Source: an uncultured Alphaproteobacteria bacterium (GTDB taxonomy: Bacteria; Pseudomonadota; Alphaproteobacteria; CAAHEQ01; UBA3637). Taken from it: DNA of 64,000 bases. The stretch spans positions 15,693 through 79,692 of the forward strand of contig CALXUB010000021.1 of assembly GCA_944391565.1 (NCBI GenBank). Direction: 5' to 3'. The notes under the pieces were generated by a model. The model was not told the DNA's origin, ran no database searches, and saw nothing but the letters and a program-made list of their open reading frames with translations. Made by a program: the position numbers and the translations under genes. Shown piece by piece: positions 1-64,000 of the stretch (positions within the stretch are counted from its first letter, which is position 1; each line of letters begins with the position of its first letter).

Positions 1-33
1 ATAAAATCTGCGTACATATTTTCTTCCTTTTTG

Positions 34-67
34 CAAAAAAAAACGCCCATAGAAACGAGCGTTTTTT
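34..67 (-). terminator. Probable intrinsic terminator after rpmE
   Basis: Imperfect stem AAAAAACGC...GCGTTTTTT flanked by A/T runs just past the rpmE stop. Confidence 0.5.
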
Positions 68-69
68 CT

Positions 70-300
70 TTAGTTCGTTTTTTTAGTCCCAAATCCGGCA
101 AAACGTTTATTAAACTTTGCCAACTGCCCACCGGTATCGATTAAACGCTGAACACCCGTCCAAGCCGGATGCGCCAGCGGGTCAATGTCCAAACGAATGG
201 TATCCCCGGCTTTACCGGCAGTCGTTCTGGTTTTGAACTCTTCCCCATTTGTCATCACAACCGTGACTTCATGGTAGTCTGGGTGAATATCTTTTTTCAT
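70..300 (-). CDS. rpmE: 50S ribosomal protein L31
   Basis: [10 protein letters not shown]...HPAWTG...KFNKRF is the L31 signature, in the Zn-free form with no Cys; the start could be at 306. Confidence 0.95.
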
Positions 301-368
301 TTGCATTACTCCACTTCAATTTGCGAAGGCTTTTATACACGATTTTCAAATAAAAATCAAGTCTTTTT

Positions 369-821
369 TTATTTCAAGAAAATCTCGACCCGATGCGGCG
401 TAATAATGGGATTAACGCGATTGTTCAACACCCTATACACGGAAATAGAAGGATTGATATCTTTTAACGCATTTTCAACAGACTTCAACCGTTCATCCCC
501 GATAGAGGGGGACATTTCCGGTGTCGCATAGGTATACAAATGAATGGCTGCATTTTCCTGTTCTGCTTGCGATATAACGGATTGCAACGTTCCCAAATTT
601 TCTTTTTTCAAAGTTGATTGTTCGGGTGCAAAATAAATCGTTGAGATTTTTTTTAAAGTACGCGGTGCATTATTGCCCTGAAAAGGCGTATCCGCGCTGC
701 TCGCGTCACCACCGGCGCCGCCGGCCTGCAGATAAGGCAAAAAAGGAATTTTACGAACATTTTGTGCTTGCACCGTTAAGGCACAAGCTAAAAACAAAAG
801 ACTGTAAAAAATCTTTCTCAT
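369..821 (-). CDS. Exported protein with a degenerate OmpA-like (peptidoglycan-binding) fold
   Basis: Signal peptide (…ALTVQA); IYFA…ERLKSVENAL…RVEI resembles the OmpA_C pattern. Confidence 0.5.
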   Translation of the reverse strand: MRKIFYSLLFLACALTVQAQNVRKIPFLPYLQAGGAGGDASSADTPFQGNNAPRTLKKISTIYFAPEQSTLKKENLGTLQSVISQAEQENAAIHLYTYATPEMSPSIGDERLKSVENALKDINPSISVYRVLNNRVNPIITPHRVEIFLK

Positions 822-824
822 GAA

Positions 825-1709
825 CTATCCTTTCTTTGACAACTCCTTTTGAATAGTCGTAAAGAGTGATAAATTACTGGCAATCACATATTCTTCCCCC
901 GTCAAATCCTGCAAGCCTGTTTTTCCCGAAAGCGTGGCAATGGTTCCACCGGCTTCCCGAATAAATAAACTGGCCGCAGCGATATCCCAAATCGGCGTTT
1001 TTTGAGCAATAAAAGCATCCAGTTGTCCGGCTGTCACTTCCGACAGCTGAAGCGTTGTCGCTCCATAATAGCGAAATCCTGCGATTCGTCCGGACATATT
1101 CTGTAAAACAGCGGATTGCAGCCGGCTGACAGAACCAATCAGGCATTCCGACAGATTCGTTCGTCCGGAAACACGCAATCGTTTTTGACCGGAAGGGGTC
1201 ATTAAAAACGCCCCTTGTCCTTTTTCGGCATAATATAAATCATTGCTGATCGGATTAAAGACAACGGCCGCCGTCACGGCATCATGATATTTCAATGCAA
1301 CGGAAACCGCAAAAAACGGCAGGGCATGAATAAAATTTGTCGTCCCGTCAATCGGATCAATAATCCAGGTAAAAGGCGAGTCGTTTTTTGACGGAATGAC
1401 ACCTCGTTCTTCCGAGATAAAGCCATAATCGGGCCGATCTTCCGACAAACTGTCGATTAAAATCTGTTCCACCTGAATATCCGCATTAGACACAAAGTCG
1501 CCCGGTCCTTTACGTGTCACCTGCAACTCGCCGACTTCACCGAAGTCTCTGATCAAAGAACGGCCGGCTTTTTGAACAGCCTTCACCATCACGTTCATAA
1601 TGGCGGACAAAGAAGAAATACGCTGTCTTTCGCGTGTTTCAGCCCGTTCCAGCCGTTCTCTGCGCCGTTGTATCGGATCTATTTTACGTTTTTCCGTTGT
1701 AAAAGCCAT
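825..1709 (-). CDS. suhB: Inositol monophosphatase family protein
   Basis: DFVSNAD, SEE, WIIDPIDGTTNF and WDIAA motifs. Confidence 0.93.
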   Translation of the reverse strand: MAFTTEKRKIDPIQRRRERLERAETRERQRISSLSAIMNVMVKAVQKAGRSLIRDFGEVGELQVTRKGPGDFVSNADIQVEQILIDSLSEDRPDYGFISEERGVIPSKNDSPFTWIIDPIDGTTNFIHALPFFAVSVALKYHDAVTAAVVFNPISNDLYYAEKGQGAFLMTPSGQKRLRVSGRTNLSECLIGSVSRLQSAVLQNMSGRIAGFRYYGATTLQLSEVTAGQLDAFIAQKTPIWDIAAASLFIREAGGTIATLSGKTGLQDLTGEEYVIASNLSLFTTIQKELSKKG

Positions 1710-2272
1710 TATTTTGCTCTTTCAACATAAGAGTTATCAGCCGTAGCAACCACAATTTTTTCACCGGCATTGACAAACGGCGGAATGGTTGTCTTAATCC
1801 CGTTTTCCAACACCGCCGGTTTATAAGAAGAAGTGGCCGTTTGATTTTTCAGTGCCGGTTCCGTTTCGGCGACGGTCAAAATCACATGCGGCGGCAAATT
1901 CACGGAAATGGCTTTGCCTTCAATAAAGTTGACGGTGACAGGCATATTATCCTGCAAATACAAGGCCGAATCGCCCATTAAATCTTCGGGAATCTCGAAT
2001 TGATCATAATTTTCCGAATTCATAAAAATCAGGTTTTTACCTTCTTTATACAAATATTGGCAATCATGTTCTTCGTTCATCAATTTTTCAACGGTATCAG
2101 CCGTCCGCCAGCGTTCTTCGGTTTTAATGCCGTTGGACACATCGCGCATTTCGACTTGGATAAAAGCGCCGCCTTTTCCTGGCTGAATCAAGTTAATTTT
2201 GGTCACGGACCATTGTTTATTATTATGTTCAATCACCCAACCCGGGCGAATTTGATTTGCTTGTGCTTTCAT
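1709..2272 (-). CDS. efp: Elongation factor P
   Basis: PGKGG loop and KPAVLENG…PPFV motifs. Confidence 0.97.
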   Translation of the reverse strand: MKAQANQIRPGWVIEHNNKQWSVTKINLIQPGKGGAFIQVEMRDVSNGIKTEERWRTADTVEKLMNEEHDCQYLYKEGKNLIFMNSENYDQFEIPEDLMGDSALYLQDNMPVTVNFIEGKAISVNLPPHVILTVAETEPALKNQTATSSYKPAVLENGIKTTIPPFVNAGEKIVVATADNSYVERAK

Positions 2273-2334
2273 TTTATGCTACCTCTATCAATAAATTCGC
2301 TTGGAATATAACATATTTTAAAAAGAAAGGCAAG

Positions 2335-3399
2335 ATGAAGATGCAAGCTTTAACACAAAAAAACTGGTGGGACCCCGATCTCTATCGGCAAAAGCTGCCG
2401 TTTCGAAAAGCGCGGTTAAAAACAATCCGCCGCATTCGTCGTTTTTTTGAAGAACAGGATTTTACCGAAGTCGACACGCCGGCTTTACAGGTTTCTCCGG
2501 GGCTGGAAGTCCATTTAAAGGCTTTTCAAACGGAGTTGGATGAACCTTTCGGACAAGGCGAACAAACGCGCTATCTGCACACATCGCCCGAATTTACCAT
2601 GAAAAAGCTGTTGACCGCGGGACTGGAACGCATTTTTCAAATCGCGCATGTCTACAGAAATGAAGAACGCGGCCGAACACATCATCCCGAATTTACCATG
2701 CTGGAGTGGTACCGGGCCGGCGCGACTTACAGCGCCATGATGGATGATACGGAAGCGTTGGTTAAAGCCTGTGCCGAAGCGCTCGGCGTCTCCAAACTTC
2801 AATTCAACGGACGAACAGCGGATCCTTTTCGCCCCTGGTGCCGATTGACGGTGCAAGATGCTTTTTTAAATTATACCGGCATTGACGTCTTGGCAACCAT
2901 TCCCGAAAAAGTATCCATGGAGCCGGATCCGTCTCTTCTGCGTCGAGAAGCGGAAAAAATCGGTATTTGGACGTCTCCCGCCGATCGATGGGAAGACATT
3001 TTCTTTCGCATTATGCTGGAAAAAATCGAACCTAAGTTGGGCGATGACATTCCCGTCATTTTATGTGAATATCCGACCTGTTTGGGAGCTTTGGCCCGCA
3101 AAAAGCCGGAAGATGAACGCGTTGTCGAACGTTTTGAGGCGTATATCTGCGGCGTTGAATTATGCAATGCATTTTCCGAGTTGACGGATCCTGTTGAACA
3201 AGAAGCTCGTTTTGTTTACGATATGTCTATCAAAGAAAAATTATACAAAGAGCGTTATCCGATTGATACGGATTTTTTGGCCGCTCTTCAACACGGTATG
3301 CCGGCAGCAGCCGGTAATGCCATTGGCGTTGATCGGCTTGCCATGTTGTTGACCGGAGCGGATCGAATCGAAGACGTCCTATGGGCGCCGGTTGTTTAA
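2335..3399 (+). CDS. epmA: EF-P lysine aminoacylase (LysRS-like)
   Basis: YLHTSPEFTMKKLL, HHPEFTMLEWYR and GVDRL motifs; divergent from efp; start at 2335 or 2341. Confidence 0.95.
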   Translation: MKMQALTQKNWWDPDLYRQKLPFRKARLKTIRRIRRFFEEQDFTEVDTPALQVSPGLEVHLKAFQTELDEPFGQGEQTRYLHTSPEFTMKKLLTAGLERIFQIAHVYRNEERGRTHHPEFTMLEWYRAGATYSAMMDDTEALVKACAEALGVSKLQFNGRTADPFRPWCRLTVQDAFLNYTGIDVLATIPEKVSMEPDPSLLRREAEKIGIWTSPADRWEDIFFRIMLEKIEPKLGDDIPVILCEYPTCLGALARKKPEDERVVERFEAYICGVELCNAFSELTDPVEQEARFVYDMSIKEKLYKERYPIDTDFLAALQHGMPAAAGNAIGVDRLAMLLTGADRIEDVLWAPVV

Positions 3400-3441
3400 A
3401 AAACGATAGCGAACGTTCTTATTGCTGTCGGAGAAATTCAT

Positions 3442-3469
3442 AAAAAAAGGAGCCTTCCGGCTCCTTTTT
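3442..3469. terminator. Bidirectional intrinsic terminator between epmA and secA
   Basis: AAAAAAAGGAGCC-TTCC-GGCTCCTTTTT perfect hairpin between convergent genes. Confidence 0.85.
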
Positions 3470-6061
3470 CTAAGCCAAAGCGCCATGGCAGTGTTTAAAC
3501 TTTTTACCGCTGCCGCAGGGGCATAAATCATTGCGACCGACTTTAGACAAGTCCACTTCCTTACCTTCCGGCGTTTTCACGGGTTCCGGTGGTGCCAACG
3601 TCAGTTGAGCATGTGACAAAACGACTGTCACCTGTTCCCGCACCCGACCCAACATCGCATCGAACAAAACAAAAGCCTCTCGTTTATATTCATTCAACGG
3701 ATCCCGCTGACCATAAGCTCGCCAGCCGATGGCTTTTTTCAAAAAATCCAATGATTGCAAATGTTCTTTCCACATTTGATCCAATGTTTGCAGCAGAATA
3801 CTCTTTTCCAATCCACGAACAAGCTGCGGATCGAAATCCTTATGTTTCTGCACGGCAATCTGATCAGCAACCTGCGCCGCACGCTCAGCCACAGCTTCAC
3901 CGGACAAGCCGTCCTTAACCCACTCTTGAATCGGCAAATCAACTGCCAGCAAACGCCTCAACTCTTGACGGAGCTTATCCAAGTCCCATTCGTCGGGATG
4001 TTGTTTAGACGGCATACAGGCGTCAATCGTTTCGGCAATCATTTCATCCCGCATTTCCTTACACATAGCGGAAACATCCGAAGACTGCATCAACTCGCGA
4101 CGCTGTTCATAAATAACATGCCGTTGATCATTCATGACATCGTCATATTTCAACAGGTTCTTACGCGCATCAAAGTGCATTTGCTCGACTTTTTCCTGCG
4201 CCTTTTGAATAGCTTTGGAAATCCAAGGATGAGAAATAACCTCGCCTTCTGGGATGCGGAATGTCCGTAAAATACCTTTCAATCGTTCTGAACCGAAAAT
4301 CCGCATCAGATCGTCTTCCAACGACACATAGAACTTAGAACGACCCGGGTCGCCCTGACGACCGGAACGTCCGCGCAGCTGATTATCGATCCGTCGATTT
4401 TCATGGCGTTCCGTTCCGATAACATAAAGCCCGCCTGCCTCCAAAGCGATTTTTTGACCTTCGGCGATTTCTGCTTTAACCCGCTCGATGATTTGAAGCC
4501 GCTCAGCCTCGTCTTCCACGCCGTTGAGTTCTTCCTGCAACCGCATTTCCAAATTACCGCCCAGCTTAATATCCGTTCCCCGACCGGCCATGTTGGTCGC
4601 AATCGTCACGGCACCCGGCGCCCCCGCTTGAGCCACGATTAAAGCTTCGCGTTCATGGTTTTTGGCATTTAAAACTTCAAAACGAATGTTTGTTTTCTTT
4701 TGCAAAACATCTGCCAAAGCCTCAGATTTCTCAATAGAGGTTGTCCCCACCAAAACCGGTTGTTTTTTGGCATGAGCTTCTTCGATTTCTTTGACAATCG
4801 CGTTGAATTTTTCTTTTTCAGTTGCGTAAATCTCATCCTGGCAATCTTCGCGCGCCACCGGTTGATTGGTCGGAATTTCAATCACCTGCAAACCGTAAGT
4901 GCTGTCAAACTCGCCCGATTCCGTCATAGCCGTTCCTGTCATACCCGACAGTTTCGGATACATCCGGAAGTAATTTTGGAACGTAATGGAGGCCAATGTT
5001 TGGTTTTCCGGTTGAATCGTCACATTTTCTTTGGCTTCCAAAGCCTGATGCAATCCGTCCGAATAACGGCGACCGGCCATCATGCGGCCCGTAAACTCAT
5101 CAATAATCACGACTTTGTCATCCCGAACGATATAATCCACATCACGCGTGAACATTTTGTGCGCCCGCAGTGCCTGCTCGACATAATGCACCAGCGAAGC
5201 ATTTTCCAAATCATACAGACTGCCCGTCGGCATCAGCCCGACATCCCGCAGCCAAGTTTCCACAGCGTCATTTCCGGCTTCTGTCAAAGCAATCTGGCGA
5301 TTTTTTTCGTCCTTTTCAAAATGTTCCGGCTTCAGGTTATACATGATTTTATCAACGGCTTTGTATTTTTCCGAAGAATCCTCGGCCGGTCCGGAAATAA
5401 TCAATGGTGTCCGTGCCTCATCAATCAGAATGCTGTCGACTTCATCAACGATTGCAAAAGCAAACGGCCGTTGCACCATGTCTTCCAATCGATAGCGCAT
5501 GTTGTCCCGCAAGTAATCAAAGCCGAACTCATTGTTTGTGCCATAAGTGACATCTGCAGCATAAGCGGCTTTACGTCCGGCCGTATCCAAATCATGATAC
5601 ACGCAACCGACCGTTAAACCCAAGAATCGATAAATCTGCCCCATCCATTCGGCATCGCGGCGAGCCAGGTAATCATTGACCGTGACGACATGAACGCCCT
5701 GACCGTTCAATGCATTCAAATAAACCGCCAAAGTGGCCACCAATGTTTTTCCCTCACCGGTTTTCATTTCGGCAATTTGTCCCCTGTGCAACACGATACC
5801 ACCGACCAATTGCACATCGAAATGGCGCTGTCCCAAAGTTCTTTTAGCCGCTTCACGCACCGTTGCGAAAGCTTCGACCAACAAATCGTCCAGCGTTTCC
5901 CCTTTGGCCAGACGTTCTTTAAACCAAGCCGTCCGCGCCTTTAACGCTTCGTCCGACAAGGCGGCCAGCTGGGGTTCCAACGCGTTGATTTCATCGACGG
6001 TTTTACGTAATTTTTTCACATATCTTTGATTGGCGGTGCCAAGCAGTTTTTTCAATAACAC
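3470..6061 (-). CDS. secA: Preprotein translocase ATPase SecA
   Basis: [38 protein letters not shown] and C-terminal SEC-C motif ([14 protein letters not shown]). Confidence 0.99.
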
Positions 6062-6167
6062 TTTGATAACCTTTCTCTATAAAATATTATTCTCTAGAGA
6101 TAGAGTCTTTATCACCAAAAGTCAAGCAAAGAGCTTTGAAAAAACGAAAATTCATGAAAAAGCTGCG

Positions 6168-6635
6168 TTATTCTTTTATGATAACTCCTTCGAACAGTCT
6201 TTGAAACCAAGAGACCCGCCGTCCCAAAACAACGTCACATTTTTCCGGCATCAGCACTTTCACGTTTACAACCAAATCCTGATAGGAAGAGGCAGAATGC
6301 ATTAAATTGAACGGCGTCATCTGAGGATTACCGACGACATACCGTTCCCGCAGTTCTTTTTTGATTTGAGATGTTTTTTCAATAGCCTTTTCCCCATAAA
6401 GCAAATAAACATCCGTCGGATGCGCCAGATAAGTAAAAATAAAAACACGTTGCCAGGCTTCAGGCATTTGGTTTAAAACCGGTTGATACGTTCGCATCAT
6501 CTCTTCCGTCAGCCACATTTTTTTGTGATACTTAACCCGAAGTCCGGCCTTTTTGCACGTTTTTAAAATCATCTTTTTCATGCCCCGCCGATAAGCATCC
6601 GGTTTCAGCGAGATTAATGCATATTCTCCGTCCAT
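6168..6635 (-). CDS. Divergent nucleoside-diphosphate-kinase-like protein
   Basis: N-terminal LKPDA and C-terminal NLMHSAS (phospho-His motif NxxHxS); start overlaps the stop of the upstream Hint gene. Confidence 0.7.
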   Translation of the reverse strand: MDGEYALISLKPDAYRRGMKKMILKTCKKAGLRVKYHKKMWLTEEMMRTYQPVLNQMPEAWQRVFIFTYLAHPTDVYLLYGEKAIEKTSQIKKELRERYVVGNPQMTPFNLMHSASSYQDLVVNVKVLMPEKCDVVLGRRVSWFQRLFEGVIIKE

Positions 6636-8569
6636 CAGGCTGCCTTTCGAGAACGCCAGCGCTTATCAGAAGACATTAAACGCAAAACATAATCCTGCAC
6701 TGATTTGTCGCCGTGAAAATCAGCATTCGCACGGTTAATATCCAACGGCTGTTCGGTCAAACGCAGTCCGTCAATCCATTCCTGAGGCAACAACGGGAAA
6801 TCCTCCCGTTTACTGATCAAAAGACGATCTTTCACAAATTTCATATCGCGGATGAGATATAGATTATTCAACCGACAACTGGTTAAAATTCCGCTTGTAA
6901 AACAATTCAAATGATGTTTCGTCACAATGTTATAATACTTGACTTTTTCAGAGACAACCTCTTTAGAAACCAATCGGACCTTTCGACCGGCCGCGTTAAA
7001 AGTTGTTGTGCCGATAGGTGTTTCATCCGTCATGGGATAGGTAAAAGCACCGGCTTCTTGGTTGAAAAGACGATGTTGGTTAATTGTTTTCAAAACAGAA
7101 CCGTCATCAAAACAAAGCCGGTTATAAGCGTCAGCCTCCTGCTCTATTTTTATCCATAAAGGATATGCAGCGGCGAAACATCCGTTATCGAAATCCCAAA
7201 CTTTCAGCAAGTCTTCATAGTCCACATCTTCAATGTTTTTTACACGGCCGTCTGCCAAAGTCACTTGCGTTCCCGCCGCGCAACACCACCAACACCCACC
7301 ACTGACATCATGAGGAATATTCATATAATCAGCAAATTCAAAACGGCATTTTCCATCTGTGGTGCATGTGCCGTACAATCCACCTGCCATGCATTGAGTG
7401 CCTGAAGCGCAAGTGTAATGGCTTACTTCACTGATACACCAACAAGAACCGTTTTCACAGGTATAGCCCGTTGTATCATAACCGGGCGGAACCGTGCAGG
7501 TGGTTGGACAGGCTGCTCTGCAGCTTCCCATCGTCGTACCGCAAACCTCATCCGCACATTCGCAGACACCATTTGTCGCATGCGCCACGGTGCAACCGCT
7601 GATAACACAAGGTGTACATGTTCCTGCTCCGTTGCACAAACCGGTTTTGTTATCACAAGGTGTTGTTGCAGAAGCATAAGTATATTGGGCTGTTCCGTTT
7701 TGATTGGTGCAAGCCGTCACACAATCTGTCGCAACAAAATCATGGCAGGCATCCGTCACACATTGACCGTCGTTTGTGCAAACTTCCCCTGCTCCACAGG
7801 TTATTTGTTCTTTATCGGGACAACCGTTTGTGTAAGTCGGCGATAAACAAGTGGTTTCGACAGGTGTCAGACACGCACATCCATTCAAAGTCGCATTCAC
7901 GGTTTGGTTGTCGGCGCAAGGATGTGCACCGGTTGCGGAACAATAACAATTAGATGTGTTTTGACATAAGCCGCTGACAATCGCCTCCTCCTTTAAGCAG
8001 CCATCCGAACCGGCCACTAAGCGGGTGCAATCACCGGCTGACACAGATGGACACGTTGTCTCTCCGGGATCCGGGTCAGGTGTCGGATCGGGATCAGGGT
8101 CAGGTGTCGGTGTTGAAGAAGAAGATTTCCGCCATTGTTCATAGGCAAAAGAAAACACGATGTCTTGCGTGCCCTCCCCGCAGACCGTAGAACCATCTGC
8201 CAACGTCACAGATTTCAAAGGATAAGAAATGTCTTTCATGACCTGAAGACAGACTTTTTGAGGAATATCCTCCACCGTCACGTCAATCCCGCCGTTCGAC
8301 TGTTTGACAGAAAAAGTTTTGCCTGATTGGGGTTGAAAACTGGACGGAACCGTTTCTGATTTTGTATCCAACAACAAAAGTGATAACAGTTTCGCGTCTT
8401 CTAACACGGCATTGGCACGCTGTTTATTGATGGCAATCGAATAACCGGCAACACCGCCGGCCGTCAAAACACCCGCAACCGATAAGACCCCTAAAACTTC
8501 CAACATTGTGCGACCGGACACACCGGCATATAACGATTGTTTGGATAATGAACGAACGACCTGTTTCAT
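6635..8569 (-). CDS. Type IV pilin-like leader + Pro/Asp linker + Cys-rich repeats + C-terminal Hint (autoprocessing) domain protein
   Basis: G|RTMLEVLGVL prepilin-like site and hydrophobic helix; PTPDPDPDP linker; many Cys; Hint block A CCAAGTQVTLADG, block B KTINQH, terminal YYNIVT…GILTSC; strong SD AAGGAGGAGG before ATG 8569. Confidence 0.8.
   Translation of the reverse strand: MKQVVRSLSKQSLYAGVSGRTMLEVLGVLSVAGVLTAGGVAGYSIAINKQRANAVLEDAKLLSLLLLDTKSETVPSSFQPQSGKTFSVKQSNGGIDVTVEDIPQKVCLQVMKDISYPLKSVTLADGSTVCGEGTQDIVFSFAYEQWRKSSSSTPTPDPDPDPTPDPDPGETTCPSVSAGDCTRLVAGSDGCLKEEAIVSGLCQNTSNCYCSATGAHPCADNQTVNATLNGCACLTPVETTCLSPTYTNGCPDKEQITCGAGEVCTNDGQCVTDACHDFVATDCVTACTNQNGTAQYTYASATTPCDNKTGLCNGAGTCTPCVISGCTVAHATNGVCECADEVCGTTMGSCRAACPTTCTVPPGYDTTGYTCENGSCWCISEVSHYTCASGTQCMAGGLYGTCTTDGKCRFEFADYMNIPHDVSGGCWWCCAAGTQVTLADGRVKNIEDVDYEDLLKVWDFDNGCFAAAYPLWIKIEQEADAYNRLCFDDGSVLKTINQHRLFNQEAGAFTYPMTDETPIGTTTFNAAGRKVRLVSKEVVSEKVKYYNIVTKHHLNCFTSGILTSCRLNNLYLIRDMKFVKDRLLISKREDFPLLPQEWIDGLRLTEQPLDINRANADFHGDKSVQDYVLRLMSSDKRWRSRKAA
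8063..8112 (-). repeat. Low-complexity Pro-Asp/Pro-Thr linker repeat
   Basis: PTPDPDPDPTPDPDP encoded by imperfect tandem repeats. Confidence 0.8.
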
Positions 8570-8594
8570 TTTATAAACGACCTCCTCCTTTTTA

Positions 8595-9395
8595 TTATAA
8601 TTTTTCGGCAATTTTCAATGCATCAGAAGCCGCATCGGCATTCGGATAGCCGGACAAAATAGACGTTTGCGATCGAATGGCATCTCTGACATGCGCATCG
8701 CGGCGGATAATTCCGGCCAAATCCGGCGACAGCTTTAAAAATCCCTGACACGCTTTCAACAACGTCGCGTAAGTCCTTTCGCCTTCCCGCACATTATTCA
8801 CGGCATTCACCACAATACGAATATCCACATTCGGATTTTCGGAAGATATGATTTTAATAAAAGCGTAAGCATCCGTCAACGATGTCGGCTCATCCGTGCA
8901 AACCACCAACAATGTCCCGGCGTTTTGGGCAAACAACCGGACCGCTTTTTCAACACCGGCCCCCAAATCAATCACAACTTTGTCATACTGAGACGCCAAC
9001 AGTTGCAAATCATCAAAAATCAACTGCAAACGCGACAATGGAATATTCGCTAAGCTGCCCGACCCCGAACGACCGGCGACCACATCAAATCCCAAATCCG
9101 ATTTCATCACCGCTTGCGTCAACGGCACACGTCCCGTAATAACAGAACCTAAATCGTATTCCGCCACCAATCCTAATTGAATATCTACGTTTGCCAGTCC
9201 TAAATCACCGTCAAACAGCAATGTTTTTTCGCCGGCTTTAGCCAAAGCATGCGCCAATGTAATGGACAGCCATGTTTTACCCACGCCGCCTTTGCCGGAA
9301 GCAACGGCTATCATATTACGTCCTTTGACGGCGCCGGCCGGGCGCGGTGCCATCTGCAAGGTATCCGGTAAAGTCAAAATGCGTGAAATATTCAT
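8595..9395 (-). CDS. flhG: MinD/ParA-family ATPase FlhG (FleN)
   Basis: Deviant Walker A GKGGVGKT, DGDLGLANVD, EPTSLTDAYA; follows flhF with an ATGA overlap. Confidence 0.88.
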   Translation of the reverse strand: MNISRILTLPDTLQMAPRPAGAVKGRNMIAVASGKGGVGKTWLSITLAHALAKAGEKTLLFDGDLGLANVDIQLGLVAEYDLGSVITGRVPLTQAVMKSDLGFDVVAGRSGSGSLANIPLSRLQLIFDDLQLLASQYDKVVIDLGAGVEKAVRLFAQNAGTLLVVCTDEPTSLTDAYAFIKIISSENPNVDIRIVVNAVNNVREGERTYATLLKACQGFLKLSPDLAGIIRRDAHVRDAIRSQTSILSGYPNADAASDALKIAEKL

Positions 9396-10348
9396 GATAA
9401 CCCCTCTTCTTTCAATAAAATCAATTCCGCCAAAGCCTTGGGCGTCAACGGACACAAGCCTTCGGAAACATGCGGGCTGATTCCCACATCCGACAAACTT
9501 AACCCGTTGTTTTGGGCCGCAAATAACAAACTGCCGATGCGGCGCGATAAATCCAACCGCGTTGCCAAAATCCGTTTACATCCCAGCGTCAAAAAAGCCT
9601 CCGCCATTTCTGCCGTTTCAAAAGCATCCCCGCCGGCCGAAAGAACCAAAACAGGCTCCAACCCGTCAATATCGGCTTTCAATTCGGCCAAATAAGCCAT
9701 ATCCGTTTTTAAAAACGGATTGACCCCCGGGCTGTCAATCAAAACCAAATCACTTGTTTGACGCAGACTTTCGACGGCTGTTTTCAAAAAAGCCGGTTTA
9801 CGGATTTTCACTAAATCCAACTCTAAAATTTTGGTAAAAGCCTCCAACTGTTCAATCGCGCCGGCCCGTTTTATATCGGTTGTGACTACGCCGACTTTTT
9901 TACCGGCCATTTTAGCCTTGACCGCCATTTTGGCGACCGCAATCGTCTTGCCGCACCCCGACGGTCCCGTCAGCATAAACGCCCGTCTGGAGCTTGTCGC
10001 CGGCAAGGGCATAAAGTGAAAAGTCCGCTCCAACGCATGTGTCAACAATTCTTTAGCCTCCCGTCCCGGTGCCTGTTCGGCGCCGATCAGCAACCGATCC
10101 ATTAAAATCTCGGGTACTCTGTGAGCCGCCAAAGCCGCCCGAATCACACGCAGCACTTGTTCTTCCTTAGGCCCGAACAAAGCTTCTTCAATTTCCGCTT
10201 CCGAGACTTTTTCAGGCGCTCCGACCGTCACACGCACACCGTCCGAAACATGCTGGTTTGACAAAATCAACGCGTCCGGTCCGAAATCTCTTCGAATGGC
10301 TTCCATTGCTTCGGCAAGACAAGAGGCCGCGTAGGTTTTGATTTTCAT
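9392..10348 (-). CDS. flhF: SRP-family GTPase FlhF (short B-domain)
   Basis: N-terminal MKIKTY…AMEAIRRDFGPDALILS; GPSGCGKT, DIKRAGA, DSPG and TRLD GTPase motifs. Confidence 0.88.
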   Translation of the reverse strand: MKIKTYAASCLAEAMEAIRRDFGPDALILSNQHVSDGVRVTVGAPEKVSEAEIEEALFGPKEEQVLRVIRAALAAHRVPEILMDRLLIGAEQAPGREAKELLTHALERTFHFMPLPATSSRRAFMLTGPSGCGKTIAVAKMAVKAKMAGKKVGVVTTDIKRAGAIEQLEAFTKILELDLVKIRKPAFLKTAVESLRQTSDLVLIDSPGVNPFLKTDMAYLAELKADIDGLEPVLVLSAGGDAFETAEMAEAFLTLGCKRILATRLDLSRRIGSLLFAAQNNGLSLSDVGISPHVSEGLCPLTPKALAELILLKEEGLS

Positions 10349-10354
10349 CGCACG

Positions 10355-11158
10355 TTATTCCTCAAACAAGTGCAACTGCTGATCCGCCGGCAAAACGCTG
10401 TTCAATTCAATTTCCGTTCGTCTGGGATTTTCGGCGGCATCAATGGCCGCAAGCCCCACCAGACACAACTGAGCCAATTGTTGTTCCTGCTGAGCATCTC
10501 GCTCCAGCTTTGTTGCCAGCGGCAGAAAAACGACATACGCCAACAAAGCCCCATAAAAAGTCGTGATAATGGCGATCGACATGCTGGGACCGATGGTCGT
10601 CGGATCCGACAGGGTCGACAGCATTTGAACCAATCCGATCAACGTGCCGATCAACCCCATTGCCGGTGCGATTTCACCGGCTTTGTTCAATACGGCAACC
10701 GCATTCATTTTGGCAGCCAAATCACTGTGCATACGACGGGTCATAACCTCTTGACATTCTTTACCGCTCATCCCGTCGATTAAATAGGAAACCCCCAAGC
10801 TGAGAAACGGAATGCGCCGCACGTCTGCCGCATAACTTTTTTGAAGCGATAACACACCGCTTGCATGCGCAATTTCCGAACCGCGCATAATCCAGGCGGC
10901 CACACTTTCTAAACTTTGCTCCCGCCGAAACAGCGTTTTAAAAATCACAACAAAGCTTTGCACGATTTCCGGCAAAGAAAAACTGGCAACACAAGCAAAC
11001 AATGTGCCGCCCAAGACAATCAAAGCCGACGGCCCGTTTAAAAACGAAGCAAGCGATCCATTCAAAAAAATCGCAATGCCGATAAATAAAAAAGCTCCCG
11101 TCAGTCCGATTAAAACAGACGGATCAAAAAATCGAGAAACACTGTCTGTCTTGCGCAT
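10355..11158 (-). CDS. motA: Flagellar stator A subunit MotA/PomA
   Basis: Four TM segments; SALIVLGGT, APAMGLIGTLIGLVQML and TTFYGALLA motifs. Confidence 0.9.
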   Translation of the reverse strand: MRKTDSVSRFFDPSVLIGLTGAFLFIGIAIFLNGSLASFLNGPSALIVLGGTLFACVASFSLPEIVQSFVVIFKTLFRREQSLESVAAWIMRGSEIAHASGVLSLQKSYAADVRRIPFLSLGVSYLIDGMSGKECQEVMTRRMHSDLAAKMNAVAVLNKAGEIAPAMGLIGTLIGLVQMLSTLSDPTTIGPSMSIAIITTFYGALLAYVVFLPLATKLERDAQQEQQLAQLCLVGLAAIDAAENPRRTEIELNSVLPADQQLHLFEE

Positions 11159-11167
11159 ATCCGCTCC

Positions 11168-11485
11168 TTATGATTTGACGATTTCCGTCATGGTAATACC
11201 CAATCGATCCCCTTGTTGCACCAACTCGCCCCGCGCGATTAAATGATTATTGACATAAATATCCACACTGTCCCCCACTTGTTTATCCAGCTCTAAAATC
11301 GAACCGGGACCCATTTTCAACAACTGGCTGACCGTTAACGTTGTTTTTCCCAAAACCGCCGTCACCTGAACGGGAATGTCATACAAAGGTTCCATCCCGC
11401 CATCAGCTTCGTTCACGGCAGTCTTACCGCTTTGCAGTGTTCGTTCGGCCATTTTTAAAAATTCAGCTTTTTGTTTTTCGTTCAT
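11168..11485 (-). CDS. fliN: Flagellar motor switch protein FliN
   Basis: SPOA domain: DIPVQVTAVLG…LLKMGPGSILELDK…IARGELV. Confidence 0.92.
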   Translation of the reverse strand: MNEKQKAEFLKMAERTLQSGKTAVNEADGGMEPLYDIPVQVTAVLGKTTLTVSQLLKMGPGSILELDKQVGDSVDIYVNNHLIARGELVQQGDRLGITMTEIVKS

Positions 11486-11488
11486 AGT

Positions 11489-12505
11489 TCATCCTATCAT
11501 TTCTTCAACTTCGCCCGTCCCCGGGATTTCAATATCCCCGCGCAGGGCCATTTGTTTAATTAAACTGACAATCTCGGCCTGAGCGGCATCCACATCGCGC
11601 AAACGAACGGCTCCCAAAGCTTCAATATCCTCGTTCAGCATCACGCGTGCCCGCTCCGACATATTGCGGAAAATAACAGTCTTAACCTGTTCGGAAGCAC
11701 CTTTCAAGGCCAAAGCCACTTTGCCCCGAGCCACAGCCCTCAGCACCGTTTGAATGGTTTTGTCATCCAAACGCACCAAATCTTCAAACGTAAACATCAG
11801 CGAACGGATATGTTCGGCAACTTCGCGGTTGCGTTCAAACAAACTTGTCATCAGTCGATTTTCCGTCGTCCGATCCAGATGATTAAAAATCTCGGCCACG
11901 CGAACGGTGGAATCTTGAACATCTTGGTTTGTCAAACCTGTCATAAAATCAGTTTTCAATGTTTGTTCAATACTGTCCAATACGTCTTTTTGCACTGTTT
12001 CCAACCGCAACAGCCGCATAATAACATCCATCACGAAATTTTCGGGCAAATAAGCCAACACTTTGGCAGCATGCTCGGACGACAAGCGCGACAAAATCAC
12101 TGCCACCGTCTGAGGATACTCATTTTGCAGATAATGCGCCAACACTTCCTCGTTCACGTTTTCCAGCTTATCCCACATTGTTCTGCCTGCCGGTCCCCGA
12201 ATTTCATTCAGAATGTTTTTATGGCGCGCGGCCGGTAAAACTTTTGCCAAGAGTTTTTCAGTTCCTTCAAACGTGCCGACCAGCGTTGACGGCGCTTTCA
12301 TGTTTTGTGCAAAAGCTTTTAACACCTGTTCCACCAAATGCGCATCAATAACGCCCAGACTGGCCATGGCGATAGAGATTTCCCGCACCTCCTCATCATC
12401 CATTTGTAAGAAAATCTTTTTGATATACTTTTCCCCCATCGCCAACAGGAAAATCGCCGCTTTTTGTGTCCCCGTCAACGCGTTGAATGTCAGTGTCTCA
12501 GCCAT
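11489..12505 (-). CDS. fliG: Flagellar rotor/switch protein FliG
   Basis: QKAAIFLL, EYPQTVA (EHPQ motif), MFTFEDL and NMSERA torque helix. Confidence 0.96.
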   Translation of the reverse strand: MAETLTFNALTGTQKAAIFLLAMGEKYIKKIFLQMDDEEVREISIAMASLGVIDAHLVEQVLKAFAQNMKAPSTLVGTFEGTEKLLAKVLPAARHKNILNEIRGPAGRTMWDKLENVNEEVLAHYLQNEYPQTVAVILSRLSSEHAAKVLAYLPENFVMDVIMRLLRLETVQKDVLDSIEQTLKTDFMTGLTNQDVQDSTVRVAEIFNHLDRTTENRLMTSLFERNREVAEHIRSLMFTFEDLVRLDDKTIQTVLRAVARGKVALALKGASEQVKTVIFRNMSERARVMLNEDIEALGAVRLRDVDAAQAEIVSLIKQMALRGDIEIPGTGEVEEMIG

Positions 12506-13454
12506 TCTGCGCCTCCTCCGGCGACACGGTTTGATACAACCAACCGCGTAAAACCGTCACGGCGTCATCCGTCTGGGTGTCAATCAGCTCATGCGCCTGA
12601 GCCAATGCGTTTTCGGAAACAGTGCCTTTAATTTGGGAAGAAGAGGTTGTTTCCGATAACACCGACGGATTGACGAAAGCCGGCATCGGCTGCGGCGGCA
12701 ACGACGCGTTTTCCGGTTCCGACCGCACCGGCGTGAAACTTTTGATGACGACAAGCAGAAAAGCCAACACCAAAACAATCGACAAGAAAATGAACTCAGC
12801 GATCCGCACCCAGTCCTTATCCAGCGGCGAAGAAGACGGAACGGCGTTAAAAGACGCCTGCACGACTTCTAACGTGTCTCCCCGTTCTTCATCCAAACCG
12901 GCGGCCTGTGTCAGCAGCGTTTCGATTTTTTCGCGCATGCCCGGCGTCAAACTTGTTTCATCCACCAAAGCGGCTACTCGGATTTTTTGAATAACGCCGC
13001 CGTTTTGAATAAAGCGAATATTTTGTTTTGAAAAAGCATATTGTGTTTCTTCACGGCCCAGACCCGTCTTTTGGGAAGAAATGACAGGCATGTCCGTATC
13101 CAAAATCTCACGATTGGTCTGCTGTTGCGAAAAATCAATATCCGCCCGAACAGTCACATCAGCGCGACCTTTTCCCACAATTCTTTCCAACATTTGGGTC
13201 AACTCTTCCGCCAACCGCGCTTCATAGTCACGCCGAACCGTCTCATACTGCGCCAGGGAAGAAGGCGGCAAAACATCATCGGCCGTGGCGGAAATATCTA
13301 CGATTTCCTCCGAATGAGACAAACGAGCCGACGGTTTGCTTTTGGATTGCGCGTAAAAAGACAGGAAAAAGAGAACCATTGCCGTCAGCACAAAGGCCGC
13401 CAGCAAAAGCTTGCCCAACGACTTCAGTCCTTGACTTTTAAACGTAAATGTCAT
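12498..13454 (-). CDS. fliF: Truncated FliF-like MS-ring protein (TM1 + RBM3/short beta-collar + TM2 + FliG-binding tail)
   Basis: YEARL…MLERIVGKGRADVTVRADIDF, IQKIRVAALVD, AAGLDEERGDTLEV, C-terminal VLRGWL; only 318 aa with no RBM1/RBM2 sequence. Confidence 0.8.
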   Translation of the reverse strand: MTFTFKSQGLKSLGKLLLAAFVLTAMVLFFLSFYAQSKSKPSARLSHSEEIVDISATADDVLPPSSLAQYETVRRDYEARLAEELTQMLERIVGKGRADVTVRADIDFSQQQTNREILDTDMPVISSQKTGLGREETQYAFSKQNIRFIQNGGVIQKIRVAALVDETSLTPGMREKIETLLTQAAGLDEERGDTLEVVQASFNAVPSSSPLDKDWVRIAEFIFLSIVLVLAFLLVVIKSFTPVRSEPENASLPPQPMPAFVNPSVLSETTSSSQIKGTVSENALAQAHELIDTQTDDAVTVLRGWLYQTVSPEEAQNG

Positions 13455-13562
13455 TCATTATCCTCTTCTTCCCAAAAGGTTTCCCTTTCATTATGGGTTA
13501 AGAAAGTGAATTTTTCGTTAACAGTGCTTTCTTTTTCAGGCGCAGCGTGCTATCATGCACGT

Positions 13563-14492
13563 ATGACAGAAACAAAATTGACAACAGCGCCGGTCGGCGC
13601 AGAAAATAAGGGAATGCGGCTGGATAAGTTCCTCAGCCTTCATTTGCCGTTGTCGCGTTCGCGGATTGCAACTCTGATTGCGCAGGGATGTGTTGTTCCC
13701 CCGCTTGCGGCTGACACCAAAGTGACGCCGGGACAAATCTTTACGGTTTGTGTTCCCGAAGCAAAAGAAGCCGTTCCGAAACCCCAGCCGATGGCTTTGG
13801 ATATTTTATACGAAGATAACGATTTGATTGTCATTAACAAACCGGCAGGTCTGGTTGTGCATCCGGGGGCCGGCAATACAGACGGCACGCTTGTCAATGC
13901 ATTGTTGGCACATTGCCCCGACAGCTTATCGGGCATCGGCGGCGTTAAACGCCCGGGCATCGTTCATCGCATTGACAAAGAAACAAGCGGAGTTTTGGTC
14001 ATTGCCAAAAATGATTTTGCACATCAAAAGCTGTCGGAACAATTCGCCGGCCATAGCATTAATCGCATTTACCTGGCCGTCGTTTATGGTCTGCCTGCCG
14101 GCGAAGGACGCATTGAAGGCAATATCGGCCGCAGTCCTCATAATCGTCAAAAAATGGCCATTGTTTCACAAGGCGGTAAACCGGCCGTCACCCATTATCG
14201 ATTGTTGCAAAACTTATTCCGGGGACGGGCCGCCCTTATTGAATGCCGACTTGAAACCGGACGCACGCACCAAATTCGCGTGCATATGACATCTGTTAAA
14301 CATCCGCTGGTCGGCGATAAAACCTATGGCAGTCCGCCAAAAGGAGCTCCTGAAATACTACGGCATTTTCCGCGGCAAGCACTGCATGCGGCGGTTTTGG
14401 ATTTTATTCATCCGCGAACGGGAGAAACACTGCATTTTTCAACACCGTTGCCCGAAGATATGGCAGTGTTGGTTCAAAACGGAAAAGATTAA
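13563..14492 (+). CDS. rluD: RluA/RluD-family 23S rRNA pseudouridine synthase
   Basis: S4 domain (RLDKFL), NKPAGLVVHP, HRIDKETSG and GRTHQIRVH; true start is ATG 13563. Confidence 0.92.
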   Translation: MTETKLTTAPVGAENKGMRLDKFLSLHLPLSRSRIATLIAQGCVVPPLAADTKVTPGQIFTVCVPEAKEAVPKPQPMALDILYEDNDLIVINKPAGLVVHPGAGNTDGTLVNALLAHCPDSLSGIGGVKRPGIVHRIDKETSGVLVIAKNDFAHQKLSEQFAGHSINRIYLAVVYGLPAGEGRIEGNIGRSPHNRQKMAIVSQGGKPAVTHYRLLQNLFRGRAALIECRLETGRTHQIRVHMTSVKHPLVGDKTYGSPPKGAPEILRHFPRQALHAAVLDFIHPRTGETLHFSTPLPEDMAVLVQNGKD

Positions 14493-15247
14493 CGTCCCTT
14501 ATTCAAACGCTTTTCCAAAGCAGGATAGACATGACCTTCTTCATGCGGCTGCTTGTGTTCATGATGCATAGTTTTGGGAGGAACCTTGATGCCGGCACGC
14601 TTTAATTCCTGACGCGCTTTCAGCTCATCGTAAGAATACCGGACCGGACCATTACCCTTATCTGTTATGTCATATGACGAGTCATGCCACAGTTCCTTCA
14701 AATGCTGTTTTAATCGAGAGAACGTTTTTTCAGAAACAGACTGTTGCGCCGCACCGGACTTTTCCATTGAAGCAGGACGAACCGCCCGCCCGACTTCCAA
14801 TATACCGTTCAAAGCCGGTCCGCCTAAAGCCCCTACTATCGCACTGGAAGCAGCCACTGCCGCAATGGGACCTAAAACGCCCGGCAGAATCATGGCTGTC
14901 GGCACAGCCGAAGCAACAGCCATCCCGATTAACGCCGTCCACCCTGCTGTCTTTAAAAGACCGTTCACAAAAGACGGCTTGCCTCCTTTGAAATCATCCG
15001 TTGAAGCTTTGGCTGCAAAACGACCGTTTTGAACGGCGGCTTTCAGTTGACGACGAAAAGGTTTACCCAGTTTCCACAAACCGACCCCGCAAAGCCCCGC
15101 CGCCGCACCGATTCCAACCGGCCCACCAATCAACACAGCAGCCGCATAACCAACCGTACCGACGGCTGCCATGCCGCTGAGGCAAAGCCCGGCCAGTCCC
15201 GCCGCCATAAATGCTTTATTTCGAAATTGATCCGCTTGAATTGACAT
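14489..15247 (-). CDS. Hypothetical membrane protein with two Gly/Ala-rich hydrophobic hairpins
   Basis: SD AAAGGAA; two hydrophobic blocks; basic C-terminus KRLNKGR. Confidence 0.65.
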   Translation of the reverse strand: MSIQADQFRNKAFMAAGLAGLCLSGMAAVGTVGYAAAVLIGGPVGIGAAAGLCGVGLWKLGKPFRRQLKAAVQNGRFAAKASTDDFKGGKPSFVNGLLKTAGWTALIGMAVASAVPTAMILPGVLGPIAAVAASSAIVGALGGPALNGILEVGRAVRPASMEKSGAAQQSVSEKTFSRLKQHLKELWHDSSYDITDKGNGPVRYSYDELKARQELKRAGIKVPPKTMHHEHKQPHEEGHVYPALEKRLNKGR

Positions 15248-15305
15248 GTTATTCCTTTCCTTTTAAAAGGGATTATATCACAAAAACGTCTGTTTTACAA
15301 GAGAC

Positions 15306-17030
15306 TTATCGTTCGGCACCGACTTGTTTCAAAAGCCCGCCGGTCGGTTGAGGTGCTGAAGAAACACTGCCCTCTTGCAATGTTTTTTTCAACGTTTTTG
15401 CCGTTGTTTCGTATTCGTCGCGGCTCCAATACCGTTTGCCGTTGTGATAATAGTCTTCCGGCTTGCCGTTGCGATAGGCTTGTCCGTGGCGAACACCGGC
15501 TTTCCAGGACACTTCCTCCACTATAACTTTTCCGAGATAAGTATCTCGTTCCAAATGTTCAACCCCGTCCTTTAAACCGTCCTTATAGGTTGCCCAGTTT
15601 TTACCTTGAATTTCAACACCGTTTTTGGCGCCGTTTTTATAAGTTGTCCGACGCAAAAGCTCTCCCGAAGGCGCATAGTCGTAAAACACGCCGTCTTTAC
15701 CGTCCTGAAAAGCTTTTTCAGGACTTAACGCCTGCCCGTTGGGAGCAAAATAGGCCACGACACTGCCTGTTTCATTTTTTTGTTCGTGGATCTGCTGATT
15801 GGGATAATAAGTTGTCACCTTACCGCTTTTTTCAACCGTCATGGTGCGAACGCCCTCGCTTGTGTAATGCGTTTCATCCAATCCCAAAACCGTGTTTCCG
15901 TCCTTGATAACCGTTTTGCCATCTTCCGCGAAAACGTGAGCAGACAAACAGCGGCCGTTTTGATCAAATATATTTTCAATTATTTTGGTATCTTGCACAA
16001 AACCGGTTGCCGTCAACTGTCCGTCGGCATTTTCTTTTAATGTTAAGCGGGTTATGGGTGTTTTGACTTGATCTTTTGAAACAGACACACCCCAACCGTC
16101 ATCCATATTTTCTTTGAAATATTCAGGCGTTAAATCCACCCCCATTTTTTCGGCAAACTGCGCAAACAACTGATCTGCCTCCTTGCTGCCTTTTTGAAAG
16201 CGGACTGAACCGATATTCACCGCCATGTTTTGCGCGCTCTGTTGATCATAGGCAATATTCCAATCCCCGACGGCACTGTAAACTTTACCGGTCTCATTAC
16301 GGGAAAAAAGATTGAGCGGAATTTGATACAACGGCATGTTTTTATCTTCCCAAAGGGTTTTGGCCAGCTCGGTTTTAGCATAACGAACGGCTTTTTCTTC
16401 ATCTCCGTTGAATTTTTGCGCTCCCTCTGCTTTAAAATCACGATAAAGCGGCAGAAAAGCCATATTCAGATCGCGGCCTTGAGGTTCTAAATTCTTTTGA
16501 TCGGCCATAACCGTGTCCTGGATTTTGGTTTCCAGTTCCAGCAATTTTCCGGCGATAAACACATCTTTCAGGTTGTCATAAACAACCGTATCTCCGTTGA
16601 TTTCCCGTTTATTTTGCACATCATGTGTTAATTCATGCCCCAAGGTCATTTCATCGGCGGCCTGATAGTTGAAATTGATGGTGACGCCTTGCATCGGCCC
16701 ATGATACAACGCCCCGATCCCTTCTTTCAAATAACCGAACCGAAGCGTCACTTTTTGTCCTGTCCGTGCGTAAGCCTCTTCCAATGAAGCTTGGACTTTA
16801 CGTCCTTCGGCGGTTTGTCCCAGCTTTTGATAATAATCCCAAAGCTTTTCTTTATCTTTTTCGGTGCCTAACAGCTGAATGGGCGCTTTTTCTTTAGCCT
16901 GTTGAGTGTAAGTTTGAGTGATGACCGGCGCCTTTGCTTCAACCTCTGTTTCGGCACCAAAACCGGACGGAGAAAACAACATACTTCCCGCGGCAACGCC
17001 TGTTAACAACATTTGTTTCAAGCGATTCAT
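15306..17030 (-). CDS. Secreted protein with an HExxH zincin motif and C-terminal MORN-variant repeats
   Basis: Signal peptide; TLGHELTH; YKNGAKNG/YKDGLKDG/WKAGVRHG repeats. Confidence 0.65.
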   Translation of the reverse strand: MNRLKQMLLTGVAAGSMLFSPSGFGAETEVEAKAPVITQTYTQQAKEKAPIQLLGTEKDKEKLWDYYQKLGQTAEGRKVQASLEEAYARTGQKVTLRFGYLKEGIGALYHGPMQGVTINFNYQAADEMTLGHELTHDVQNKREINGDTVVYDNLKDVFIAGKLLELETKIQDTVMADQKNLEPQGRDLNMAFLPLYRDFKAEGAQKFNGDEEKAVRYAKTELAKTLWEDKNMPLYQIPLNLFSRNETGKVYSAVGDWNIAYDQQSAQNMAVNIGSVRFQKGSKEADQLFAQFAEKMGVDLTPEYFKENMDDGWGVSVSKDQVKTPITRLTLKENADGQLTATGFVQDTKIIENIFDQNGRCLSAHVFAEDGKTVIKDGNTVLGLDETHYTSEGVRTMTVEKSGKVTTYYPNQQIHEQKNETGSVVAYFAPNGQALSPEKAFQDGKDGVFYDYAPSGELLRRTTYKNGAKNGVEIQGKNWATYKDGLKDGVEHLERDTYLGKVIVEEVSWKAGVRHGQAYRNGKPEDYYHNGKRYWSRDEYETTAKTLKKTLQEGSVSSAPQPTGGLLKQVGAER

Positions 17031-17161
17031 CTCATCACCCCTTTCTTATGATCAGTATACCGCAAAAATAGGCTTTCGTCAATATTTACAACCTTTAAGG
17101 ACAGGCAAGCCGCCGCCTTTATCTGAAAAGGACACGATGTCGAAGAAAGCCAGAAGCTTCT

Positions 17162-18036
17162 CTAAATACAGCTTAATCCATCTGTTGAAGCAGTCGTTCC
17201 TGTTGGACAAAACGCGCATCTTTCGCTTTGTACATCAAAATAACGGTTAGGGCAATGTTGACAATCTTCCAACGTTGTTCTCCCATTTGAGTGAATTCCA
17301 CACGTTCTACAGTCTTTATGCTCAGATACAAAGTATTTGTTTTCACATTTGTAACATTCTGAACGCTCGGTCGCATGACTGGTTATTTCACAAGAACGAC
17401 ACCCGTACACACGATCAAATATCGTATTGCAAACACATTTTTGGCAATCGCCATTGCAGCAATACGGCGTTGCCTGCGGACACTCTTTATCCTTTCTGCA
17501 TGAATGGGATACGGTTTCGGTATTTCCCGTAAAATTCGTATTGAAAAAGAAGCTGATTGTATTCAACGTTTCCGAATAACACACATTTTTCATTTTGTTA
17601 GCATTAATTTCTTCCAGCCAGTCAAGTTTTCGTGTTTTAATCTCCTGACATACGCGATAGGGAACGCCTTTGACCAAAATTTCAAAGGTCGTTTCTGTTT
17701 CTCCAACAGCGGAATAAAGGAACGAAGTTGTTCGTTCAAATTTATCTGTCATATCCAATTCTTGTTCCAAGGATAAAGATGGAAATAAATCTGCCACAAC
17801 AACAAAGCCAGCTACTTTAACATCTTCAATTAAATTGTTGGCATGATGCTTAACCATTGCATACCTGAATGTTGTTATCCCCAAAATGGATAACACAGCA
17901 ATTAAAGCTAAAACAGTAAGCATTTCTATCATGCTCCGCCCTTTTTGAATGAGCGCTTTTGATAAAGAGGGAATTAACCTAATACGTGCACGGGAGGGGG
18001 GGGGAACAACCAATAGAATCGAAGCTTCATCGTCAT
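17162..18036 (-). CDS. Pilin-like (N-methylation leader) Cys-rich protein, frameshifted in a C9 tract
   Basis: QKG|RSMIEMLTVLALIAVL leader and CxxC repeats; the SD-associated ATG at 18036 is out of frame with the main ORF (17162..18013) across G9 at 17996-18004. Confidence 0.7.
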
Positions 18037-18259
18037 ATTCCTTTCTGTTTGTTTTTTTCTACTCTGCTTAGAATATGCTTGTCAAGAAAAAAGAAACTTC
18101 ATAAAAAAATATCTCCTCTTTTTACTTTATCAATGGTTGTCATAAAAAATATAACAATTATTATAAATTGCTTTTTCTTGAATTGTTTTGCATTCAAACA
18201 AACTAGGACATAATATGTGAGCAATCAACATTTTTGTTATAAATCCCTGCCTCTGTCAT

Positions 18260-18290
18260 AAAAAAAAAGCCCGAACGGGCGGACTTTTTT
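18260..18290 (-). terminator. Terminator after tRNA-Gln(CUG)
   Basis: GC hairpin followed by a long T run on the minus strand. Confidence 0.6.
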
Positions 18291-18292
18291 AA

Positions 18293-18366
18293 TGGCTGGG
18301 GTACCTGGACTCGAACCAAGACTGACGGAATCAGAATCCGCTGTCCTACCATTAGACGATACCCCA
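18293..18366 (-). tRNA. tRNA-Gln (anticodon CUG)
   Basis: Cloverleaf TGGGGTA…GCGGA-TTCTGAT-TCCGT…GGTTCGAGTCC…GCCA. Confidence 0.96.
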
Positions 18367-18456
18367 ACGATGTTTGAAAACATACACTGTTTTAAAACAA
18401 AAATCAACAAAAAAAACGGCTTGCTCAAAAAAGAAGCCGTAAAACTCTTTAATGTT

Positions 18457-18861
18457 TTATTTTGACGTTAAAATCGGCGTTAGATCTTTTGTTTCCGCCT
18501 GGAACTTCTTAATCCAGGGTGTAAAGCAAGCTTTGGCATCCTCGCCTTTAAAGTTTGTATTAAATGTTGTCGGATCCGACAGCAACCCTTTTTCCAACAG
18601 ACAAGGCCAAGTCATTTCCGCCAACTCTTTATCTTTGACTCGACTGGCCAAGGCCGTCACATAAGCCGTGATTTTTTCATCCGAAATCCCTTTTTGTTTC
18701 AAAGTGATAACGGCGCTTCTGAAAAAACCTTTCAGAAAATCGACATAAAAGGCCTGTTGCATTTTACCCTCATCCGCCGCATTGGGTTTGACAACCGCCG
18801 CCGACGCGCACAGGCTGCCGCACATAGCCGCCGCCACTAAACCAAGAATCAGTTTTTTCAT
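18457..18861 (-). CDS. Exported hypothetical protein
   Basis: SD AGGAG; Sec signal peptide MKKLILGLVAAAMCGSLCASA. Confidence 0.7.
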   Translation of the reverse strand: MKKLILGLVAAAMCGSLCASAAVVKPNAADEGKMQQAFYVDFLKGFFRSAVITLKQKGISDEKITAYVTALASRVKDKELAEMTWPCLLEKGLLSDPTTFNTNFKGEDAKACFTPWIKKFQAETKDLTPILTSK

Positions 18862-18940
18862 GTTTTATCTCCTTTATTCCTCTTTTCTATTATCACTATA
18901 GCTTATTCTTTTTCATTTGAAAAGCCTAAAATGAAATCGG

Positions 18941-19522
18941 TCAAAACGGCAGTGTTTCCCCTTTTTCTTTAAAGAACCGCAAACCCGCCAAAATCGAGTA
19001 CACGTCAAACAACGATTGATGTTCATGTCCGGATGGCATCGGCAATCCCAAAAAAGTGGTAATAGCGCCGGAACTGACATTGCCGGAATAAATATAACCA
19101 TACTTTTTATACATGTTTAAAAACCATGGAAATAAGTTATGAAATTCCAATTTGACAAACTCCGCCCCCATCCCGTGCGCCATCAGATTTTCACGCAGCA
19201 CGGCACCATCGCCCAGTAAAACGGACGTGCCGGCCTGGGCCTGAGAATGCGAATAGCACGGGAATCCTTCGACAAAGGCAACAAAACGCGTCCATGCCTC
19301 GGAAAAAGAAACTCCTTTGGCGGCCAAATCCTGATCTGTCAATCCTGTCAATCGAATAAAAGAAACCGGCAGCTCGCTGACCCGTTCGGGTTTAACCAAA
19401 ACATCCAATGTATTACTGACGGCCAGCGTTTCAGCATCCAGCTTTAACGCGCCCAATCGCACTAATTCCCTGGGTCCCGGCCCCATTACAAATTCCGTAT
19501 CAAAAAGAATAACTGTTTTCAT
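18941..19522 (-). CDS. DEDDh 3'-5' exonuclease family protein
   Basis: FDTEF (ExoI), LTGLT, D in LLGDG and HQSLFD (ExoIII) motifs. Confidence 0.8.
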   Translation of the reverse strand: MKTVILFDTEFVMGPGPRELVRLGALKLDAETLAVSNTLDVLVKPERVSELPVSFIRLTGLTDQDLAAKGVSFSEAWTRFVAFVEGFPCYSHSQAQAGTSVLLGDGAVLRENLMAHGMGAEFVKLEFHNLFPWFLNMYKKYGYIYSGNVSSGAITTFLGLPMPSGHEHQSLFDVYSILAGLRFFKEKGETLPF

Positions 19523-19666
19523 AAGTGTACCCTGTATTTTTATTTATCATAAGTAAAAAACGCAAAAAATCAATGATAAATTGCAACTAAAACAGATTTT
19601 TTATTTTTTTCTTTTCTTTTGCTTCAAAAATGTCTTACTTTAAAAAGAGGAAAAAAGGAGGGAAAC

Positions 19667-21646
19667 ATGAAATATCCGAAACTGTTTGAAAAAGGCAGAA
19701 TTGCTGATTTAGAGATTAAAAATCGCATGGCGATGGTGGCGTTGGCCATGGGAGTTGCCGATAAAGACCAAAGCATCGGAAAGGACTTCACGGCCTATCT
19801 GATGGAGCGGGCCAAAGGCGGTGTCGGTTTGATGTTTTTGGAAAATACGCGCGTAGACGATGTTCACGGCGTGGCGGCACCTTGTCAAGCAAGTGTTGCC
19901 AGGGACGATTTGATTCCTTCCTTAAAAGCGGCCGTCGATAAAATTCATGCTCAAGGGGTTGTCATCTTCACCCAGCTGCATCATCCGGGCCGCGAAACAT
20001 TTACTTATTTGAACGGTAATGAACCGTTATGGAGTTCTTCGAACAAACCGTGCGGCGTCTGTCAACAACCGACGCATGAGATGACAACCGCCGAAGTCGA
20101 AGAAGTCATCCAAAAGTTTATCCAAGGAGCTGTCCGATCCCAAAAAGCGGGTTTTGACGGTGTTGAACTGCACGCGGCGCACGGCTATTTGATTTCTCAG
20201 TTTCTCAGTCCTTACACCAATCAACGTACGGATCGGTTCGGCGGCAGCTTTGAAGGACGGTTTGAATTCATCAAGGAAATTATTCAGGGCATACAGAAAG
20301 CTTGCGGAAAAGACTATCCGATTTCGGTGCGTTTGACGGTCGATGAGCTTTTGGCGCCCAACGGCGTTAAAACTTATTTGACGTTAACGGACGGAGTGCG
20401 TATTGCCCAGGAGTTGGAAAAACAAGGTATAGCGGTTTTGAATGTCTCAAACGGCATTTATGAATCTTTTAACGCTTTGTCGGAGCCCATCACTTATCCC
20501 CAAGGCTGCCGCACCGACTTAATTCGCACCATTCGCAACGCTGTCAAGCTCCCCATCATCGCTGTGAATATGGTAAAAGAACCTTGGTTTGCCGAACAAA
20601 TGCTGAAAGACGGTTTAGTTGACTTTGTGGGGTTGGGTCGTGCATTGGTGGCGGACCCGGAATGGCCCCGAAAAGCTTTTGAAGGTCGCGAAGATGAAAT
20701 CAACCGTTGTATTTCCTGCAATTTTTGTTTTGAAACATTGGTCAGCGATACCATTCCGGGCAAAGGTCCCGTCAAATGCGCGGTCAATGCGCGAGCGGCG
20801 CGAGAAGCACTGTATCCTGATTTTCAAAAAAACGGTGCCGGACGAACCGTTTTAATCGCGGGAGCCGGCGTCGCCGGTTTGGAAGCAGCTCGTGTTTTGG
20901 CTCTCCGCGGTTTCGCTCCCGTCATTTTGGAAAAAGAACATCAGGTCGGCGGTCAAATTAACATTGCCAACAAACCTCCGCTTAAAGACAAAATCAACTG
21001 GATTGTGGATTGGGAATTAAAACAACTGGCTTTACTGGGTGTTGCTATCAAAACCGGAGTGGAAGTGACGGCCGAATACCTGGAAAAAGAAGCCCCCTAT
21101 GCGATTATTTTAGCAACCGGTGCCGTTCCGACGCGGCCCCAAAACATTCCCGGAATCAACGGCGCAAATGTTTTCACGGTAGATGAGGTTTTAAACGGCA
21201 GTCGTGATTTGCAAAACAGGCGCATTGCTTTGATCGGAACGGGCTCAACGGGATTAGAAGTCGCGGAATATCTGGCTGAAAAAGGCAATGCACTGACGCT
21301 TGTTGAGATGCAGGACAGCATCGGGAAAGGTGTTTATGTGCAGCATTATCTGGATGCGATGGATAAGCTGAAAGGATATGAAATTCAAAATTTACCCTCG
21401 CACCGACTTAAAGAAATTCGACCCACCCAGGTTGTTGTGACGAATTTACTGACACAGACGGACGAAACATATGACACGGACGCCGTTGTGTTGGCTTTGG
21501 GCGTTCACTCGGTCAACGAATTGGAAACGGCTGCACGACGGGTGACGGAACGTGTTTGGGTCGTGGGAGACGCCAAAGCCCCCGGTCGCATTGAATCGGC
21601 TATTCGCTCGGCTTTTGAAGCTGCTTATAACCTGCCGGTTGACTAG
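19667..21646 (+). CDS. NADH:flavin oxidoreductase (Old Yellow Enzyme + Fe-S + FAD domains; FadH/BaiCD-like)
   Basis: ERAKGGVG, HAAHGYL, CISCNFC…C and GAGVAG/GTGSTG Rossmann motifs. Confidence 0.92.
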   Translation: MKYPKLFEKGRIADLEIKNRMAMVALAMGVADKDQSIGKDFTAYLMERAKGGVGLMFLENTRVDDVHGVAAPCQASVARDDLIPSLKAAVDKIHAQGVVIFTQLHHPGRETFTYLNGNEPLWSSSNKPCGVCQQPTHEMTTAEVEEVIQKFIQGAVRSQKAGFDGVELHAAHGYLISQFLSPYTNQRTDRFGGSFEGRFEFIKEIIQGIQKACGKDYPISVRLTVDELLAPNGVKTYLTLTDGVRIAQELEKQGIAVLNVSNGIYESFNALSEPITYPQGCRTDLIRTIRNAVKLPIIAVNMVKEPWFAEQMLKDGLVDFVGLGRALVADPEWPRKAFEGREDEINRCISCNFCFETLVSDTIPGKGPVKCAVNARAAREALYPDFQKNGAGRTVLIAGAGVAGLEAARVLALRGFAPVILEKEHQVGGQINIANKPPLKDKINWIVDWELKQLALLGVAIKTGVEVTAEYLEKEAPYAIILATGAVPTRPQNIPGINGANVFTVDEVLNGSRDLQNRRIALIGTGSTGLEVAEYLAEKGNALTLVEMQDSIGKGVYVQHYLDAMDKLKGYEIQNLPSHRLKEIRPTQVVVTNLLTQTDETYDTDAVVLALGVHSVNELETAARRVTERVWVVGDAKAPGRIESAIRSAFEAAYNLPVD

Positions 21647-21767
21647 TGTTGATTTTTCTTGTTTTTTTACATAAAAAATCAACTGGTTATCAAAAAAAGA
21701 GTGCTTTTTCGTTGACAGCAGCGAAGCACTCTTTTAAACTAAGCCGAACAAGCGAATAAGGACTGTC

Positions 21768-22880
21768 ATGAAACTGGATTATGTTTTAACCAAAAACCGG
21801 CTTACCCTGCTGCTCAGCGGGGATTATTTGGCTTATGACGACGCCGAAGCCAAAAAACGGCTGTTTCAGGAAGTTATCAAACATGCGCCGGCACACATTG
21901 ACATTCATGCGAAAGATTTGGGTAAGTGGGATTCGTCGCTTGTCATTATTTTGTTTGAGCTGCAAAAGCTGGCTCACAAAAAGAATTTGGTTTTTCAGAC
22001 GGAGGCGTTGCCTGAAGGCTTGAAAAAGCTGTTGGACCTGGCCTTGGCGGTTCGTCCCAAGCCGCCACAGCAAAAAGCGCCTGCGGCTTGTTTTTTAGAA
22101 AGAACCGGTGCTTATGCTTGTGCACTTTACCATATCTGCCGACGCGGGTTGAGTTTTATTCATCAAACCATTCAGTCTGTCGGACACTACTTAACGGGCT
22201 CAGCCGTGATGCGCCGCGTGGATTTGTGGTTTGCGCTGGAGGATGCCGGTCCGAAAGCTATCGGCATTGTATCGCTTATCAGTTTTATGGTCGGTTTGAT
22301 TTTGGCGTTTGTCGGCGCCATTCAATTAAAATCTTTTGGAGCGCAGATCTATGTCGCAAGCTTGGTAGCCATCGGCATGACCCGTATCATGGGAGCCATT
22401 ATGGCCGGTATTATCATGGCGGGCCGAACGGGTGCTTCCTATGCGGCCAGTATCGGCACCATGCAGGTGAATGAGGAGTTGGACGCTTTAAAAACGATGG
22501 GTATTCCTGCTTCGGACTTTTTGGTTCTGCCGCGCGTCATCGCATTGACGTTAACCATGCCGCTTTTGACCATGCTGTCTGATTTTATGGGTATGTTGGG
22601 CGGCGGCGCCGTCGGTGTTTTCATGTTGGGCATTTCCCCACAGGAATATTGGAAATATTCTGTTGACGCTTTTGATTTGACCAATTTTTTGGTTGGGATT
22701 TTTCACGGCCTTGTATTCGGCTGGGTGATTGCGTTGTGCGGATGTTATTACGGAATTAACGCCGGCCGCAATGCTGACAGCGTCGGTGCGGCGACAACCA
22801 AAGCCGTTGTTTCGGCCATTGTTTGGATGATCGTTATGACCGGTATCATAACTTGGCTGTGTGAGGTCATCGGCATATGA
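21768..22880 (+). CDS. mlaE: MlaE-family ABC permease with an N-terminal STAS-like domain
   Basis: AGRTGASYAASIGTMQVNEELDAL and VGAATTKAVV motifs. Confidence 0.9.
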   Translation: MKLDYVLTKNRLTLLLSGDYLAYDDAEAKKRLFQEVIKHAPAHIDIHAKDLGKWDSSLVIILFELQKLAHKKNLVFQTEALPEGLKKLLDLALAVRPKPPQQKAPAACFLERTGAYACALYHICRRGLSFIHQTIQSVGHYLTGSAVMRRVDLWFALEDAGPKAIGIVSLISFMVGLILAFVGAIQLKSFGAQIYVASLVAIGMTRIMGAIMAGIIMAGRTGASYAASIGTMQVNEELDALKTMGIPASDFLVLPRVIALTLTMPLLTMLSDFMGMLGGGAVGVFMLGISPQEYWKYSVDAFDLTNFLVGIFHGLVFGWVIALCGCYYGINAGRNADSVGAATTKAVVSAIVWMIVMTGIITWLCEVIGI

Positions 22881-23647
22881 AAAACATTCTTCCGATTGAA
22901 GCTAAAAACATCACCGTTGCTTACGGATCTTTTGTGTTATTAAAAGACATCAGCTTTGCCGTCAAGCCACACGATATTTTCATCATTATGGGCGGGTCCG
23001 GCTGCGGAAAAAGCAGTCTGCTTCGTGTGTTAACCGATCTGATGCCGCCGGCGCACGGCGATGTTTTTATTGACGGCGTTAACTTTACAAAAGCCGACAC
23101 AATCGAAAAAAATATTTTGATGCAAAAAAGCGGCATTTTATATCAAAGCGGCGCACTGTTCAGCTCGATGACACTGGCTGAAAACATTGCCTTGCCGTTG
23201 CAACAATATACATCCTATTCGGCACAAACCATCCGCGAACTGGTGGCGTTAAAACTGGCCCTGGTCGGTTTGGCCGGGTTTGAGGATTTTTATCCTTCGG
23301 AAATCTCCGGCGGCATGAAAAAACGGGCCGGATTGGCGCGTGCTTTGGCTTTGGACCCGGAAATTGTTTATTTTGACGAACCGTCGGCCGGTTTGGATCC
23401 TTTAAGCTCCAAACGACTGGATGATTTAATTATTGACATCAATCAAACGCTGGGTACAACCATTGTCGTCGTCACACACGAGCTGAGCTCGATTTTTGAC
23501 ATCGGCACCAACAGCATTTTTTTGGACGGTGCCAGCAAAAGCATTATCGCACGCGGCAATCCGAAAACGCTGTTGAAAAACCCGCCCAACGAAACCGTTT
23601 ATGAATTTTTAACAAGAGGTAAGCATCATGCACAAAGAACCCCATAA
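22877..23647 (+). CDS. mlaF: MlaF-family ABC ATPase
   Basis: GGSGCGKS, SGGMKKRAGLARALALDP and DEPSAGLDP motifs. Confidence 0.92.
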   Translation: MKNILPIEAKNITVAYGSFVLLKDISFAVKPHDIFIIMGGSGCGKSSLLRVLTDLMPPAHGDVFIDGVNFTKADTIEKNILMQKSGILYQSGALFSSMTLAENIALPLQQYTSYSAQTIRELVALKLALVGLAGFEDFYPSEISGGMKKRAGLARALALDPEIVYFDEPSAGLDPLSSKRLDDLIIDINQTLGTTIVVVTHELSSIFDIGTNSIFLDGASKSIIARGNPKTLLKNPPNETVYEFLTRGKHHAQRTP

Positions 23648-24410
23648 AAAACTGATCGGCTTTTTTATTTTAGTCGGATTTGCTTTGTTGATCGGATTGA
23701 TCAGCAAGTCTGTTTTTGACAAGGTTTTCACAAACGAAGAAAATGTTGTCGTGATGTACTTTGACGAATCCGTTAAAGGACTGAACGTGGGTTCTTCGGT
23801 AGTGTTTAAAGGCGTTGAAATCGGAAAAGTATCCAAGATACAATTGATCGCGGATCCGAAAAACTTGGACTTCAGCATTCCGGTTTACGCCCGTTTTTCA
23901 CCGAACCAAGACTTGGCTCAATCGGACAAATCGCCTTGGGAAAAAAGACGCGCCATTTCCGCATTTATTCAAAAAGGTCTCCGCGCACGACTGATTACCC
24001 AAAGTTATCTGACAGGCCAGCTGATGATCGAACTTGAAATGTTGCCCGACACACCGATTGTACTGAAAGAGAAAAATACGGCTATTTTGGAAATTCCGAC
24101 CGTTTTATCGCCCATCGGCGAACTGTCAAAAGGTTTTCAAAATCTGCCGATTCGTCGGACGCTGGAAACTTTTAACAGCATTTTGACTCAAATGGATGAC
24201 GAACTGCCTCGCATTTTGCCGCAGTTTGCACAAATCGGCGAACGGCTCAACAAACTGATCGAACAAAACGCGCCCTTGACGGCAGATACGCTCAACACCG
24301 TGAACGAAACACTCTACGATATCAGCGATGCGGCCAAAGCGTTGCGTAATTTTGCGGATTACATTGAACGTCATCCCGAAGCGATTTTAAAAGGAAAAGG
24401 AGAATACTGA
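23628..24410 (+). CDS. MCE-domain (MlaD/PqiB-like) protein
   Basis: SVKGLNVGSSVVFKGVEIGKV, GLRARL and C-terminal ERHPEAIL. Confidence 0.88.
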   Translation: MHKEPHKKLIGFFILVGFALLIGLISKSVFDKVFTNEENVVVMYFDESVKGLNVGSSVVFKGVEIGKVSKIQLIADPKNLDFSIPVYARFSPNQDLAQSDKSPWEKRRAISAFIQKGLRARLITQSYLTGQLMIELEMLPDTPIVLKEKNTAILEIPTVLSPIGELSKGFQNLPIRRTLETFNSILTQMDDELPRILPQFAQIGERLNKLIEQNAPLTADTLNTVNETLYDISDAAKALRNFADYIERHPEAILKGKGEY

Positions 24411-24982
24411 TGAAAAAATGGATTGCTTTTTTAGGGTTGTTTTTCTTGACGGCCTGCATCGGCACCAGTTTGCCCACGACTTTTTACACGCTGAAAGCCG
24501 GCGAACCGACAAAGACTTTTCCCACGACCGCCACTATCGGCGTTGATCCGGTCAAACTGCCGGCTTTTTTGGATAAACCGCAGATTGTTGTCAGACAAAA
24601 AGACGGCATTCAACTGAAGTTTTCAGAAACGCATCGGTGGAGCGAACCGCTTTCTTCGCTTTTGCAACGGACATTGGCCGAAGATATGACCCGCGCACTG
24701 CCCAAAGCTGAAGTGAAACCCAAAACTTCCGCCCGCGAACGATTTGATTATGTCGTTGCTGTGGAAATAGCGGACTTAAGCGGTGCTTTTGAGGGGGAAA
24801 TGACCCTGGATGCCTGGTGGAGCATTACGGATACCTCCGGTTATGCCATCGCGCGGCGGCGGACAACCCTTTCGGAACCGCTGAAAGACAGCTATGCCGA
24901 CTTGGTTTTAACACAAGGCAAGCTTGTCAATCGTCTGGCCGACGAAATCGCGCGCCAAATTGCCGGCCTGCGGAAAAAATAA
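24410..24982 (+). CDS. pqiC: PqiC-family outer-membrane lipoprotein
   Basis: Lipobox LTAC; LPAFLDKPQIV and HRWSEPL motifs. Confidence 0.85.
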   Translation: MKKWIAFLGLFFLTACIGTSLPTTFYTLKAGEPTKTFPTTATIGVDPVKLPAFLDKPQIVVRQKDGIQLKFSETHRWSEPLSSLLQRTLAEDMTRALPKAEVKPKTSARERFDYVVAVEIADLSGAFEGEMTLDAWWSITDTSGYAIARRRTTLSEPLKDSYADLVLTQGKLVNRLADEIARQIAGLRKK

Positions 24983-25056
24983 TATCGAAAAAAGATGACA
25001 AAACATGTCATTTATGTTAAACTGCTTTCATTGTATGAATTAAAAAGGAAAAAAAT

Positions 25057-25716
25057 ATGAAAGCTTCAGAACAAACATACCTGAATGAATCTTTGTTTCA
25101 CGCGATTGACACGGGTCGATTGTCCGCGGTTAAAAAAGCTGTCTGTCTCGGCGCCGATCTGGCAGCAGTGACAAAAGGCAAACAAACGCCGCTTTTCTAT
25201 GCAATTAATCAACAAGCGCCGGTCGTTATACAAAATTATTTGATTGACCGCACGTTCCAAGTTAATTTTGTCTCCGTGAATGGTTTATCCGTCCTTCAGC
25301 TGGCTGTTCATAAAAATGCTCCGGCTTTGGCAAAACTGTTGCAGCATCCGGCGTTGGATATCAATTATCAATCCATAACAGGAAGCGCTTTAAACATCGC
25401 CATTAACGAAAACAAACCCGAGATTGTCAAACAGTTGTTGACCCATCCTGACATTTGGGTTAACGCGCGCAACGCGGAACAGGAAACACCTTTAATCCAA
25501 GCCGTTATTCTCCAACGTCCCGAAATTGTGGCATTGCTGTTAAAACACAAAGACATCAATGTCCACTTGGCTCATCCGCTGATGGGGTCTCCGGCACAGA
25601 TTGCGTTCCGTTCCGGCAACGGCGGTATTTTAAGTATGCTGAAAAGCAAAGACGCCGTCTGCAAAATGCCTTTGCTGCACCACATGGCGGCGGAACGGCA
25701 AAAAACGTATGCCTAG
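25057..25716 (+). CDS. Ankyrin-repeat protein
   Basis: TPLFYAI, SALNIAI and TPLIQAV repeats. Confidence 0.85.
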   Translation: MKASEQTYLNESLFHAIDTGRLSAVKKAVCLGADLAAVTKGKQTPLFYAINQQAPVVIQNYLIDRTFQVNFVSVNGLSVLQLAVHKNAPALAKLLQHPALDINYQSITGSALNIAINENKPEIVKQLLTHPDIWVNARNAEQETPLIQAVILQRPEIVALLLKHKDINVHLAHPLMGSPAQIAFRSGNGGILSMLKSKDAVCKMPLLHHMAAERQKTYA

Positions 25717-27440
25717 CTTTCTGCCAACAACTCGGCCAGCGACGGCATATGCGCCTCGTACCGTTCGGCAAAAGCCTGAATGGCGGCCGAAGAGAATCGT
25801 TTCGGATCCAAAACCATGGCTTCTGCCGGAAAGGGCCTTTTGTTGTCGATTTTAACATCCATGACAACCGGTTTTGTGCTTTTTCGGGCTGCTTGAAACG
25901 CAGCCGGCAGTTCTTCCGGATGAGTGACTTTTATGCCCATAGCTCCCATTGCTTCTGCCGCCGCCGCATAGTCTGCATCATATAAATCCACGCCATAAAA
26001 ATGGCGGTTTGTCACCTCTTGTTCGGCATCAATAAAACCCAGTGCGCTGTTGGAAAAAACAACATTGATAATCGGCAAATGATATTTGGCTTGTGTCATA
26101 ACTTCCTGCATCACCATAGAAAAAGCACCATCACCGTTCAGCGTAATAACCTGGCGATCCGGATAAGTCAGTTTGGCTGCAATACCTCCCGGCAGGCCAT
26201 ACCCCATTGTTGCAAACCAGGCGGAGGTCGTAAACTGTTGACCCGAACCGTTCATATCCAGCATGCGCACCGCGTAAATGGTACAGTTGCCCACATCCGT
26301 GACAAACACAGCATCAGCAGCAGCTATTTTGTTGATTTCCCGAAAAACAGGTTCCGGTCGCAATGGAATGGTTTTACTGTCTTCAAAACCTTTGATCCAT
26401 TTTTGCCAGTTTTCTCGATTTTTTAAGCACGCTTTCAAAAAAAGCGTCGGCGCACGAGGCGGCAGATATTTTTTCAACAAACTTAAAGCTGCTTTGGCAT
26501 CTCCTAAAATGACGGCATCAGCCTTATGACGCTTGCCCAGCTTGGAAGCATCCGTATCTATTTGAACAAAAGCGCAGTCTTTCGGAAAGAAAAAAGGTGC
26601 AAAGGGAAAATCACTGCCGACAAAAAGAATCAAATCAGCCATGGCCAGTGCCTCATTGGCCGGTTTTGAAGCCACACGCGCCGCTGTTCCCATCAGCTCG
26701 GGCGTTGAGTCAGGCAGCAGGCCTTTAGCCGGAACGGAAGAAACAATCGGCATGGCAAAGTGTCTGGCTAAGGCCAAAACTTCATCAGCCGCACTGAACG
26801 CCCCCCGACCGATATATAAAACGGGTCGCTTGGAATTTGTCAAAAAAGGAACAGCCTGCACCACGGCTTTTTCATCCGGCATCACAACCCCTTCCCTGTG
26901 ACTTGCCGCATTGCCGTCAAAAACAGGCTCAATCGGCACAAAGCCGAAATCAACCGGCAGTGTGACAACCGCAATGCCATGATGTTCATAAGCCCGCCGA
27001 ACGGCTTCATCAACAACATGCGGCAAACTTTCGGGCGTCATCACCGTGCGATTGTAAACACTGACATCAGCAAACATCGGATTTTCATTCAGCTCCTGAA
27101 ATGTATCCGTATTCATGGCCGAAGCTGCCACCTGACCAATCAACGCCAAAACAGGCGCATGATCCATGGCCGCATCATACAGGCCGTTCATTAAATGCGT
27201 CGCGCCGGGTCCGGCCGATCCGAAACACACACCGATATGCCCTGATAGTTTTGCATGTGCTGAAGCTGCCAAAGCACCGCTTTCTTCATGACGCACCTGA
27301 ATGTATTGAATTGTTTTTCGCCGCTCAAACAACGCGTCCATCAATGAATTGATTGAACCGCCCGGAATACCGTAGATTTGCTGAACGCCCCACTTTTCCA
27401 AAACGTTCAACATGGCTTCTGCTGCTGTTATCTGTGTCAT
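25713..27440 (-). CDS. spxB: Pyruvate oxidase (ThDP/FAD), SpxB/Pox type
   Basis: YGIPGGSINS, VRHEESGA, FQELNENP, KPANEAL and GDGAFSM motifs typical of lactic-acid-bacterial pyruvate oxidases. Confidence 0.85.
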   Translation of the reverse strand: MTQITAAEAMLNVLEKWGVQQIYGIPGGSINSLMDALFERRKTIQYIQVRHEESGALAASAHAKLSGHIGVCFGSAGPGATHLMNGLYDAAMDHAPVLALIGQVAASAMNTDTFQELNENPMFADVSVYNRTVMTPESLPHVVDEAVRRAYEHHGIAVVTLPVDFGFVPIEPVFDGNAASHREGVVMPDEKAVVQAVPFLTNSKRPVLYIGRGAFSAADEVLALARHFAMPIVSSVPAKGLLPDSTPELMGTAARVASKPANEALAMADLILFVGSDFPFAPFFFPKDCAFVQIDTDASKLGKRHKADAVILGDAKAALSLLKKYLPPRAPTLFLKACLKNRENWQKWIKGFEDSKTIPLRPEPVFREINKIAAADAVFVTDVGNCTIYAVRMLDMNGSGQQFTTSAWFATMGYGLPGGIAAKLTYPDRQVITLNGDGAFSMVMQEVMTQAKYHLPIINVVFSNSALGFIDAEQEVTNRHFYGVDLYDADYAAAAEAMGAMGIKVTHPEELPAAFQAARKSTKPVVMDVKIDNKRPFPAEAMVLDPKRFSSAAIQAFAERYEAHMPSLAELLAES

Positions 27441-27575
27441 AAGAAACCTCCCTGTTTAACAGGTAGAACATGGTTTTTTGTTTTTCATCCTCACTTTTAG
27501 GTTAGCTTCTCTTCTTTTTTATTTTCTTGTTTTATAACTTTTTTAATGTTATTCTGTTTTCAAGGAGCAGTTTAT

Positions 27576-28004
27576 ATGGATTTAAAATGTCTGAAATGCG
27601 GGGGAACAGCCCTGATTAAAAACGGTGTTGTTTTTGGTTGGCAACGCTGGAAATGCAAAAGCTGCGGCTATCAGTTTACAAAAGTGGCGCCGGCTGGCAA
27701 GCCTTTGTTTTTAAAATTGATTTCTCACAGTCTTTTTATGTCGGGTCTATCCATGCGTCAAATCGCCAAAATCCTGGGAGTGACGGCGCAATCTGTATCC
27801 CGTTGGATCCGAAAATGGCACCCGGCTTATATGCTGGAGCTGGGCAACAAAGAAAAACTGGCCAGCGCGACAAAAGACACGCTGATGCCAATCCTGAACA
27901 TCCAAAAAAACGACCGACTGCTGGTTTCTTCGACCCGCCTGCCCTCCGGTGCCGTTTATCATATCGTCATTCAGCTGCCTGATACGAAAACATTAAAAAA
28001 GTGA
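27576..28004 (+). CDS. IS1 InsA-like Zn-ribbon + HTH protein lacking a DDE catalytic domain
   Basis: CLKC…KNG…QRWKCKSCGYQF and SMRQIAKILGVTAQSVSRWIR. Confidence 0.7.
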   Translation: MDLKCLKCGGTALIKNGVVFGWQRWKCKSCGYQFTKVAPAGKPLFLKLISHSLFMSGLSMRQIAKILGVTAQSVSRWIRKWHPAYMLELGNKEKLASATKDTLMPILNIQKNDRLLVSSTRLPSGAVYHIVIQLPDTKTLKK

Positions 28005-28085
28005 CATTTCCTTTGAAAAACTTGATTTCAGAAAAAAGCCGGCGTAGTTTGCCTGACATCTGATTTTATTCTGAAGGAAAGTATC

Positions 28086-29188
28086 ATGAAAGTAAAAAAA
28101 TTAAAAGCATATCTGTTGTGTCAAAGGTCGTATTTGCCGTTTTGTTTTGCGCGCTCGGGTGGTACCTGAACAACCGGTTTACACCTCATTTTTCAAATGC
28201 GGCCGGGCATCAGACGCCTTATGTTCTGACGGCGGGTTTGGAAAAACAAGACCTGGCGCCCAAGAAAAAGTTTATTGCCGAAGTCGAAGCCATCAACAGT
28301 GTTGATATTGTGCCGCAGGTTTCCGGTTATTTGGAAAAAATCTTGTTCGAAGACGGTGCGTTTGTCGAGCAAGGAAAAGACATTTTCTTGATTGAACAGC
28401 GTAAATATAAAGCCGATTTACAATCTGCCGAAGCCGCCGTGAAACAACTGAAAAACGATTACAATCGCATTTTATCGCTCCACAAAAGCCGTGATATTTC
28501 CGATCGGGAAAGAGACTTGGCAGAAAGCAATTTGGAACAAGGCGAAGCGGCTTTGGACTTAGCGCGTCTCAACTTGGAATACACTGAAATCAAAGCCCCG
28601 ATTTCGGGACGCATCGGCAAAGCGCTGGTGACGACAGGCAATTTGGTGACACCCAACACACCACGTCTGGCGCGTATTGTGCAAACAGATCCGATCCGCA
28701 TTGTCTTTTCCGTTTCCGACAAAGAACGCATCAACTTCTTACAAGCAACGGCTGATTCCGAAGACGTGACGGTTGACATCGCTCTACCGACCGGTGAAGT
28801 TCGAACTGTTCCGGTGCAAAATATTTTTTCGGGCAACGAAGTCAATGCCGGCACGGCCACCGTCCCCGTCTATGTTGATTTAGCGAATGAAGACAATATG
28901 CTTTTACCCGGCAACTATGTGGATATTTATGTACATTTAGGGAAAAAGCAGGAAGCTTTACTGGTGCCTCAAGTGGCTTTATCCGCCGACGTCAACGGCA
29001 GCTATGTTATGACGATTGACGCAAATGGCATTGCTCATCAAACCTATATCCGGTTGGGAGACGTCATCGACGATAAACAAGTCGTTCTTTCCGGTCTAAA
29101 CGGTGACGAGCAGGTCATCATTCAAGGTCTGCAAAAAGTCGGCAACGGCACGGCTGTTCACGCCACACGCGTGACGGCTCAAGAATAA
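28086..29188 (+). pseudogene. RND periplasmic adaptor subunit, probably frameshifted at the 5' end
   Basis: PQVSGYL and IKAPISGRIG motifs; the SD-linked ATG 28086 joins the main frame only if the A7 run at 28094-28100 gains one A (alternative GTG start at 28118). Confidence 0.65.
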
Positions 29189-29200
29189 AGGGGACACAAG

Positions 29201-32040
29201 ATGTTTTCACATTTTTTCATTGAAAGACCGCGTTTTTCGTTTGTTATTTCCATTGTGATTGTTTTGGTCGGCATCATTGCCCTGTTCCAGCTGCCGATTG
29301 CGTTGTATCCCGAAGTGACAACGCCGCAAGTTGCCGTTCGAGCCACTTATCCGGGCGCCAGCGCTGACGTGATTGCCAAAACGGTCGGTATTCCTCTGGA
29401 AGACGAAATGAACGGCGTGGAAGACATGATTTACATGAGCTCGACTTCGGAAGATTCCAGCTATTCTTTGACCGTCACGTTTAAAACAGGCGTGGATCCC
29501 GATATGGCTCAGGTAAAAGTTCAAAACCGTATTCAGCAAGCTTCCTCAAAGCTCCCCGAAGAAGTCACGCGGCAAGGCATTTCCGTTAAACGCGAATCCT
29601 CTAATATTTTGGGCTTTATCGTTTTTTCTTCCCCAAACGGCACATTTTCGGAACAAGACATCAGCGACTACATTTATAACAACGTGGAACGACCGTTGGC
29701 TAAAATCGACGGGGTCGGTAATTTACAGGTCTACGGTTCCAAACTCAGTATGCGGGTTTGGTTGAACGCCGATAAAATGGCAGCGCTCCACTTAACGGCA
29801 GACGATGTCTATGCGGCTATTTCCGGTCAAAATTATCAACCGACTCTGGGCAAAGTCGGCGCCGTTCCGACACAATCCGATACGCCGATGGTTTACACGC
29901 TGCAAACGACAGGTCGCTTGACAACCGCCGAAGCATTCGAACAAATCATTGTTCGAACAGCCGAAGACGGCGGTCTTGTGCGCCTTAAAGACATTGCCAA
30001 CGTTGAAATCGGCCAAGAAAGCTATTCCATCTCGGGGCTTTACAACGGACAAAACGCCATTACGCTCGCTTTGAATTTGTCCTCGGTTTCCAATGCTTTG
30101 GAAACAATGAAAAGCGTTCAAGACAAACTGGCTGAACTGTCGGCTTTCTTTCCTGAAGATTTAATCTATACCATCAGTTATGATTCGACAAAGTATATTC
30201 ATGCGTCCGTGGAAGAAGTTGTTTGGACATTGTTGTTGACGTTGGTGCTGGTGGTCGGTGTTTGTTATTTTTTCCTGCAGGATTTTTACGCAACGCTGAT
30301 TCCGTCTTTAACCATTCCGGTTTCCGTTTTAGGGACGTTTGCCGTCATGCTGGCGCTGGGCTACAGCATCAACATGTTTACGCTGTTTGCGCTTTTATTG
30401 GCAATCGGATTGGTCGTGGATGACGCCATCGTGGTCGTTGAACGTGTGATTTACCTGATGCAGCACACGGAGATGACAGCTCGCGCGGCAACCATGCAGG
30501 CGATGCGGGAAATTACCGGCGCGCTGGTCGCAACGTCCATGGTATTGTTGGCCATTTTTATTCCCGTCGGTTTTTTGGACGGCATTACGGGCAAAATTTA
30601 TCAGCAATTTTCGGTGACAAAGGCGTCATCGTTTTAAGTTTGCAACTGCCGGAAGGTGCTGCCAAGAAACGAACGCATGCCCTTGTCGACAAAGTCAATG
30701 CCGTGATGCAGGCTGAGCCCGCGATCGAAGGTATTTCCAATGTTGTGGGTTATAGCCTGATGGGCGGACGGGGCGAAAACGTGTCCATGTCTTTTGTGGT
30801 TTTAAAACCCTGGGAAGAACGCCAAGATCCCTCTATGCACTCTTCGGCCGTTTTAGCGCGCCTTCGTGAGCAGCTGGCGGCTTTTCCGGAGGCAGAGGTT
30901 CAGCTGTTTGAAATGCCGGCCATTCCCGGACTGGGCACGGCCAGCGGACTGGATATTCGTTTGGAATCCCGTGAAACAACCGACTATCAAAAATTGGATG
31001 CGGCTTTGACGGCTTTTGTGGGACGGTTAAATCAACTGCCGGAAATAGCTTATGCTTATACGACATTTACGGCGAAAACACCCAATCTGTTTTTGGACAT
31101 TGACCGCACCAAAGCCGAAAGCATGAAAGTCTCCATGCATACGATTTACAGCACTCTTGAAAGCTATCTGGGATCGGCTTACGTCAACGACATCAATTTG
31201 GGAACACAAGTCAACAAAGTGATGATTCAAACCGACTGGCCCTATCGGGACAACATTGACAACATCAATGATTTGTATGTCGCCAATCAACAGGGAGACA
31301 TGGTGCCGCTCCGAGGCCTTTTAACGCTGCATAAAATCTTGGCGCCGCGTGTTGTGGAACGATACAACCAATATCCGGCGGCAACCGTGACGGCGGTTCA
31401 GAAAGAAGGCGTCAGCACCGGTCAAGCCATGGCTGCGGTTGAAGCATTAACGGAAACCCTGCCCAAAGGATATGCCATTGAATGGTCAACCATGAGCTAT
31501 CAGGAGAAAAACACACATGGTCAAATCAGCTATTTAATTGCACTGGCCGTTATTTTTGCTTATTTATTTCTGGTGGCGCAATACGAAAGCTTTTTGGTGC
31601 CGCTGCCGGTGCTGATGTCATTGATTGTGGCAATGAACGGCGCCATGATCGGATTGTTTTTTACGGGCTTGCCGCTCAGCATTTATGCACAGTTGGGCTT
31701 GATTTTGTTAATCGGATTAGCCAGTAAGAATGCCTTTTTGATTGTGGAGTTTGCCAAAGAAGAGCATCAAAAAGGTGCCACTATCACGGCCGCAGCCATC
31801 AAAGGGTTGAAAGAACGGTTTCGTGCTGTTTTAATGACGGCTTTTTCCTTCATTTTGGGAGTGTGGCCAATGGTTGTCGCTTCGGGTGCCGCAGCCGCCA
31901 GCCGACAGGCCATCGGCGTGCCTGTATTCTGGGGCATGTTAATCGGCACTTGCTTTGGATTGTTTGTTATTCCTTTGTTGTACGTTCTTGTGCAGACAAT
32001 TTATGAAAAAATGCACAAAAAACAACATCGGAGCAGATAA
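29201..32040 (+). pseudogene. AcrB/MexB-family RND permease split by an internal deletion/frameshift
   Basis: [12 protein letters not shown] and [10 protein letters not shown] motifs; QQFSVT jumps out of frame into [14 protein letters not shown] at about 30617, and the intervening TM6-TM7 segment is absent. Confidence 0.85.
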
Positions 32041-32096
32041 CACTTGTCTTGGGCGGATTTTTACGTTATCGTTTTGAAACAAAGAAAGGATAACAC

Positions 32097-32366
32097 ATGA
32101 ACAAAGCAGAAATCCGCCTTAAACTTCAAGAAAAAGCTTTTAACGAAGGGGTTTGAGATCCTTTTACTGAAAAAGATGTTGACACAGCCGATTTGATTTA
32201 TCGCTTGAACCGTCAATCATCTTCAAAAAGTGTTTCAGATTTAACCAAAACAATTGTCATTGATGCTAAAGCATGCGATCGGAAAAGTGTTCAAATTTTG
32301 CGCAAATGGGGAAAGGTCACACTTTTGGATCGTCTGAAAAATCGTTTTTTGAACAGAGAAGGCTAA
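32097..32366 (+). pseudogene. Small hypothetical ORF interrupted by an in-frame TGA
   Basis: SD AGAAAGGA, ATG 32097, TGA at 32154-32156, frame remains open to TAA 32364-32366. Confidence 0.5.
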
Positions 32367-32373
32367 AAAAGAC

Positions 32374-32425
32374 TTGACACTTCAATAATTGAATGATTAA
32401 ATAATTGAATAATTCAAATATTGAA
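32374..32425 (+). promoter_or_regulatory. Sigma70 promoter overlapped by TTCAA-N3-TTGAA palindromes (likely MarR operators)
   Basis: TTGACA at 32374-32379; TTCAATAATTGAA and TTCAAATATTGAA upstream of the marR-like gene. Confidence 0.65.
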
Positions 32426-32437
32426 AGAAAAAAACGC

Positions 32438-32881
32438 ATGAAAAAAGTTGATGACGTCGTTGCAGCATTTCTCAAGAAGATCACGAACGACCGCCGATTC
32501 GGACGAGCTTTATTTTCCGCGATTAAGGATCCCAAAGAAAAGCCTCAAAAGATTTTTCTGCTGGATGATTTGGAAGAAATCGGGAAAGCCAAATTAAAGG
32601 ACATTGCGCAGCGTACCGGGCATTCGCCTCAAAACTTGTGTATGCTCTACAACAGTTTTGAAAAAGAAGGACTGATCAGCCGAGAAATTGACCCGACCAA
32701 CCGTCGAAACACTTATTATTTTTTGACTCCGAAGGGCCGTAAGACCGTTAACGACAATAAAAAGGCCGCTCGTCAGGTGATCAAAAAACTTTTTTCGCGT
32801 TTGTCGGATAATGAATTGGAAGAACTGCAAATCAGTCTTGAAAAAACCAATGCGCTGATAGAGAAAGTTTTAGAAGGATAA
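32438..32881 (+). CDS. MarR-family transcriptional regulator
   Basis: wHTH with EKEGLISR…DPTNRR…LTPKG. Confidence 0.88.
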   Translation: MKKVDDVVAAFLKKITNDRRFGRALFSAIKDPKEKPQKIFLLDDLEEIGKAKLKDIAQRTGHSPQNLCMLYNSFEKEGLISREIDPTNRRNTYYFLTPKGRKTVNDNKKAARQVIKKLFSRLSDNELEELQISLEKTNALIEKVLEG

Positions 32882-32885
32882 GACC

Positions 32886-34067
32886 ATGACCCTATTTCAA
32901 AATAAAAAAAGACTTTTCATTTACCTGGTTATACTTTTATCGGCTGGCGCGGTTCTCTACCACTGGTTAAGGCCGAAAGACGAAGTCTTGTATATTTCCG
33001 AACCCGTCACGCTGCAAAACATCCAAAAAGTAGTTAATGCAACCGGAGAAGTCAAAGCCATTGAACTGGTGACGGTTGGTGCGCAGGCTTCCGGTAAAAT
33101 CGAAAAACTGCACGTGGTCGTGGGACAAAAAGTCAAACAAGGTGAAATGATCGCCGAGATTGATTCCAGCACGCAGCAAAACGATGTGGACAGTACCAAA
33201 GCGCAGTTGAAAAGCTATGAAGCGCAGCTGAATGCCGCTCAAGTTGCCTTGCGCATCGCTCAAAAACAATATGAACGCATGAAATCTTTGCGGGAACAAG
33301 ATGCCGCTTCGGAAGAAGAATTGGAAAACACGGAGGATACTTATGAAACGGCTAAATCTCGTGTGATTGAATTGGAAGCGTCTATTGAAGAAGCCAAAAT
33401 TGCCCTCAGCACGGCCGAAACAAACTTGGGTTATACCAAAATTACGGCACCGTTGGACGGCACGATTGTCTCCGTACCGGTCAAACAGGGGCAAACCGTC
33501 AATGCCGCCATGAACACCCCGACCATCGTTCAAATTGCCGATTTAAGTCAAATGGAAATCTTAATCGAGATTTCGGAAGGCGATATTGCTTATGTTCAAC
33601 CAGGTCAAAAAGTGACTTATTCCACACTGGCAGACCTGAACGAAACCTATGAAACAACCCTGCGTTCCATTGATCCGGGTTTGACACTGTTGACAAACGG
33701 TGAATACACCGAAGTTGTCGATGACAGTGAAGCCATTTATTACTATGGTCGACTGGTTGTTCCCAATCCGGAAGAAAAACTGCGTATCGGCATGACAACC
33801 CAAAACGTCATTTACGTGGCCGGCGCCGAAAATGTATTAACGGTTCCCTCCATCGCCGTCAAAGGCACTTCCACAGATCCGTATGTGGAAGTATTAACCG
33901 CTGCGGGAACCTTGGAACGTCGACCCGTCGTCACCGGTGTATCCGACGGATTGAACGTTGAAATCAAAAGCGGTGTTCAACAGGGTGAAAATGTTGTCAT
34001 CGCTCAAATGAGTTCTTCGGAAGCGTCCGATAAAGCAACAAGCGCCCGCGGCCCCAGGAGATTGTAA
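32886..34067 (+). CDS. macA: MacA-family periplasmic adaptor
   Basis: VGAQASG, LGYTKITAPLDGT and GQTVNA motifs; upstream of macB. Confidence 0.9.
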   Translation: MTLFQNKKRLFIYLVILLSAGAVLYHWLRPKDEVLYISEPVTLQNIQKVVNATGEVKAIELVTVGAQASGKIEKLHVVVGQKVKQGEMIAEIDSSTQQNDVDSTKAQLKSYEAQLNAAQVALRIAQKQYERMKSLREQDAASEEELENTEDTYETAKSRVIELEASIEEAKIALSTAETNLGYTKITAPLDGTIVSVPVKQGQTVNAAMNTPTIVQIADLSQMEILIEISEGDIAYVQPGQKVTYSTLADLNETYETTLRSIDPGLTLLTNGEYTEVVDDSEAIYYYGRLVVPNPEEKLRIGMTTQNVIYVAGAENVLTVPSIAVKGTSTDPYVEVLTAAGTLERRPVVTGVSDGLNVEIKSGVQQGENVVIAQMSSSEASDKATSARGPRRL

Positions 34068-36007
34068 TGAAAATTGTGGAACTGAAAAAAATCAATAAGT
34101 TTTTCGGAAGCGGCGATAACCGTGTTCATGTTTTGAAGGATGTCGACTTTTCGATTGATAAAGGAGATTTCGTTGCCATTATCGGGCAATCCGGTTCCGG
34201 GAAATCAACGCTGATGAACATCATCGGTTGTTTGGACGTGCCAACGACGGGTTCTTATCAAATCAATGGTGTGGAAGTCGGTCAAATGCAAAAAGATCAA
34301 CTGGCGGATTTGCGTTGTAAAACCTTTGGTTTTATTTTTCAGCGTTATAATCTGCTGTCTACTTTATCGGCGGATGAAAATGCTGCCCTGCCCGCCATTT
34401 ATCTGGGATTGAACGCCCAAGACCGCAAAGTGCGTGCCATTGAGCTGTTAAAAAAACTGGATCTGGGGGAAAAACTGCGCAATAAGCCGAACGAACTTTC
34501 CGGCGGACAACAACAGCGTGTCAGTATCGCACGCGCACTGATGAACGGCGGAGAAATTATTTTGGCGGATGAACCGACGGGGGCGCTGGATTCCAAAAGC
34601 GGTGAACGCGTGATGGAAATTATCAAAAACTTACATGAACAGGGACACACCATTATTTTGGTGACTCATGACAGTCATATTGCACAACAAGCCAGCCGCA
34701 TCATTGAAATCAAAGACGGACGAATCGTTGCCGACACACGGAAGAACTCCGTTTTCAACGAACTGAAAGACAAAATTCAAAACATTCGACGCAGTCGTTT
34801 AAGCGCTTTCAAATATAGCTTCTTTGAATCGTTGAATATGTCGCTGCACGCTATTTTATCAAATAAAATGCGCTCATTGCTGACCATGCTCGGCATTATT
34901 ATCGGCATTGCCTCCGTTGTATCGGTGGTAGCACTCGGCAACGCCTCCCAAGCCCGTATTATGGAACAAATCAGCTCGATGGGAACCAACACTATTGATA
35001 TCATGCCCGGCACCGGTTTTGGCGACATGCGTTCCGGCAAAGTCAAAACATTAAAAGTCAGTGATTCGGATTTTTTGGCTAAACAAGGTTTTATTGACAG
35101 CTCGACCCCCAACGTTTCCGCCAGCGGGACAATCACTTATAAGAACACTTCCGTGACGGCTTCGCTCACCGGTGTCGGAGCTTCGTTTTTTGACGTCAAA
35201 GGACGGAAAATTGCTCAGGGACGAAAATTCTCACAGGAAGAAGTTGACTCGATCGCTTCGGTCGTCGTAATTGATGACAACACCTTAAATGAAGTATTCC
35301 CGGACAATCCGAACCCTATCGGCGAAATTATTTTGTTTAACAAAAAACCGCTGCGCGTCATCGGCGTCACCGAACCGGACAACAATCCGGGTCCCATGTC
35401 CGATTCCATGCATTTGTGGACGCCCTACACAACAGCCATGTATAAAATTAACGGCACAACGGACATTAACTCCATTACCGTTAAAGTGTCGGACAATGTT
35501 AATTCTCAAGTCGCCGAAGAAAGCGTCGAAATGATTTTAACAACCCTGCACGGTAAAAAAGACTTCTTTATGATCAACAGCGACAGCATCAAACAAACAA
35601 TTGAAAGCACAACCAATACCATGCGTTTGTTGATTGCCAGCATTGCCGTCATATCTTTGATTGTCGGCGGAATCGGCGTGATGAATATTATGCTGGTGTC
35701 GGTGACGGAACGCACAAAAGAGATTGGTATTCGCATGGCCATCGGCGCCAAACAAATGGATATTTTACAACAATTTTTAATCGAAGCCGTGTTAATCTGC
35801 ATCGTCGGGGGGATTATGGGCGTGGCTTTATCCATGTTAGTGGGCTGGGGCTTTAACACCTTTTCCACCAGTTTCGGTATGGATTTTTCAGTTGCTTCTA
35901 TTGTGCTGGCGCTGGTTTGTTCCACATCCATCGGTATTATTTTCGGCTATATGCCGGCCAAAAATGCGTCTAATTTAAACCCCATTGATGCCCTAGCGAG
36001 TGAATAA
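34067..36007 (+). CDS. macB: MacB ABC ATPase-permease
   Basis: GQSGSGKS, LSGGQQQRVSIARAL and GGIGVMNIMLVSVTERTKEIG motifs. Confidence 0.96.
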   Translation: MKIVELKKINKFFGSGDNRVHVLKDVDFSIDKGDFVAIIGQSGSGKSTLMNIIGCLDVPTTGSYQINGVEVGQMQKDQLADLRCKTFGFIFQRYNLLSTLSADENAALPAIYLGLNAQDRKVRAIELLKKLDLGEKLRNKPNELSGGQQQRVSIARALMNGGEIILADEPTGALDSKSGERVMEIIKNLHEQGHTIILVTHDSHIAQQASRIIEIKDGRIVADTRKNSVFNELKDKIQNIRRSRLSAFKYSFFESLNMSLHAILSNKMRSLLTMLGIIIGIASVVSVVALGNASQARIMEQISSMGTNTIDIMPGTGFGDMRSGKVKTLKVSDSDFLAKQGFIDSSTPNVSASGTITYKNTSVTASLTGVGASFFDVKGRKIAQGRKFSQEEVDSIASVVVIDDNTLNEVFPDNPNPIGEIILFNKKPLRVIGVTEPDNNPGPMSDSMHLWTPYTTAMYKINGTTDINSITVKVSDNVNSQVAEESVEMILTTLHGKKDFFMINSDSIKQTIESTTNTMRLLIASIAVISLIVGGIGVMNIMLVSVTERTKEIGIRMAIGAKQMDILQQFLIEAVLICIVGGIMGVALSMLVGWGFNTFSTSFGMDFSVASIVLALVCSTSIGIIFGYMPAKNASNLNPIDALASE

Positions 36008-36009
36008 CC

Positions 36010-37377
36010 ATGAAACAAAAAAAAGCTTTTTTTATAACTGTCTGCCTGTGTTCCCTGATGGGGTGCACCTCTTCTTCCATTACCGTGCCGACCTTGTCCG
36101 AAGAATTACACCTGACCGAAGAAACCCGATCGGCTTACAAAGCACAAGATGCCTGGTGGGAAGCTTATGGCAACAACGAGTTAAATGCTTTGATTGATCA
36201 AGCGCTTCGAAACAATCCGGATTATTTAAAAGCCGCACTCACCATGCAAAAAGAGCTGTATAACTTAAACCTGGCGACTTCGGATTTGTTCCCGACTTTA
36301 TCCGGAAGTTTGGGTGCATCTCTGCAGAAAGACCTCACGAAATCGCATGACAGCAATCATAATTTTTCGGGTGAAATCGGACTTAATTATGAAATCGATT
36401 TATATGGTAAAATTCGCGACGCACAAAGCGCACAAGCGTTTGAATACAAAGCAACCGTTCAGGATAAAGAAGCGGCACGTCTGACCTTGATTAACAGTGT
36501 AATCGACTTGTATTTCAATCTGGAATATCTGCAAAACGTGATTGACCTGACACATAAAGATATTCAAGCGTATCAGGACATTGAAAACATCATGCGGGAA
36601 AAGTATGAAAGCGGCAAAGTCGCGCCTTTGGAGTATGTTCAGGCCAAACAAAGCCTTGTCAGTGAACAATCGCGTCTGTTGGAATACGAAACGCAATTCA
36701 AGGAGATGGAGCAAAGTCTTAAAAATATTTTAAACATTCGGCCGGATGAAAAACTGGAACTGACCTATGGCTCTATTTTGGATCAAAAGAGTTTAAACGT
36801 TGATGTGGACGTGCCTTTATCCGTTTTGGCGAACCGACCGGATTTGATTGCCAGTCAATTCCGATTGGAAAAAGCCTTTAAAACCTTAACTGCGGAAGAA
36901 AAAAACTGGTATCCCAACGTTTCGTTAAAAGGAGCATTCGGTTCTTCTTCATCCAAAGCCCGCACGACGTTTGACTTCCCCTATGTTTTGGGCAGCATTT
37001 CTGTTGATCTGCCGTTTTTGGATTGGAACAGGGTCAAAAACAATATTCGTATTTCCGAAGCCGATTATCAAATCGCTTTGTTGGATTTTAAAGATACGCT
37101 GACACAGGCATTAAATGAAGTAGCTTATTATTATACGGCCTATGAAAAATCGCTGGATATTTTTGCGAACACCGGAAAAAATGTGAAAAACAGTCGCGAA
37201 ATTACAAAATATTACGAAATTCGGTATAACAACGGTAAAGCTGAATTTAAAGATTTACTGGAAGCTATTTATACCGAAAACGCAACGCGCAAGGATTATG
37301 TCCAGCAGAAATACCAAATCATTAAATATGAAAACTATATTTTCAAAGCAATGAACGGCCGCTATCAAAAATCGTAA
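36010..37377 (+). CDS. TolC/NodT-family outer-membrane efflux lipoprotein
   Basis: Lipobox LMGC; WWEAY, YEIDLYG and NRPDL motifs. Confidence 0.88.
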   Translation: MKQKKAFFITVCLCSLMGCTSSSITVPTLSEELHLTEETRSAYKAQDAWWEAYGNNELNALIDQALRNNPDYLKAALTMQKELYNLNLATSDLFPTLSGSLGASLQKDLTKSHDSNHNFSGEIGLNYEIDLYGKIRDAQSAQAFEYKATVQDKEAARLTLINSVIDLYFNLEYLQNVIDLTHKDIQAYQDIENIMREKYESGKVAPLEYVQAKQSLVSEQSRLLEYETQFKEMEQSLKNILNIRPDEKLELTYGSILDQKSLNVDVDVPLSVLANRPDLIASQFRLEKAFKTLTAEEKNWYPNVSLKGAFGSSSSKARTTFDFPYVLGSISVDLPFLDWNRVKNNIRISEADYQIALLDFKDTLTQALNEVAYYYTAYEKSLDIFANTGKNVKNSREITKYYEIRYNNGKAEFKDLLEAIYTENATRKDYVQQKYQIIKYENYIFKAMNGRYQKS

Positions 37378-37477
37378 ATTGTGTTTAAAAATAACAAACG
37401 CCTTTAAGCAAGCAGACTTGTCATTTTTTTGAATATCGCTTACACTGGAAACAAACCGATAAAAGAAAGGAAAGAAA

Positions 37478-38887
37478 ATGTCTGGATTGCTGCTGGTTGC
37501 CCTCAGTTTATTTTACTTTGCACTTTCGGTCCTAACAACTTGTCATATTTTGCTGCACAAAAACGATGTCAAAAGTGCTATCGGATGGATTGGGTTGGTA
37601 TGGTTGTCTCCGGTCATCGGAGCGCTGCTGTATATGACATTCGGTATCAACACGATAGCTCGCAAAGCGCAAAATCTGCACGGTGTTCATTTGTTGGACG
37701 AACGCGCGGTTCGACAAATTTCCCCCGACAAACTGACCCGGTTCGATGAAGAGCTTTTGCGCTTTTTGTATCTCGGATATAAAATATATCCTCAGGCCTT
37801 TTCCTTTCAAAACGACATAACACCGCTTTTAAACGGAGATGAAGCTTATCCCGTCATGTGCGCGCACATTGCCGCTGCCCGCCGAGAAGTTTTGCTTTCC
37901 AGTTATATTTTCAATAATGACACCGCCGGAGAACTGTTTTTGAATGCTTTGGCTCAAGCTGCACGCAACGGCGCCAAAGTGAAAGTTTTGGTGGACGGTG
38001 TCGGCGTCCGATACAGCTGGCCCAACATTTTAAAATCGCTGACCCGCATCAAAGGCATTGAAACTGCTTCATTTTTACCATCGCGTGCACCGATTCAACT
38101 GCCTTTTCTTAATTTGAGAAATCACAAAAAACTACTGGTTGTCGACGGAAAAACAGCCTTTATGGGCGGTATGAACATTGCTGCCGGCAATTTGTTAAAG
38201 ACGCATCCCAAAAAACCGATTGCCGATGTCACCTTTCAAATCAAAGGACCGTTGATTAGGCAGATTTCTGATCTTTTTGCAGACGATTGGCATTTCGCGA
38301 CAGGCAAAAAATTCACGCCTGTCACCGTTTCAGTCCGCGCGAAAGGAACGACGGCTGCCCGCGTTATTACAAGCGGTCCCGATCATACGGAAAACAAAAT
38401 GGAGCTGATGTTGATCAGTCTGATCGCGTCTGCAAAAAAACGCCTGGTCATTGTGACACCTTATTTTTTGCCGGATCGAAACATCTTGGACATTTTAGGA
38501 TTGGCTGCCATGAGCGGCGTCATAATCGATTTAATTATTCCGCACAAAAGCAATATTTTCGGAATGGATTGGGCAATGGCTTCTCATTTTGATTTTCTGC
38601 TAAAAAAAGGCATTCGTATTTATCAAAGTTGGGCACCGTTTGACCACAGCAAATTGTTTTTAATCGATGACTCATGGGCGCTCATCGGTTCCAGTAATTG
38701 GGATGTTCGAAGTTTGCGTTTAAACTTTGAAAGCAATATCGAATGCATCGGTGCTGATTTGGTGCATCGGCTGGAACAAATTGTGCAAAAGAAAAAAAGA
38801 AAGGCACGCCGTTTGCAAAAAAGAGACATTCCCGTTTGGCAAAAGCTCAGAAACAATCTATTCCGTTTGCTGACCCCGTATTATTAA
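37478..38887 (+). CDS. cls: Cardiolipin synthase (phospholipase D family)
   Basis: Two HKD motifs (NHKKLLVVD, HSKLFLID), GSSNWD and N-terminal TM pair. Confidence 0.9.
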   Translation: MSGLLLVALSLFYFALSVLTTCHILLHKNDVKSAIGWIGLVWLSPVIGALLYMTFGINTIARKAQNLHGVHLLDERAVRQISPDKLTRFDEELLRFLYLGYKIYPQAFSFQNDITPLLNGDEAYPVMCAHIAAARREVLLSSYIFNNDTAGELFLNALAQAARNGAKVKVLVDGVGVRYSWPNILKSLTRIKGIETASFLPSRAPIQLPFLNLRNHKKLLVVDGKTAFMGGMNIAAGNLLKTHPKKPIADVTFQIKGPLIRQISDLFADDWHFATGKKFTPVTVSVRAKGTTAARVITSGPDHTENKMELMLISLIASAKKRLVIVTPYFLPDRNILDILGLAAMSGVIIDLIIPHKSNIFGMDWAMASHFDFLLKKGIRIYQSWAPFDHSKLFLIDDSWALIGSSNWDVRSLRLNFESNIECIGADLVHRLEQIVQKKKRKARRLQKRDIPVWQKLRNNLFRLLTPYY

Positions 38888-39038
38888 GCGCCGTTTCATA
38901 ACTTAACATTTCATCCGACATCAGCCAGGCCTCTTTACCCGTCCGTTGAAAGATCTTTTTTAAAAATTTCGCTTGTGCCGAAAAACAGGTTTTGCTATCT
39001 TTCAATTATTGGACGAATCAACAACAGAAGGACACAAT

Positions 39039-39128
39039 ATGGTCTCTCGTTTTCTCATTGCCGTCGGTGTTTTCGTTCTTTTAAAAAAAGAAGAAAAAAT
39101 CTTGCTGCAGCACCGTAAAAACTGCTCT
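39039..39128 (+). pseudogene. N-terminal fragment of a NUDIX hydrolase
   Basis: SD + MVSRFLIAVGVFVLLKKEEKILLQHRKN resembles NUDIX N-termini; no Nudix box follows. Confidence 0.5.
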
Positions 39129-39301
39129 ATGCCGCCTAACGATACGCTCAAGATTTTTATTATTTTAACATGCTTTTGTAATTTCTTGACTTTCACTTTA
39201 AATAATTTTAGAGTTGTTTTGTCTTTGAATTATGATGTTTTTCAAAGAACGGCGGTTTGGCAGCTGCTTTCTTGACGAGTTTTTTTAAGAAAAACTTAAA
39301 A

Positions 39302-39424
39302 CATCCGACCCTTATGGGGTTGGATGAGGCGGATAAGCCCACCATTGGTGGGGAAGAAGCCGAACTAGAATCGTAAAGACTAGATTGCCAACATCCGCCC
39401 CACCTAAAGGAGAAAGGGTCGATG
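39302..39424 (+). promoter_or_regulatory. Structured GC-rich 5' leader with two mutually exclusive pairings
   Basis: 39317-39326 can pair with 39302-39311 or with 39392-39402; 39306-39313 pairs with 39414-39421 next to the ATG. Confidence 0.55.
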
Positions 39425-39751
39425 ATTGATTTAATAAATATTGGAACTGAAATTAAGGCTAAAAGGCAATTTTTAGGTCTTTCTCAAACGCAATTTGCCT
39501 ATCGCGTTGGGATGACTTGGCGTTCCATCTCAAATTTTGAACGTGGGCGGAATAAGCCAAAACTTAAAATCTTCTATCCAATTTATACTGTCCTTCCTTT
39601 GTCTATTGATGAACTTTTAAATGTACAGCTACAAAATAAAAATTACACTAATCAACTTATTCAGCAATTCGAAATATTTTCAGATGATTTTTTGTTCCTT
39701 TTATCAAAGTGCTTAAAAGAAATACCAGAACGTTGCCAGAAAGAGGAATAA
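39422..39751 (+). CDS. XRE-family HTH transcriptional regulator
   Basis: LSQTQFAYRVGMTWRSISNFERG. Confidence 0.88.
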   Translation: MIDLINIGTEIKAKRQFLGLSQTQFAYRVGMTWRSISNFERGRNKPKLKIFYPIYTVLPLSIDELLNVQLQNKNYTNQLIQQFEIFSDDFLFLLSKCLKEIPERCQKEE

Positions 39752-39752
39752 A

Positions 39753-39848
39753 ATGACAAAACATTTAACCGTTATGCGACAGCCTTATCTTGATTTAATC
39801 TTGTCTGGTTTGAAAACGATTGAAAGTCGTTTTGCTGATGTGAAGTGA
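39753..39848 (+). pseudogene. Truncated ASCH-domain gene
   Basis: MTKHLTVMRQPYLDLILSGLKTIESR carries the ASCH GxKxxExR motif and stops after 31 codons. Confidence 0.65.
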
Positions 39849-39873
39849 GTAGGACACTAAGGTATTGCCTTTT

Positions 39874-40482
39874 CTAATTATTACGTTCCATTGAATTAAG
39901 CAATATTTTCATACGGTTCTGCTCTAAGAGATTTTGTTGCTCCATAAATTTATCAATCGCATTTTGAACATCTTGGACTGTCTGGCAAATACAAATGCTC
40001 TTTTTTGCAGCAATCCGATCTTTTTCTGACGGATTAAATAAAATATTCAGAAAAGTAATCCCTTTTTCGTCTGCATCAGGATATAGATCAGATAAACGAT
40101 CACCGATTAAAACGCATCTGGAAACATCTTTCGTACCGACTTTTTTTTCATAATCACCAAACATTCCTCTATCAGTTTTTTCCGAGTGCATCACAGAATC
40201 AAGATTCTGACCAAAAAATTCCAAAAGTTCAATGTATGTTTCAGTACCATTTGCCAATGAAATAATGGTATTTTTGAAACCATAGCGTTCTTTAACATTT
40301 TTTAGCATATCGAACATACTGTGATTGTAATACCTGTCAAAATACCTGTCAAATCCGACACCACTAGCTCGATAAGGCTCCTTGTCTGCCGCAGGCCTTG
40401 ATTTGACAATATCCAAATCTTGGGCTTTGTACATCCATAATGTCCCTTCTAAATCAATAAGTAAAACATTTTTATTTTCCAT
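39874..40482 (-). CDS. HAD-superfamily hydrolase-like protein
   Basis: Motif I variant LIDLEGT and motif IV IGDRLSD. Confidence 0.65.
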   Translation of the reverse strand: MENKNVLLIDLEGTLWMYKAQDLDIVKSRPAADKEPYRASGVGFDRYFDRYYNHSMFDMLKNVKERYGFKNTIISLANGTETYIELLEFFGQNLDSVMHSEKTDRGMFGDYEKKVGTKDVSRCVLIGDRLSDLYPDADEKGITFLNILFNPSEKDRIAAKKSICICQTVQDVQNAIDKFMEQQNLLEQNRMKILLNSMERNN

Positions 40483-40536
40483 TTTATTCTCCTTTAATAT
40501 CAATATATTATATCACAAAACTAAAATAAATTGTTA

Positions 40537-41700
40537 TTATTCTTTCTGGTTTTCTTTTATATTTTGCGACAGCGCTTTTTTGTGTGTAGCCACTTTACAT
40601 GGCATTTCTTTGCCGTATTTTTCATGAATCTTTAAAAGCGCCAACCGTGTTTCGCCGTCTATATACCTTGCGTCCAGAATCATCATCTGAATGCTGTCCG
40701 ACTTGCAGCCGTTTTGAAGCAGAACTTTAAGCATTGCTGCATTGCCGTTTTCGCATGCCATTTTAATTGTTTCTTCTGGCTTAGAAATTTGAAGACCTTT
40801 TGAAAACGCCCAGCTCATTAACGAAGCCTTGTCAGATTCGACAATCGCTTCTGTCAACGGATATTTTTTTGTTTTTATATCCGCTCCATGGTCGACAAGA
40901 ACTTCCGCGACCTTTTTATCACCTTTTTTCAAGGTCTGCCACAACAGCCAGTCTTTTATATCATCGCCTCTTTCAAAACGTTTGACTTTCCGCACGGCTT
41001 TAAAATCATAGCCTTTTTCTATAGCTTTATTTAAAACGGCCAAAGATGGAGCCTCTATAAAATCAGCTTTTGCGCCTTTGTCGAGTAAGAACAATTTCAT
41101 CTTGTCACTGGCGATGGAAAATAAGGTAAACGTATTACCATCATAATCACCCCAATGATACCAATCTAAGTCAATCTCATATTTTGATTTATCCAAAATC
41201 AGCTGTAATAATTCAGGAGAATCTTTTTTGATGACACGTGCCATGACAGGCTTTTGACGCCAGGCATCACCCACGTTATACTGACAAGTAAAGTTCGGAT
41301 TAGCGCCATTTTCAAGCAAATAGGAAACGCTCTCAGGAGACCAAGTTTCACCCTCAAAACCAATCTCGTCACCAAGCAGATTCATTTCCAATTCCGTTTT
41401 TGTCCAGTCAATGCAATACGGTTCCTTTTCCAAAAAGTATTCAAAAATCTTTTTATGACCTCTATAGGCACGACGAACGGAGACGGCTGAAATTGGCGTG
41501 CCGGCTTCTACTAAAATTTGAGCGGCCTCTAAGTTGTCTTGGTCAATCGCTTCATACAAAGGACTTTCCTTTTCAAACTCCTTGCCACATCCGCATCGAC
41601 ACGTAAAATAATCCGGTTTAATGTGTTTAGGATTTTTCGCCAGCTTGCGAAGTTTGTCCATATCGTTATGTTTAATGGCTGAAATCACATTATAATTCAT
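40537..41700 (-). CDS. Ankyrin-repeat protein
   Basis: SPLYEAI…LVEAG, LLENGANPN, LLDKGAK, LVDHGADI and LLQNGC repeats. Confidence 0.85.
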   Translation of the reverse strand: MNYNVISAIKHNDMDKLRKLAKNPKHIKPDYFTCRCGCGKEFEKESPLYEAIDQDNLEAAQILVEAGTPISAVSVRRAYRGHKKIFEYFLEKEPYCIDWTKTELEMNLLGDEIGFEGETWSPESVSYLLENGANPNFTCQYNVGDAWRQKPVMARVIKKDSPELLQLILDKSKYEIDLDWYHWGDYDGNTFTLFSIASDKMKLFLLDKGAKADFIEAPSLAVLNKAIEKGYDFKAVRKVKRFERGDDIKDWLLWQTLKKGDKKVAEVLVDHGADIKTKKYPLTEAIVESDKASLMSWAFSKGLQISKPEETIKMACENGNAAMLKVLLQNGCKSDSIQMMILDARYIDGETRLALLKIHEKYGKEMPCKVATHKKALSQNIKENQKE

Positions 41701-41702
41701 TT

Positions 41703-42437
41703 TTATTCTCCTTTCTCGTTTTTGTTAATGTTTTGAACTTGGACATCTTTGTGCGATGCGATTTTACGAACGGCAAACAAAGTTTTAAAGGCTTCATTTG
41801 CACTCCGACCTGCTACCGCCAAATTTTTGTTTTTAAAGGCTTTAATCTCGGTCACGTCTTTTGCCTCAGCTCCAAAGTATTCCGGTAACTGATAAGCATT
41901 GGCCTCTTCGATACTTTCAAACTCCACTTCAACAGAGGCAAAATCAAAGCCCATTTGCTCGTCATAAATATCGACTTCCAAAACATGCGTGCCGTCGTTG
42001 ATTTTAAAGCGCTCTTTTTTCACAAATCCAACTGCTTGTTTTTTAAAGGCCATTGCTTGTTCCGCCGAAATTTCAAACTCTTCTTCAAAGCGCATTAAAT
42101 CACCTTTTCCCTTAATCGTCAGGACAAATTTTTCGTTCCCATAATTGCGATAACGAATTTCCATATCGTTCAAACCGTCAGCAGCGATATAACCCGCAAA
42201 ATTGTGAATGACTGTATCGACAATGATATAGTCCGCAACATTGCGAATGACTTCATCAGAAACTTGAATTTTCTGCCCAGCACAATAGATGGATTTATAT
42301 CCGATCGTGAGCTCTGCTTTTTTTGGGTCTAAATAGCCTTGCTCCAAAGCTATCACCTCATGCGCTTTTTGTGCCAATACCTTTCGGTCAATTTTGGATT
42401 TAGGCATCACCCATTTTTTTTCGATTTCTTTTCCCAT
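41703..42437 (-). CDS. CYTH-domain (triphosphate tunnel metalloenzyme) protein
   Basis: EIEKKW (ExExK), EQGYL, RYR…LTIKG, RFEEEFEI and EVEF motifs. Confidence 0.88.
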   Translation of the reverse strand: MGKEIEKKWVMPKSKIDRKVLAQKAHEVIALEQGYLDPKKAELTIGYKSIYCAGQKIQVSDEVIRNVADYIIVDTVIHNFAGYIAADGLNDMEIRYRNYGNEKFVLTIKGKGDLMRFEEEFEISAEQAMAFKKQAVGFVKKERFKINDGTHVLEVDIYDEQMGFDFASVEVEFESIEEANAYQLPEYFGAEAKDVTEIKAFKNKNLAVAGRSANEAFKTLFAVRKIASHKDVQVQNINKNEKGE

Positions 42438-42438
42438 T

Positions 42439-43185
42439 TTATTCCTCTCTTTCATGTTGTTGGTTAATGTTGATTGGATAGTCTTTATGGCAGGCGACAA
42501 AACGCACAGCAGCTTTTTGTTCTGCCTCACAAACTTTGCCTTCAATCACTAAATCGGCAAATTCTTTGTTCGGTATGATGTACTTTGAAGCGGCTTTTGA
42601 TACAATCTCAAATTGCTTTTTCATTTGAAGCGGATCTTGATTACGCGTGATGGCTCTTTCTTGATAGCGCTTCCATTGAACGGCTTTATCGATTGATAAG
42701 TAAATTTTCAAGTCAAATAAATCCCGAACTTCTGGATATAACGTACAAATGCTTTCAACAAACACTATTTTTGAGGGCCGACAGTGTATGGCTTTTGCTT
42801 TTGACGAACCATCCCGCATTTCGTAATAAGGAGTATCAATCGTTCGCCCAGACCTCAAGGCTTTTAAATCCGAGGATAACAAATCCATTTGAAAGTTTTG
42901 AGAACTTTCTGTTTCATATCCACTTTCCACCAGTTTTGTAAAAGAGCCAACCTCCGAAATTCGATCAGAAATGTCACAAAAGTAATTGTCCGCACTGATA
43001 ACAGACATCTGAGGAACTTTGTCCTTCAAAGCATTCAACAAGGTTGTTTTTCCCGATGCACTTTCTCCACATAAAGCGACTAAAATGACATCTTGTTGCT
43101 TCATCAGCTTGGCTAATTTTTGTTTAATGGCAGGTGTTGATTGCAAAACATTTGCATGTTGTAAAATTGCATCAATTAAATTCAT
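42439..43185 (-). CDS. Uridine kinase/phosphoribulokinase-family P-loop kinase
   Basis: GESASGKTT, DNYF, PYYE, DLFDLKIYL and YIIPNKEFAD motifs. Confidence 0.85.
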   Translation of the reverse strand: MNLIDAILQHANVLQSTPAIKQKLAKLMKQQDVILVALCGESASGKTTLLNALKDKVPQMSVISADNYFCDISDRISEVGSFTKLVESGYETESSQNFQMDLLSSDLKALRSGRTIDTPYYEMRDGSSKAKAIHCRPSKIVFVESICTLYPEVRDLFDLKIYLSIDKAVQWKRYQERAITRNQDPLQMKKQFEIVSKAASKYIIPNKEFADLVIEGKVCEAEQKAAVRFVACHKDYPININQQHEREE

Positions 43186-43197
43186 TTTTTAACTCCT

Positions 43198-43260
43198 TTA
43201 TAAAGCTGCTAAAACTAAAGCGATGGGTACTAAAATTACAAAATCAATTAAATCTCTCAT
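43198..43260 (-). CDS. 20-aa hydrophobic peptide MRDLIDFVILVPIALVLAAL
   Basis: Strong SD AAGGAGG; its stop overlaps the SD of the kinase gene. Confidence 0.5.
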   Translation of the reverse strand: MRDLIDFVILVPIALVLAAL

Positions 43261-43378
43261 TTTTGCCTCCTTTATTCTCGTACAAGTTCTCTTTTTTCAA
43301 TCAACTTCAAAAGTTCTTTTCTTTTTGATACTTGTTTTTTTCCTTTTAAACCGCCGATCAATTCGCTCAAGATGAAAA

Positions 43379-43501
43379 TTAGCTTTCCAGTTCTTTTAGT
43401 TTTAAACGCCTTTTTTCCTTTCTGCTTTCTTCTTCACTAAGGAATAATTCATAGACCCACTCTTCAAGTTCAAAGAAAACGCCTTTTCCCAAATGTTCCA
43501 T
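43379..43501 (-). CDS. 40-aa charged peptide (MEHLGKGVFFELEEW…)
   Basis: Strong SD AAGGAGGAG; first ORF after an AT-rich promoter region. Confidence 0.45.
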   Translation of the reverse strand: MEHLGKGVFFELEEWVYELFLSEEESRKEKRRLKLKELES

Positions 43502-43725
43502 TTTCTCCTCCTTTTTGTTTTGCCCGGAAACTATTTCCTTGCTTACATCTTTAATTTAACACAAAAAATAAACACAATGAATATAAAATACATAGTTTTA
43601 TATTAAAATATGTGTTTTAAATTGTTTATAAAATATAAAATATGTAAAATAAATAAATGAGATATAAAAAAAGCATCCGAATTTGGATGCAAGAAGGGTA
43701 AAAAGAGATTAAAAAAGCGAATCGG

Positions 43726-44430
43726 TTACAAATTGTTCCAAATGAAATCGAATTGTTTCCGTGCTGTTTCTGCCGTTTGTTCGTGCGTTATAATCATAAT
43801 ACGAAAAGGCGTTTCAAAAAATAAATATGCCAACCGATCCTTATAAATAATGCTGGGCATGAGCGGCAGTCCTTTGACATTTGCCAAACGTTTTTCACCG
43901 CCAACGAAGGTAATCCCCGCATCTTGTTTAGGATAGCAAAGCGTCTTCACACGAATACCTTGATTTTTTGTAATTTTCTGTTGAAAAGCAGCAACATCTG
44001 ATTTACCAATTTGAAGCAGTTTGTTTTCGTCAATTCCGCAAAGCAGCAATTCTCCGCCTTCTTTATCCATAACATGAATGATGTTACGCAATAGCTGCAG
44101 CAAAGTACTTGCCCCTTCCAAAACTTTGACACGAAAGAAAGCATTTTCAATCCGCACGCCCGGACCATCAATAAACTGCACACCGCTTAGTTCGAATGTT
44201 TGCTGAATATCTGATATTGTATCCGTTCTGGCACTCGCGATGCCACGTTCAATATTATTGATTGCAGGCAAGGAATATCCTGATTTTTTGGCCAAATCCG
44301 CTTGTGACCAACCTAATAAAGCGCGTGCCGCTTTAATCTGCTCTGGGGCCAATGTTGGCAGAGAATTTAAATCTCGAACCAAAGTAATGTTTTTCTCTGA
44401 AATATATTCTTCTTTTTGTTTTTGAGCCAT
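43726..44430 (-). CDS. XRE-family HTH regulator with a C-terminal sensor-like domain
   Basis: QIKAARALLGWSQADLA…INNIERG; hairpin GCATCC…GGATGC downstream. Confidence 0.88.
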   Translation of the reverse strand: MAQKQKEEYISEKNITLVRDLNSLPTLAPEQIKAARALLGWSQADLAKKSGYSLPAINNIERGIASARTDTISDIQQTFELSGVQFIDGPGVRIENAFFRVKVLEGASTLLQLLRNIIHVMDKEGGELLLCGIDENKLLQIGKSDVAAFQQKITKNQGIRVKTLCYPKQDAGITFVGGEKRLANVKGLPLMPSIIYKDRLAYLFFETPFRIMIITHEQTAETARKQFDFIWNNL

Positions 44431-44539
44431 TTTCGTTTCCTTTTACTCAAAAGAATAATCCATCTTTCCAACTAAATCAATATAAAATACTTGCAAAAAC
44501 TATATAAAATGCATAAAATGAGCAAAAAGGGAACAAAAA

Positions 44540-45391
44540 ATGGATTATAACAAGGTTCAAACAATTATTGATATCTTACAAAACAGTTTGATTGTGGAAG
44601 CTGTACGTCCTACATTAAAAGATAAATTGCTGAGTGCTGATTTAAGCGAACCTAAATTAATTGCAATTTCTGGAGAAAGTGCCTCTGGAAAATCTGCTTT
44701 AATGAATACGATTAAACAGTACTTACCAAATGCAACTTATTTATCAACTGATAATTACTTTAAAGATTTTTCAGACGGCATTGCCTTGCATGGTTCGTTT
44801 GATGCAATGCTTGCTGCTGGGTATGCGATGCAAGCACCGTACAGCATTCATTTAGATATTTTAAGACAGAATTTACTTGATCTAAAAAACGGCAAAGACG
44901 TCAAAATTCCTCACCATTTATTGGACGGTTCAGGTAAAACAATTTTAAATGCCATTCCGGTAAAATCATCCAAGATTGTTTTTGTCGACGGATTTTGCAC
45001 ACTTTATGATGAAGTCCGTGATTTGTTTGATTTTGCTATTTATTTAGAAGTAGAAAGCTCTGTTCAGAAAAAAGCTTTCTTTGAGCTATCAGCTGACCGA
45101 AAAGCAACAGAAGAACAAACAAAACGAATTTTCAAAATCTTATCCGTTAGTTCTGAGATTTATATCAAACCAACCAAAGAATTTGCTGACGTTGTATTAA
45201 ATTTATTGAATGACGAACCACAGCAATCCGTTTTAGTTAAAGATGTTATTTCCTGTCTGAGTGGCCATCAAGTACAAGCTGAAACCTTGACACAAAAACT
45301 GATTCACCCAAGTGGTGACTTAGCTCTTCTCTGGCATTCTCTTTCTCCCACACTTCAAAAAGAAATTCTAAAAGAGTTGGATGGAAAGTAG
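44540..45391 (+). CDS. Second uridine kinase-family P-loop kinase
   Basis: GESASGKS, DNYFKD, TLYDEVRDLFD and YIKPTKEFAD; clear paralog of 42439..43185. Confidence 0.85.
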   Translation: MDYNKVQTIIDILQNSLIVEAVRPTLKDKLLSADLSEPKLIAISGESASGKSALMNTIKQYLPNATYLSTDNYFKDFSDGIALHGSFDAMLAAGYAMQAPYSIHLDILRQNLLDLKNGKDVKIPHHLLDGSGKTILNAIPVKSSKIVFVDGFCTLYDEVRDLFDFAIYLEVESSVQKKAFFELSADRKATEEQTKRIFKILSVSSEIYIKPTKEFADVVLNLLNDEPQQSVLVKDVISCLSGHQVQAETLTQKLIHPSGDLALLWHSLSPTLQKEILKELDGK

Positions 45392-45754
45392 TTAAATAAA
45401 ATAACTCTTTTGCTTAAATAACTTTTATTAATGTTTTATCATTAAAAAATTTTTCTTAAAATTTAGTTGCGCCTTATTTTGCAAGAATATTAAAAAATTA
45501 GAGTATGCAATAGGCAGAATCAAGTTAAAATATAGAAACCACTTAAAAACTGTACAAATACCATCGTTAGAAAATCAAGACATCTGATTTTCAAAGCGAG
45601 GCGGAAAAACGTGTCATTTATAGACTATTATTTGATGCCTATGACTTCTGTGCATTAGTAATATTAAATTAAAATCAGTCACAAACTTGCATTTGCAAAT
45701 GTTACATATTAGTTTAGTATAAGCAAAATTAATTTGATGTTAAGGTAAGATAGA

Positions 45755-46294
45755 ATGTGTTGTTATATTTGTAATTTAGTTATTGGTTTTATATCAAAAC
45801 TGTTAGAGCCTATGGCGCTTTTTACATTAATTTTAGTTGTATTTTCATATTTTCAATATTTAGTTCAAAAAAAAGCACATATGCTGAATTTGTTTAATAA
45901 ACGATGGCAAGCGTTTAAAGATTTACAAGAAATTGGGGAAAAAGCTGAAAATTGGAAACATATTTATTATCAAAACAAACCAGCTATAGAAGAAAATTAT
46001 TGGACAATGTATAATAAAATTAATCTGTTTGCTGATGAATGCGAAATTTTATTTAATAAAGATATTTCACAAATAGGTAAAGAAACTGCAGATTTTTTTA
46101 AGAAATATCATCAAATCATCGACCATATAAAAGATTGGGACAAATATCATGAAGAGGACCCAGAACAATTTACTAAAGAGAAAAAAAAAGATTTGTTTAA
46201 CGAGCAGATTAATACAAGTATAAAGTTACTTAAATTATTTGATGTTTGGTATAAGAAGATATTAACTTTCATAAAAGATAACAAAATAGATTAA
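45755..46294 (+). CDS. Hypothetical AT-rich protein with an N-terminal TM helix
   Basis: Long ORF in AT-rich DNA, TM followed by LFNKRW. Confidence 0.6.
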   Translation: MCCYICNLVIGFISKLLEPMALFTLILVVFSYFQYLVQKKAHMLNLFNKRWQAFKDLQEIGEKAENWKHIYYQNKPAIEENYWTMYNKINLFADECEILFNKDISQIGKETADFFKKYHQIIDHIKDWDKYHEEDPEQFTKEKKKDLFNEQINTSIKLLKLFDVWYKKILTFIKDNKID

Positions 46295-46443
46295 ATATCT
46301 ATCATAACTTCACTGTCTCAACACCTACAAGTTAGCAACCGATCAAAACCTGCTGTTTAACCATTTTTACTTCATCAGCGATTTTATTAAATCTGAGGTA
46401 AATTTTTGAAACTATTGTGTTGGACCATCGTATTAACACACTT

Positions 46444-47577
46444 TTAATCTCGACATTTTCCCTTATTAAATATTTCTATTGGATGAGGTATTCGCTTCCC
46501 TGACAATCTCTTATTTGCAAATCGCATTGTCCAAGGGCTTCTATAATTATTCCATACTTCTGGCTCTAATGCTGTACTTTTAAATGCCTTCTCTATAATT
46601 TTTCTTGCTTTAAAAAAGTATTCAATATTATTAGCCTCTGGCGTTTTAATTGTTGCAGACTGCTTATTGTGAATTTGTAATAAATTTACAATAGGAAACA
46701 CGTTACAAACTTCACGAAATTCATTAAAATATTTTTCTACAGTGTTTAACGGCTCCAGTCCTAAAACATAAGAATATGTAACCTCAAACTCCATTTTCCT
46801 TGCCTTTAACATAAGACTTTTAATATATTCAATAGACAATTTACTTTTGCTTTCTCTTAATTTATTTCTGTTTTCAAAGGTTTCTATGGAAAAACAGATG
46901 CGCATCGGTTGACATCCTACAAGCTGTTGCAAATCTTCTTCTGTTGATATTTGCGATCCTAAGTATAACAACCGTCCTTTAAAATTAAACTCATTGTCTG
47001 CAACATGCTTAATATTTTTTAATGTTTCGATAACTTGATTACTATCTGTATAGCAGCCTGTAACAACAGATAACTCAATTAAATCACCTAAGTCTTTCAT
47101 ATCATATTTATCCAGAAATTTAACAAAAAAGTTTTTAAAGTCTTCTTTTGTTAATAGTTTCTTATTATCATGAGGTATCTGGTAAATAGCATAACAAAAA
47201 TTACATCCCCTGCAGGACGTTCGTTGATTAGGATTTATATTTAAAGAAGTACGCTCTCTTCGCCAATAATGAGAGTTACATATATCTTCCGTAGTTCCTT
47301 CCATAAGACCTAATTCAGTGTTATTTAAAAGTAATTTATTATTATTCAATTTGAAGGGGCTATTTTTGTGAACTGGCAGAGCAAAATAAAAATAGCTTTC
47401 ATTTTCATTTACAGTCAGAGGAAAAAGATTCGTATTGGTTACATGAAGCTGTCCCCGCATGCGATCATAGCCACAATCATAGTCTACGCCCGTTGTATTA
47501 AGAGCAATAAATACACTGTCCTCCATAGGAATTTCATATTTTTCAGACAACTTTTTGATCAAATCAATATCTAACAT
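46444..47577 (-). CDS. Radical SAM-like protein with an atypical CxxCxxC motif
   Basis: SCRGCNFC, VVTGC, FSIETF and YSYVLGLE radical-SAM-like barrel motifs. Confidence 0.75.
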   Translation of the reverse strand: MLDIDLIKKLSEKYEIPMEDSVFIALNTTGVDYDCGYDRMRGQLHVTNTNLFPLTVNENESYFYFALPVHKNSPFKLNNNKLLLNNTELGLMEGTTEDICNSHYWRRERTSLNINPNQRTSCRGCNFCYAIYQIPHDNKKLLTKEDFKNFFVKFLDKYDMKDLGDLIELSVVTGCYTDSNQVIETLKNIKHVADNEFNFKGRLLYLGSQISTEEDLQQLVGCQPMRICFSIETFENRNKLRESKSKLSIEYIKSLMLKARKMEFEVTYSYVLGLEPLNTVEKYFNEFREVCNVFPIVNLLQIHNKQSATIKTPEANNIEYFFKARKIIEKAFKSTALEPEVWNNYRSPWTMRFANKRLSGKRIPHPIEIFNKGKCRD

Positions 47578-48416
47578 TTTTCTTTCTCTTCTCTTACGAG
47601 TTGGTTTAAAAAATCCACTTTCTTTTGAGAAACTAAAAGGGTAGATAAAACAGGAACAGTAATCACTTTATGCTTTGCAATAACTTTTGATACTTCATCT
47701 AAAAAACCTTCTCGTTTATCATCATCGCCTATATCTATAATTTTGGGAAAAGTCTTAAGCAACTGAGGATATGTTTTTTCATCATAGTTATAATGCGTCA
47801 GATACCTGTTCAAAAAGATCAAATTGAAATAAGGATTATGAGCGATTTGTGCAATTCGACCATTTAATTTATTTAAAACCCCTTCATTTACCTCCTTTGT
47901 TGTTTTAGGCGCATAAATATCGGGCAACCACTTTTGATATAGGTCCTCAATTTCTTTAGTTGTCGTATTTTCAGCCTTTAAAAAACTATTCCAAACTGTT
48001 ATCAACTTGCCATCCTCTGCAAGTAAGTTTAATAATTTTGGATAGACATCTTCATTTTTAAGCCAATGAAGTGCTGTAAAAGTAGCTATAGCTTCAAATT
48101 TTTCTGTTGTGGAAAAATCTTCAAATGTAGAATTTATAACCTGTATTTTGTTGTTATTGGCAACTGAAGCTCGTGCGATTTTGCATAAACTTTCCCCAGG
48201 CTCAACTGCAACGATACGACAATTAAAATTGCCTAATTTTTTTGTAGAAATCCCACTTCCTGCCCCAATCTCCAATATTCTGTTTGTATCTGTTATGTCG
48301 CATACCTTATAAATATCATCAAACAACTCATCTGGATAAGATGGTCTAACCTCATCGTAATTATTTGCATAAACATCAAAGGATGCATTAAAGAGTGTTT
48401 TTCCTCGAAAATCCAT
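47571..48416 (-). CDS. Class I SAM-dependent methyltransferase
   Basis: YDEVRPSYP, LEIGAGSG, VEP and TALHW motifs. Confidence 0.9.
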   Translation of the reverse strand: MDFRGKTLFNASFDVYANNYDEVRPSYPDELFDDIYKVCDITDTNRILEIGAGSGISTKKLGNFNCRIVAVEPGESLCKIARASVANNNKIQVINSTFEDFSTTEKFEAIATFTALHWLKNEDVYPKLLNLLAEDGKLITVWNSFLKAENTTTKEIEDLYQKWLPDIYAPKTTKEVNEGVLNKLNGRIAQIAHNPYFNLIFLNRYLTHYNYDEKTYPQLLKTFPKIIDIGDDDKREGFLDEVSKVIAKHKVITVPVLSTLLVSQKKVDFLNQLVREEKEKC

Positions 48417-48417
48417 T

Positions 48418-48972
48418 TTAATCGCCTCTCACAAAATTTTGAAATCTATTCTTAATAAAAGCCAAATCTAACGGTCTAGAAAAGTCCCGCCGCCCACCTA
48501 GTTTAATTGGAACGCGGATAAATCCCAACTTGCCGGTTGTGTTTTTAATCGCATAGATAAACTCATTCACAGTTTTAACATCTACCACTTTTCCATACCC
48601 AACTTCTGTTGCAATTTTACACAAATCAATATCTTTCGAAAAAGATTTTTCTTCACTACAAGAAGCATATGATCCATTATCTAAAATAATATGAAGCAAA
48701 TTATGGGGTTTTTGATTCCCCAAAGTAGCCATACTTCCTAAATTCATTAACAAAGCTGAATCTCCATCTATTACAATGACTCTTTTCTTCGTATTTAATG
48801 CGATGCCAAGCCCAATAGATGAAGCGGCTCCCATTGATCCTGTCATATAAAAGTTGCCTGGCCTATCATACTTTTCAAAAATTTCTCTTGAAATAAGCCC
48901 CGTTGTTGACACGATCAAATCGTCATCGTTAATATTATGAATTATTGTTTGTATAGCAACTTCTCTATTCAT
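48418..48972 (-). CDS. Sulfopyruvate/phosphonopyruvate decarboxylase beta-type subunit (ComE-like, ThDP-binding)
   Basis: STTGLISRE, FYMTGSMG and GDSALLMNLG…DNG motifs. Confidence 0.88.
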   Translation of the reverse strand: MNREVAIQTIIHNINDDDLIVSTTGLISREIFEKYDRPGNFYMTGSMGAASSIGLGIALNTKKRVIVIDGDSALLMNLGSMATLGNQKPHNLLHIILDNGSYASCSEEKSFSKDIDLCKIATEVGYGKVVDVKTVNEFIYAIKNTTGKLGFIRVPIKLGGRRDFSRPLDLAFIKNRFQNFVRGD

Positions 48973-49510
48973 GCTGCCACCCGCGTTTTAATAAAGCAAC
49001 AAATGGTAAATTAGTCTTTGCTATACGTTTAAAACCATTATCAACGAATTTCTCCATGCTTTCACCGTGGTAAACAGCATAATCAAGACCAAAAGATTGA
49101 ATTAATTTTTCTGTTGCAGATCCTGTTATAAAATGTTGAGGAGCGTTTTCTCCTTCACACCCACGATATGAAACTACCATATATACAGGTATTTCATAAG
49201 GGATTAAAAGGGATGCGATGTTATTACTTGCCGCAAATAGCCCTGAATTTTGCATATATAGCATCGTTTTTTGATTAGCTAATACTGCGCCCGCAGCTAT
49301 ACCAATAGACTCTGCCTCATTTGTAGCTGGAATATGTCGTATTTTGGGATCATTAGCGATGTTATTAATAATGTGCCTTATAACTCCGCATGGCACCCCC
49401 GTGGCGACTTTTATGCCATTTTGCTTTATTGCATTGTGGAATGCAATTGTTTTAGGAGTGTTTATAAAATCTAAATTATTAAAATTTTTCATGGTTATTA
49501 TTTTTAACAT
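48965..49510 (-). CDS. Sulfopyruvate/phosphonopyruvate decarboxylase alpha-type subunit (ComD-like)
   Basis: GVPCG, NEAESIGIAAG, MQNSGL and YRG…PQH motifs. Confidence 0.88.
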   Translation of the reverse strand: MLKIITMKNFNNLDFINTPKTIAFHNAIKQNGIKVATGVPCGVIRHIINNIANDPKIRHIPATNEAESIGIAAGAVLANQKTMLYMQNSGLFAASNNIASLLIPYEIPVYMVVSYRGCEGENAPQHFITGSATEKLIQSFGLDYAVYHGESMEKFVDNGFKRIAKTNLPFVALLKRGWQHE

Positions 49511-49778
49511 AAAGTTTAAAGAAGGTCAACAATTTCACTTCTAAAAAAACTAATTTTATCAATAAAAAATAATATGTTATGTATATTATTCTCTCAAGGG
49601 TACAAATTCAACATAAGATATTCATACCCATAGGGTTCAAGCGAGTATTAGCCTTAATATAGCCCTTTCATGATTTCAAACCGAGAAAGGATTATGTATC
49701 TTGCATGGCGCGCTTATAAACTAATATAACTATATGATAAATAAAGAAAAATCTCCATTTCTGACGATTTTTGAACTG

Positions 49779-49896
49779 TGGCTGGGTGGCTGATTGTCAA
49801 TCGGCTGATGCACGATTTATCATGCGCTATTGCTTGGACTGTCCTTACGGACATCGTGTCTGCGGGATACAAAGCATCCCTTGACACCGAACCAAC
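49779..49896 (-). pseudogene. Degenerate 3' fragment of tRNA-Gln(UUG) with a 92-nt palindromic insert in the T-loop
   Basis: tggctgggtggctgatt|insert 49796-49887|cgaaccaac versus the intact gene tggctggggtggctggatt|cgaaccaac. Confidence 0.7.
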
Positions 49897-49937
49897 TCAT
49901 GCCATTCGTTGACATCTAATCCAACACACCAAAACCA

Positions 49938-50000
49938 ATAAAAAAAGCCCGAAAGATCAGGCTTTTTTTATTGGCTGGAGAGGTCTGGTAATACACGGAC
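49938..50000. other. Terminator-like hairpin plus a second degenerate tRNA-Gln 3'-end (att-like scar)
   Basis: AAAAAAGCC…GGCTTTTTT followed by TGGCTGG and the TACACGGAC motif also found in the 199-bp repeats. Confidence 0.45.
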
Positions 50001-50078
50001 TTTCAAACAGTACTTTTTGCTTGTAATAAGAAAAAACATCAGATATGATATAGTATATTGTTTTAAAAAAGGATAAAA

Positions 50079-50660
50079 ATGAAAAAAATTTTTCTTATCT
50101 TATCCCTCTTTTGCTTATTTGGCTGTCAGACAAATTATTTTGAAGACTTTTATAATGACGAAGAGCAAGAACTTCATACCTATATTCCTCGCAAACGAAA
50201 TGAAGACGTTAAGGTTATTGACACGATAGACTTAGAAAATACTTTAAAACGTTATGAAAAAGATTATATTGTTTTAGGAACATCTGCCTTTAACGGACAT
50301 TGGTGTTCTCGTTCTTTAGCTGTTGATTTAGCAAAAGAAAAAGGGGCAACACTGGTTGTTATTGGAATTAAACCAACAGGAGCAACATCCGATACCGTAG
50401 CGATAGCAATTCCTCAAGCAAATACAATATATCATTCAGGGTCCATTTCAGGGCAATCTTATACTTCAGGAAATGTATATGCTAGTAACGGAGCTTGGGC
50501 AAATTATAATTCTTCAACAACAGCGTATGGTTCTTATAGTGGAACATCAACATATTATACGACTAATACTATATATAAACAAATAAATAACTACTATTTT
50601 GATCAATATGCTTTCTTTATGGCTAAAAAGAATAAACTTACGGAGGAAAAAAATGATTAG
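50079..50660 (+). CDS. Hypothetical lipoprotein
   Basis: Lipobox LFGC; Ser/Gly/Tyr-rich segment. Confidence 0.8.
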   Translation: MKKIFLILSLFCLFGCQTNYFEDFYNDEEQELHTYIPRKRNEDVKVIDTIDLENTLKRYEKDYIVLGTSAFNGHWCSRSLAVDLAKEKGATLVVIGIKPTGATSDTVAIAIPQANTIYHSGSISGQSYTSGNVYASNGAWANYNSSTTAYGSYSGTSTYYTTNTIYKQINNYYFDQYAFFMAKKNKLTEEKND

Positions 50661-51267
50661 AATTTTTATTGGTATTTTCTCCGCTTTGTTTTTATTTGGA
50701 TGTACAACTTTTTCAACCAGTGATATCCCTAATTATAAAGAACCTACTAAACTTGAAATTCCAAAAGAAAAACGGAAAGATGTGACGTTCTCTGTTTCGT
50801 TTATGCAAGAGGTTGCTCCAGCAAATGAAGATATAATAACAAATCAACAAGACCTTGCAGAAGATATCAGGGATGCTTTTAAAGAAATGAAATTATTCCG
50901 CAAAGTACATTACGTTTCTCCATCTCAAGCAAGTGATTATCACTATCATTTTAATGCAATAATGACTGGAACAGATTTCCAAACACAATTTGCTTCCGGA
51001 TTACTTTGGGGATATACATTGGGGATATTTCCAATGTGGTGGAATTTCAATTTGGATATTTCAATGCACTTGATTGTTAAAGGAGAAGAAGTTTATTCTG
51101 TAACAGCCCCACAAAAAGTGAAGGATTTTTGGTGGATTCCATTGTTCTTTACATGGCCAATCTTTAATCATGCTGTCGTTGGAAATCATGTAGAAAATAA
51201 AGCAATAGATTATTTTATCTCAGAGATTATTGAAAATCAGCTATATGCATACGACACAAAAGATTAA
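50653..51267 (+). CDS. Hypothetical lipoprotein with internal hydrophobic segments
   Basis: SD GGAGG, lipobox LFGC and TLGIFP motif. Confidence 0.78.
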   Translation: MIRIFIGIFSALFLFGCTTFSTSDIPNYKEPTKLEIPKEKRKDVTFSVSFMQEVAPANEDIITNQQDLAEDIRDAFKEMKLFRKVHYVSPSQASDYHYHFNAIMTGTDFQTQFASGLLWGYTLGIFPMWWNFNLDISMHLIVKGEEVYSVTAPQKVKDFWWIPLFFTWPIFNHAVVGNHVENKAIDYFISEIIENQLYAYDTKD

Positions 51268-51668
51268 GTGGAAAAATCTTATTCTAAAATAAATGTCAAT
51301 TTTAAAAAAATGGTATTTTGATTTTGAGACATCAATGTCACTTAATGGAAGAAAAAACAACCTCGATTTTTCATAAACCGAGGTTATGCACTATTCACTT
51401 CTTGCCCTAGGGGCAGATTTTGAATATCACATTTGTTAACCTTTGTATGCATATAGGTAGAGGTTAAAATGAACAATTGCACTGAATACGTATAACCTCT
51501 CATGGACTCTCGCATGTAAAGGCTTTTGCAAAAAAACACTCCATTAACGATGTTGCATTTAATTTTGATGACTGGGATGTGCCGATCGGGCTCCCAAGGT
51601 CCTCTAGATTGCAGGCAGGTACCCCAAGATGGCAGTAGCAATAAGCGTGTTATAAGAACATCTTTTTA

Positions 51669-51867
51669 CATCAAATTTGAGTCTGAATACATCTGCCTCT
51701 CTCTGGGATGATTTTTTGATATCCCAAGACAGAAGCATTGTAAAATAAGGCTTTTTTGAATTTTGAATCCGTGTAGGGCTGAAAAAGAGGCTTTTTGAAA
51801 AACGCTGTACACGGACCAGTATAAGCGCTTGTAAAATAAAGAAAAAGTCGCTAAAAATAGCGACTTA
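51669..51867. repeat. 199-bp imperfect direct repeat, copy A
   Basis: Co-linear with 52481-52679; contains inverted TCCGTGTA/TACACGGA and a GTCGCTA-N4-TAGCGAC hairpin. Confidence 0.92.
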
Positions 51868-51880
51868 AATAATTTTGTAC

Positions 51881-52309
51881 TTATTGAATAGTGTATGTAC
51901 AAGAAGTATACCAAACACCCGCATAAGGAGCAGACCCCAATATGCTATTTATTTTTGTACGAAACATTTTATTATATGAAAAATAATATTGATAGACATT
52001 AATTCCATCTAACATCGTTTCAAAAAAAACAACAGAATTATCCAATAAAAAAGATGTTAAAGTTTGAGATCCCATATTATCTTTTTGTTGCCATGACAAT
52101 GTTGCATTGGGTAACAATTTCGTATCAATATGAAATATCTCCCCTTTACCCGTTTCAATTTTATCCTCTTTCCATTGCCCATCGGGTGTATTTATTTGCC
52201 CCTTATAATCATTTTGACAATATATTGTAATCGTTTTTGCATTCACTGTTACTGAAATAAAAACTATACAAAGCAAAAAACAAAAAAAATGCATAACAAA
52301 GCTCCTCAT
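51881..52309 (-). CDS. Exported hypothetical protein between the two repeats
   Basis: Signal peptide (…VTVNA); two Cys in the mature part. Confidence 0.7.
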   Translation of the reverse strand: MRSFVMHFFCFLLCIVFISVTVNAKTITIYCQNDYKGQINTPDGQWKEDKIETGKGEIFHIDTKLLPNATLSWQQKDNMGSQTLTSFLLDNSVVFFETMLDGINVYQYYFSYNKMFRTKINSILGSAPYAGVWYTSCTYTIQ

Positions 52310-52480
52310 AATTCCACCCTATAATAATAACATATAATATTATTCAATTCAAGTTTTCTATTTCATAATAATGATGCGTTAATCATAAAACTTTTTTAGC
52401 CGTGTTTTTGTATTGAAGAAAATAACCTTGATTTTATGAAAATCGAGGTTCGATGAGATCAATAGACATCATATTTTTTG

Positions 52481-52679
52481 CATCAAATTTGAGTCTGAAT
52501 ACATCTTCCTCTCTCTGGGATGATTTTTAGGTATCCCAAGATAGAAGCATTGAAAACAAAGGATTTTTTGAATTTTGAGTCCGTGTAAGGCTGAAAAAGA
52601 GGCTTTTTGAAAAACACTGTACACGGACCATATTAAGCGCTTGTAAAATAATAAAAAAGTCGCTATTTCTAGCGACTTA
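52481..52679. repeat. 199-bp imperfect direct repeat, copy B, abutting the tRNA-Gln 3' end
   Basis: Co-linear with 51669-51867; ends 7 nt from the tRNA CCA. Confidence 0.92.
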
Positions 52680-52686
52680 TCTGACT

Positions 52687-52761
52687 TGGCTGGGGTGGCT
52701 GGATTCGAACCAACGGATGACGGGATCAAAACCCGTTGCCTTACCACTTGGCGACACCCCA
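52687..52761 (-). tRNA. tRNA-Gln (anticodon UUG)
   Basis: TGGGGTG…ACGGG-TTTTGAT-CCCGT…GGTTCGAATCC…GCCA. Confidence 0.96.
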
Positions 52762-53061
52762 ACAAACAGATTGATGTAGCTTATACCTCATTTCTTTTAA
52801 AATTGCAAGACTTTTTTATCAAAATCAAATCACTTCCACAAAAATTTTTTCTTTTTTTGTTTCTCCTATTTAATTTGCAATCCTACCAAAAAGAAAATAA
52901 CATAAGTAAATAGAAAGGAACCACGCATGCAAAAACAATCTCATCTCTTATGCCTTTTGGGAGCAAGTATGTTTATGTTTTTCAGATGAACGACAAGCGC
53001 ACTGTTAACGCGCCAATAGATTATTATGAATGCACACGTTAGGCAGGATTATCGGGAAGGA

Positions 53062-53138
53062 TGGCGCGCTTGGCGGGATTCGAACCCACGACCCTTGCCT
53101 TCGGAGGGCACTACTCTATCCAGCTGAGCTACAAGCGC
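53062..53138 (-). tRNA. tRNA-Arg (anticodon CCG)
   Basis: GCGCTTGTAGCTCAGCTGGATAGAG…TGCC-CTCCGAA-GGCA…GGTTCGAATCC…GCCA. Confidence 0.93.
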
Positions 53139-53168
53139 ACTGTTAACGCGCCAATGCATTCTTGCGAA

Positions 53169-53315
53169 TGCCGCGCTTGGCGGGATTGCTCGGGGCCTCG
53201 CCGTCCCCTCGTCCCTTCGGGACCGTCCTTTCGGACGTCGTTCACTTGCGCTCACCGAACCCACGACCCTTGCTGGTCACGAGGGCAATACTCTATCCAG
53301 CTGAGCTGCAAGCGC
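53169..53315 (-). pseudogene. tRNA-Arg-derived copy with a 68-nt palindromic insert in the T-loop, altered anticodon loop and GCA end
   Basis: Near-identical to 53062-53138 except for the insert at 53188-53255 between GGTTCG and AATCC and the anticodon loop CCTCGTGACCA. Confidence 0.85.
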
Positions 53316-53442
53316 AAGATGTTTTTCCTTATACGCTACTTTTGGTCTAAAATCAAGCAATAATTTTTTTAAAGCGACTTGCACTTTTCACAAAATAATC
53401 ATAAAATAAGTTATCTTTCTTCAACTTCAATAGGAGTCTGTT

Positions 53443-53961
53443 ATGAAAAAAATTGCTGTTATTTTATGTTTGTGCGTTTTAGGGGGCGGAATAGTCTTGC
53501 TAGACCCCGTCACAAGGCTGCAAAAAAACGATCATCCGAACAGCCAGTCAGAAAGCGGAAAAATTACCAAAAATGGCAAAAAAGAAGGACTGTGGAAAAC
53601 CTATCATGACAACGGCCAGTTATGGAAAGAAGGCAATGTTAAAAACGGCAAAGAAGAAGGACTATGGAAATATTACTATATAGACGGCCAGTTAGAAAGC
53701 GAAGGCAATTATAAAAACGGCAAGAAAGAAGGTCTGTGGAAAACCTATTATGACAACGGCCAGCTAAGAAGAGAAGGCATTTTCCAAAACAGCGAAAAAG
53801 AAGGACTATGGAAAGAGTATTATAGAAACGGCCAATTAAGAGAAGAAGGCAATTACAAAAATGGGAAATCAGAAGGACTGTGGAAAAAATATCATGACAA
53901 CGGCCAGTTATGGTCAGAGGGAAATTACAAAGACGGCAAAAAAGAAGACCTACAGAAATAA
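53443..53961 (+). CDS. MORN-variant repeat (YwqK-like) protein with an N-terminal anchor
   Basis: About five 24-aa (72-bp) repeats KNGKKEGLWKxYxxNGQLxxEGNY. Confidence 0.88.
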   Translation: MKKIAVILCLCVLGGGIVLLDPVTRLQKNDHPNSQSESGKITKNGKKEGLWKTYHDNGQLWKEGNVKNGKEEGLWKYYYIDGQLESEGNYKNGKKEGLWKTYYDNGQLRREGIFQNSEKEGLWKEYYRNGQLREEGNYKNGKSEGLWKKYHDNGQLWSEGNYKDGKKEDLQK

Positions 53962-54092
53962 TAAAACAGTAAGATAAACTGCGGAGTCGTTCAATCAGAA
54001 GAAGCCATCCTCAAAGTCTTGAGGGATAATGATAATGGCTCAAAAGCAAGAAACTCGAATGATGAATTCTTCCGATTTCACTTTATTGTATT

Positions 54093-55649
54093 TTAATTTC
54101 CGGCCAACAGAGCGTCGATTAATTCTTTGACTGTCGGAACGACTCCGTTTTGATACATTGGATCTTGTCCGAATCGAAAAGCACTATGTCCTGCAAACAT
54201 CAAGTTATCTTCAACATCGGCGCCGTGCGCAATATCCATTAAGGTGCGCGTAATGCAAAAAGAACGCGGATCCGGCAGGCGAGACGTGTGCCCATCCATT
54301 TGGCTCCACCCGGAAAAAGCACACTGAGACAAACATCCGACGCATTCAGCCCGCGTGGTTTTAATACGTGTTTCTGCTGCTTTTGTCACAAAGATCAATG
54401 ACGAATCCGGTGTTCGCATGGGGATATTTCGCTCGGAAGCCATATAATCCTGTGCTCTTTTCCAATCATGAGCCGTTAAATACACCGTATGCGCCGCCGA
54501 CACTTTAAACGGTTTGACAAAAATTGTCTCGGGCTTGTCTTTATAAGGCATTTCCGTATCTTTTTGTGCAATCAGTTCTTGCATAAAGCGCGTCCGCACG
54601 GCAGAAGAATAAAAGCCGGTCGGTGAAAATTGCTGCAAAACAACATCACCGGGTTTCAAGCTCATCAGTTTTTCCTGCCAAGTGCGAACAACAGGACTTT
54701 CCTGTGTCAGCAAAGGTCTTGTTCCCAACTGAAACGCCAAAGGCCCGATATCGGGATTGTCGATGTAATCATCGAACTCAGTCAAGTTCCATACACCGCC
54801 CGCCATGATAATCGGAACGGATTGCAATCCGAACTCATTCATTTGGCGCCGCAAAGCCACCAAACGTTCATAGGGTCGTTCCGGTTTTTCCGGATTTTCG
54901 CTGTTAGACAATCCGTTATGTCCGCCGGCCAACCACGGATCTTCATACACGACACCGCCCAAAAACTCCTTGCAGTTTTTATACGAGCGCAACCATAAAG
55001 CCCGAAAAGCCCGTGCACTGGACACAATCGGATAATAAAAAATTTCATGTTTTGACGCAATTTCCGCCAATCGATACGGCATACCGGCACCGCAGGTAAT
55101 CCCGTGAATAAAATTTTTGGCTTCGCCCAGCATGCCTTCCATCACGGGCAGCGTGTCCCGCATATGAGTTTGAATTTTAAACCGAAGCGTTCCCAATGTT
55201 TGTTGAACCTTTTCACCCAAAACCTCGATTTTGGGGTGCAACCGGCCCGACACACGCGTTTTCAGGTTTTTAACGATTTCTTCGCAAGAATTCATAACGC
55301 CTTCCAAAATCGGAATACTGCCGCCCATTTCCCACAAAACATTCATGTGAATACGACCGTTTCCGCCGGAAATTTCATGCGCCAAACGGGCTTGATCAAT
55401 ACCGCCTTTAATAGACATTTCAATCAATTCCTGATGACGTTCCTGACGTGTTTTCTTGGTATATTTTTTAGGAAGAATAGCGCCGTTTTCATCCAATTCA
55501 TCCGCAAAAACGCCGGAAATGGTGCCGACAGCCCCTGCTGCTGCCCAAGCCCCGCTGGACCAACCGTCCGACACGGCAATGCCTTTGCCGCCTTCAATCA
55601 AAGGAATGACTTCTTTACCGGAAATCATTAAAGGTTTCAATGTTTTCAT
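54093..55649 (-). CDS. Nitronate monooxygenase/FabK-like flavin oxidoreductase
   Basis: PLIEGGKG, GAGMPY, AGGHNG, FQLGTR and CVGCLSQC motifs. Confidence 0.85.
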   Translation of the reverse strand: MKTLKPLMISGKEVIPLIEGGKGIAVSDGWSSGAWAAAGAVGTISGVFADELDENGAILPKKYTKKTRQERHQELIEMSIKGGIDQARLAHEISGGNGRIHMNVLWEMGGSIPILEGVMNSCEEIVKNLKTRVSGRLHPKIEVLGEKVQQTLGTLRFKIQTHMRDTLPVMEGMLGEAKNFIHGITCGAGMPYRLAEIASKHEIFYYPIVSSARAFRALWLRSYKNCKEFLGGVVYEDPWLAGGHNGLSNSENPEKPERPYERLVALRRQMNEFGLQSVPIIMAGGVWNLTEFDDYIDNPDIGPLAFQLGTRPLLTQESPVVRTWQEKLMSLKPGDVVLQQFSPTGFYSSAVRTRFMQELIAQKDTEMPYKDKPETIFVKPFKVSAAHTVYLTAHDWKRAQDYMASERNIPMRTPDSSLIFVTKAAETRIKTTRAECVGCLSQCAFSGWSQMDGHTSRLPDPRSFCITRTLMDIAHGADVEDNLMFAGHSAFRFGQDPMYQNGVVPTVKELIDALLAGN

Positions 55650-55711
55650 ATTATCTCTCTTTCATGAAAGATAAGAATACACGTTTTTTGCGAAAAGACA
55701 AGCAAGAATCT

Positions 55712-56056
55712 TTATCCTTCTGTCCGGCGCGACCGAAACAGTGTCAAAAGCGCAGAAATCACGGCATCATCTTGTTCCTGCAATTCCTCGATCAGCTCGA
55801 CTAATTCGGGAGAAAAGGATTGATAAAGACTGGGTTCGTCTGCCGGCAAAAACAGCTCGTAAAAAGCAACGTCCAAAGCATCTGCAATGTCTTGTAAAGT
55901 CGACAGCTTCGTTGCAGCCGTTCCACATTCCAAATGACAAACCATCTCGACACTTCTGTTAATCTTATCTGCTAAGTCAGCTTGAGTCCATCCTTTTGCG
56001 CGGCGTAAAGACCGTATTCGATATGAGAGGATTTTTCTTGGACTTTCTTTCATCAT
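55712..56056 (-). CDS. XRE-family HTH regulator
   Basis: RIRSLRRAKGWTQADLA…HLECG. Confidence 0.85.
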   Translation of the reverse strand: MMKESPRKILSYRIRSLRRAKGWTQADLADKINRSVEMVCHLECGTAATKLSTLQDIADALDVAFYELFLPADEPSLYQSFSPELVELIEELQEQDDAVISALLTLFRSRRTEG

Positions 56057-56429
56057 GATTGAAGTATAAATTAAAATCCCTTCTTTTAAAATGATGTGAA
56101 AATTCAATTTTAACAATAATTTTGGTCAAAAACTTGATTTCACAATTCAATTTATATAATCAGGGAGTGTTTTGTTCATAAAGGAGTCCGTTTTTTTATT
56201 AAAAACCGATTCCAAAATCATGTTTCTTTTGGAGTCTTTTGTATTTTTGTTTTCAATTATCTTTAAAAACGACTCTTTTCCATTTCATAAGGTCTTTTTT
56301 TGAAAAAGTCATTTTTCCGCGATACAGAGCCAGATTGCATCAAAAATTTTTCCATCAAAAATTCGCGGATCTCCGGTTTAAGAAAAACAGCAGCGCTCAA
56401 GCCAAAAAACGAGAACCTTTCAAAATCAT

Positions 56430-56460
56430 AAAAAAAGCCCCTCCGAAGAAGGGCTTTTTC
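56430..56460 (-). terminator. Intrinsic terminator after pnp
   Basis: AAAAAAGCCC…GGGCTTTTT hairpin. Confidence 0.8.
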
Positions 56461-56472
56461 CTTTTAAAGAAC

Positions 56473-58635
56473 TTACGCTTCCGTCGGCGTCTCGGGAGCC
56501 GTTTCCGTGTGTTCTTCTTTTTTCACATCCAGGTCTTCACCTGTTTCTTGATTAACGCGTTTCATGGACAGTTTAATTTTGCCACGGTTATCCATGCCCA
56601 GGCATTTGACCTTGACCATGTCCCCTTCCTGCACGACATCTGTCACTTTTTCCACGCGTTTCGGAGCCAATTCGGAAATGTGCACCAATCCGTCACGCGC
56701 GCCCAAGAAGTTCACGAACGCACCGAAGTCCATGATTTTAACGACTTTTCCGTCATAAATCTGACCGACTTCCGGTTCCGAGACAATGCCTTTAATCCAA
56801 TTCAAAGCGGCTTCGCCGGCCTTGGCATCCACGGACGCGATTTTGACGATACCGTCATCATCGATATCCACTTTTGCGCCAGTTTTTTCAACGATTTCCC
56901 GAATGACTTTACCGCCGGTTCCAATCACATCGCGGATTTTATCCTTATCAATCTGAATGGTTGTGATTCGCGGTGCGTTCGGAGAAACCATTTCACGCGG
57001 CGCTTTCAAAGCTTCGGCCATTTTGCCCAAGATGTGCTGCCGCCCCTCATGCGCTTGTTGCAAAGCAATTCCCATGATTTCCTTGGTGATGGAAGTGATT
57101 TTAATATCCATTTGCAATGCAGTCACACCGTCTTTTGTGCCGGCGACTTTAAAGTCCATATCGCCCAAATGGTCTTCGTCGCCCATAATGTCTGTCAGAA
57201 CGGCAAAATCGTCGCCTTCTTTAATCAAACCCATGGCAATACCGGCCACCGGCTTTTTCATCGGAACGCCCGCGTCCATCAAAGACAAACAAGAACCGCA
57301 AACGGTTGCCATGGAAGACGACCCGTTTGATTCCATAATTTCTGATACGACACGAATGGTATAGGGGAATTCCTCGGCTGAAGGCAGCATCGGATGAATG
57401 GCCCGCCAAGCCAATTTGCCGTGACCGATTTCGCGACGGCCAGGAGACCCGATACGACCGACCTCGCCCACCGAAAACGGCGGAAAGTTATAATGCAGCA
57501 TAAATGTTTGTTTCCATTCGCCTGTCAAATCATCGACGATTTGTTCATCTTCACCCGTTCCCAAGGTTGCAACGACCAAAGCTTGTGTCTCGCCGCGCGT
57601 AAACAAAGCCGATCCGTGTGCTTTGGGTAAAATGCCGACTTCGGCTTCAATCGGGCGGACGGTTTTTGTATCACGACCGTCAATGCGAATACCGGTTTTC
57701 AAAATATCCTGTCGCACGACTTGTGCTTCCAGTTCATGGAAAATCGGTTCAACCAACGGAGCAGCCGCTTCATTTTCGGCAAACAATGCCAAAGCTTTTT
57801 CTTTCACGGCACCGACGGCAGCCTGACGGTCCAGCTTTTCATGAATTTTATAGGCAGCTTTCAGCTCGGCCAGCAACTCTTTTTCCAACGTGGATTTCAC
57901 CAAGTCATATTCGGCCGGTTTTTCTTTTAACTCCCACGGATCCTTAGCGCATTCTTCCGCCAAAGCGATAATCGCATCAATCACCGGCTGGAAACCCTGA
58001 TGACCGAAATCCACGGCGCCCAACATGACGTCTTCAGGCAATTCCTTAGCTTCGGATTCCACCATCAGCACGCCTTGTTTTGTTCCGGCGACCACCAAAT
58101 CCAGTTCGGATTTTTTCACTTCCGCAAGTGTGGGATTCAGCACATACTGACCATCCATATAGCCGACACGAGCGGCCGCAATGGGCCCCAGGAAGGGCAA
58201 TCCGGAAATAGTCAACGCTGCCGACGCCGCAATCATGGCGACAATATCGGGGTTGTTGTGCATATCATGACTTAAAAGCGTGCATGTCACTTGTGTTTCG
58301 TTGTTAAATCCTTTAGCAAACAAAGGACGAATCGGACGGTCGATTAACCGAGAAATCAAAACTTCACCTTCACTCGGTTTTCCTTCGCGTTTAAAAAAGC
58401 CGCCCGGGATTTTACCGGCAGCATAAGCTTTTTCAATATAGTTGACCGTCAGGGGAATAAAATCTTCATACGTTTCCGGAGCCGTCCGCGCCGCGCACAC
58501 AGCGCAATGCACGATCGTTTCGCCGTATGTGACGAGAACAGACCCGTCTGCTTGTTTTCCGACTTTACCTGTTTCAATCACAAGCTTGCGGCCGGCCCAA
58601 TCAATTTCTTTTTTGTAAGTTTTAAACAATGACAT
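56473..58635 (-). CDS. pnp: Polyribonucleotide nucleotidyltransferase
   Basis: [34 protein letters not shown] and S1 domains. Confidence 0.99.
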
Positions 58636-58729
58636 AAAATATTACCTTTCATACCTACATACAACTTACCGCCCCGGCCCATCCGGAGCGATAAAAAGGG
58701 GCATGACCCTCACGCCCCTTGATTTTGGA

Positions 58730-58999
58730 TTACTTACGCAATCCCAAACGTTTAATCAACGTTTCATAGCGCTGCTGGCTTTGTTTCTTCACATAGTCCA
58801 GCAAACGACGGCGCTGACCGACCATAATCAAAAGCCCGCGACGGGAAATAAAATCCTTTTTGTGGTCTTTCATATGTTCGGTTAAATTTTTAATGCGTTC
58901 CGTCAAAATAGCGACTTGAACTTCCGGAGATCCTGTATCTCCTTCTTTGATCGCATACTCTTTAATGAGTTCTGCTTTTCTTTCATTTGTAATCGACAT
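58730..58999 (-). CDS. rpsO: 30S ribosomal protein S15
   Basis: [14 protein letters not shown]…SRRGLL motifs. Confidence 0.98.
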
Positions 59000-59909
59000 C
59001 GTTTTCTCCTTTGAAAACTTTGCTGGGACGGAACATGCCGCCTTCAGCATAACCAAACGCAATGAGCCGACCGGACAGCATCGCCTTTAAAAAGTCACCT
59101 TCTTGAAAGCAAGCCCCCGTGGGAAGCGGCACAGCTCTTCCGTGGCCCAAAGCTCGAGCCTCATTCTCCGAAACAGCCAGTTCCAAGATGTCGGTCAGGA
59201 CGGCTTCAAGGGGAATAAGAACCTCTCGAGGGTTTTCACTATACGCTTCTTTTTCCAATTTGTCCAGCGAAATCGCATCAGCCAATGTAAAAGGCCCGCT
59301 TTGTGTCCGTCGAAGCTCGGCAATACATCCGCATGAACCGCATTGCCGAGCAATATCACGCCCCAGCGAACGCACATACGTGCCTTTCCCGCAAGTGACG
59401 GTCAAAACCGCCTTATCCGGAGCCCGAAGATCCGTCAAAGTCAGGCTTTCAACATGCACGGGACGAGGCGGCAGGGAAACGGCCTCGCCTTTGCGCGCTT
59501 TTTCATAGGCTCGCTTGCCGGCCGTTTTCAAAGCACTGTAAGCCGGAGGCACCTGAAGAATATCGCCCGTAAAAGAAGGTAAAACCGCCTCAATTTCGTC
59601 TTTGGAAGGCCGATGATCCGAAGTGGCAATGACTTCACCTTCCAAATCATCCGTCGTTGTTGCTTGTCCGAATTGAATTTGAAAGGTATATTTTTTAAGG
59701 CCGTTCATGACAAACGGCACAGTTCGAGTCGCTTTACCCATCGCAATGGGCAACACACCCGTCGCCAGCGGATCCAATGTGCCGGCATGCCCGATCTTCC
59801 GGGGATGAAAAAGACGCTTTAATCGACTGACAACCTCGGTTGATCCCATGCCATACGGTTTGTCGATAACCAACCAACCGTTCAAATCATTCACGATTTT
59901 AGGTCCCAT
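58983..59909 (-). CDS. truB: tRNA pseudouridine(55) synthase
   Basis: [12 protein letters not shown] and [10 protein letters not shown] motifs. Confidence 0.97.
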
Positions 59910-59985
59910 GCGTTCTTTTCTCCAATTATGACATTTTTCAACAAACTTGCCGAATAAATGTTTTTTGACTGACCATCAGTTCCCC

Positions 59986-60432
59986 TTAAACGCGAACCAG
60001 CTGCGACGGAACGTTCTGAACAGGCCGACGACTTTGAACCACTGTTCTGGGCCGAGTTTGATAAATCTGCACGATGCCCGCGAAAATATAAGCCAGCTGC
60101 CGTTCCATATCCGTCACGGAACATCCCATTTTCTTGGCAGAAGTTTCTTTTTTCAATCGTTTGAAGCTTTTTTCAAAAGCTGGTTCTTTTTCAAACAAGT
60201 CCTTTAAGACATACAAAAAACGCACGCGCCGTTGATACACAACAGAAAAAGCATCCGCGACCACGCCTTTGGACACATAGGGCCCTAAAAAATAAACCTG
60301 AACCGCATGAACTAAATTACGACCATATCCCGGTTCGCTGCGCATCCGACATAACGCCAAAGAAGCCGCAGGCACCAGCGCTGCCGGATCTTTTTTCATA
60401 AAATCAAAAAGCGTTTCCACTTTGTTGGACAT
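59986..60432 (-). CDS. Hypothetical basic protein between rbfA and truB
   Basis: ATG immediately follows the rbfA stop; 148-codon ORF. Confidence 0.6.
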   Translation of the reverse strand: MSNKVETLFDFMKKDPAALVPAASLALCRMRSEPGYGRNLVHAVQVYFLGPYVSKGVVADAFSVVYQRRVRFLYVLKDLFEKEPAFEKSFKRLKKETSAKKMGCSVTDMERQLAYIFAGIVQIYQTRPRTVVQSRRPVQNVPSQLVRV

Positions 60433-60825
60433 TCAATCTTCCTTTTCAATATCGGCTTTGACTTTCGGGTCGTTCAGCAGGGCTTCGATTTTAACGGCTT
60501 CATCAAAAGAAGTATCCTCCCGAAAACGAATATCGGGCGTTATGCGCAAGCGTATTTTTTGCCCGACGGCTTTGCGAAAAACGCCCTTGTTCCGGTTAAG
60601 CGCCTCAATGAGTGTCTGAACGGGTTGCCCGCCGACGGCATGCACATATGCCGTTGCCCAAGAAAAATCCGGGCTCATTTTCACCTCGGTAATCATCACC
60701 AAAGCACCGGCCAAATCGGCGTCATACAAGTCTTGACGCAACAGCACGTCAGACAAAACATGTCGCACTTCTTCACCGACCCGCAACTGTCGTTCCGTCG
60801 GCATTTTCGGTTCGTTTTTGACCAT
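60433..60825 (-). CDS. rbfA: Ribosome-binding factor A
   Basis: RQLRVGEE, TEVKMSPD and LRITPDIRF motifs. Confidence 0.95.
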   Translation of the reverse strand: MVKNEPKMPTERQLRVGEEVRHVLSDVLLRQDLYDADLAGALVMITEVKMSPDFSWATAYVHAVGGQPVQTLIEALNRNKGVFRKAVGQKIRLRITPDIRFREDTSFDEAVKIEALLNDPKVKADIEKED

Positions 60826-60827
60826 TT

Positions 60828-63260
60828 TTACACCCGAATATCCAAGGAAACCGCCACCTGCTCAATTTCAAAGCATTCGATGGTGTCCCCCACTTTTATA
60901 TCATCATAATTTGCAAAGCTCATACCGCATTCAAAGCCGGATTTGACTTCTTTGACATCGTCTTTAAAACGTTTCAGTTGTGATAACTCACCTTCATGAA
61001 TCACCACGTTATCCCGCAGTAATCTGACCTTGGCACCGCGTTTGACCAATCCTTCCGTCACCATACAGCCAGCCACGTTGCCGACTTTTGAAACATGAAT
61101 GACCTGACGCACTTCGGCATAACCCAGGATTTTTTCTTTTTCTTCCGGTGTCAACAAGCCTTCCACGGCTTTTTTCATATCATTGGCGACATCATAAATA
61201 ATCGAATAATATCGAATGTCGACATTGTCACGCTTGGCATTTTCGCGCGCTTGCGGATTAGCCCGCACATTAAAGCCGATAATTGTTGCATTTGATGCCC
61301 GCGCCAACGCCACATCCGTTTCGTTGATACTGCCCACCGCAGCATGCAACACACGAATACGCACTTCATCATTGGCAATCTTGGCCAATGTGCCTTGCAA
61401 CGCTTCCACGGAGCCTTGGACATCGCCTTTAACGATAACCGGGAACTCTTTGGTTTCACCGGCTTTAATCTGGGCAAACATTTGCTCCATCGTCGATCCG
61501 CTGGCGCGTTTAACTGTCATGGCCTCACGCGCTTTGCGTTGACGATACCCGGAAATCTCACGCGCTTTGGCTTCGTCTTCCACAACCGTCAATTCATCTC
61601 CGGCCGCCGGCACACCCTGTAAGCCCACAACTTCAACCGGCGTTGCCGGCAAAGCTTCCTTCACACGCTGACCTTGGTCGTTTAACAATGACCGCACGCG
61701 GCCCCATTCCTGGCCCACGACAAAAATATCGCCGATTTTCAATGTTCCGCGCGACACTAAAACCGTTGCCACCGGACCACGCCCTTTTTCCATCTTGGAT
61801 TCCACAACCACACCTTCGGCCGAACGATTCGGGTTTGCCTTTAAATCCAACACTTCGGCCTGCAACAAAACCGCTTCCACCAGCTTATCCAAATTGGTGC
61901 GTTGTTTGGCCGACACATCCACAGACAAAACATCACCGCCCAAACTTTCCACGACAACCTCGTGATTCAACAGCTCCATTTTCACCTTATCCGGATGAGC
62001 GCCCGGCACGTCAATTTTATTGATGGCAACGACCATCGGCACCCCTGCGGCTTTAGCATGGTTAATGGCTTCAATGGTCTGCGGCATAACACCGTCATTG
62101 GCAGCCACAACCAAAATCACGATATCCGTAATTTTAGCCCCGCGAGCCCGCATCGCCGTAAACGCTTCATGACCCGGCGTATCAATAAACGTCACTTTTT
62201 GCCCGGAAGGCATAGTCACCTGATAGGCGCCGATATGCTGCGTAATTCCGCCGGCTTCTCCGCTGGCGACATGCGTGGAACGCAAAGCGTCCAGCAAAGA
62301 TGTTTTTCCGTGGTCGACATGCCCCATCACCGTCACGACAGGTGCACGCGGCAGTTTATCTTCTTCTTTATCTTCGGCCGTTTTTAAAATATCTTCCACA
62401 TCGGATTCGGCGACACGCGTCACTTTATGTCCCAGTTCTTCCGCCACCAGCTCTGCGGTATCAGCATCAATGGTCTGTGTAATGGTTGCCATCACGCCCA
62501 TGTTCATCAAGGTTTTAACCACAGTCGCAGCACGTTCTGCCATGCGGTTTGCCAACTCTTGCACCGTGATGGTTTCTGGAATCGTCACGTCTCGCATGAT
62601 TTTTTCAGCCGTTTTCAGCGCTTCAGCATGTTTCATTCTTTCTTTTTCGCGCGCCCGGCGAATAGAAGCCAAACTCCGGCCCCGCCGTTGCCCCCATCCG
62701 TCATCGTCATCATCGCTGCCGGTAAAAGCCGCAACATTGATTTTTCCGCCCTTGCGCCGTTCTTCATTGACTTTCGGACGTTTGACGGGCAAAGCCTTGT
62801 CAGGCAGTGTTTTTTTACGAGATTTAAAATCTTCTTCTTCGTCTTCTTCGTCGTATTTCTTTTTATTTTCTTTAGGCTGCGGCTTGATTTCCGTTTCCGG
62901 TTCGGGTGCCGGTGCCGCCTGTTCTTGCATTTCAGTTGCTTCTTGTTCGCGTTTTGCGGCTTCTTCGGCTTCTTCTTTCAAGCGACGCGCTTCTGCTTCG
63001 GCCCGTTCACGCGCCCGCTGTTCTTCCATTTTTTTAGCTTCTTTCAACAGCTGGATTTTATGTGCCTGCTGAGCATCGGCCTGAGCTGCCGTCAAGGGGA
63101 CCGATCCCGGTTGAATCGTCCGTTTTTTCCGCACTTCGACCTGCACCACCTTGGAGGAGGAACCGAAACTTTGACGAATATGTGAACGTTCCAAAGGCCG
63201 CTTCAGTTCCAACTTGCCTCTGTTCAGCGTCAAGGATGTTTTTTTCGTTTCTTCTGTCAT
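60828..63260 (-). CDS. infB: Translation initiation factor IF-2
   Basis: [23 protein letters not shown] and NKID motifs. Confidence 0.99.
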
Positions 63261-63880
63261 TCTTTGTTTTCCTCTATATCTTGATAGGCGCGCCAGCGCA
63301 GCACCTCATTTTTAAAAGTTTCCGCCAGTTTACACTTTTTTATTCCCAAATGCACGCAAAAATCGCGTCCGAGTGCCAAATCCAGTTCTTCGGTCGTGAA
63401 ATCATCAACCTGAAAAGCCGCCGAAAACGCATCCGTCAAGCGTTTTTTTTCAGCCGCCGAACCGTCCTTGGCCTGAACAATAACGGCAAGAGGCGCCTGA
63501 TGCGCCGCTTCTTTGACTTTTTCAAAACCGACAACCAGACAACCCGCTTTTTTAGCCAACCCCAGCAAATCCAAACAGCGTTTTTTTAACAACTCTTCCA
63601 CATGATCGGCAAAGCCGTCGGGTACTTTTACAGGGGCATGCAGCGCTTTTCGAAAAGACCCGTGCGCAATGGCTTCTTCCAACACCCGGCGTGATGCAGA
63701 CAGCCAAATCCCGCGGCCGCCCAATTTTTCCGTCAAGTCCGGATAAATCAGCTTATCCGGCCCTTCCGCAAAACGAATCAGACAAGAACGATCCGCCGGC
63801 GCGCCGGTGATAAAACACCGACGCTGCCCCGGTTCAGCCTTCAGCTGAGCAATGTTATTTTTGCGTCTCGTCCGTGTCAA
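63257..63880 (-). CDS. YlxR/DUF448 RNA-binding protein fused to an L7Ae-like domain
   Basis: RRCFITG, LIRF, GGRGIW and LGLAKKAG; lies between nusA and infB. Confidence 0.88.
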
Positions 63881-64000
63881 ACCAATGCTCCCGCGCTTTC
63901 ATAATCAGCGCATTTGCCGTTTCTTCGTCGACGGATGCTTTGCCCAAAATATCAATCAACTCATCCGAAGACAAGTCCGCAAAATCATCCAGCGTCTTGA
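63855..64000 (-). CDS. nusA: Transcription factor NusA, 3' end (partial)
   Basis: …TLDDFADLSSDEL…[10 protein letters not shown] is the typical NusA C-terminus; operon context agrees. Confidence 0.85.
   Translation of the reverse strand, partial: KTLDDFADLSSDELIDILGKASVDEETANALIMKAREHWFDTDETQK

Follow-up and report, generated by a model that had tools for sequence, protein, structure and literature searches.

A predicted modular pilin-like surface protein ending in a Hint domain and a conserved tail in an uncultured gut alphaproteobacterium

Hint domains have so far been known from inteins, Hedgehog processing domains and a few bacterial intein-like types. Among the bacterial intein-like (BIL) domains, those of the A type end in His-Asn and those of the B type make up Pfam Hint_2. 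S74 domains end phage tail spikes and tail fibres as well as modular pilins, use a Ser-Lys dyad and remove themselves after folding, and we take IPR030392 to be this self-cleaving intramolecular-chaperone domain. [quoted passage not shown] The BIL2 domain of Tetrahymena lies between ubiquitin-like domains, keeps its terminal Asn and ligates through a Lys (PMC8616854). Hog domains combine a Hint domain with an SRR or ARR (PMC2362128), and the Hedgehog SRR is depicted as a hydrophobic, membrane-embedding helix-loop-helix (PMC7906309). In Hog domains, motif J closes the Hint domain where inteins have motif G, motifs K and L belong to the adduct-recognizing SRR, and the term ARR is a loose one. 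Pfam PF07591 is the Pretoxin-HINT of polymorphic toxins (PMC3482391).

We analyzed a window, the whole stretch of 64,000 nt, from an uncultured gut alphaproteobacterium with a 1.27-Mb genome. Judging from its sequence, the gene at 6635-8569 encodes a modular, pilin-like surface protein whose C-terminus is a cassette formed by a Hint domain and a tail. This gene and all other features given below lie on the minus strand. The open reading frame is found exactly where the original prediction placed it, encoding 644 aa from an ATG at 8569 to a stop codon at 6635-6637; an alternative TTG start at 8611 would give an ORF of 658 aa (6635-8611). A cluster of 25 members (at least 90% identity) retains full-length ORFs in many assemblies. 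Upstream, a gene for an FlhG/MinD-type ATPase (8595-9455), the last of the flagellar run fliG-fliN-motA-flhF-flhG, ends 25 nt from the ATG at 8569. Downstream lies the gene of a divergent, NDK-like 155-aa protein (6168-6635), and its start and the Hint gene's stop codon overlap. The relative L017 has the same stop/start overlap and an identical gene order of flagellar run and Hint gene.

Glu at position +5 is typical of a class III signal. Such a signal is defined by a hydrophilic leader that ends in Gly or Ala, followed by about 21 hydrophobic residues (PMC8179133). The protein starts with a hydrophilic leader peptide (aa 1-19, 8513-8569) that ends in Gly19 at a predicted prepilin-peptidase site, G/R, and continues into a pilin alpha1-N segment (aa 20-60, 8390-8512) made of R-T-M-L-E24 and a hydrophobic tract. 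The prepilin-like leader proposed earlier is thus borne out as S-G19/R-T-M-L-E24 followed by a hydrophobic stretch, and Gly19, Glu24 at +5 and the hydrophobic tract all agree with a class III signal. The +1 residue is Arg instead of Phe or Met, and the leader is absent from the 24 matches to Pfam N_methyl (PF07963) in the genome at E ≤ 1. Scanning the genome for the leader motif gave 29 matches, 27 of them class III variant leaders, and 8 of these approximately 27 pilin-leader proteins are 600-1,224 aa long. We consider the leader, from its sequence, to be a class III signal in a variant form specific to the lineage. The segment that follows (aa 61-150, 8120-8389, with Cys107 and Cys130) is a putative pilin head assigned from sequence and has no PDB or Pfam match; phmmer likewise found nothing in the PDB for aa 1-170. 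[quoted passage not shown] The same genome encodes an A24 prepilin peptidase (65.4 bits), a T2SSE ATPase (231 bits), two T2SSF platform proteins and a secretin.

The expected Pro/Asp linker is present at aa 151-172 (8054-8119) and is rich in Thr, Pro and Asp. It leads into a stalk or adhesin region rich in Cys (aa 173-428, 7286-8053) with 36 Cys in 256 aa, a stretch initially described as about 260 aa of Cys-rich repeats. Self-BLASTP of this region found no internal repeats, so that only "Cys-rich", and not "repeats", is supported. In the homologue P0004, precomputed annotation places EGF-type Pfam domains at the corresponding position.

Sequence, profile and structure matches place the Hint domain at aa 429-565 (6875-7285). 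It starts with C-C-A-A-G-T, opening on Cys429 (7283-7285), and ends with G-I-L-T-S-C, closing on Cys565 (6875-6877), just as the original prediction had it; the block-B Thr and His proposed there were found as Thr495 (7085-7087) and His499 (7073-7075). As a structural prediction, the Hint fold of this region is certain. An AF2 model of the Hint domain and tail reached a pLDDT of 91.5 and a pTM of 0.88. At E ≤ 1e-3, Foldseek returned 65 matches from the PDB; among the matches listed, every one is a Hint domain, led by BIL2 6y75 (E 1.8e-11) and followed by 2lwy (E 1e-9). VIA aligned the model with 29 chains at Z of at least 8, including Tetrahymena BIL2 6tmm (Z 17.2, rmsd 1.9, 141 aligned residues), the BIL domain of C. 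thermocellum 2LWY (Z 15.9) and Hedgehog 1at0 (Z 14.6, rmsd 1.8, 133 aligned residues). AF2, Foldseek and VIA therefore agree on the fold that had been foreseen for this module.

Hedgehog 1at0 ranks eighth to ninth in Foldseek and VIA. At the sequence level, phmmer found BIL2 as the best PDB match (E 0.005); a search of the PDB with the family profile also gave BIL domains as best matches (E 2e-6) and contained no Hedgehog chain at E < 10. The Hint domain is thus closest to BIL domains and has no specific kinship with Hedgehog. As for BIL domains, the carriers of the cassette are highly variable proteins. Pfam PF01079 (Hint) and Hint_2 do not match the protein at E ≤ 1. Among 54 relatives, 24 match PF01079 (best 2e-5) and 17 match Hint_2 (best 1e-5) at E ≤ 1, counts that refer to this E-value and not to the curated cut-offs. 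The ESM Atlas returned only generic Hint look-alikes.

Conservation was counted over 303 distinct Hint+tail modules from relatives. The first Cys is present in 303/303 (291 aligned, and 12 just upstream of the module cut), the block-B His in 303/303 and the Thr in 284/303. Block B is spaced T-x-x-x-H, one residue more than the T-x-x-H of inteins and Hedgehog, and divergent viral members show variation in the loop. The domain ends in I-L-T-S-C, with Thr and Ser each kept in 299 of the modules. The position of the terminal Asn of inteins is taken by Cys in 230, Asn in 28 and other residues in 45; no His-Asn end is present. In the protein itself this position is Cys565, followed by Arg, in line with the proposal that an intein-type Asn end is missing.

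The approximately 79 residues noted beyond the Hint domain form a tail (aa 566-644, 6638-6874) predicted to fold into a beta-hairpin and three helices. In module numbering, N151 is Asn569 (6863-6865), K162 is Lys580 (6830-6832), R185 is Arg603 (6761-6763) and E188 is Glu606 (6752-6754). N151 is present in 303/303 modules, R185 and E188 each in 302/303 and K162 in 293/303, so the tail, by alignment, is as conserved as the active site; an unconserved tail would have spoken against the original prediction. It is hydrophilic, with a GRAVY of -0.72, 35% charged residues and a best 19-aa hydropathy window of 0.25. Compared alone with solved folds, it gave a best E of 1 in a profile search of the PDB, no Foldseek match at E ≤ 10 and a best VIA Z of 2.3. 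The pattern of conservation, which plain hydrolysis would not explain, points to an added role for N151, R185 and E188, for example in binding an acceptor, in a second reaction or in packing that is obligatory.

The last 216 residues, Hint domain plus tail, form one cassette, whose end is no more than 40 aa from the C-terminus in 237/241 homologues. Its family holds 594 clusters (50% identity) at E ≤ 1e-30 and spans bacteria of several phyla and viruses at 40-70% identity. Searching with the whole protein yielded only 5 matches, the Cys-rich region having swamped the result; a region search worked. Pilin-like leaders of three sequence classes occur on 67/241 homologues; other homologues adjoin major-head, tape-measure and tail-fibre genes of phage structural modules, where the cassette proteins are presumably made in the cytoplasm. 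In the phage members it is accompanied by a translationally coupled HAD_SAK_2 gene. The module is present in a single copy in the genome, and in the orthologue P0003 its identity is 74% versus 64% for the whole protein, which we count as selection on the module. Pfam, NCBIfam and PHROGs returned no family above cut-off for the protein or the module, nor did tblastn match the module to any of 50,697 GenBank phage records or 72,556 plasmids. Literature on Hint domains with pilins, tail fibres and modular pilins held no description of the cassette, subscription journals and supplements being outside the reach of the search. The cassette is confined to uncultured organisms, in keeping with the lack of a family model or published account, and as a family it is undescribed. 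Two recurring neighbour clusters were discarded as spurious antisense ORFs inside the module, and the "Hint domain" of phiCbK was set aside as a TerL intein, irrelevant to the cassette.

We propose that the cassette forms a thioester at the Trp428-Cys429 junction and removes itself, acting as a self-removing maturation cap, and we give this reading of sequence and model a probability of roughly 0.55. By analogy with established pilin biology, the A24 prepilin peptidase would cut the class III leader after Gly19, and the alpha1-N helix would hold the protein in the inner membrane until it is handed over to the type IV filament machine and displays its disulfide-rich stalk. After folding, Cys429, assisted by His499, would attack the Trp428-Cys429 bond, producing the thioester by an N-S acyl shift. 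As the intein terminal position lacks an Asn, neither splicing nor a cut between Hint domain and tail would be expected. The thioester would instead be resolved at the N-terminal junction by water, a thiol or a specific acceptor, releasing Hint domain and tail as a single 25-kDa piece and giving the adhesin a new C-terminus. The cassette would then serve as a maturation cap for extracellular fibres, pilin-borne and phage alike, with the tail required for the reaction or for the role of the cap. Several points speak against this reading: block B has the atypical T-x-x-x-H spacing, plain hydrolysis leaves the invariance of the tail residues N151, R185 and E188 unaccounted for, the leader misses N_methyl, and in an oxidizing periplasm with 36 Cys nearby Cys429 could become locked in a disulfide. 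A three-copy complex prediction of the module, which bears on the idea of a trimerizing chaperone, scored 0.00 and gives no verdict either way.

The same thioester might also be passed on to an acceptor. In a Hog-like version, which we regard as doubtful, the tail would recruit a nucleophile to the Cys429 thioester, and the adhesin's new C-terminus would end up bearing a small molecule, the head group of a lipid, an amine of the cell wall or a protein of the target surface, as a "chemical harpoon". A Hint domain that lacks the terminal Asn and precedes a conserved C-terminal region matches the layout described for Hog (PMC2362128), and with this conserved extension closing an exported protein the layout parallels it. 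The tail, besides being conserved like the active site, has its own confidently predicted fold packed on the Hint domain (pTM 0.88). VIA superposed model residues 11-148 on Hedgehog residues 258-401, and the Cys565 of T-S-C would sit about opposite Hedgehog residue 400; the motif-J Cys of non-animal Hog domains is also reported to be variable (PMC2362128). However, the tail is hydrophilic where the SRR is described as hydrophobic (PMC7906309), the sequence link to Hedgehog is missing, and no acceptor-making gene is conserved next to the cassette in bacteria. The cassette also occurs in what are presumably two settings, on phage proteins of the cytoplasm and on pilin-like proteins that are exported, and any acceptor would have to be shared by both. 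With the phage proteins presumably made in the cytoplasm, a lipid or sterol acceptor is unlikely. What survives of the Hog-like module is therefore its architecture, a Hint domain lacking the terminal Asn followed by a conserved tail, while Hedgehog kinship, a hydrophobic tail and a constant T-S-C Cys (only 230/303) do not. Transfer to an amine, directed by Asn569, Lys580, Arg603 and Glu606 in a second step after thioester formation at Cys429, would make the cassette a two-step ligase acting on a tail Lys (with excision of the Hint domain at Asn569) or on a target surface; we consider this unlikely. The particular BIL2-like course, with Lys580 attacking the thioester, Asn569 cyclizing, and the excised Hint domain leaving the tail on the adhesin through a Lys side chain, strikes us as quite unlikely. 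The closest solved relative, Tetrahymena BIL2, does form a Lys isopeptide (PMC8616854), and the first Cys, the His, N151 (303/303) and K162 (293/303) would suit the roles needed, but N151 lies four residues past the position aligned with the terminal Asn of inteins and BIL2, is preceded at position 150 by N or S and not by His, and K162 is replaced in 10/303 modules.

We give similarly little weight to a Hint fold without chemistry, kept on the mature protein as a folding, docking or binding domain. The atypical spacing of block B would fit such a domain, yet Cys and His in 303/303 modules across several bacterial phyla and viruses are hard to explain without chemistry. An intein was rejected because the domain is terminal and not inserted, and has neither the Asn nor a C-extein. 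A pretoxin-HINT that frees the C-terminal 79 aa as an effector would agree with a location close to the C-terminal end of a large exported protein and with the sub-threshold Pfam matches to PT-HINT (PF07591) in 5/54 members. Nevertheless, the tail is conserved and not polymorphic, there is no Asn for a cut between Hint domain and tail, the genome has one copy only, and 115 loci showed no conserved bacterial neighbour, immunity-like or acceptor-making genes included. We therefore rejected a polymorphic toxin on the grounds of the conserved tail and the missing recurrent immunity gene, and rate this possibility as highly improbable.

The cassette adds a very large and tightly conserved Hint family, with a companion tail of no known fold, that caps pilin-borne and phage fibre proteins. 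If self-cleaving, as in the preferred maturation-cap reading, it would solve, independently and for a second time, the problem that S74 chaperone domains address; if ligating, it would offer a new natural tool for protein conjugation. Were the two-step ligase true, a covalent, ATP-independent "click" device would form the end of pilus-borne adhesins and of phage fibres. The cassette would also parallel Hedgehog processing more closely than any bacterial case described to date. It further marks the gut alphaproteobacterium, with its 1.27-Mb genome, as investing about 27 genes in pilin-leader proteins.

Among known systems, modular type IV pilins such as PilB and PilC of Streptococcus sanguinis similarly join a class III signal and a pilin module to large C-terminal modules (PMC8179133). 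The protein differs from them in its Arg at +1 and in missing N_methyl, and the 15 frequent architectures that PMC8179133 names do not include Hint; Dataset S1 of that paper may list Hint-bearing pilins. Pretoxin-HINT shares the placement of a Hint domain near the C-terminus of large exported proteins, and differs in having a variable toxin where the cassette has a conserved tail, which moreover has no immunity neighbour. S74 domains resemble the cassette in their two habitats, phage fibres on the one hand and modular pilins on the other, in their place at the very C-terminal end and in self-removal, putative for the cassette; fold and chemistry are unrelated, and Pfam S74 does not match the protein at E ≤ 1. 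The best sequence and structure matches are the BIL2 of Tetrahymena thermophila BUBL1 (6Y75/6TMM) and the Clostridium thermocellum BIL (2LWY), which likewise are Hint domains in variable, non-housekeeping proteins with N-terminal thioester chemistry, again putative for the cassette. Identity to these two is 18-21%, and the cassette, in contrast to BIL2, is terminal, lacks Asn at that position and continues into an unrelated conserved tail of 79 aa. Hedgehog/Hog (1AT0) has no detectable sequence relation to the cassette, whose hosts are bacteria and phages and whose tail is a hydrophilic hairpin with short helices in place of the hydrophobic helix-loop-helix of the SRR. Nevertheless, the two have in common the Hint fold, the first Cys with the block-B His, the absence of a terminal Asn and a conserved C-terminal extension on an exported protein.

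The target gene occupies positions 6635-8569 on the reverse strand and runs for 644 codons from an ATG; its mechanical ORF extends further, to a TTG at 8611. We verified the part boundaries of the protein codon by codon and arrived at the same ones as the original prediction. A hydrophilic leader ending in Gly19 (aa 1-19, 8513-8569) is followed by R-T-M-L-Glu24 and a hydrophobic tract (aa 20-60, 8390-8512), a two-Cys segment representing a putative pilin head (aa 61-150, 8120-8389), a Thr/Pro/Asp linker (aa 151-172, 8054-8119), a Cys-rich region with 36 Cys in 256 residues (aa 173-428, 7286-8053), a Hint domain that starts with C-C-A-A-G-T and ends with G-I-L-T-S-C (aa 429-565, 6875-7285), and a 79-residue C-terminal tail (aa 566-644, 6638-6874), all on the reverse strand. 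The Cys-rich region had been described as repeats, but BLASTP of the region against itself reveals no internal repeat. The putative pilin head has no PDB match by phmmer.

Upstream of the target gene lies a same-strand run of fliG-fliN-motA-flhF-flhG, with a gap of 25 nt after flhG. A divergent NDK-like gene follows (6168-6635, reverse strand; Pfam NDK 27.5 bits, confined to profile positions 1-86 of 135), its start overlapping the target stop codon, and secA comes next. The related locus L017 has the same gene order and stop/start overlap, and in both, translation of the NDK-like gene is coupled to that of the Hint gene. The other NDK match of the genome is equally weak. Elsewhere, positions 40000-54000 form a low-GC stretch (0.30-0.38 vs 0.44-0.51 in the rest of the window) and are possibly a foreign island.

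The target leader falls below Pfam N_methyl, probably because its +1 residue is Arg. Scanned for the leader motif, the genome that the window belongs to (G000; 1.27 Mb, 37 contigs, 94% complete) gave 29 matches. In 27 of them a G-[RHK]-[ST]-[ML]-[IL]-E-x-L leader runs into a hydrophobic helix, and eight of these 27 ORFs extend 600-1,224 aa past the Gly. By its sequence, the target leader is a member of a lineage-specific pilin-leader class. With 27 ORFs of this G-R-S-M-I-E-M-L-G-V-L leader type, the genome devotes a very large proportion of its small size to modular pilin-like proteins; a further one, of 283 aa, lies inside the window (17162-18013, reverse strand). Machinery required by such leader proteins is also encoded: an A24 prepilin peptidase, a T2SSE ATPase, a secretin and a T2SSF platform protein (two matches). 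Against the PDB, a profile that includes homologue N-termini matches geopilin (E 8.5e-4) and PilA (E 0.045). Among 241 homologues, 67 begin with a pilin-like leader of one of three sequence classes: G-R-S-M-x-E (20), G-I-T-L-I-A/S-L without Glu5 (40) and the classic F-T-L-x-E (7). The second of these, in the form G-I-T-L-I-A/S-L-I-I-T and with neither Glu5 nor Phe1, is carried by homologues P0011-P0037, including P0023, and others (40/241).

Pfam gives a single sub-threshold match on the target protein, to block A (E 0.094), whereas in the PDB phmmer matches the last 226 aa to Tetrahymena BIL2 chains alone (E 0.005), a result that improves to E 2e-6 with a 54-sequence module profile. The AlphaFold2 model of Hint plus tail (36-row alignment) has a pLDDT of 91.5 and a pTM of 0.88. 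Foldseek places BIL2 first (E 1.8e-11), then the C. thermocellum BIL (E 1e-9) and mini-inteins; Hedgehog 1at0 ranks ninth (E 1.2e-7). VIA Z scores follow suit (BIL2 17.2, C. thermocellum BIL 15.9, inteins about 15, Hedgehog 14.6, Vint 9.7). Every structural alignment is confined to model residues 8-150. The analyses other than Pfam clearly bear out the predicted Hint domain: the modelled Hint fold of aa 429-565 is certain, the cassette belongs to the Hint superfamily, and BIL domains are the nearest relatives of the target Hint, with inteins and Hedgehog a small margin behind.

Of 1,637 candidates from a word-indexed search with aa 425-644, 925 proteins pass E<=1e-3. An exhaustive phmmer search of 1.84 billion cluster representatives found 2,754 at E<=1e-3, of which 1,141 reach E<=1e-10 and 594 reach E<=1e-30; the weaker matches may be other Hint families. 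In 237 of 241 homologues no more than 40 aa separate the end of the cassette match from the C-terminus, the median being five residues. Across 303 distinct modules (module numbering), Cys1, the block-B His, Trp40, Phe42 and the tail residue Asn151 are invariant, 12 of the Cys1 residues being seen just upstream of the extraction cut. The tail residues Arg185 and Glu188 are each present in 302 and Lys162 in 293, compared with 284 for the block-B Thr and 230 for the Cys of T-S-C, which is Asn in 28. The tail is therefore under as tight a constraint as the catalytic residues. A separate model of the tail (53-row alignment, pLDDT 84) shows a hairpin and three helices that match no solved structure: the top VIA Z is 2.3, Foldseek returns nothing, and the lowest E of a PDB profile search is 1. 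The pretoxin-HINT reading of the cassette is rejected on account of the conserved tail. Orthologue P0003 is 74% identical within the cassette vs 64% overall, and the window's genome holds one copy. In Firmicutes/Tenericutes-type members (P0045, P0055, P0061, P0066, P0074 and P0113; loci L021, L025, L041 and L045-L048), the first Hint hairpin is extended just past block A by 7-12 inserted residues rich in Glu and Lys, of the type E-E-E-D-E-N-G-K-K-K-K-R.

The cassette is so far restricted to uncultured organisms and is common in IMG/VR and MAGs. Grouped by record titles, 35 bacterial loci from species-representative genomes include Alphaproteobacteria MAGs (11), Clostridia/Firmicutes (7), Bacilli/Tenericutes (6), and Gastranaerophilaceae/Cyanobacteria, Burkholderiales/beta-proteobacterial/Neisseriaceae and gamma-proteobacterial-type MAGs (3 each). 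In IMG/VR, 92 of 366 pattern matches encode a relative, and the 80 loci kept include several-hundred-kb contigs and two giant-virus MAGs. Major-head, tape-measure and tail-fibre genes lie near the cassette gene in sampled viral loci, and several carriers are similar to tail fibres. In BFVD, the top match comes from a Gaeavirus: a 'Hint domain-containing protein' with 44% identity over 212 columns, covering the entire cassette. None of 50,697 GenBank phage records or 72,556 plasmids contains the cassette, and none of ten cassette clusters looked up has a meaningful name. A HAD_SAK_2 gene (PF18143, E 1e-16 to 1e-19) of about 165 aa stands beside the Hint-plus-tail gene in 31 of 115 related loci (30/80 viral, 1/35 bacterial; L034 and L056-L117, e.g. 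L071:8582-9076 and L057:5724-6215), on the same strand and starting at, or at most about 120 nt from, its stop; the paired carriers measure 292 to 1,757 aa. HAD_SAK_2 may be a functional partner of the cassette in phages. A PF18143 search found no match in the window's genome, but none in 14 control genomes either, and so does not establish absence.

What chemistry might the cassette perform? In a sequence alignment, the target Hint has no Asn at the intein/BIL2 terminal-Asn position; terminal and with neither this Asn nor a C-extein, the cassette is not an intein. Lacking the Asn, it is expected to undergo neither splicing nor a cut between Hint and tail. An N-S acyl shift at Trp428-Cys429 would instead produce a thioester which, resolved at the N-terminal junction, would free Hint and tail in one piece. 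With the Cys and His both present in 303/303 modules, a Hint that performs no chemistry is unlikely. Since the cassette sits on exported pilin-like proteins and on phage structural-module proteins, the latter presumably made in the cytoplasm, we infer that it is a maturation cap which removes itself, much like the S74 intramolecular-chaperone domains (which we take to be IPR030392).

Plain self-cleavage does not account for the invariance of Asn151, Arg185 and Glu188. A BIL2-like route, with attack by Lys162 and cyclisation of Asn151, would employ exactly the most conserved residues and resembles the reaction of BIL2, its nearest relative of solved structure (PMC8616854); however, Asn151 lies four residues beyond the canonical position. 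The Hog-like tagging put forward in the original prediction, in which an adduct is transferred by the cassette, fits the layout, and the observation behind it is confirmed. The interpretation is supported in part. Sequence relations do not point to Hedgehog, and neither the hydrophilic tail (GRAVY -0.72; mean -0.75 over 53 tails, with 32-35% charged residues) nor the occurrence of the cassette in two cellular settings suits adduct transfer; the cassette is not demonstrably a Hog domain.

We found no literature description of Hint-capped pilins or fibres; Dataset S1 of PMC8179133 may list such architectures. The target leader matches what that paper defines as a class III signal peptide, and the whole protein agrees with its concept of modular pilins; the paper also counts the IPR030392 peptidase domain among the frequent modular-pilin architectures. 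Among known Hint systems, the cassette is nearest to the BIL domains, from which it differs in that its Hint is without their type-specific ends.

What the first reader, a model, noticed from the sequence alone, without database searches (positions are those of the whole stretch)
8595..13454. Flagellar motor operon selectively stripped of its export components: a possible repurposed rotor/polar complex
Seen: six intact, tightly packed genes fliF*-fliG-fliN-motA-flhF-flhG with gaps under 10 nt or overlaps. FliF is only 318 aa; it keeps both TMs, RBM3 with a shortened beta-collar and the FliG-binding tail, but lacks RBM1/RBM2. Known (recalled): the Rhodospirillales operon runs fliF-fliG-fliH-fliN-motA-flbD-flhA-flhF-fleN, and RBM1/2 house the export gate. 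Exactly the export-related parts (fliH, flhA, RBM1/2) and the regulator are cleanly missing, with no visible pseudogene debris. The operon continues 25 nt later into the pilin-Hint and NDK-like genes. Inference: a filament-less MS/C-ring + stator + polar-placement module kept for a new role such as a polar landmark, mechanosensing or pilus-linked attachment.
Basis: partly seen in the sequence, partly recalled or inferred. Interest (0 to 1): 0.85.

Follow-up and report, generated by a model that had tools for sequence, protein, structure and literature searches.

The report
Flagellar motor kept without a flagellum
A whole family of small-genome gut and rumen Alphaproteobacteria has lost every gene for the flagellar export machine, rod, hook and filament, yet keeps the rotor, stator and pole-placement genes intact under strong selection, so this is a "half motor" that must do something other than swimming.

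Summary
Window 8595-13454 (minus strand) carries fliF*-fliG-fliN-motA-flhF-flhG with 3-9 nt gaps or small overlaps. FliF* (318 aa) has two TM helices, RBM3 with a short collar and the FliG-binding tail, but no RBM1/2.

The genome (94% complete) has no FlhA, FliP, rod/hook or flagellin match.

Across the family, FlhA is found in 0 of 80 species genomes, rod/hook in 1 of 80 and flagellin in 0 of 56. FliG is found in 64 of 80.

dN/dS is 0.02-0.05 for five of the genes, about the same as secA, and 0.17 for fliF*.

In a sister clade FliF* is naturally fused to FliG, and the module shrinks step by step down to the fusion alone.

FliG's stator-facing charges are kept only in genomes that keep MotA/MotB. 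MotB's proton-binding Asp is invariant, but MotA's canonical charged pair is replaced.

Best reading: an export-less, axle-less polar rotor-stator complex kept for a non-motility role. The output is unknown. The pilin-Hint and NDK-like genes are genus-specific cargo, not part of the module. I found no description of this system in print.

The parts
13506..13521 (-). Conserved promoter element TTAAC-N-AAAAATTCAC, followed by a CATAAT -10-like hexamer at 13490-13495, upstream of fliF*
   Evidence: The element is present in 7 of 7 upstream regions examined from several genera, although the flanks have diverged. It is unique in the genome. Its likeness to a CtrA box (TTAA-N7-TTAA) with one mismatch rests on my recall of that consensus.
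12498..13454 (-). fliF*: truncated MS-ring protein, 318 aa. It has TM1, RBM3 with a short beta-collar, TM2 and a FliG-binding tail, and lacks RBM1/RBM2.
   Evidence: dN/dS is 0.17.
11489..12505 (-). fliG: rotor protein with N, M and C domains. The EYPQ..R motif and the charged torque ridge K, R, E, D, R are kept.
   Evidence: dN/dS is 0.025-0.034.
11168..11485 (-). fliN: C-ring protein, 105 aa
   Evidence: dN/dS is 0.016-0.031.
10355..11158 (-). motA: short PomA/MotP-type stator subunit, 267 aa. The equivalents of E. coli P173 and P222 are kept. The equivalents of R90 and E98 are H and Q.
   Evidence: dN/dS is 0.016-0.045.
9392..10348 (-). flhF: SRP-type GTPase for polar placement, 318 aa
   Evidence: dN/dS is about 0.045.
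8595..9395 (-). flhG: MinD/ParA-type ATPase, 266 aa from the conserved ATG, which overlaps the flhF stop as ATGA
   Evidence: Protein identity is 75-81% between genera, compared with 72-76% for SecA in the same loci. dN/dS is 0.03-0.04.
6635..8569 (-). Genus-specific cargo, not part of the conserved module: a 644-aa protein with a prepilin-like leader, a Cys-rich middle and a weak Hint-like C-terminal part
   Evidence: It is found only in L016 and L017 among the 8 loci compared.
6168..6635 (-). Genus-specific cargo: NDK-like protein, 155 aa
   Evidence: 27.5 bits against a 27-bit cut-off. It is found only in L016 and L017.

Best explanation
The six genes, together with a second cluster on contig C33, encode what is left of an alphaproteobacterial polar flagellar motor after every export and axial part was deleted. 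The C33 cluster is fliL-fliM-DUF6468-FlbB-like-MotB-like-motB-TPR.

Inferred assembly:
- FlhF delivers FliF* to the membrane at the pole, and FlhG controls this step.
- FliF* forms an S-ring-only ring through its RBM3 domain.
- Its C-terminal tail recruits FliG, and FliM/FliN complete a C ring.
- MotA/MotB stator units, with FliL, engage the FliG torque helix and conduct protons.

With no export gate, rod, hook or filament, the complex cannot swim. It is an axle-less rotor-stator machine at the inner membrane, kept by selection for a non-motility job.

I think the job is most likely a polar organising or signalling role tied to FlhF/FlhG and the cell cycle, in which stator engagement matters in the window's clade.

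Shown: gene content, family-wide absences, purifying selection, the natural fusions, and the link between FliG charges and stator presence. Inferred: ring formation, polar location, rotation or energisation, and the output.
For: 1. Absence of export and axial genes is family-wide.
- FlhA is in 0 of 80 genomes. It is again in 0 of 63 when the order is searched, and the order consists of this one family.
- The rod/hook domain is in 1 of 80, and that one genome has no FliG.
- Flagellin is in 0 of 56 genomes that are at least 90% complete.
- The window's own genome has no match.

2. Retention.
- FliG_C is in 64 of 80 genomes and 13 of 16 genera. 63 of the 64 frames carry no stop.
- FliM is in 17 of 80 and the MotB plug in 12 of 80. 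Both fall in the genera with unfused FliF*.

3. Selection (Nei-Gojobori).
- Using the pairs whose synonymous sites are not saturated (L018-L021 for all genes, L016-L017 for all but fliF): fliG 0.034/0.025, fliN 0.031/0.016, motA 0.016/0.045, flhF 0.045/0.044, flhG 0.038/0.032, fliF* 0.17 (L018-L021 only). secA gives 0.027/0.062.
- Cluster-2 genes have pN/pS of 0.1-0.32.

4. Synteny.
- The order rluD | fliF* fliG fliN motA flhF flhG | secA holds in all 8 related loci compared (L017 is cut at its contig end and shows no rluD). One of them lacks motA.
- The order lpxC | DUF4167 ... TPR | relA is also conserved.

5. Natural FliF*-FliG fusions.
- They appear in 10 of 10 loci fetched from genera g2, g3, g4, g7, g10, g15 and g16.
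- This shows that FliF* and FliG act as one unit.
- Engineered Vibrio fusions form MS rings efficiently, and FliG or FlhF promotes ring formation (passages of PMC10941966).

6. Stator coupling.
- FliG ridge residues K264, R281, D/E288, D289 and R297 are kept in the 6 motA-bearing sequences aligned, apart from one R281Q in L020.
- They are scrambled in all 11 sequences from genomes without motA.
- The one unfused lineage that lost motA also lost motB and the MotB-like gene.
- The MotB Asp is invariant in 6 of 6 sequences, and the MotA prolines are kept.

7. FlhG link. The FliM N-terminal EEIDALL motif is invariant in 6 of 7 sequences, although the genome has no MCP and no CheW. From recall, FlhG binds this motif in other bacteria.

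8. Precedent. In C. jejuni, FlhF, FlhG, FliF, FliM and FliN are needed to block polar division, but T3SS parts, FliE and sigma-54 are not (PMC3228812, section 9). MinC is found in 0 of 80 genomes here.

9. Regulation. A conserved CtrA-box-like promoter element lies upstream of fliF*. CtrA-like and DivK-like genes are present, named by eye from the translations.
Against: - MotA's canonical rotor-facing charges are not kept. PomA R88 and E96 (E. coli R90 and E98) align to H98 and Q106 here, and to Y and Q or R in other genera. Only the nearby R/K93 and E96 are conserved, so classical electrostatic torque generation is not shown.
- MotB has no recognisable OmpA/peptidoglycan-binding domain by Pfam.
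- All six proteins score below NCBIfam equivalog cut-offs, for example FliF 39.5 against 129.75 bits.
- MipZ is present (303.9 bits), so a division-placement system already exists and the Campylobacter-type role is not needed on that ground.
- In the sister clade the module erodes stepwise, and the fusion proteins are only 37-42% identical within a genus. Their substitutions are saturated, so dN/dS says nothing there. That pattern would also fit a very slow loss of a dispensable part.
- There are no expression data, no structure and no culture. All genomes are metagenome bins.
- Ring formation by an RBM3-only FliF is untested.
Confidence: 0.55

Rival explanations
1. It is a static polar scaffold. 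The FliF*/FliG/FliM/FliN ring with FlhF/FlhG serves only as a landmark, for example for FlhG-dependent control of division or polarity. It does not rotate, and MotA/MotB are accessory anchors or on their way out.
For: - The core that persists everywhere is FliF*-FliG, while motA/motB persist in only 12 of 80 genomes.
- The MotA charged pair is replaced, and MotB lacks a detectable peptidoglycan-binding domain.
- FlhG is the most conserved protein of the operon, at 75-81% identity between genera.
- The C. jejuni precedent needs no stator (PMC3228812, section 9).
- MinC is found in 0 of 80 genomes.
Against: - motA has the lowest dN/dS of the operon (0.016-0.045).
- The MotB Asp and the MotA prolines are invariant.
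- FliG torque-ridge charges are kept exactly where the stator is kept and lost where it is lost.
- FliL is retained.
- MipZ already covers division placement.
Confidence: 0.25
2. It is a new rotary organelle. The rotor turns and drives an unknown periplasmic or surface output through new partners of the FliF* S ring. Candidates are the conserved DUF6468, FlbB-like, MotB-like/OmpA-like and 672-aa TPR proteins.
For: - Stator, rotor and FliL are all constrained.
- Four conserved membrane or periplasmic accessory genes are co-inherited with fliM and motB, each with an N-terminal hydrophobic segment.
- They are partly lost together with the stator in L075.
Against: - No axle-like or surface protein was identified.
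- Whether these accessory genes are ordinary alphaproteobacterial flagellar genes was not tested.
- The FliF* collar is shortened rather than elaborated.
Confidence: 0.1
3. It is a decaying relic with no function, and the genes simply have not been deleted yet.
For: - The gene set shrinks stepwise across the family.
- The fusion proteins diverge fast, at 37-42% identity within a genus.
- 16 of 80 genomes have no FliG match.
Against: - dN/dS of 0.016-0.17 is on a par with secA.
- 63 of 64 FliG frames are intact.
- The truncation and the export loss predate the split of the two SecA clades, so the genes have stayed open over family-level divergence in genomes of 0.7-2.0 Mb.
- Gene order, tight spacing and the promoter element are conserved.
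Confidence: 0.05
4. An ordinary flagellum exists, and the other genes are missing from incomplete bins or are too divergent to detect.
For: All genomes are draft bins. The window's own genome is 94% complete in 37 contigs.
Against: - FlhA is in 0 of 80, rod/hook in 1 of 80 and flagellin in 0 of 56, while the positive controls ring in 4 flagellated reference genomes.
- fliH, flbD and flhA are missing from inside an otherwise collinear operon whose remaining gaps are 3-9 nt.
- FliF itself lacks the domains that house the export gate (PMC8270960 passages).
Confidence: 0.02

Closest known systems
Polar flagellar motor of flagellated Alphaproteobacteria (fliF-fliG-fliH-fliN-motA-flbD-flhA-flhF-flhG type operon)
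   Same: - The surviving genes keep the same order and orientation.
- In same-class flagellated genomes, FliG is 49-56%, FliN 55-65% and FlhG 42-54% identical to the window's proteins.
- The second cluster, fliL-fliM...motB, is also retained.
   Different: - There is no FlhA and no gene in the fliH and flbD positions.
- FliP, FliE, FliH, FliJ, FliQ, FliR and FlhB gave no match, and the only FliI matches are generic ATPase subunits.
- No rod, hook or flagellin gene was found.
- FliF lacks RBM1/RBM2 and most of the collar.
- No MCP or CheW was found.
Campylobacter jejuni FlhG plus MS-ring/switch system that blocks polar cell division (PMC3228812, abstract and section 9 read)
   Same: The parts needed there are the parts kept here: FlhF, FlhG, FliF, FliM and FliN. 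T3SS, rod and sigma-54 are dispensable there. The Min system is absent in both (MinC 0 of 80).
   Different: - C. jejuni still builds complete flagella.
- fliG mattered little there, but it is the most persistent gene here.
- This genome has MipZ.
- No cell-biological data exist for this lineage.
Reduced flagellar gene sets of insect endosymbionts such as Buchnera (abstract start of PMC8109811 seen in the listing; the rest is recalled)
   Same: A partial flagellar apparatus is retained in a small genome without motility.
   Different: The pattern is the inverse. Buchnera keeps the basal body and the type III export machinery. This family keeps the rotor, switch, stator and placement proteins and has lost the export machinery.
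Engineered FliF-FliG fusion proteins of Salmonella and Vibrio (PMC10941966 passages; listing)
   Same: A single polypeptide carries the MS-ring protein and FliG. The Vibrio fusion forms MS rings efficiently, and the paper reports that the Salmonella fusions gave flagellated, motile cells.
   Different: - Here the fusion is natural.
- It occurs in a whole clade.
- It involves an RBM1/2-less FliF.
- It lies in genomes without any flagellum.
- All papers listed for the phrase 'FliF-FliG fusion' (11 held, 9 listed) concern engineered fusions or their structures.
[quoted passage not shown]
   Same: [quoted passage not shown]
   Different: No particular system, lineage, truncated FliF, fusion or selection analysis is described there.
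SpoIIIAG sporulation ring (RBM plus beta-collar)
   Same: A weak sequence likeness exists to the N-terminal TM plus RBM part: NCBIfam TIGR02830 at 1.6e-5 and PDB 5wc3 at E 0.0088. The S ring is said to resemble SpoIIIAG (PMC8270960).
   Different: FliF* has a second TM, a FliG-binding tail and flagellar neighbours. It is clearly derived from FliF.

Membership tests
Bacterial flagellum (motility organelle) | Type III export gate (FlhA, FliP/Q/R, FlhB) | tested here: not met
   PF00771 and PF00813 gave no match in the window's own genome. FlhA is in 0 of 80 family genomes. tblastn with E. coli FlhA, FlhB and FliO/P/Q/R gave no hits.
Bacterial flagellum (motility organelle) | Axial proteins: rod, hook and flagellin | tested here: not met
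   PF06429 and PF00669 gave no match in the own genome. Across the family the counts are 1 of 80 and 0 of 56. tblastn with FlgB-L, FliC, FliD and FliE gave no hits apart from a 37-residue FlgJ match at E 0.008.
Bacterial flagellum (motility organelle) | Rotor/switch (FliF, FliG, FliM, FliN) and stator (MotA, MotB) | tested here: met
   Pfam matches are over the cut-offs.
FliF (TIGR00206 equivalog) | Full periplasmic region RBM1-RBM2-RBM3, about 550 aa, and a score over the model cut-off | tested here: not met
   The score is 39.5 bits against a cut-off of 129.75. There is no PF01514 match. The protein is 318 aa.
FliF (TIGR00206 equivalog) | Two TM helices, RBM3 and a C-terminal FliG-binding tail | tested here: met
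   TM helices are at 16-34 and 218-236. RBM3 and the tail align to Salmonella FliF 240-280 and 360-559. The tail W305 is invariant in 9 sequences. Natural fusion to FliG occurs.
FliG | N, M and C domains; EHPQR motif; charged torque helix | tested here: met
   All three Pfam domains match. The motif reads E-Y-P-Q...R, and K, R, E, D, R sit at E. coli positions 264, 281, 288, 289 and 297. The residue list is recalled from the literature.
MotA/PomA stator subunit | Four TM segments and conserved prolines (E. coli P173, P222) | tested here: met
   PF01618 matches. The best NCBIfam hit is PomA at 181 bits, below its 341-bit cut-off. The prolines are kept in 6 of 6 sequences.
MotA/PomA stator subunit | Rotor-facing charged pair (E. 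coli R90/E98 = PomA R88/E96) | tested here: not met
   The pair aligns to H98 and Q106 in the window, and to Y and Q or R in other genera. The residue numbering is recalled.
MotB | TM helix with the proton-binding Asp (E. coli D32) | tested here: met
   MotB_plug scores 46 bits. The FTDL Asp is invariant in 6 of 6 sequences.
MotB | C-terminal OmpA-like peptidoglycan-binding domain | tested here: inconclusive
   The 201-aa MotB has no OmpA hit. The neighbouring 211-aa gene has a weak OmpA hit (19.8 bits, below the cut-off). Its homologues in six other genomes (G007, G015, G024, G041, G043, G044) match MotB_plug positions 18-58 weakly. It has no Asp in its TM segment.
FlhF | SRP54-type GTPase domain of the FlhF subfamily | tested here: inconclusive
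   PF00448 matches at 6e-24. The best NCBIfam hit is TIGR03499 FlhF at 134.9 bits, below its 174.15-bit cut-off. The gene sits in the flhF position of the ancestral operon.
FlhG (MinD/ParA ATPase) | MinD-like fold with a deviant Walker A motif, located next to flhF | tested here: met
   CbiA, AAA_31 and ParA hits. The KGGVGKT motif is visible in the sequence. The protein is 42-54% identical to the gene after flhF in flagellated relatives. No FlhG-specific model was available.
C. jejuni-type FlhG/flagellar division control | No Min system; FlhF, FlhG, FliF, FliM and FliN present; minicells on loss | tested here: inconclusive
   MinC is in 0 of 80 genomes, and the components are present. However, MipZ is present, and the phenotype cannot be tested with these tools.

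The most novel reading that the evidence does not exclude
An entire order of gut Alphaproteobacteria runs a proton-driven flagellar rotor with no axle. It would be a free-spinning or load-sensing polar ring used as an intracellular signalling or organising device, or as the drive of an undiscovered periplasmic structure. Evolution has then pared it down in sister lineages to a single FliF-FliG fusion protein ring. That would be the first natural example of the flagellar torque generator divorced from secretion and motility.
Probability: 0.2. Interest if true: 0.95.

Novelty: new variant of a known kind. Interest (0 to 1): 0.8.

Why it matters
- **A natural dissection of the flagellum.** The flagellar motor is normally inseparable from its type III export apparatus. 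The MS ring is taken to be built around the export gate and to exist in order to hold the rod. Here the rotor, switch, stator and placement proteins persist under strong constraint for a family-level time span without any export or axial part. FliF is reduced to the one domain that forms the 34-mer S ring.
- **A minimal ring-building FliF for structural work.** It offers a minimal FliF, and natural FliF-FliG fusions, for structural studies.
- **Coupling read from evolution.** The series of reduction steps shows which parts depend on each other. FliG charges go with MotA/MotB. The PF02154 FliM match goes with unfused FliF*.
- **An unknown feature of gut and rumen bacteria.** It points to a polar structure in an uncultured group of gut and rumen bacteria.

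Tried and rejected
Hypotheses tested and set aside
- Division-site hypothesis in its simple form (FlhG as the only MinD-like positioning system). MinC is absent family-wide, but a full-length MipZ is present. The idea is kept only as one possible output.
- Chemotaxis input. The genome has no MCP and no CheW. The CheY-like hits are a DivK-like single-domain regulator and a CtrA-like regulator, named by eye. The conserved FliM EIDAL motif is therefore not explained by chemotaxis.
- Pilus link. The pilin-Hint and NDK-like genes are genus-specific, and the Hint call is weak. Two T2SSE-type ATPases exist elsewhere but were not followed up.

Analyses that gave no usable answer
- dN/dS on the fusion genes was uninformative because substitutions are saturated.
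- The order-level search added nothing, because the order holds only this family.
- For expression, no RNA holder was listed, and read laying was not used.
- The literature searches 'RF32 + flagellar' and 'CAG-239 + Alphaproteobacteria' gave nothing on flagellar genes. My guess that the family is GTDB RF32/CAG-239 is recalled and unverified.
- Supplements of papers could not be seen. The supplementary tables of PMC12199754 and PMC13063649 might list such genomes among their partial sets.
- No source gave names for the short FliF clusters.
- P0134 and P0155 are short FliFs of unknown context and were not followed up.

Rows left out of the SecA tree
- The tree used 15 family rows whose secA lay inside fetched loci, plus E. 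coli. L062, L063, L066 and L070 had no secA in the fetched stretch and were left out.

Full report
**What is in the window.** Six intact minus-strand genes lie between a divergent rluD-like gene (about 13563-14492, plus strand) and secA (3470-6061). They are:
- fliF* at 12498-13454
- fliG at 11489-12505
- fliN at 11168-11485
- motA at 10355-11158
- flhF at 9392-10348
- flhG at 8595-9395

Spacing is an 8-nt overlap, then gaps of 3, 9 and 6 nt, then an ATGA stop/start overlap. After flhG, 25 nt containing AAGGAGGAGG precede a 644-aa gene. That gene has a prepilin-like leader (seen by eye), a Cys-rich middle and a weak Hint-like end (E 0.021). An NDK-like gene follows, just over its cut-off.

**FliF\*.**
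- Only the C-terminal FliF family PF08345 matches.
- Hydrophobic segments lie at residues 16-34 and 218-236.
- A profile of nine short FliFs aligns to Salmonella FliF 240-280 and 360-559.
- In Salmonella, residues 228-270 plus 382-438 are RBM3 and 271-381 are the collar. These form the 34-mer S ring. The RBM2 ring of 23 subunits makes the hole that houses the export gate (passages of PMC8270960).
- FliF* therefore keeps the ring-building S-ring domain, a stump of the collar, both TM helices and the FliG-binding tail. The tail tryptophan W305 is invariant across all nine sequences.
- It has lost exactly the part that holds the export gate.
- A solved FliF fragment (9yh6) aligns over the whole RBM3 region with few gaps. 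A compact collar is therefore not unique to this protein.

**The rest of the genome.** The genome is 1.27 Mb in 37 contigs and 94% complete.
- No match for FlhA, the FliF N-terminal domain, FliP, flagellin or the rod/hook C-terminal domain.
- tblastn with 47 E. coli flagellar and chemotaxis proteins found FliF, FliG, FliM, FliN and MotA. Six other queries (FliI, FliA, CheY, CheB, CheR, CheA) matched only generic ATPase-subunit, sigma-factor, receiver, methyltransferase or kinase genes, and FlgJ gave one 37-residue match at E 0.008.
- No MCP and no CheW.
- The OmpA-like gene's homologues in six other genomes match the distal part of the MotB_plug model weakly. The protein lacks the TM Asp.
- The Asp-bearing MotB lacks a detectable peptidoglycan-binding domain.

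**Family-wide picture.** The collection holds 80 species genomes in 16 genera for this family (0.7-2.0 Mb), and the order contains nothing else.

| Gene or domain | Genomes with a match |
|---|---|
| FlhA | 0 of 80 |
| Rod/hook domain | 1 of 80 (a genome without FliG) |
| Flagellin | 0 of 56 (genomes at least 90% complete) |
| MinC | 0 of 80 |
| FliG_C | 64 of 80 (63 frames without a stop) |
| FliM | 17 of 80 |
| MotB plug | 12 of 80 |

Titles of related public records call them uncultured Alphaproteobacteria. One is from yak rumen, and one is labelled Lactobacillales although it sits inside this family in the SecA tree.

Flagellated genomes of the same class have full-length FliF. In L083 the order is fliF-fliG-gap-fliN-motA-gap-flhA-flhF-flhG. 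The window's operon is that operon minus fliH, flbD, flhA and the 5' half of fliF.

**A reduction series.** The slot between rluD and secA is conserved, and its content shrinks as follows.

| Loci | Content of the slot |
|---|---|
| Window, L016-L022 | All six genes |
| L023 | All but motA |
| L061, L062, L066 | FliF*-FliG fusion + fliN + flhF + flhG |
| L064, L067, L068 | Fusion + flhF + flhG |
| L065, L069 | Fusion + a short FlhG-like remnant |
| L063, L070 | Fusion alone |

- Pfam confirms YscJ_FliF_C plus FliG_N/M/C in one frame for three fusions and for P0126. P0022 shows an even more compact form, with only a faint FliG_N trace.
- Of the 64 FliG matches, 32 lie in stop-to-stop frames of 574-654 aa, 13 in frames of 352-369 aa, and 13 in frames of 390-474 aa. 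Six are other sizes or truncated.
- A SecA tree separates an unfused clade (support 100/99) from a fused clade (98/95), with E. coli between them. The FliF truncation and the export loss therefore predate the family's last common ancestor. In this sample the fusion arose once.
- The second cluster is conserved in the unfused clade. The lineage that lost motA (L023/L075) also lost motB and the MotB-like gene.

**Selection.**
- Using the pairs whose synonymous sites are not saturated (L018-L021 for all genes, L016-L017 for all but fliF), dN/dS is 0.016-0.045 for fliG, fliN, motA, flhF and flhG, and 0.17 for fliF* (L018-L021 only). secA gives 0.027-0.062.
- Cluster-2 genes show pN/pS of 0.1-0.32.
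- The fusion genes are too diverged to measure, at 37-42% identity within a genus. Their open frames across dozens of genomes are the only sign of constraint there, so that conclusion is inference.

**Functional residues.** Residue lists are recalled from the literature, and positions come from alignments to E. coli or PDB sequences.
- FliG keeps E-Y-P-Q...R, and it keeps K, R, E, D, R at E. coli positions 264, 281, 288, 289 and 297, in the motA-bearing sequences (one R281Q in L020).
- All 10 fusions and L023 have lost the acidic pair and most of the other charges.
- The MotB Asp is invariant, and the MotA prolines are kept.
- Against canonical torque generation, the MotA residues aligned to PomA R88 and E96 are H and Q here, and Y and Q or R elsewhere.
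- FliM keeps the N-terminal EEIDALL motif in 6 of 7 sequences, despite the lack of a chemotaxis system. From recall, FlhG uses this motif in other bacteria.

**Regulation and context.**
- A 16-nt element, TTAAC-N-AAAAATTCAC, with a CATAAT hexamer downstream, is conserved upstream of fliF* in 7 of 7 loci. It is unique in the genome.
- It differs by one base from the CtrA box as I recall it.
- CtrA-like and DivK-like genes are present, named by eye, and a perfect box lies upstream of the CtrA-like gene.
- MipZ and four GGDEF proteins are present.

**Interpretation.** The data exclude a hidden flagellum and a simple relic. They support an assembled, selected, export-less rotor-stator complex. The natural fusions, together with the Vibrio finding that FliG or FlhF promotes MS-ring formation, make ring formation plausible, but it is untested.

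The output is unknown. The closest functional precedent is the C. jejuni system, in which FlhF, FlhG, FliF, FliM and FliN control polar division, but T3SS and rod parts do not. MipZ weakens the need for such a role here, and the stator needs a further explanation. Stator-dependent sensing in Caulobacter is recalled only and was not checked.

[quoted passage not shown] Searches for the lineage and for natural fusions found no description of this system.

Noticed in passing
G000 contig C33, L003:9873-11110: There are two adjacent MotB-like genes. One (201 aa) has the TM Asp but no detectable peptidoglycan-binding domain. The other (211 aa) has a weak OmpA-like domain but no Asp, and its homologues in six other genomes match the distal part of MotB_plug weakly. 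The pair is conserved in four genera and lost together with motA. A heterodimeric stator stalk is a possibility.
   Followed up: partly
window 6168-8569: A 644-aa protein (prepilin-like leader, Pro/Asp/Thr linker, Cys-rich region, weak Hint-like end) and an NDK-like protein sit in the variable slot between flhG and secA. They occur only in this genus. Other genera hold unrelated genes there, one of which looks by eye like an ankyrin-repeat protein (L022).
   Followed up: partly
L016 vs L017 (same genus): Synonymous divergence is 0.07 in secA and 0.27-0.30 in the pilin-Hint and NDK-like genes, but 0.6-1.25 in the motor genes. This suggests a recombination mosaic within the genus.
   Followed up: no
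G000:C21:14082-15005 (just upstream of the window): A CheR-like methyltransferase (26% identical to E. coli CheR over 254 residues) lies in a genome with no MCP and no CheW.
   Followed up: no
window 40000-52000: A low-GC stretch (30-38% against 44-49% elsewhere) holds an ankyrin-repeat protein (40537-41700), two uridine-kinase/PRK-family proteins, a CYTH-domain protein and an HTH regulator. Two tRNA genes lie at 52687-53138. It may be an island with host-interaction genes.
   Followed up: partly
G000:C4:3022-3783 and C29:3868-4230: A CtrA-like response regulator has a perfect TTAA-N7-TTAAC box just upstream, and there is a DivK-like single-domain regulator. This suggests the alphaproteobacterial cell-cycle circuit is retained in this 1.27-Mb genome. 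Both names were assigned by eye.
   Followed up: no
L020 (record title): A public record titled 'uncultured Lactobacillales bacterium' carries the same operon and groups inside this alphaproteobacterial family in the SecA tree. The label is probably wrong.
   Followed up: no
P0134, P0155: Two further short FliF-like proteins (338 and 329 aa) carry only PF08345 but cover the model almost fully. Their scores are far below those of the family's short FliFs. The origin and gene context are unknown, so short FliFs may exist in another lineage.
   Followed up: no
G009:C29:717-851: This is the only rod/hook-domain match in the family. It lies in a 137-aa frame, in a genome that has no FliG match and has 3% contamination, so it is probably foreign DNA.
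   Followed up: no

Follow-up and report, generated by a model that had tools for sequence, protein, structure and literature searches.

A recurrent C-terminal tag on unrelated proteins of a small-genome Alphaproteobacteria family, a candidate recognition signal

The locus analyzed here raises the question of why three proteins with unrelated bodies should end alike. Within a 64,000-nucleotide stretch of DNA from an uncultured Alphaproteobacteria bacterium (the window), genes for a kinase, a CYTH (triphosphate-tunnel) protein, and an ankyrin-repeat protein directly adjoin one another on the minus strand, and each closes on a tail of about 22 residues that reads [RK]-x-[VI]-A-x-H-K followed by 14 to 15 polar residues. 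The original prediction that these three proteins share a C-terminal ending holds, the tails AAVRFVACHKDYPININQQHEREE (kinase), FAVRKIASHKDVQVQNINKNEKGE (CYTH), and MPCKVATHKKALSQNIKENQKE (ankyrin) being present as it quoted them. With somewhat less than even confidence, we propose that a lineage-specific recognition tag is present here in three copies, one per tail, conserved at the protein level and most likely a type IV secretion system (T4SS) signal.

The features of the locus are collected in Table 1. The kinase is assigned on the basis of Pfam PF00485 (E 4e-23; 82.6 bits against a gathering score of 22); as it falls below the NCBIfam equivalog cut-offs (92.6 bits against the udk model, with a cut-off of 220), it represents a divergent subfamily. 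The CYTH assignment follows from PF01928 (E 6e-7; 29.9 bits against a gathering score of 23.2), and the N-terminus of this protein, M-G-K-E-I-E-K-K, contains ExExK. For the ankyrin protein, a collection of 5.8 billion proteins yielded two relatives with at least 91% identity and one generic ankyrin protein at 23%. The downstream gene shows a faint likeness to HAD hydrolases (Pfam Hydrolase, E 0.035, under the cut-off). The divergent kinase paralogue, said at the outset to lack a terminal copy, indeed has only an internal degenerate one, VLVKDVISCLSGHQVQAETLTQK, after which about 30 further residues follow; this paralogue, the XRE regulator, and the kinase are found as a trio in loci L001 and L087 as well. 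Positions 40537 to 42510 take in both the ankyrin gene and the CYTH gene together with the tail of the kinase, and the three tag copies sit at gene junctions within a low-GC island. A promoter box, TTGACATAA, gave 32 matches with at most one mismatch against 23 ± 5 expected, none of them upstream of the operon. A defense-system reading was rejected, PADLOC having given only weak P-loop/HTH matches and one ankyrin-type match.

Table 1. Features of the tagged locus, in coordinates of the window
Feature	Position	Strand	Description
Downstream gene	39874..40482	-	202 aa, without tag; the 54-nt spacer before the gene contains TGTGATATAAT
Ankyrin-repeat gene	40537..41700	-	387 aa, start 2 nt past CYTH stop; Pfam Ank_2 and related families
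Ankyrin C-terminal tag	40540..40611	-	KEMPCKVATHKKALSQNIKENQKE, final 24 aa
High-identity block	40550..41900	.	92-97% identical to sister species (L001/G002); flanks 75-85%
CYTH / triphosphate-tunnel gene	41703..42437	-	244 aa, start 1 nt past kinase stop
CYTH C-terminal tag	41706..41777	-	FAVRKIASHKDVQVQNINKNEKGE, final 24 aa
Kinase gene	42439..43185	-	248 aa, PRK/uridine-kinase (Udk-type) family
Kinase C-terminal tag	42442..42513	-	AAVRFVACHKDYPININQQHEREE, final 24 aa
XRE-family HTH regulator	43726..44430	-	between both kinase genes
Divergent kinase paralogue	44540..45391	+	283 aa, internal degenerate motif copy and further C-terminal extension

Within this genome (1.27 Mb, 94% complete), the tag is limited to the kinase, CYTH, and ankyrin proteins. 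The regular expression A.HK.{3,9}NI has three matches among the 4340 ORFs of the genome, all of them the three tails. In regular-expression, pairwise, and HMM scans covering 2591 ORFs of at least 80 amino acids, the 14 other ankyrin ORFs included, none of the remaining tails rose above control scores. Superficially similar tails, those of the C12 and C30 ankyrin ORFs (..ITSHKG.. and ..VGCHKL..) and of the C5 ORF (..VRPVARHTH..), reach at most 9.4 bits, with controls up to 9.8 to 13 bits. BLOSUM62 local alignment of the last 28 residues scores 50 for CYTH and ankyrin, 46 for CYTH and kinase, and only 20 for kinase and ankyrin, where 1183 other tails give a background of about 15 ± 4; of the 803 pairs of neighboring genes on one strand, only those whose tails resemble tandem paralogues score higher. 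The proposal that the tag marks a set of effectors is borne out in part: otherwise unrelated proteins that appear effector-like do share it, and in this genome they amount to three adjacent proteins. An HMM search of tails in the genome and its relatives, of the kind suggested, returned nothing further from the former and recovered the tag in 7 of the 16 genera of the order (tail profiles, 80 genomes).

A first profile, A3, built from tails of genus g1 only, had marginal per-genome E-values over the 80 genomes (4e-4 to 0.04). It gave eight matches outside g1 at E <= 0.1, five of which form the extreme C-termini of genuine ORFs of 89 to 362 amino acids (in G012, in G070, and in an 89-aa family of G091, G062, and G085); the other three were discarded as junk frames. 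Among the neighbors that the profile missed are two adjacent unrelated genes of G091, with the ends PSKVASHKRSQKTPANQNQR and PQKVSSHKRKVKTSFSDRQRG. Five tagged genes lie side by side in G034, and the ends within an ankyrin array of G072 read ..KKIASHQ.., ..KKVASHQ.., ..KKISTHQ.., and ..PQKIASAK... Of 20 further matches to a refined profile, A7, that were examined, 11 lie in frames of at least 150 amino acids, and in 10 of these the stop follows within 16 residues; the later profiles are iterative and carry a risk of drift. Scored against a profile from other genera only, an apparent and partly circular cross-validation, the ankyrin tag reaches 17.5 bits (E 5e-4), the CYTH tag, out of 2591 tails, 17.1 bits (E 7e-4), and the kinase tag, the weakest of the three, 9.3 bits.

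The 22 carriers listed fall into 12 body-homology groups once the tail is removed. The core approximates P-[RQK]-K-[IV]-[AS]-[ST]-H-[KQ], from which polar, Q/N-rich residues lead to the C-terminus; the motif ends 12 to 20 residues before the stop, counted after the His and mostly 13 to 16, in 22 of 22 carriers (15 in the kinase), and the tag itself was placed within 0 to 16 residues of the stop. Ankyrin repeats are present in 9 of the 22 bodies (8 of the 19 from outside the genus), no Pfam family was assigned to 11 (all of them among those 19), and two carriers are small membrane proteins. From 1 to about 10 carriers were detected per genome. No obvious signal peptide is seen by eye at the N-termini inspected, and from their sequences the carriers look like effectors. 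Net charge differs from tail to tail, and some tails hold K-R-K-V-K-like basic runs. Tagged genes are often adjacent, a clustering that is also compatible with tails having spread through local duplication of 3' ends and in that respect counts against a secretion signal or tag.

Conservation in orthologues, on the lack of which the original prediction could have foundered, is seen in the kinase and CYTH families. Kinase relatives with 43 to 84% identity have tag-like tails too (in other assemblies they terminate in VRKIAHQNTQKNLDKEKERI and IRKISHQILQNGLDKEKERI), and the C-terminal extension is kept in all CYTH orthologues with 39 to 84% identity. In an out-group control, profile A7 gave eight weak matches at E <= 0.05 (maximum, 17.7 bits) in 298 alphaproteobacterial genomes outside the family, none of them within 5 residues of the stop in a frame of at least 150 amino acids; the two in frames of that length lie 30 and 120 residues from the stop. 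The g1 tail profile run against 1.84 billion proteins returned three matches, namely, the CYTH and ankyrin families of the window and one tandem-repeat artefact, a search that must be regarded as insensitive because even the kinase family was missed. A metagenome scan with the kinase alignment recovered other kinase subfamilies and one relative of the island (L087), and hmmsearch found no CYTH neighbor and no tail in the closest 23 (L086 to L108) of the 80 loci retained.

The synonymous codon differences reported for the shared residues are present as stated, and the selection at the protein level that they were taken to indicate is supported across genera. Between the kinase and CYTH tails there are 6 differences at first, 6 at second, and 12 at third codon positions, and the three tails are 65 to 70% identical as DNA. 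Across the carriers, Arg codons in the motif are CGT or AGA, with AGG, AGA, CGG, or CGC at the terminal Arg, and Ser codons are TCN or AGT; as Arg and Ser are coded by different codon families, what is conserved is the protein. The motif exists, is C-terminal, is conserved at the protein level, and recurs on unrelated proteins. The placement of three copies at junctions inside the low-GC island would suit a nucleic-acid element that merely happens to be read in frame, be it a recombination site, an RNA structure controlling coupling, or a mobile DNA repeat like the Rickettsia palindromic elements. Such an element is nevertheless highly improbable and already largely refuted by the gathering of differences at third codon positions and the different codon families, by an nhmmer profile of six junctions that found only the three junctions and no further copy in the genome, and by junction RNA that folds no better than shuffled sequence (z -0.8 to +2.0). 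Elements of the Rickettsia type are multi-copy, palindromic DNA repeats in varied contexts, and nhmmer and folding revealed no repeat of that description in this genome.

A second possibility at the level of the gene is that the tail is a historical by-product, a 3'-terminal stub that arose at the end of the kinase gene and was copied to CYTH and then to ankyrin as new genes joined operons or arrays, with no function as a peptide and kept open mainly by the translation-initiation region of the next cistron. In the window, stop codons do sit within AAAGGAG-type ribosome-binding sites, 1 to 2 nt before the next start, and the earlier suggestion that the last residues can be explained by the Shine-Dalgarno sequence of the next gene fits there (AAAGGAGAATAA). 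The ribosome-binding site is not the general cause of the tag end, because the polar Q-R-G end in other genera is variously CAA-AGG, CAA-CGC-GGA, or CAA-CGG-GGA and because an inverted repeat resembling a terminator, and not a gene, lies downstream of the tag in one carrier. The idea of a copied stub also draws on the confinement of the tail to adjacent genes in this genome, on the stepwise fall in tail scores from neighboring to distant pairs, and on the DNA identity among the tails. Rates of change are in keeping with it and weigh against a recognition tag: between this genome and the sister species, pooled omega is 0.68 in tails against 0.20 in bodies, so that the tails evolve faster, with H-K alone invariant. 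The ankyrin gene is, moreover, genus-specific and forms, together with the final ~200 nt of CYTH, the high-identity block of Table 1, for which 92 to 97% identity against 75 to 85% in the flanks points to a recent exchange or acquisition; dS to the sister species is 0.08 for ankyrin, 0.52 for CYTH, and 1.03 for the kinase. However, a neutral stub would be expected to decay or shorten, whereas the distance from the His to the C-terminus is fixed and kinase and CYTH relatives with as little as about 40 to 45% identity keep the tail. The motif also occurs in other genera, on unrelated proteins, in different codon families, and sometimes without a coupled downstream gene, and the out-group control is empty. 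We therefore consider a functionless stub improbable, less so than a nucleic-acid element.

If the conserved entity is a peptide, it is worth considering what might recognize it. AlphaFold assigns pLDDT values below 50 to kinase residues 220 to 248 and CYTH residues 224 to 244 (both tails modelled), and the tag-bearing tails are predicted to be disordered. As the same peptide is found on ankyrin and orphan proteins of related small-genome bacteria, it looks like a lineage-specific address label, perhaps one for injecting proteins into host cells. The tag would then reside on an unstructured extension past the folded domain, added to unrelated cytoplasmic proteins of one small-genome Alphaproteobacteria family, and would be read by a single common receptor. 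That some receptor reads the tag seems probable; that this receptor is a T4SS is a good deal less certain, at a little under an even chance. A complex prediction pairing the ankyrin body (residues 1 to 363) with the CYTH tail (residues 200 to 244) scored 0.00 and gave no answer in either direction. A literature search for type IV secretion effectors with ankyrin repeats that share a conserved C-terminal motif retrieved no paper combining all of these, and on this weak evidence the tag is not yet in print.

Short conserved terminal peptides common to unrelated enzymes of adjacent genes are also known as encapsulin cargo-loading peptides and BMC encapsulation peptides (cf. PMC8346489). Encapsulin (PF04454) and BMC (PF00936) profiles have no match in this 94% complete genome, and a cargo reading was rejected for lack of shell genes, which usually share the operon of their cargo; many tag carriers are, in addition, ankyrin proteins, which are atypical as cargo enzymes.

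Alternatively, the tag could be a docking or regulatory peptide unrelated to export that binds a common bacterial partner such as a scaffold, chaperone, or protease, or that acts in a host cell as a short linear motif, for instance a basic NLS-like patch, thereby coordinating the assembly, turnover, or localization of tagged proteins. A disordered, conserved C-terminal peptide on unrelated proteins suits this idea just as it suits a secretion signal, the basic runs in some tails are compatible with it, and the low number of carriers per genome fits a specialized partner better than a general export signal. It is further plausible that the kinase and the CYTH protein form a physical complex, since plant TTM1 and TTM2 are described in the relevant passages of PMC9582125 as fusions of a uridine-kinase domain to a CYTH domain, that is, the same two enzyme families in the same order. 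In the window, by contrast, the two are encoded by distinct genes that are translationally coupled and bear one tag apiece, and the CYTH protein retains ExExK where, according to the same passages, AtTTM1/2 have TYILK. Against docking, the loci that were read show no gene accompanying the tagged clusters as a candidate partner, and among the carriers are membrane proteins as well as numerous ankyrin paralogues without an obvious common pathway; in particular, the tag is not PDZ-type, because the last four residues are not conserved. On balance, a docking or regulatory role appears unlikely, though less so than a copied stub.

Secretion is our best guess as to the function of the tag because VirD4 (PF02534) was detected in every one of the 80 genomes of the order and because searches for encapsulin and BMC shells came back empty. 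The genome of the window has VirB4 and two VirD4-like ORFs, and thus a T4SS with a coupling protein, and profile searches detected neither a T6SS sheath protein nor FHIPEP in it. No tagged genes were seen beside T4SS genes, and there are none around VirD4 in G098. Were the tag a general secretion signal, more proteins than those detected should bear it, unless most copies are too degenerate for the profiles.

The closest known systems are T4SS substrates with C-terminal translocation signals (cf. PMC2824752 and PMC3225360). Like such signals, the tag is non-cleaved, unstructured by pLDDT in the two tails modelled, and at the extreme C-terminus in all 22 carriers, and like such substrates its carriers are ankyrin and orphan proteins without obvious Sec signals, in genomes that have a core T4SS and VirD4. 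It differs in that its core, K-I/V-A-S-H-K, is defined by sequence and stands a nearly constant number of residues from the end, in the few carriers detected per genome, and in being known here from sequence alone. The signals of the Agrobacterium VirB/VirD4 system are Arg-rich (R-x7-R-x-R-x-R), and those of Dot/Icm effectors are Glu-rich (the E-block); the carrier tails, neither Arg-rich nor Glu-rich, match neither consensus. Other T4SS examples are the VirD4-bound effectors of Anaplasma and the XVIPCD of Xanthomonas, a folded domain of ~120 amino acids, which the tag is not.

Type I secretion (T1SS) would be a second route for alphaproteobacterial ankyrin proteins. Its signals are compositional and have no fixed motif, unlike the tag. 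Ankyrin and tandem-repeat proteins of Orientia and Ehrlichia are T1SS substrates with a C-terminal export signal (cf. PMC4315096 and PMC3417381). In the genome of the window, the best scores are 215.6 bits against 510 for TIGR01842 (PrtD) and 57.4 against 209 for TIGR01843 (HlyD); these do not identify a T1SS and leave room for a divergent one.

Taken as a type IV signal, the tag would have all three tagged proteins of the window exported jointly as effectors. It can be speculated, more tentatively than the existence of a T4SS receptor, that it is the substrate signal of the core T4SS of the family and that the kinase and CYTH enzyme are injected with the ankyrin protein, altering nucleotide or polyphosphate pools of the host. 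T4SS signals are usually diffuse, which makes effector prediction in uncultured symbionts or predators guesswork. If the tag proves instead to be a docking or turnover label, it would still offer a clean natural case of one peptide moved among unrelated genes. If it is a T4SS signal, a uridine-kinase-like enzyme and a triphosphate-tunnel enzyme would make an unusual pair of effectors, and the effectors of a whole lineage, one so far represented solely by metagenomes, would be readable straight from sequence.

The three tails encoded in the window, on a kinase, a CYTH protein and an ankyrin protein, read as quoted in the original prediction, and the pattern given there occurs three times among the 4340 ORFs (called as longest open frames) of G000, the genome containing the window (1.27 Mb, 37 contigs, 94% complete; window at G000:C21:15693-79692), each time as one of these tails. 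CYTH/ankyrin and CYTH/kinase tail pairs scored 50 and 46 against a background of approximately 15 +/- 4, and among 803 adjacent gene pairs higher scores were seen only where tails resembled those of tandem paralogues. A DNA profile of six junctions found no additional copy in G000, and the junction RNAs folded no better than shuffled sequences. In AlphaFold models of CYTH and the kinase (mean pLDDT 79.5 and 83.4; the alignments were shallow, with 8 and 14 rows), both tails lie outside the folded domains at pLDDT <50. CYTH residues 73-88 are also modelled at pLDDT <50; a 13-residue insertion at residues ~72-84 is missing from all six close orthologues.

Features of the tagged locus, its surroundings and loci compared with it
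Feature	Location	Strand	Detail
PRK/uridine-kinase-family gene	window 42439-43185	-	first in minus-strand order
CYTH gene	window 41703-42437	-	start 1 nt past kinase stop
Ankyrin-repeat gene	window 40537-41700	-	start 2 nt past CYTH stop
202-aa gene, weak HAD resemblance only	window 39874-40482	-	54-nt spacer from ankyrin gene
Counterpart of 202-aa gene	L001 6256-6660		AAG in place of ATG; cut to 134 aa
Ankyrin gene plus last ~200 nt of CYTH	window 40550-41900		92-97% identity to sister species
XRE-type regulator and divergent kinase paralogue	window, upstream of operon		paralogue on opposite strand
20-codon ORF	window 43198-43260	-	hydrophobic peptide MRDLIDFVILVPIALVLAAL; own AGGAGG site; directly upstream of kinase start
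Broken ORF	window 43272-43501	-	40-aa and 32-aa pieces; end ..KRELVRE; no tag
Intact counterpart of broken ORF	L001 3297-3527		76 aa
Radical-SAM gene, then ORFs of 281, 184 and 181 aa	window 46444-49510	-	radical-SAM Pfam E 1.6e-4, below cut-off
tRNA-Gln and tRNA-Arg	window 52.7-53.1 kb
362-aa orphan	G012		end ..KPRKVSHHKKVIDNETQNLFERENNKIR
89-aa protein	G091, G062, G085		end ..APSKVASHKRSQKTPANQNQR
219-aa gene adjoining 89-aa gene	G091		end ..PQKVSSHKRKVKTSFSDRQRG
310-aa ankyrin protein	G070		end ..LKTIVTHKQTFIQQQNNQNQRGG
Five adjacent tagged genes	G034		two of five are ankyrin proteins
Ankyrin gene array	G072		ends ..KKISTHQ.., ..KKIASHQ.., ..KKVASHQ.., ..PQKIASAK..
Genes ending ..SQALAKRREGR	L208 (G091) 9117-10475; L214 (G085) 8689-10044; L213 (G062) 2964-3266		adjoin tagged genes

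The operon lies in a low-GC island, where GC falls from ~0.47 to 0.30-0.39 across ~38-53 kb of the window. The trio of paralogue, regulator and kinase is also present in the sister species (L001, the nearest relative found) and in a metagenome locus, L087. The HAD-like downstream gene is apparently decaying in the sister species. The 20-codon ORF may encode a small membrane or leader peptide, and the broken ORF looks split by a 1-nt deletion, which may reflect a frameshift, gene decay or a mistake in the assembly. The radical-SAM group, in the same island, may be a small biosynthetic cluster. Kinase and CYTH families are fused in one protein in plants, as described in PMC9582125, whereas in the window two separate but coupled genes encode them and both products are tagged. 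A different fusion of ~372-409 aa, joining a P-loop NTPase domain to a CYTH domain, adjoins a ribosomal-protein-like gene in four loci of other genera (L082-L085; G020, G091, G019 and G096) and is untagged.

As the tail in G000 is confined to three adjacent genes, our initial reading, later changed, was that it is a 3' stub handed from gene to gene, local and historical in origin. Apart from one generic ankyrin protein, all relatives of the ankyrin gene are at 91% identity or more, and the conserved block that holds it has flanks only 75-85% identical to the sister species. Against that species, dS is 1.03 in the kinase and 0.52 in CYTH but 0.08 in the ankyrin gene, whose omega is ~0.6. These comparisons point to recent lateral exchange of the tagged ankyrin cassette, and the gene seems to have joined the operon recently by such exchange, bearing the same tag. 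Between the two species tails evolve faster than bodies (omega 0.68 versus 0.20), H-K alone being invariant, and the final tail residues overlap AAAGGAG-type ribosome-binding sites in the window, in line with the earlier suggestion that the next gene's SD explains them. Something beyond a purely local origin was, however, already suggested by kinase relatives at 43-63% identity, which have comparable terminal peptides (e.g., ..VRKIAHQNTQKNLDKEKERI), and by CYTH relatives at 39-48% identity, all of which keep an extension containing a His.

The reading changed when the tag turned up at the extreme C-termini of unrelated ORFs from further genera of this order. A profile of six tails from the window's genus, searched against 80 genomes of the order, matched such ORFs beyond G000 and another genome of the genus, G002, at marginal per-genome E-values: the G012 orphan, the 89-aa protein of G091, G062 and G085, and the G070 ankyrin protein. 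Three weaker matches were junk frames. Reading of the neighborhoods revealed adjacent genes with the same type of end that the profile had missed, namely the G091 219-aa gene and those of G034 and G072. Later profiles were iterative: with refinements A6 and A7, genera g3 and g8 gained carriers, g2 and g10 yielded further ones, and an orthologue of the 219-aa gene was recovered from G085. Twenty further A7 matches were inspected: 11 were in frames of at least 150 aa, 10 of these 11 ending no more than 16 residues from the stop, and nine were in short, apparently non-coding frames. When A7 was run on 298 genomes of Alphaproteobacteria from outside the family, eight matches reached E <= 0.05 (maximum 17.7 bits). 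Two of them were in frames of at least 150 aa, 30 and 120 residues from the stop, and in no such frame did a match come as close as 5 residues to it. The profile therefore has no inherent preference for C-termini, and the signal it detects is lineage-specific. Over 2591 G000 tails, a profile from other genera only, partly circular as its tails were first found via the window's genus, ranked ankyrin (17.5 bits) and CYTH (17.1 bits) at the top, with internal and reversed controls reaching 9.0-9.8 bits and the kinase, at 9.3 bits, within noise. The proposed motif recurs C-terminally on unrelated proteins across genera, but has only three carriers in G000.

The 19 carriers outside the genus (eight with ankyrin repeats, 11 with no Pfam family) and the window's three make 22 listed carriers, whose bodies without tails fall into 12 homology groups. 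The consensus of 16 aligned tails is P-R-K-I-A-x-H-K, eight variable positions, then Q-N-Q-R; among the 22, the His position is Q in three and A in one and is followed by 12-20 residues, mostly 13-16. Because the codons of conserved residues come from different families (Arg CGT/AGA; Ser TCN/AGT; terminal Arg AGG/AGA/CGG/CGC), conservation is at the protein level, as originally proposed. Nor is the polar end merely a ribosome-binding site, given these varied codons and a G012 carrier that has, beyond its stop, no coupled gene but an inverted repeat resembling a terminator. Two neighbouring proteins that differ in size (98-100 and 342-346 aa) have a second tail in common, ..SQALAKRREGR; more than one tail type may circulate in the family.

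Tail similarity is stepwise and tagged genes cluster elsewhere too, which suggests that the tag spreads when 3' ends are copied locally, after which selection would preserve its core. Among possible readers of the tag, coupling proteins of VirD4 type are encoded in all 80 genomes, mostly by two genes, and G000 has VirB4, two VirD4 genes and one secretin ORF. No encapsulin or BMC shell gene, T6SS sheath protein or FHIPEP was found in G000, and no T1SS model scored above cut-off there. By eye, no Sec-like signal was seen at the printed carrier N-termini; two orphan carriers (G102, G009) have a hydrophobic stretch immediately before the tag. Several observations count against a T4SS role: the carriers detected in each genome are few, the tag is absent from 14 further ankyrin ORFs of G000, no tagged gene adjoined T4SS genes in the loci read, and the motif does not resemble the Arg-rich or Glu-rich T4SS signals already known. 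Nevertheless, the tag is C-terminal and predicted to be disordered, its carriers are ankyrin proteins and orphans, and the lineage has a T4SS as its core translocation machine; we infer that a signal marking T4SS substrates is the best explanation.
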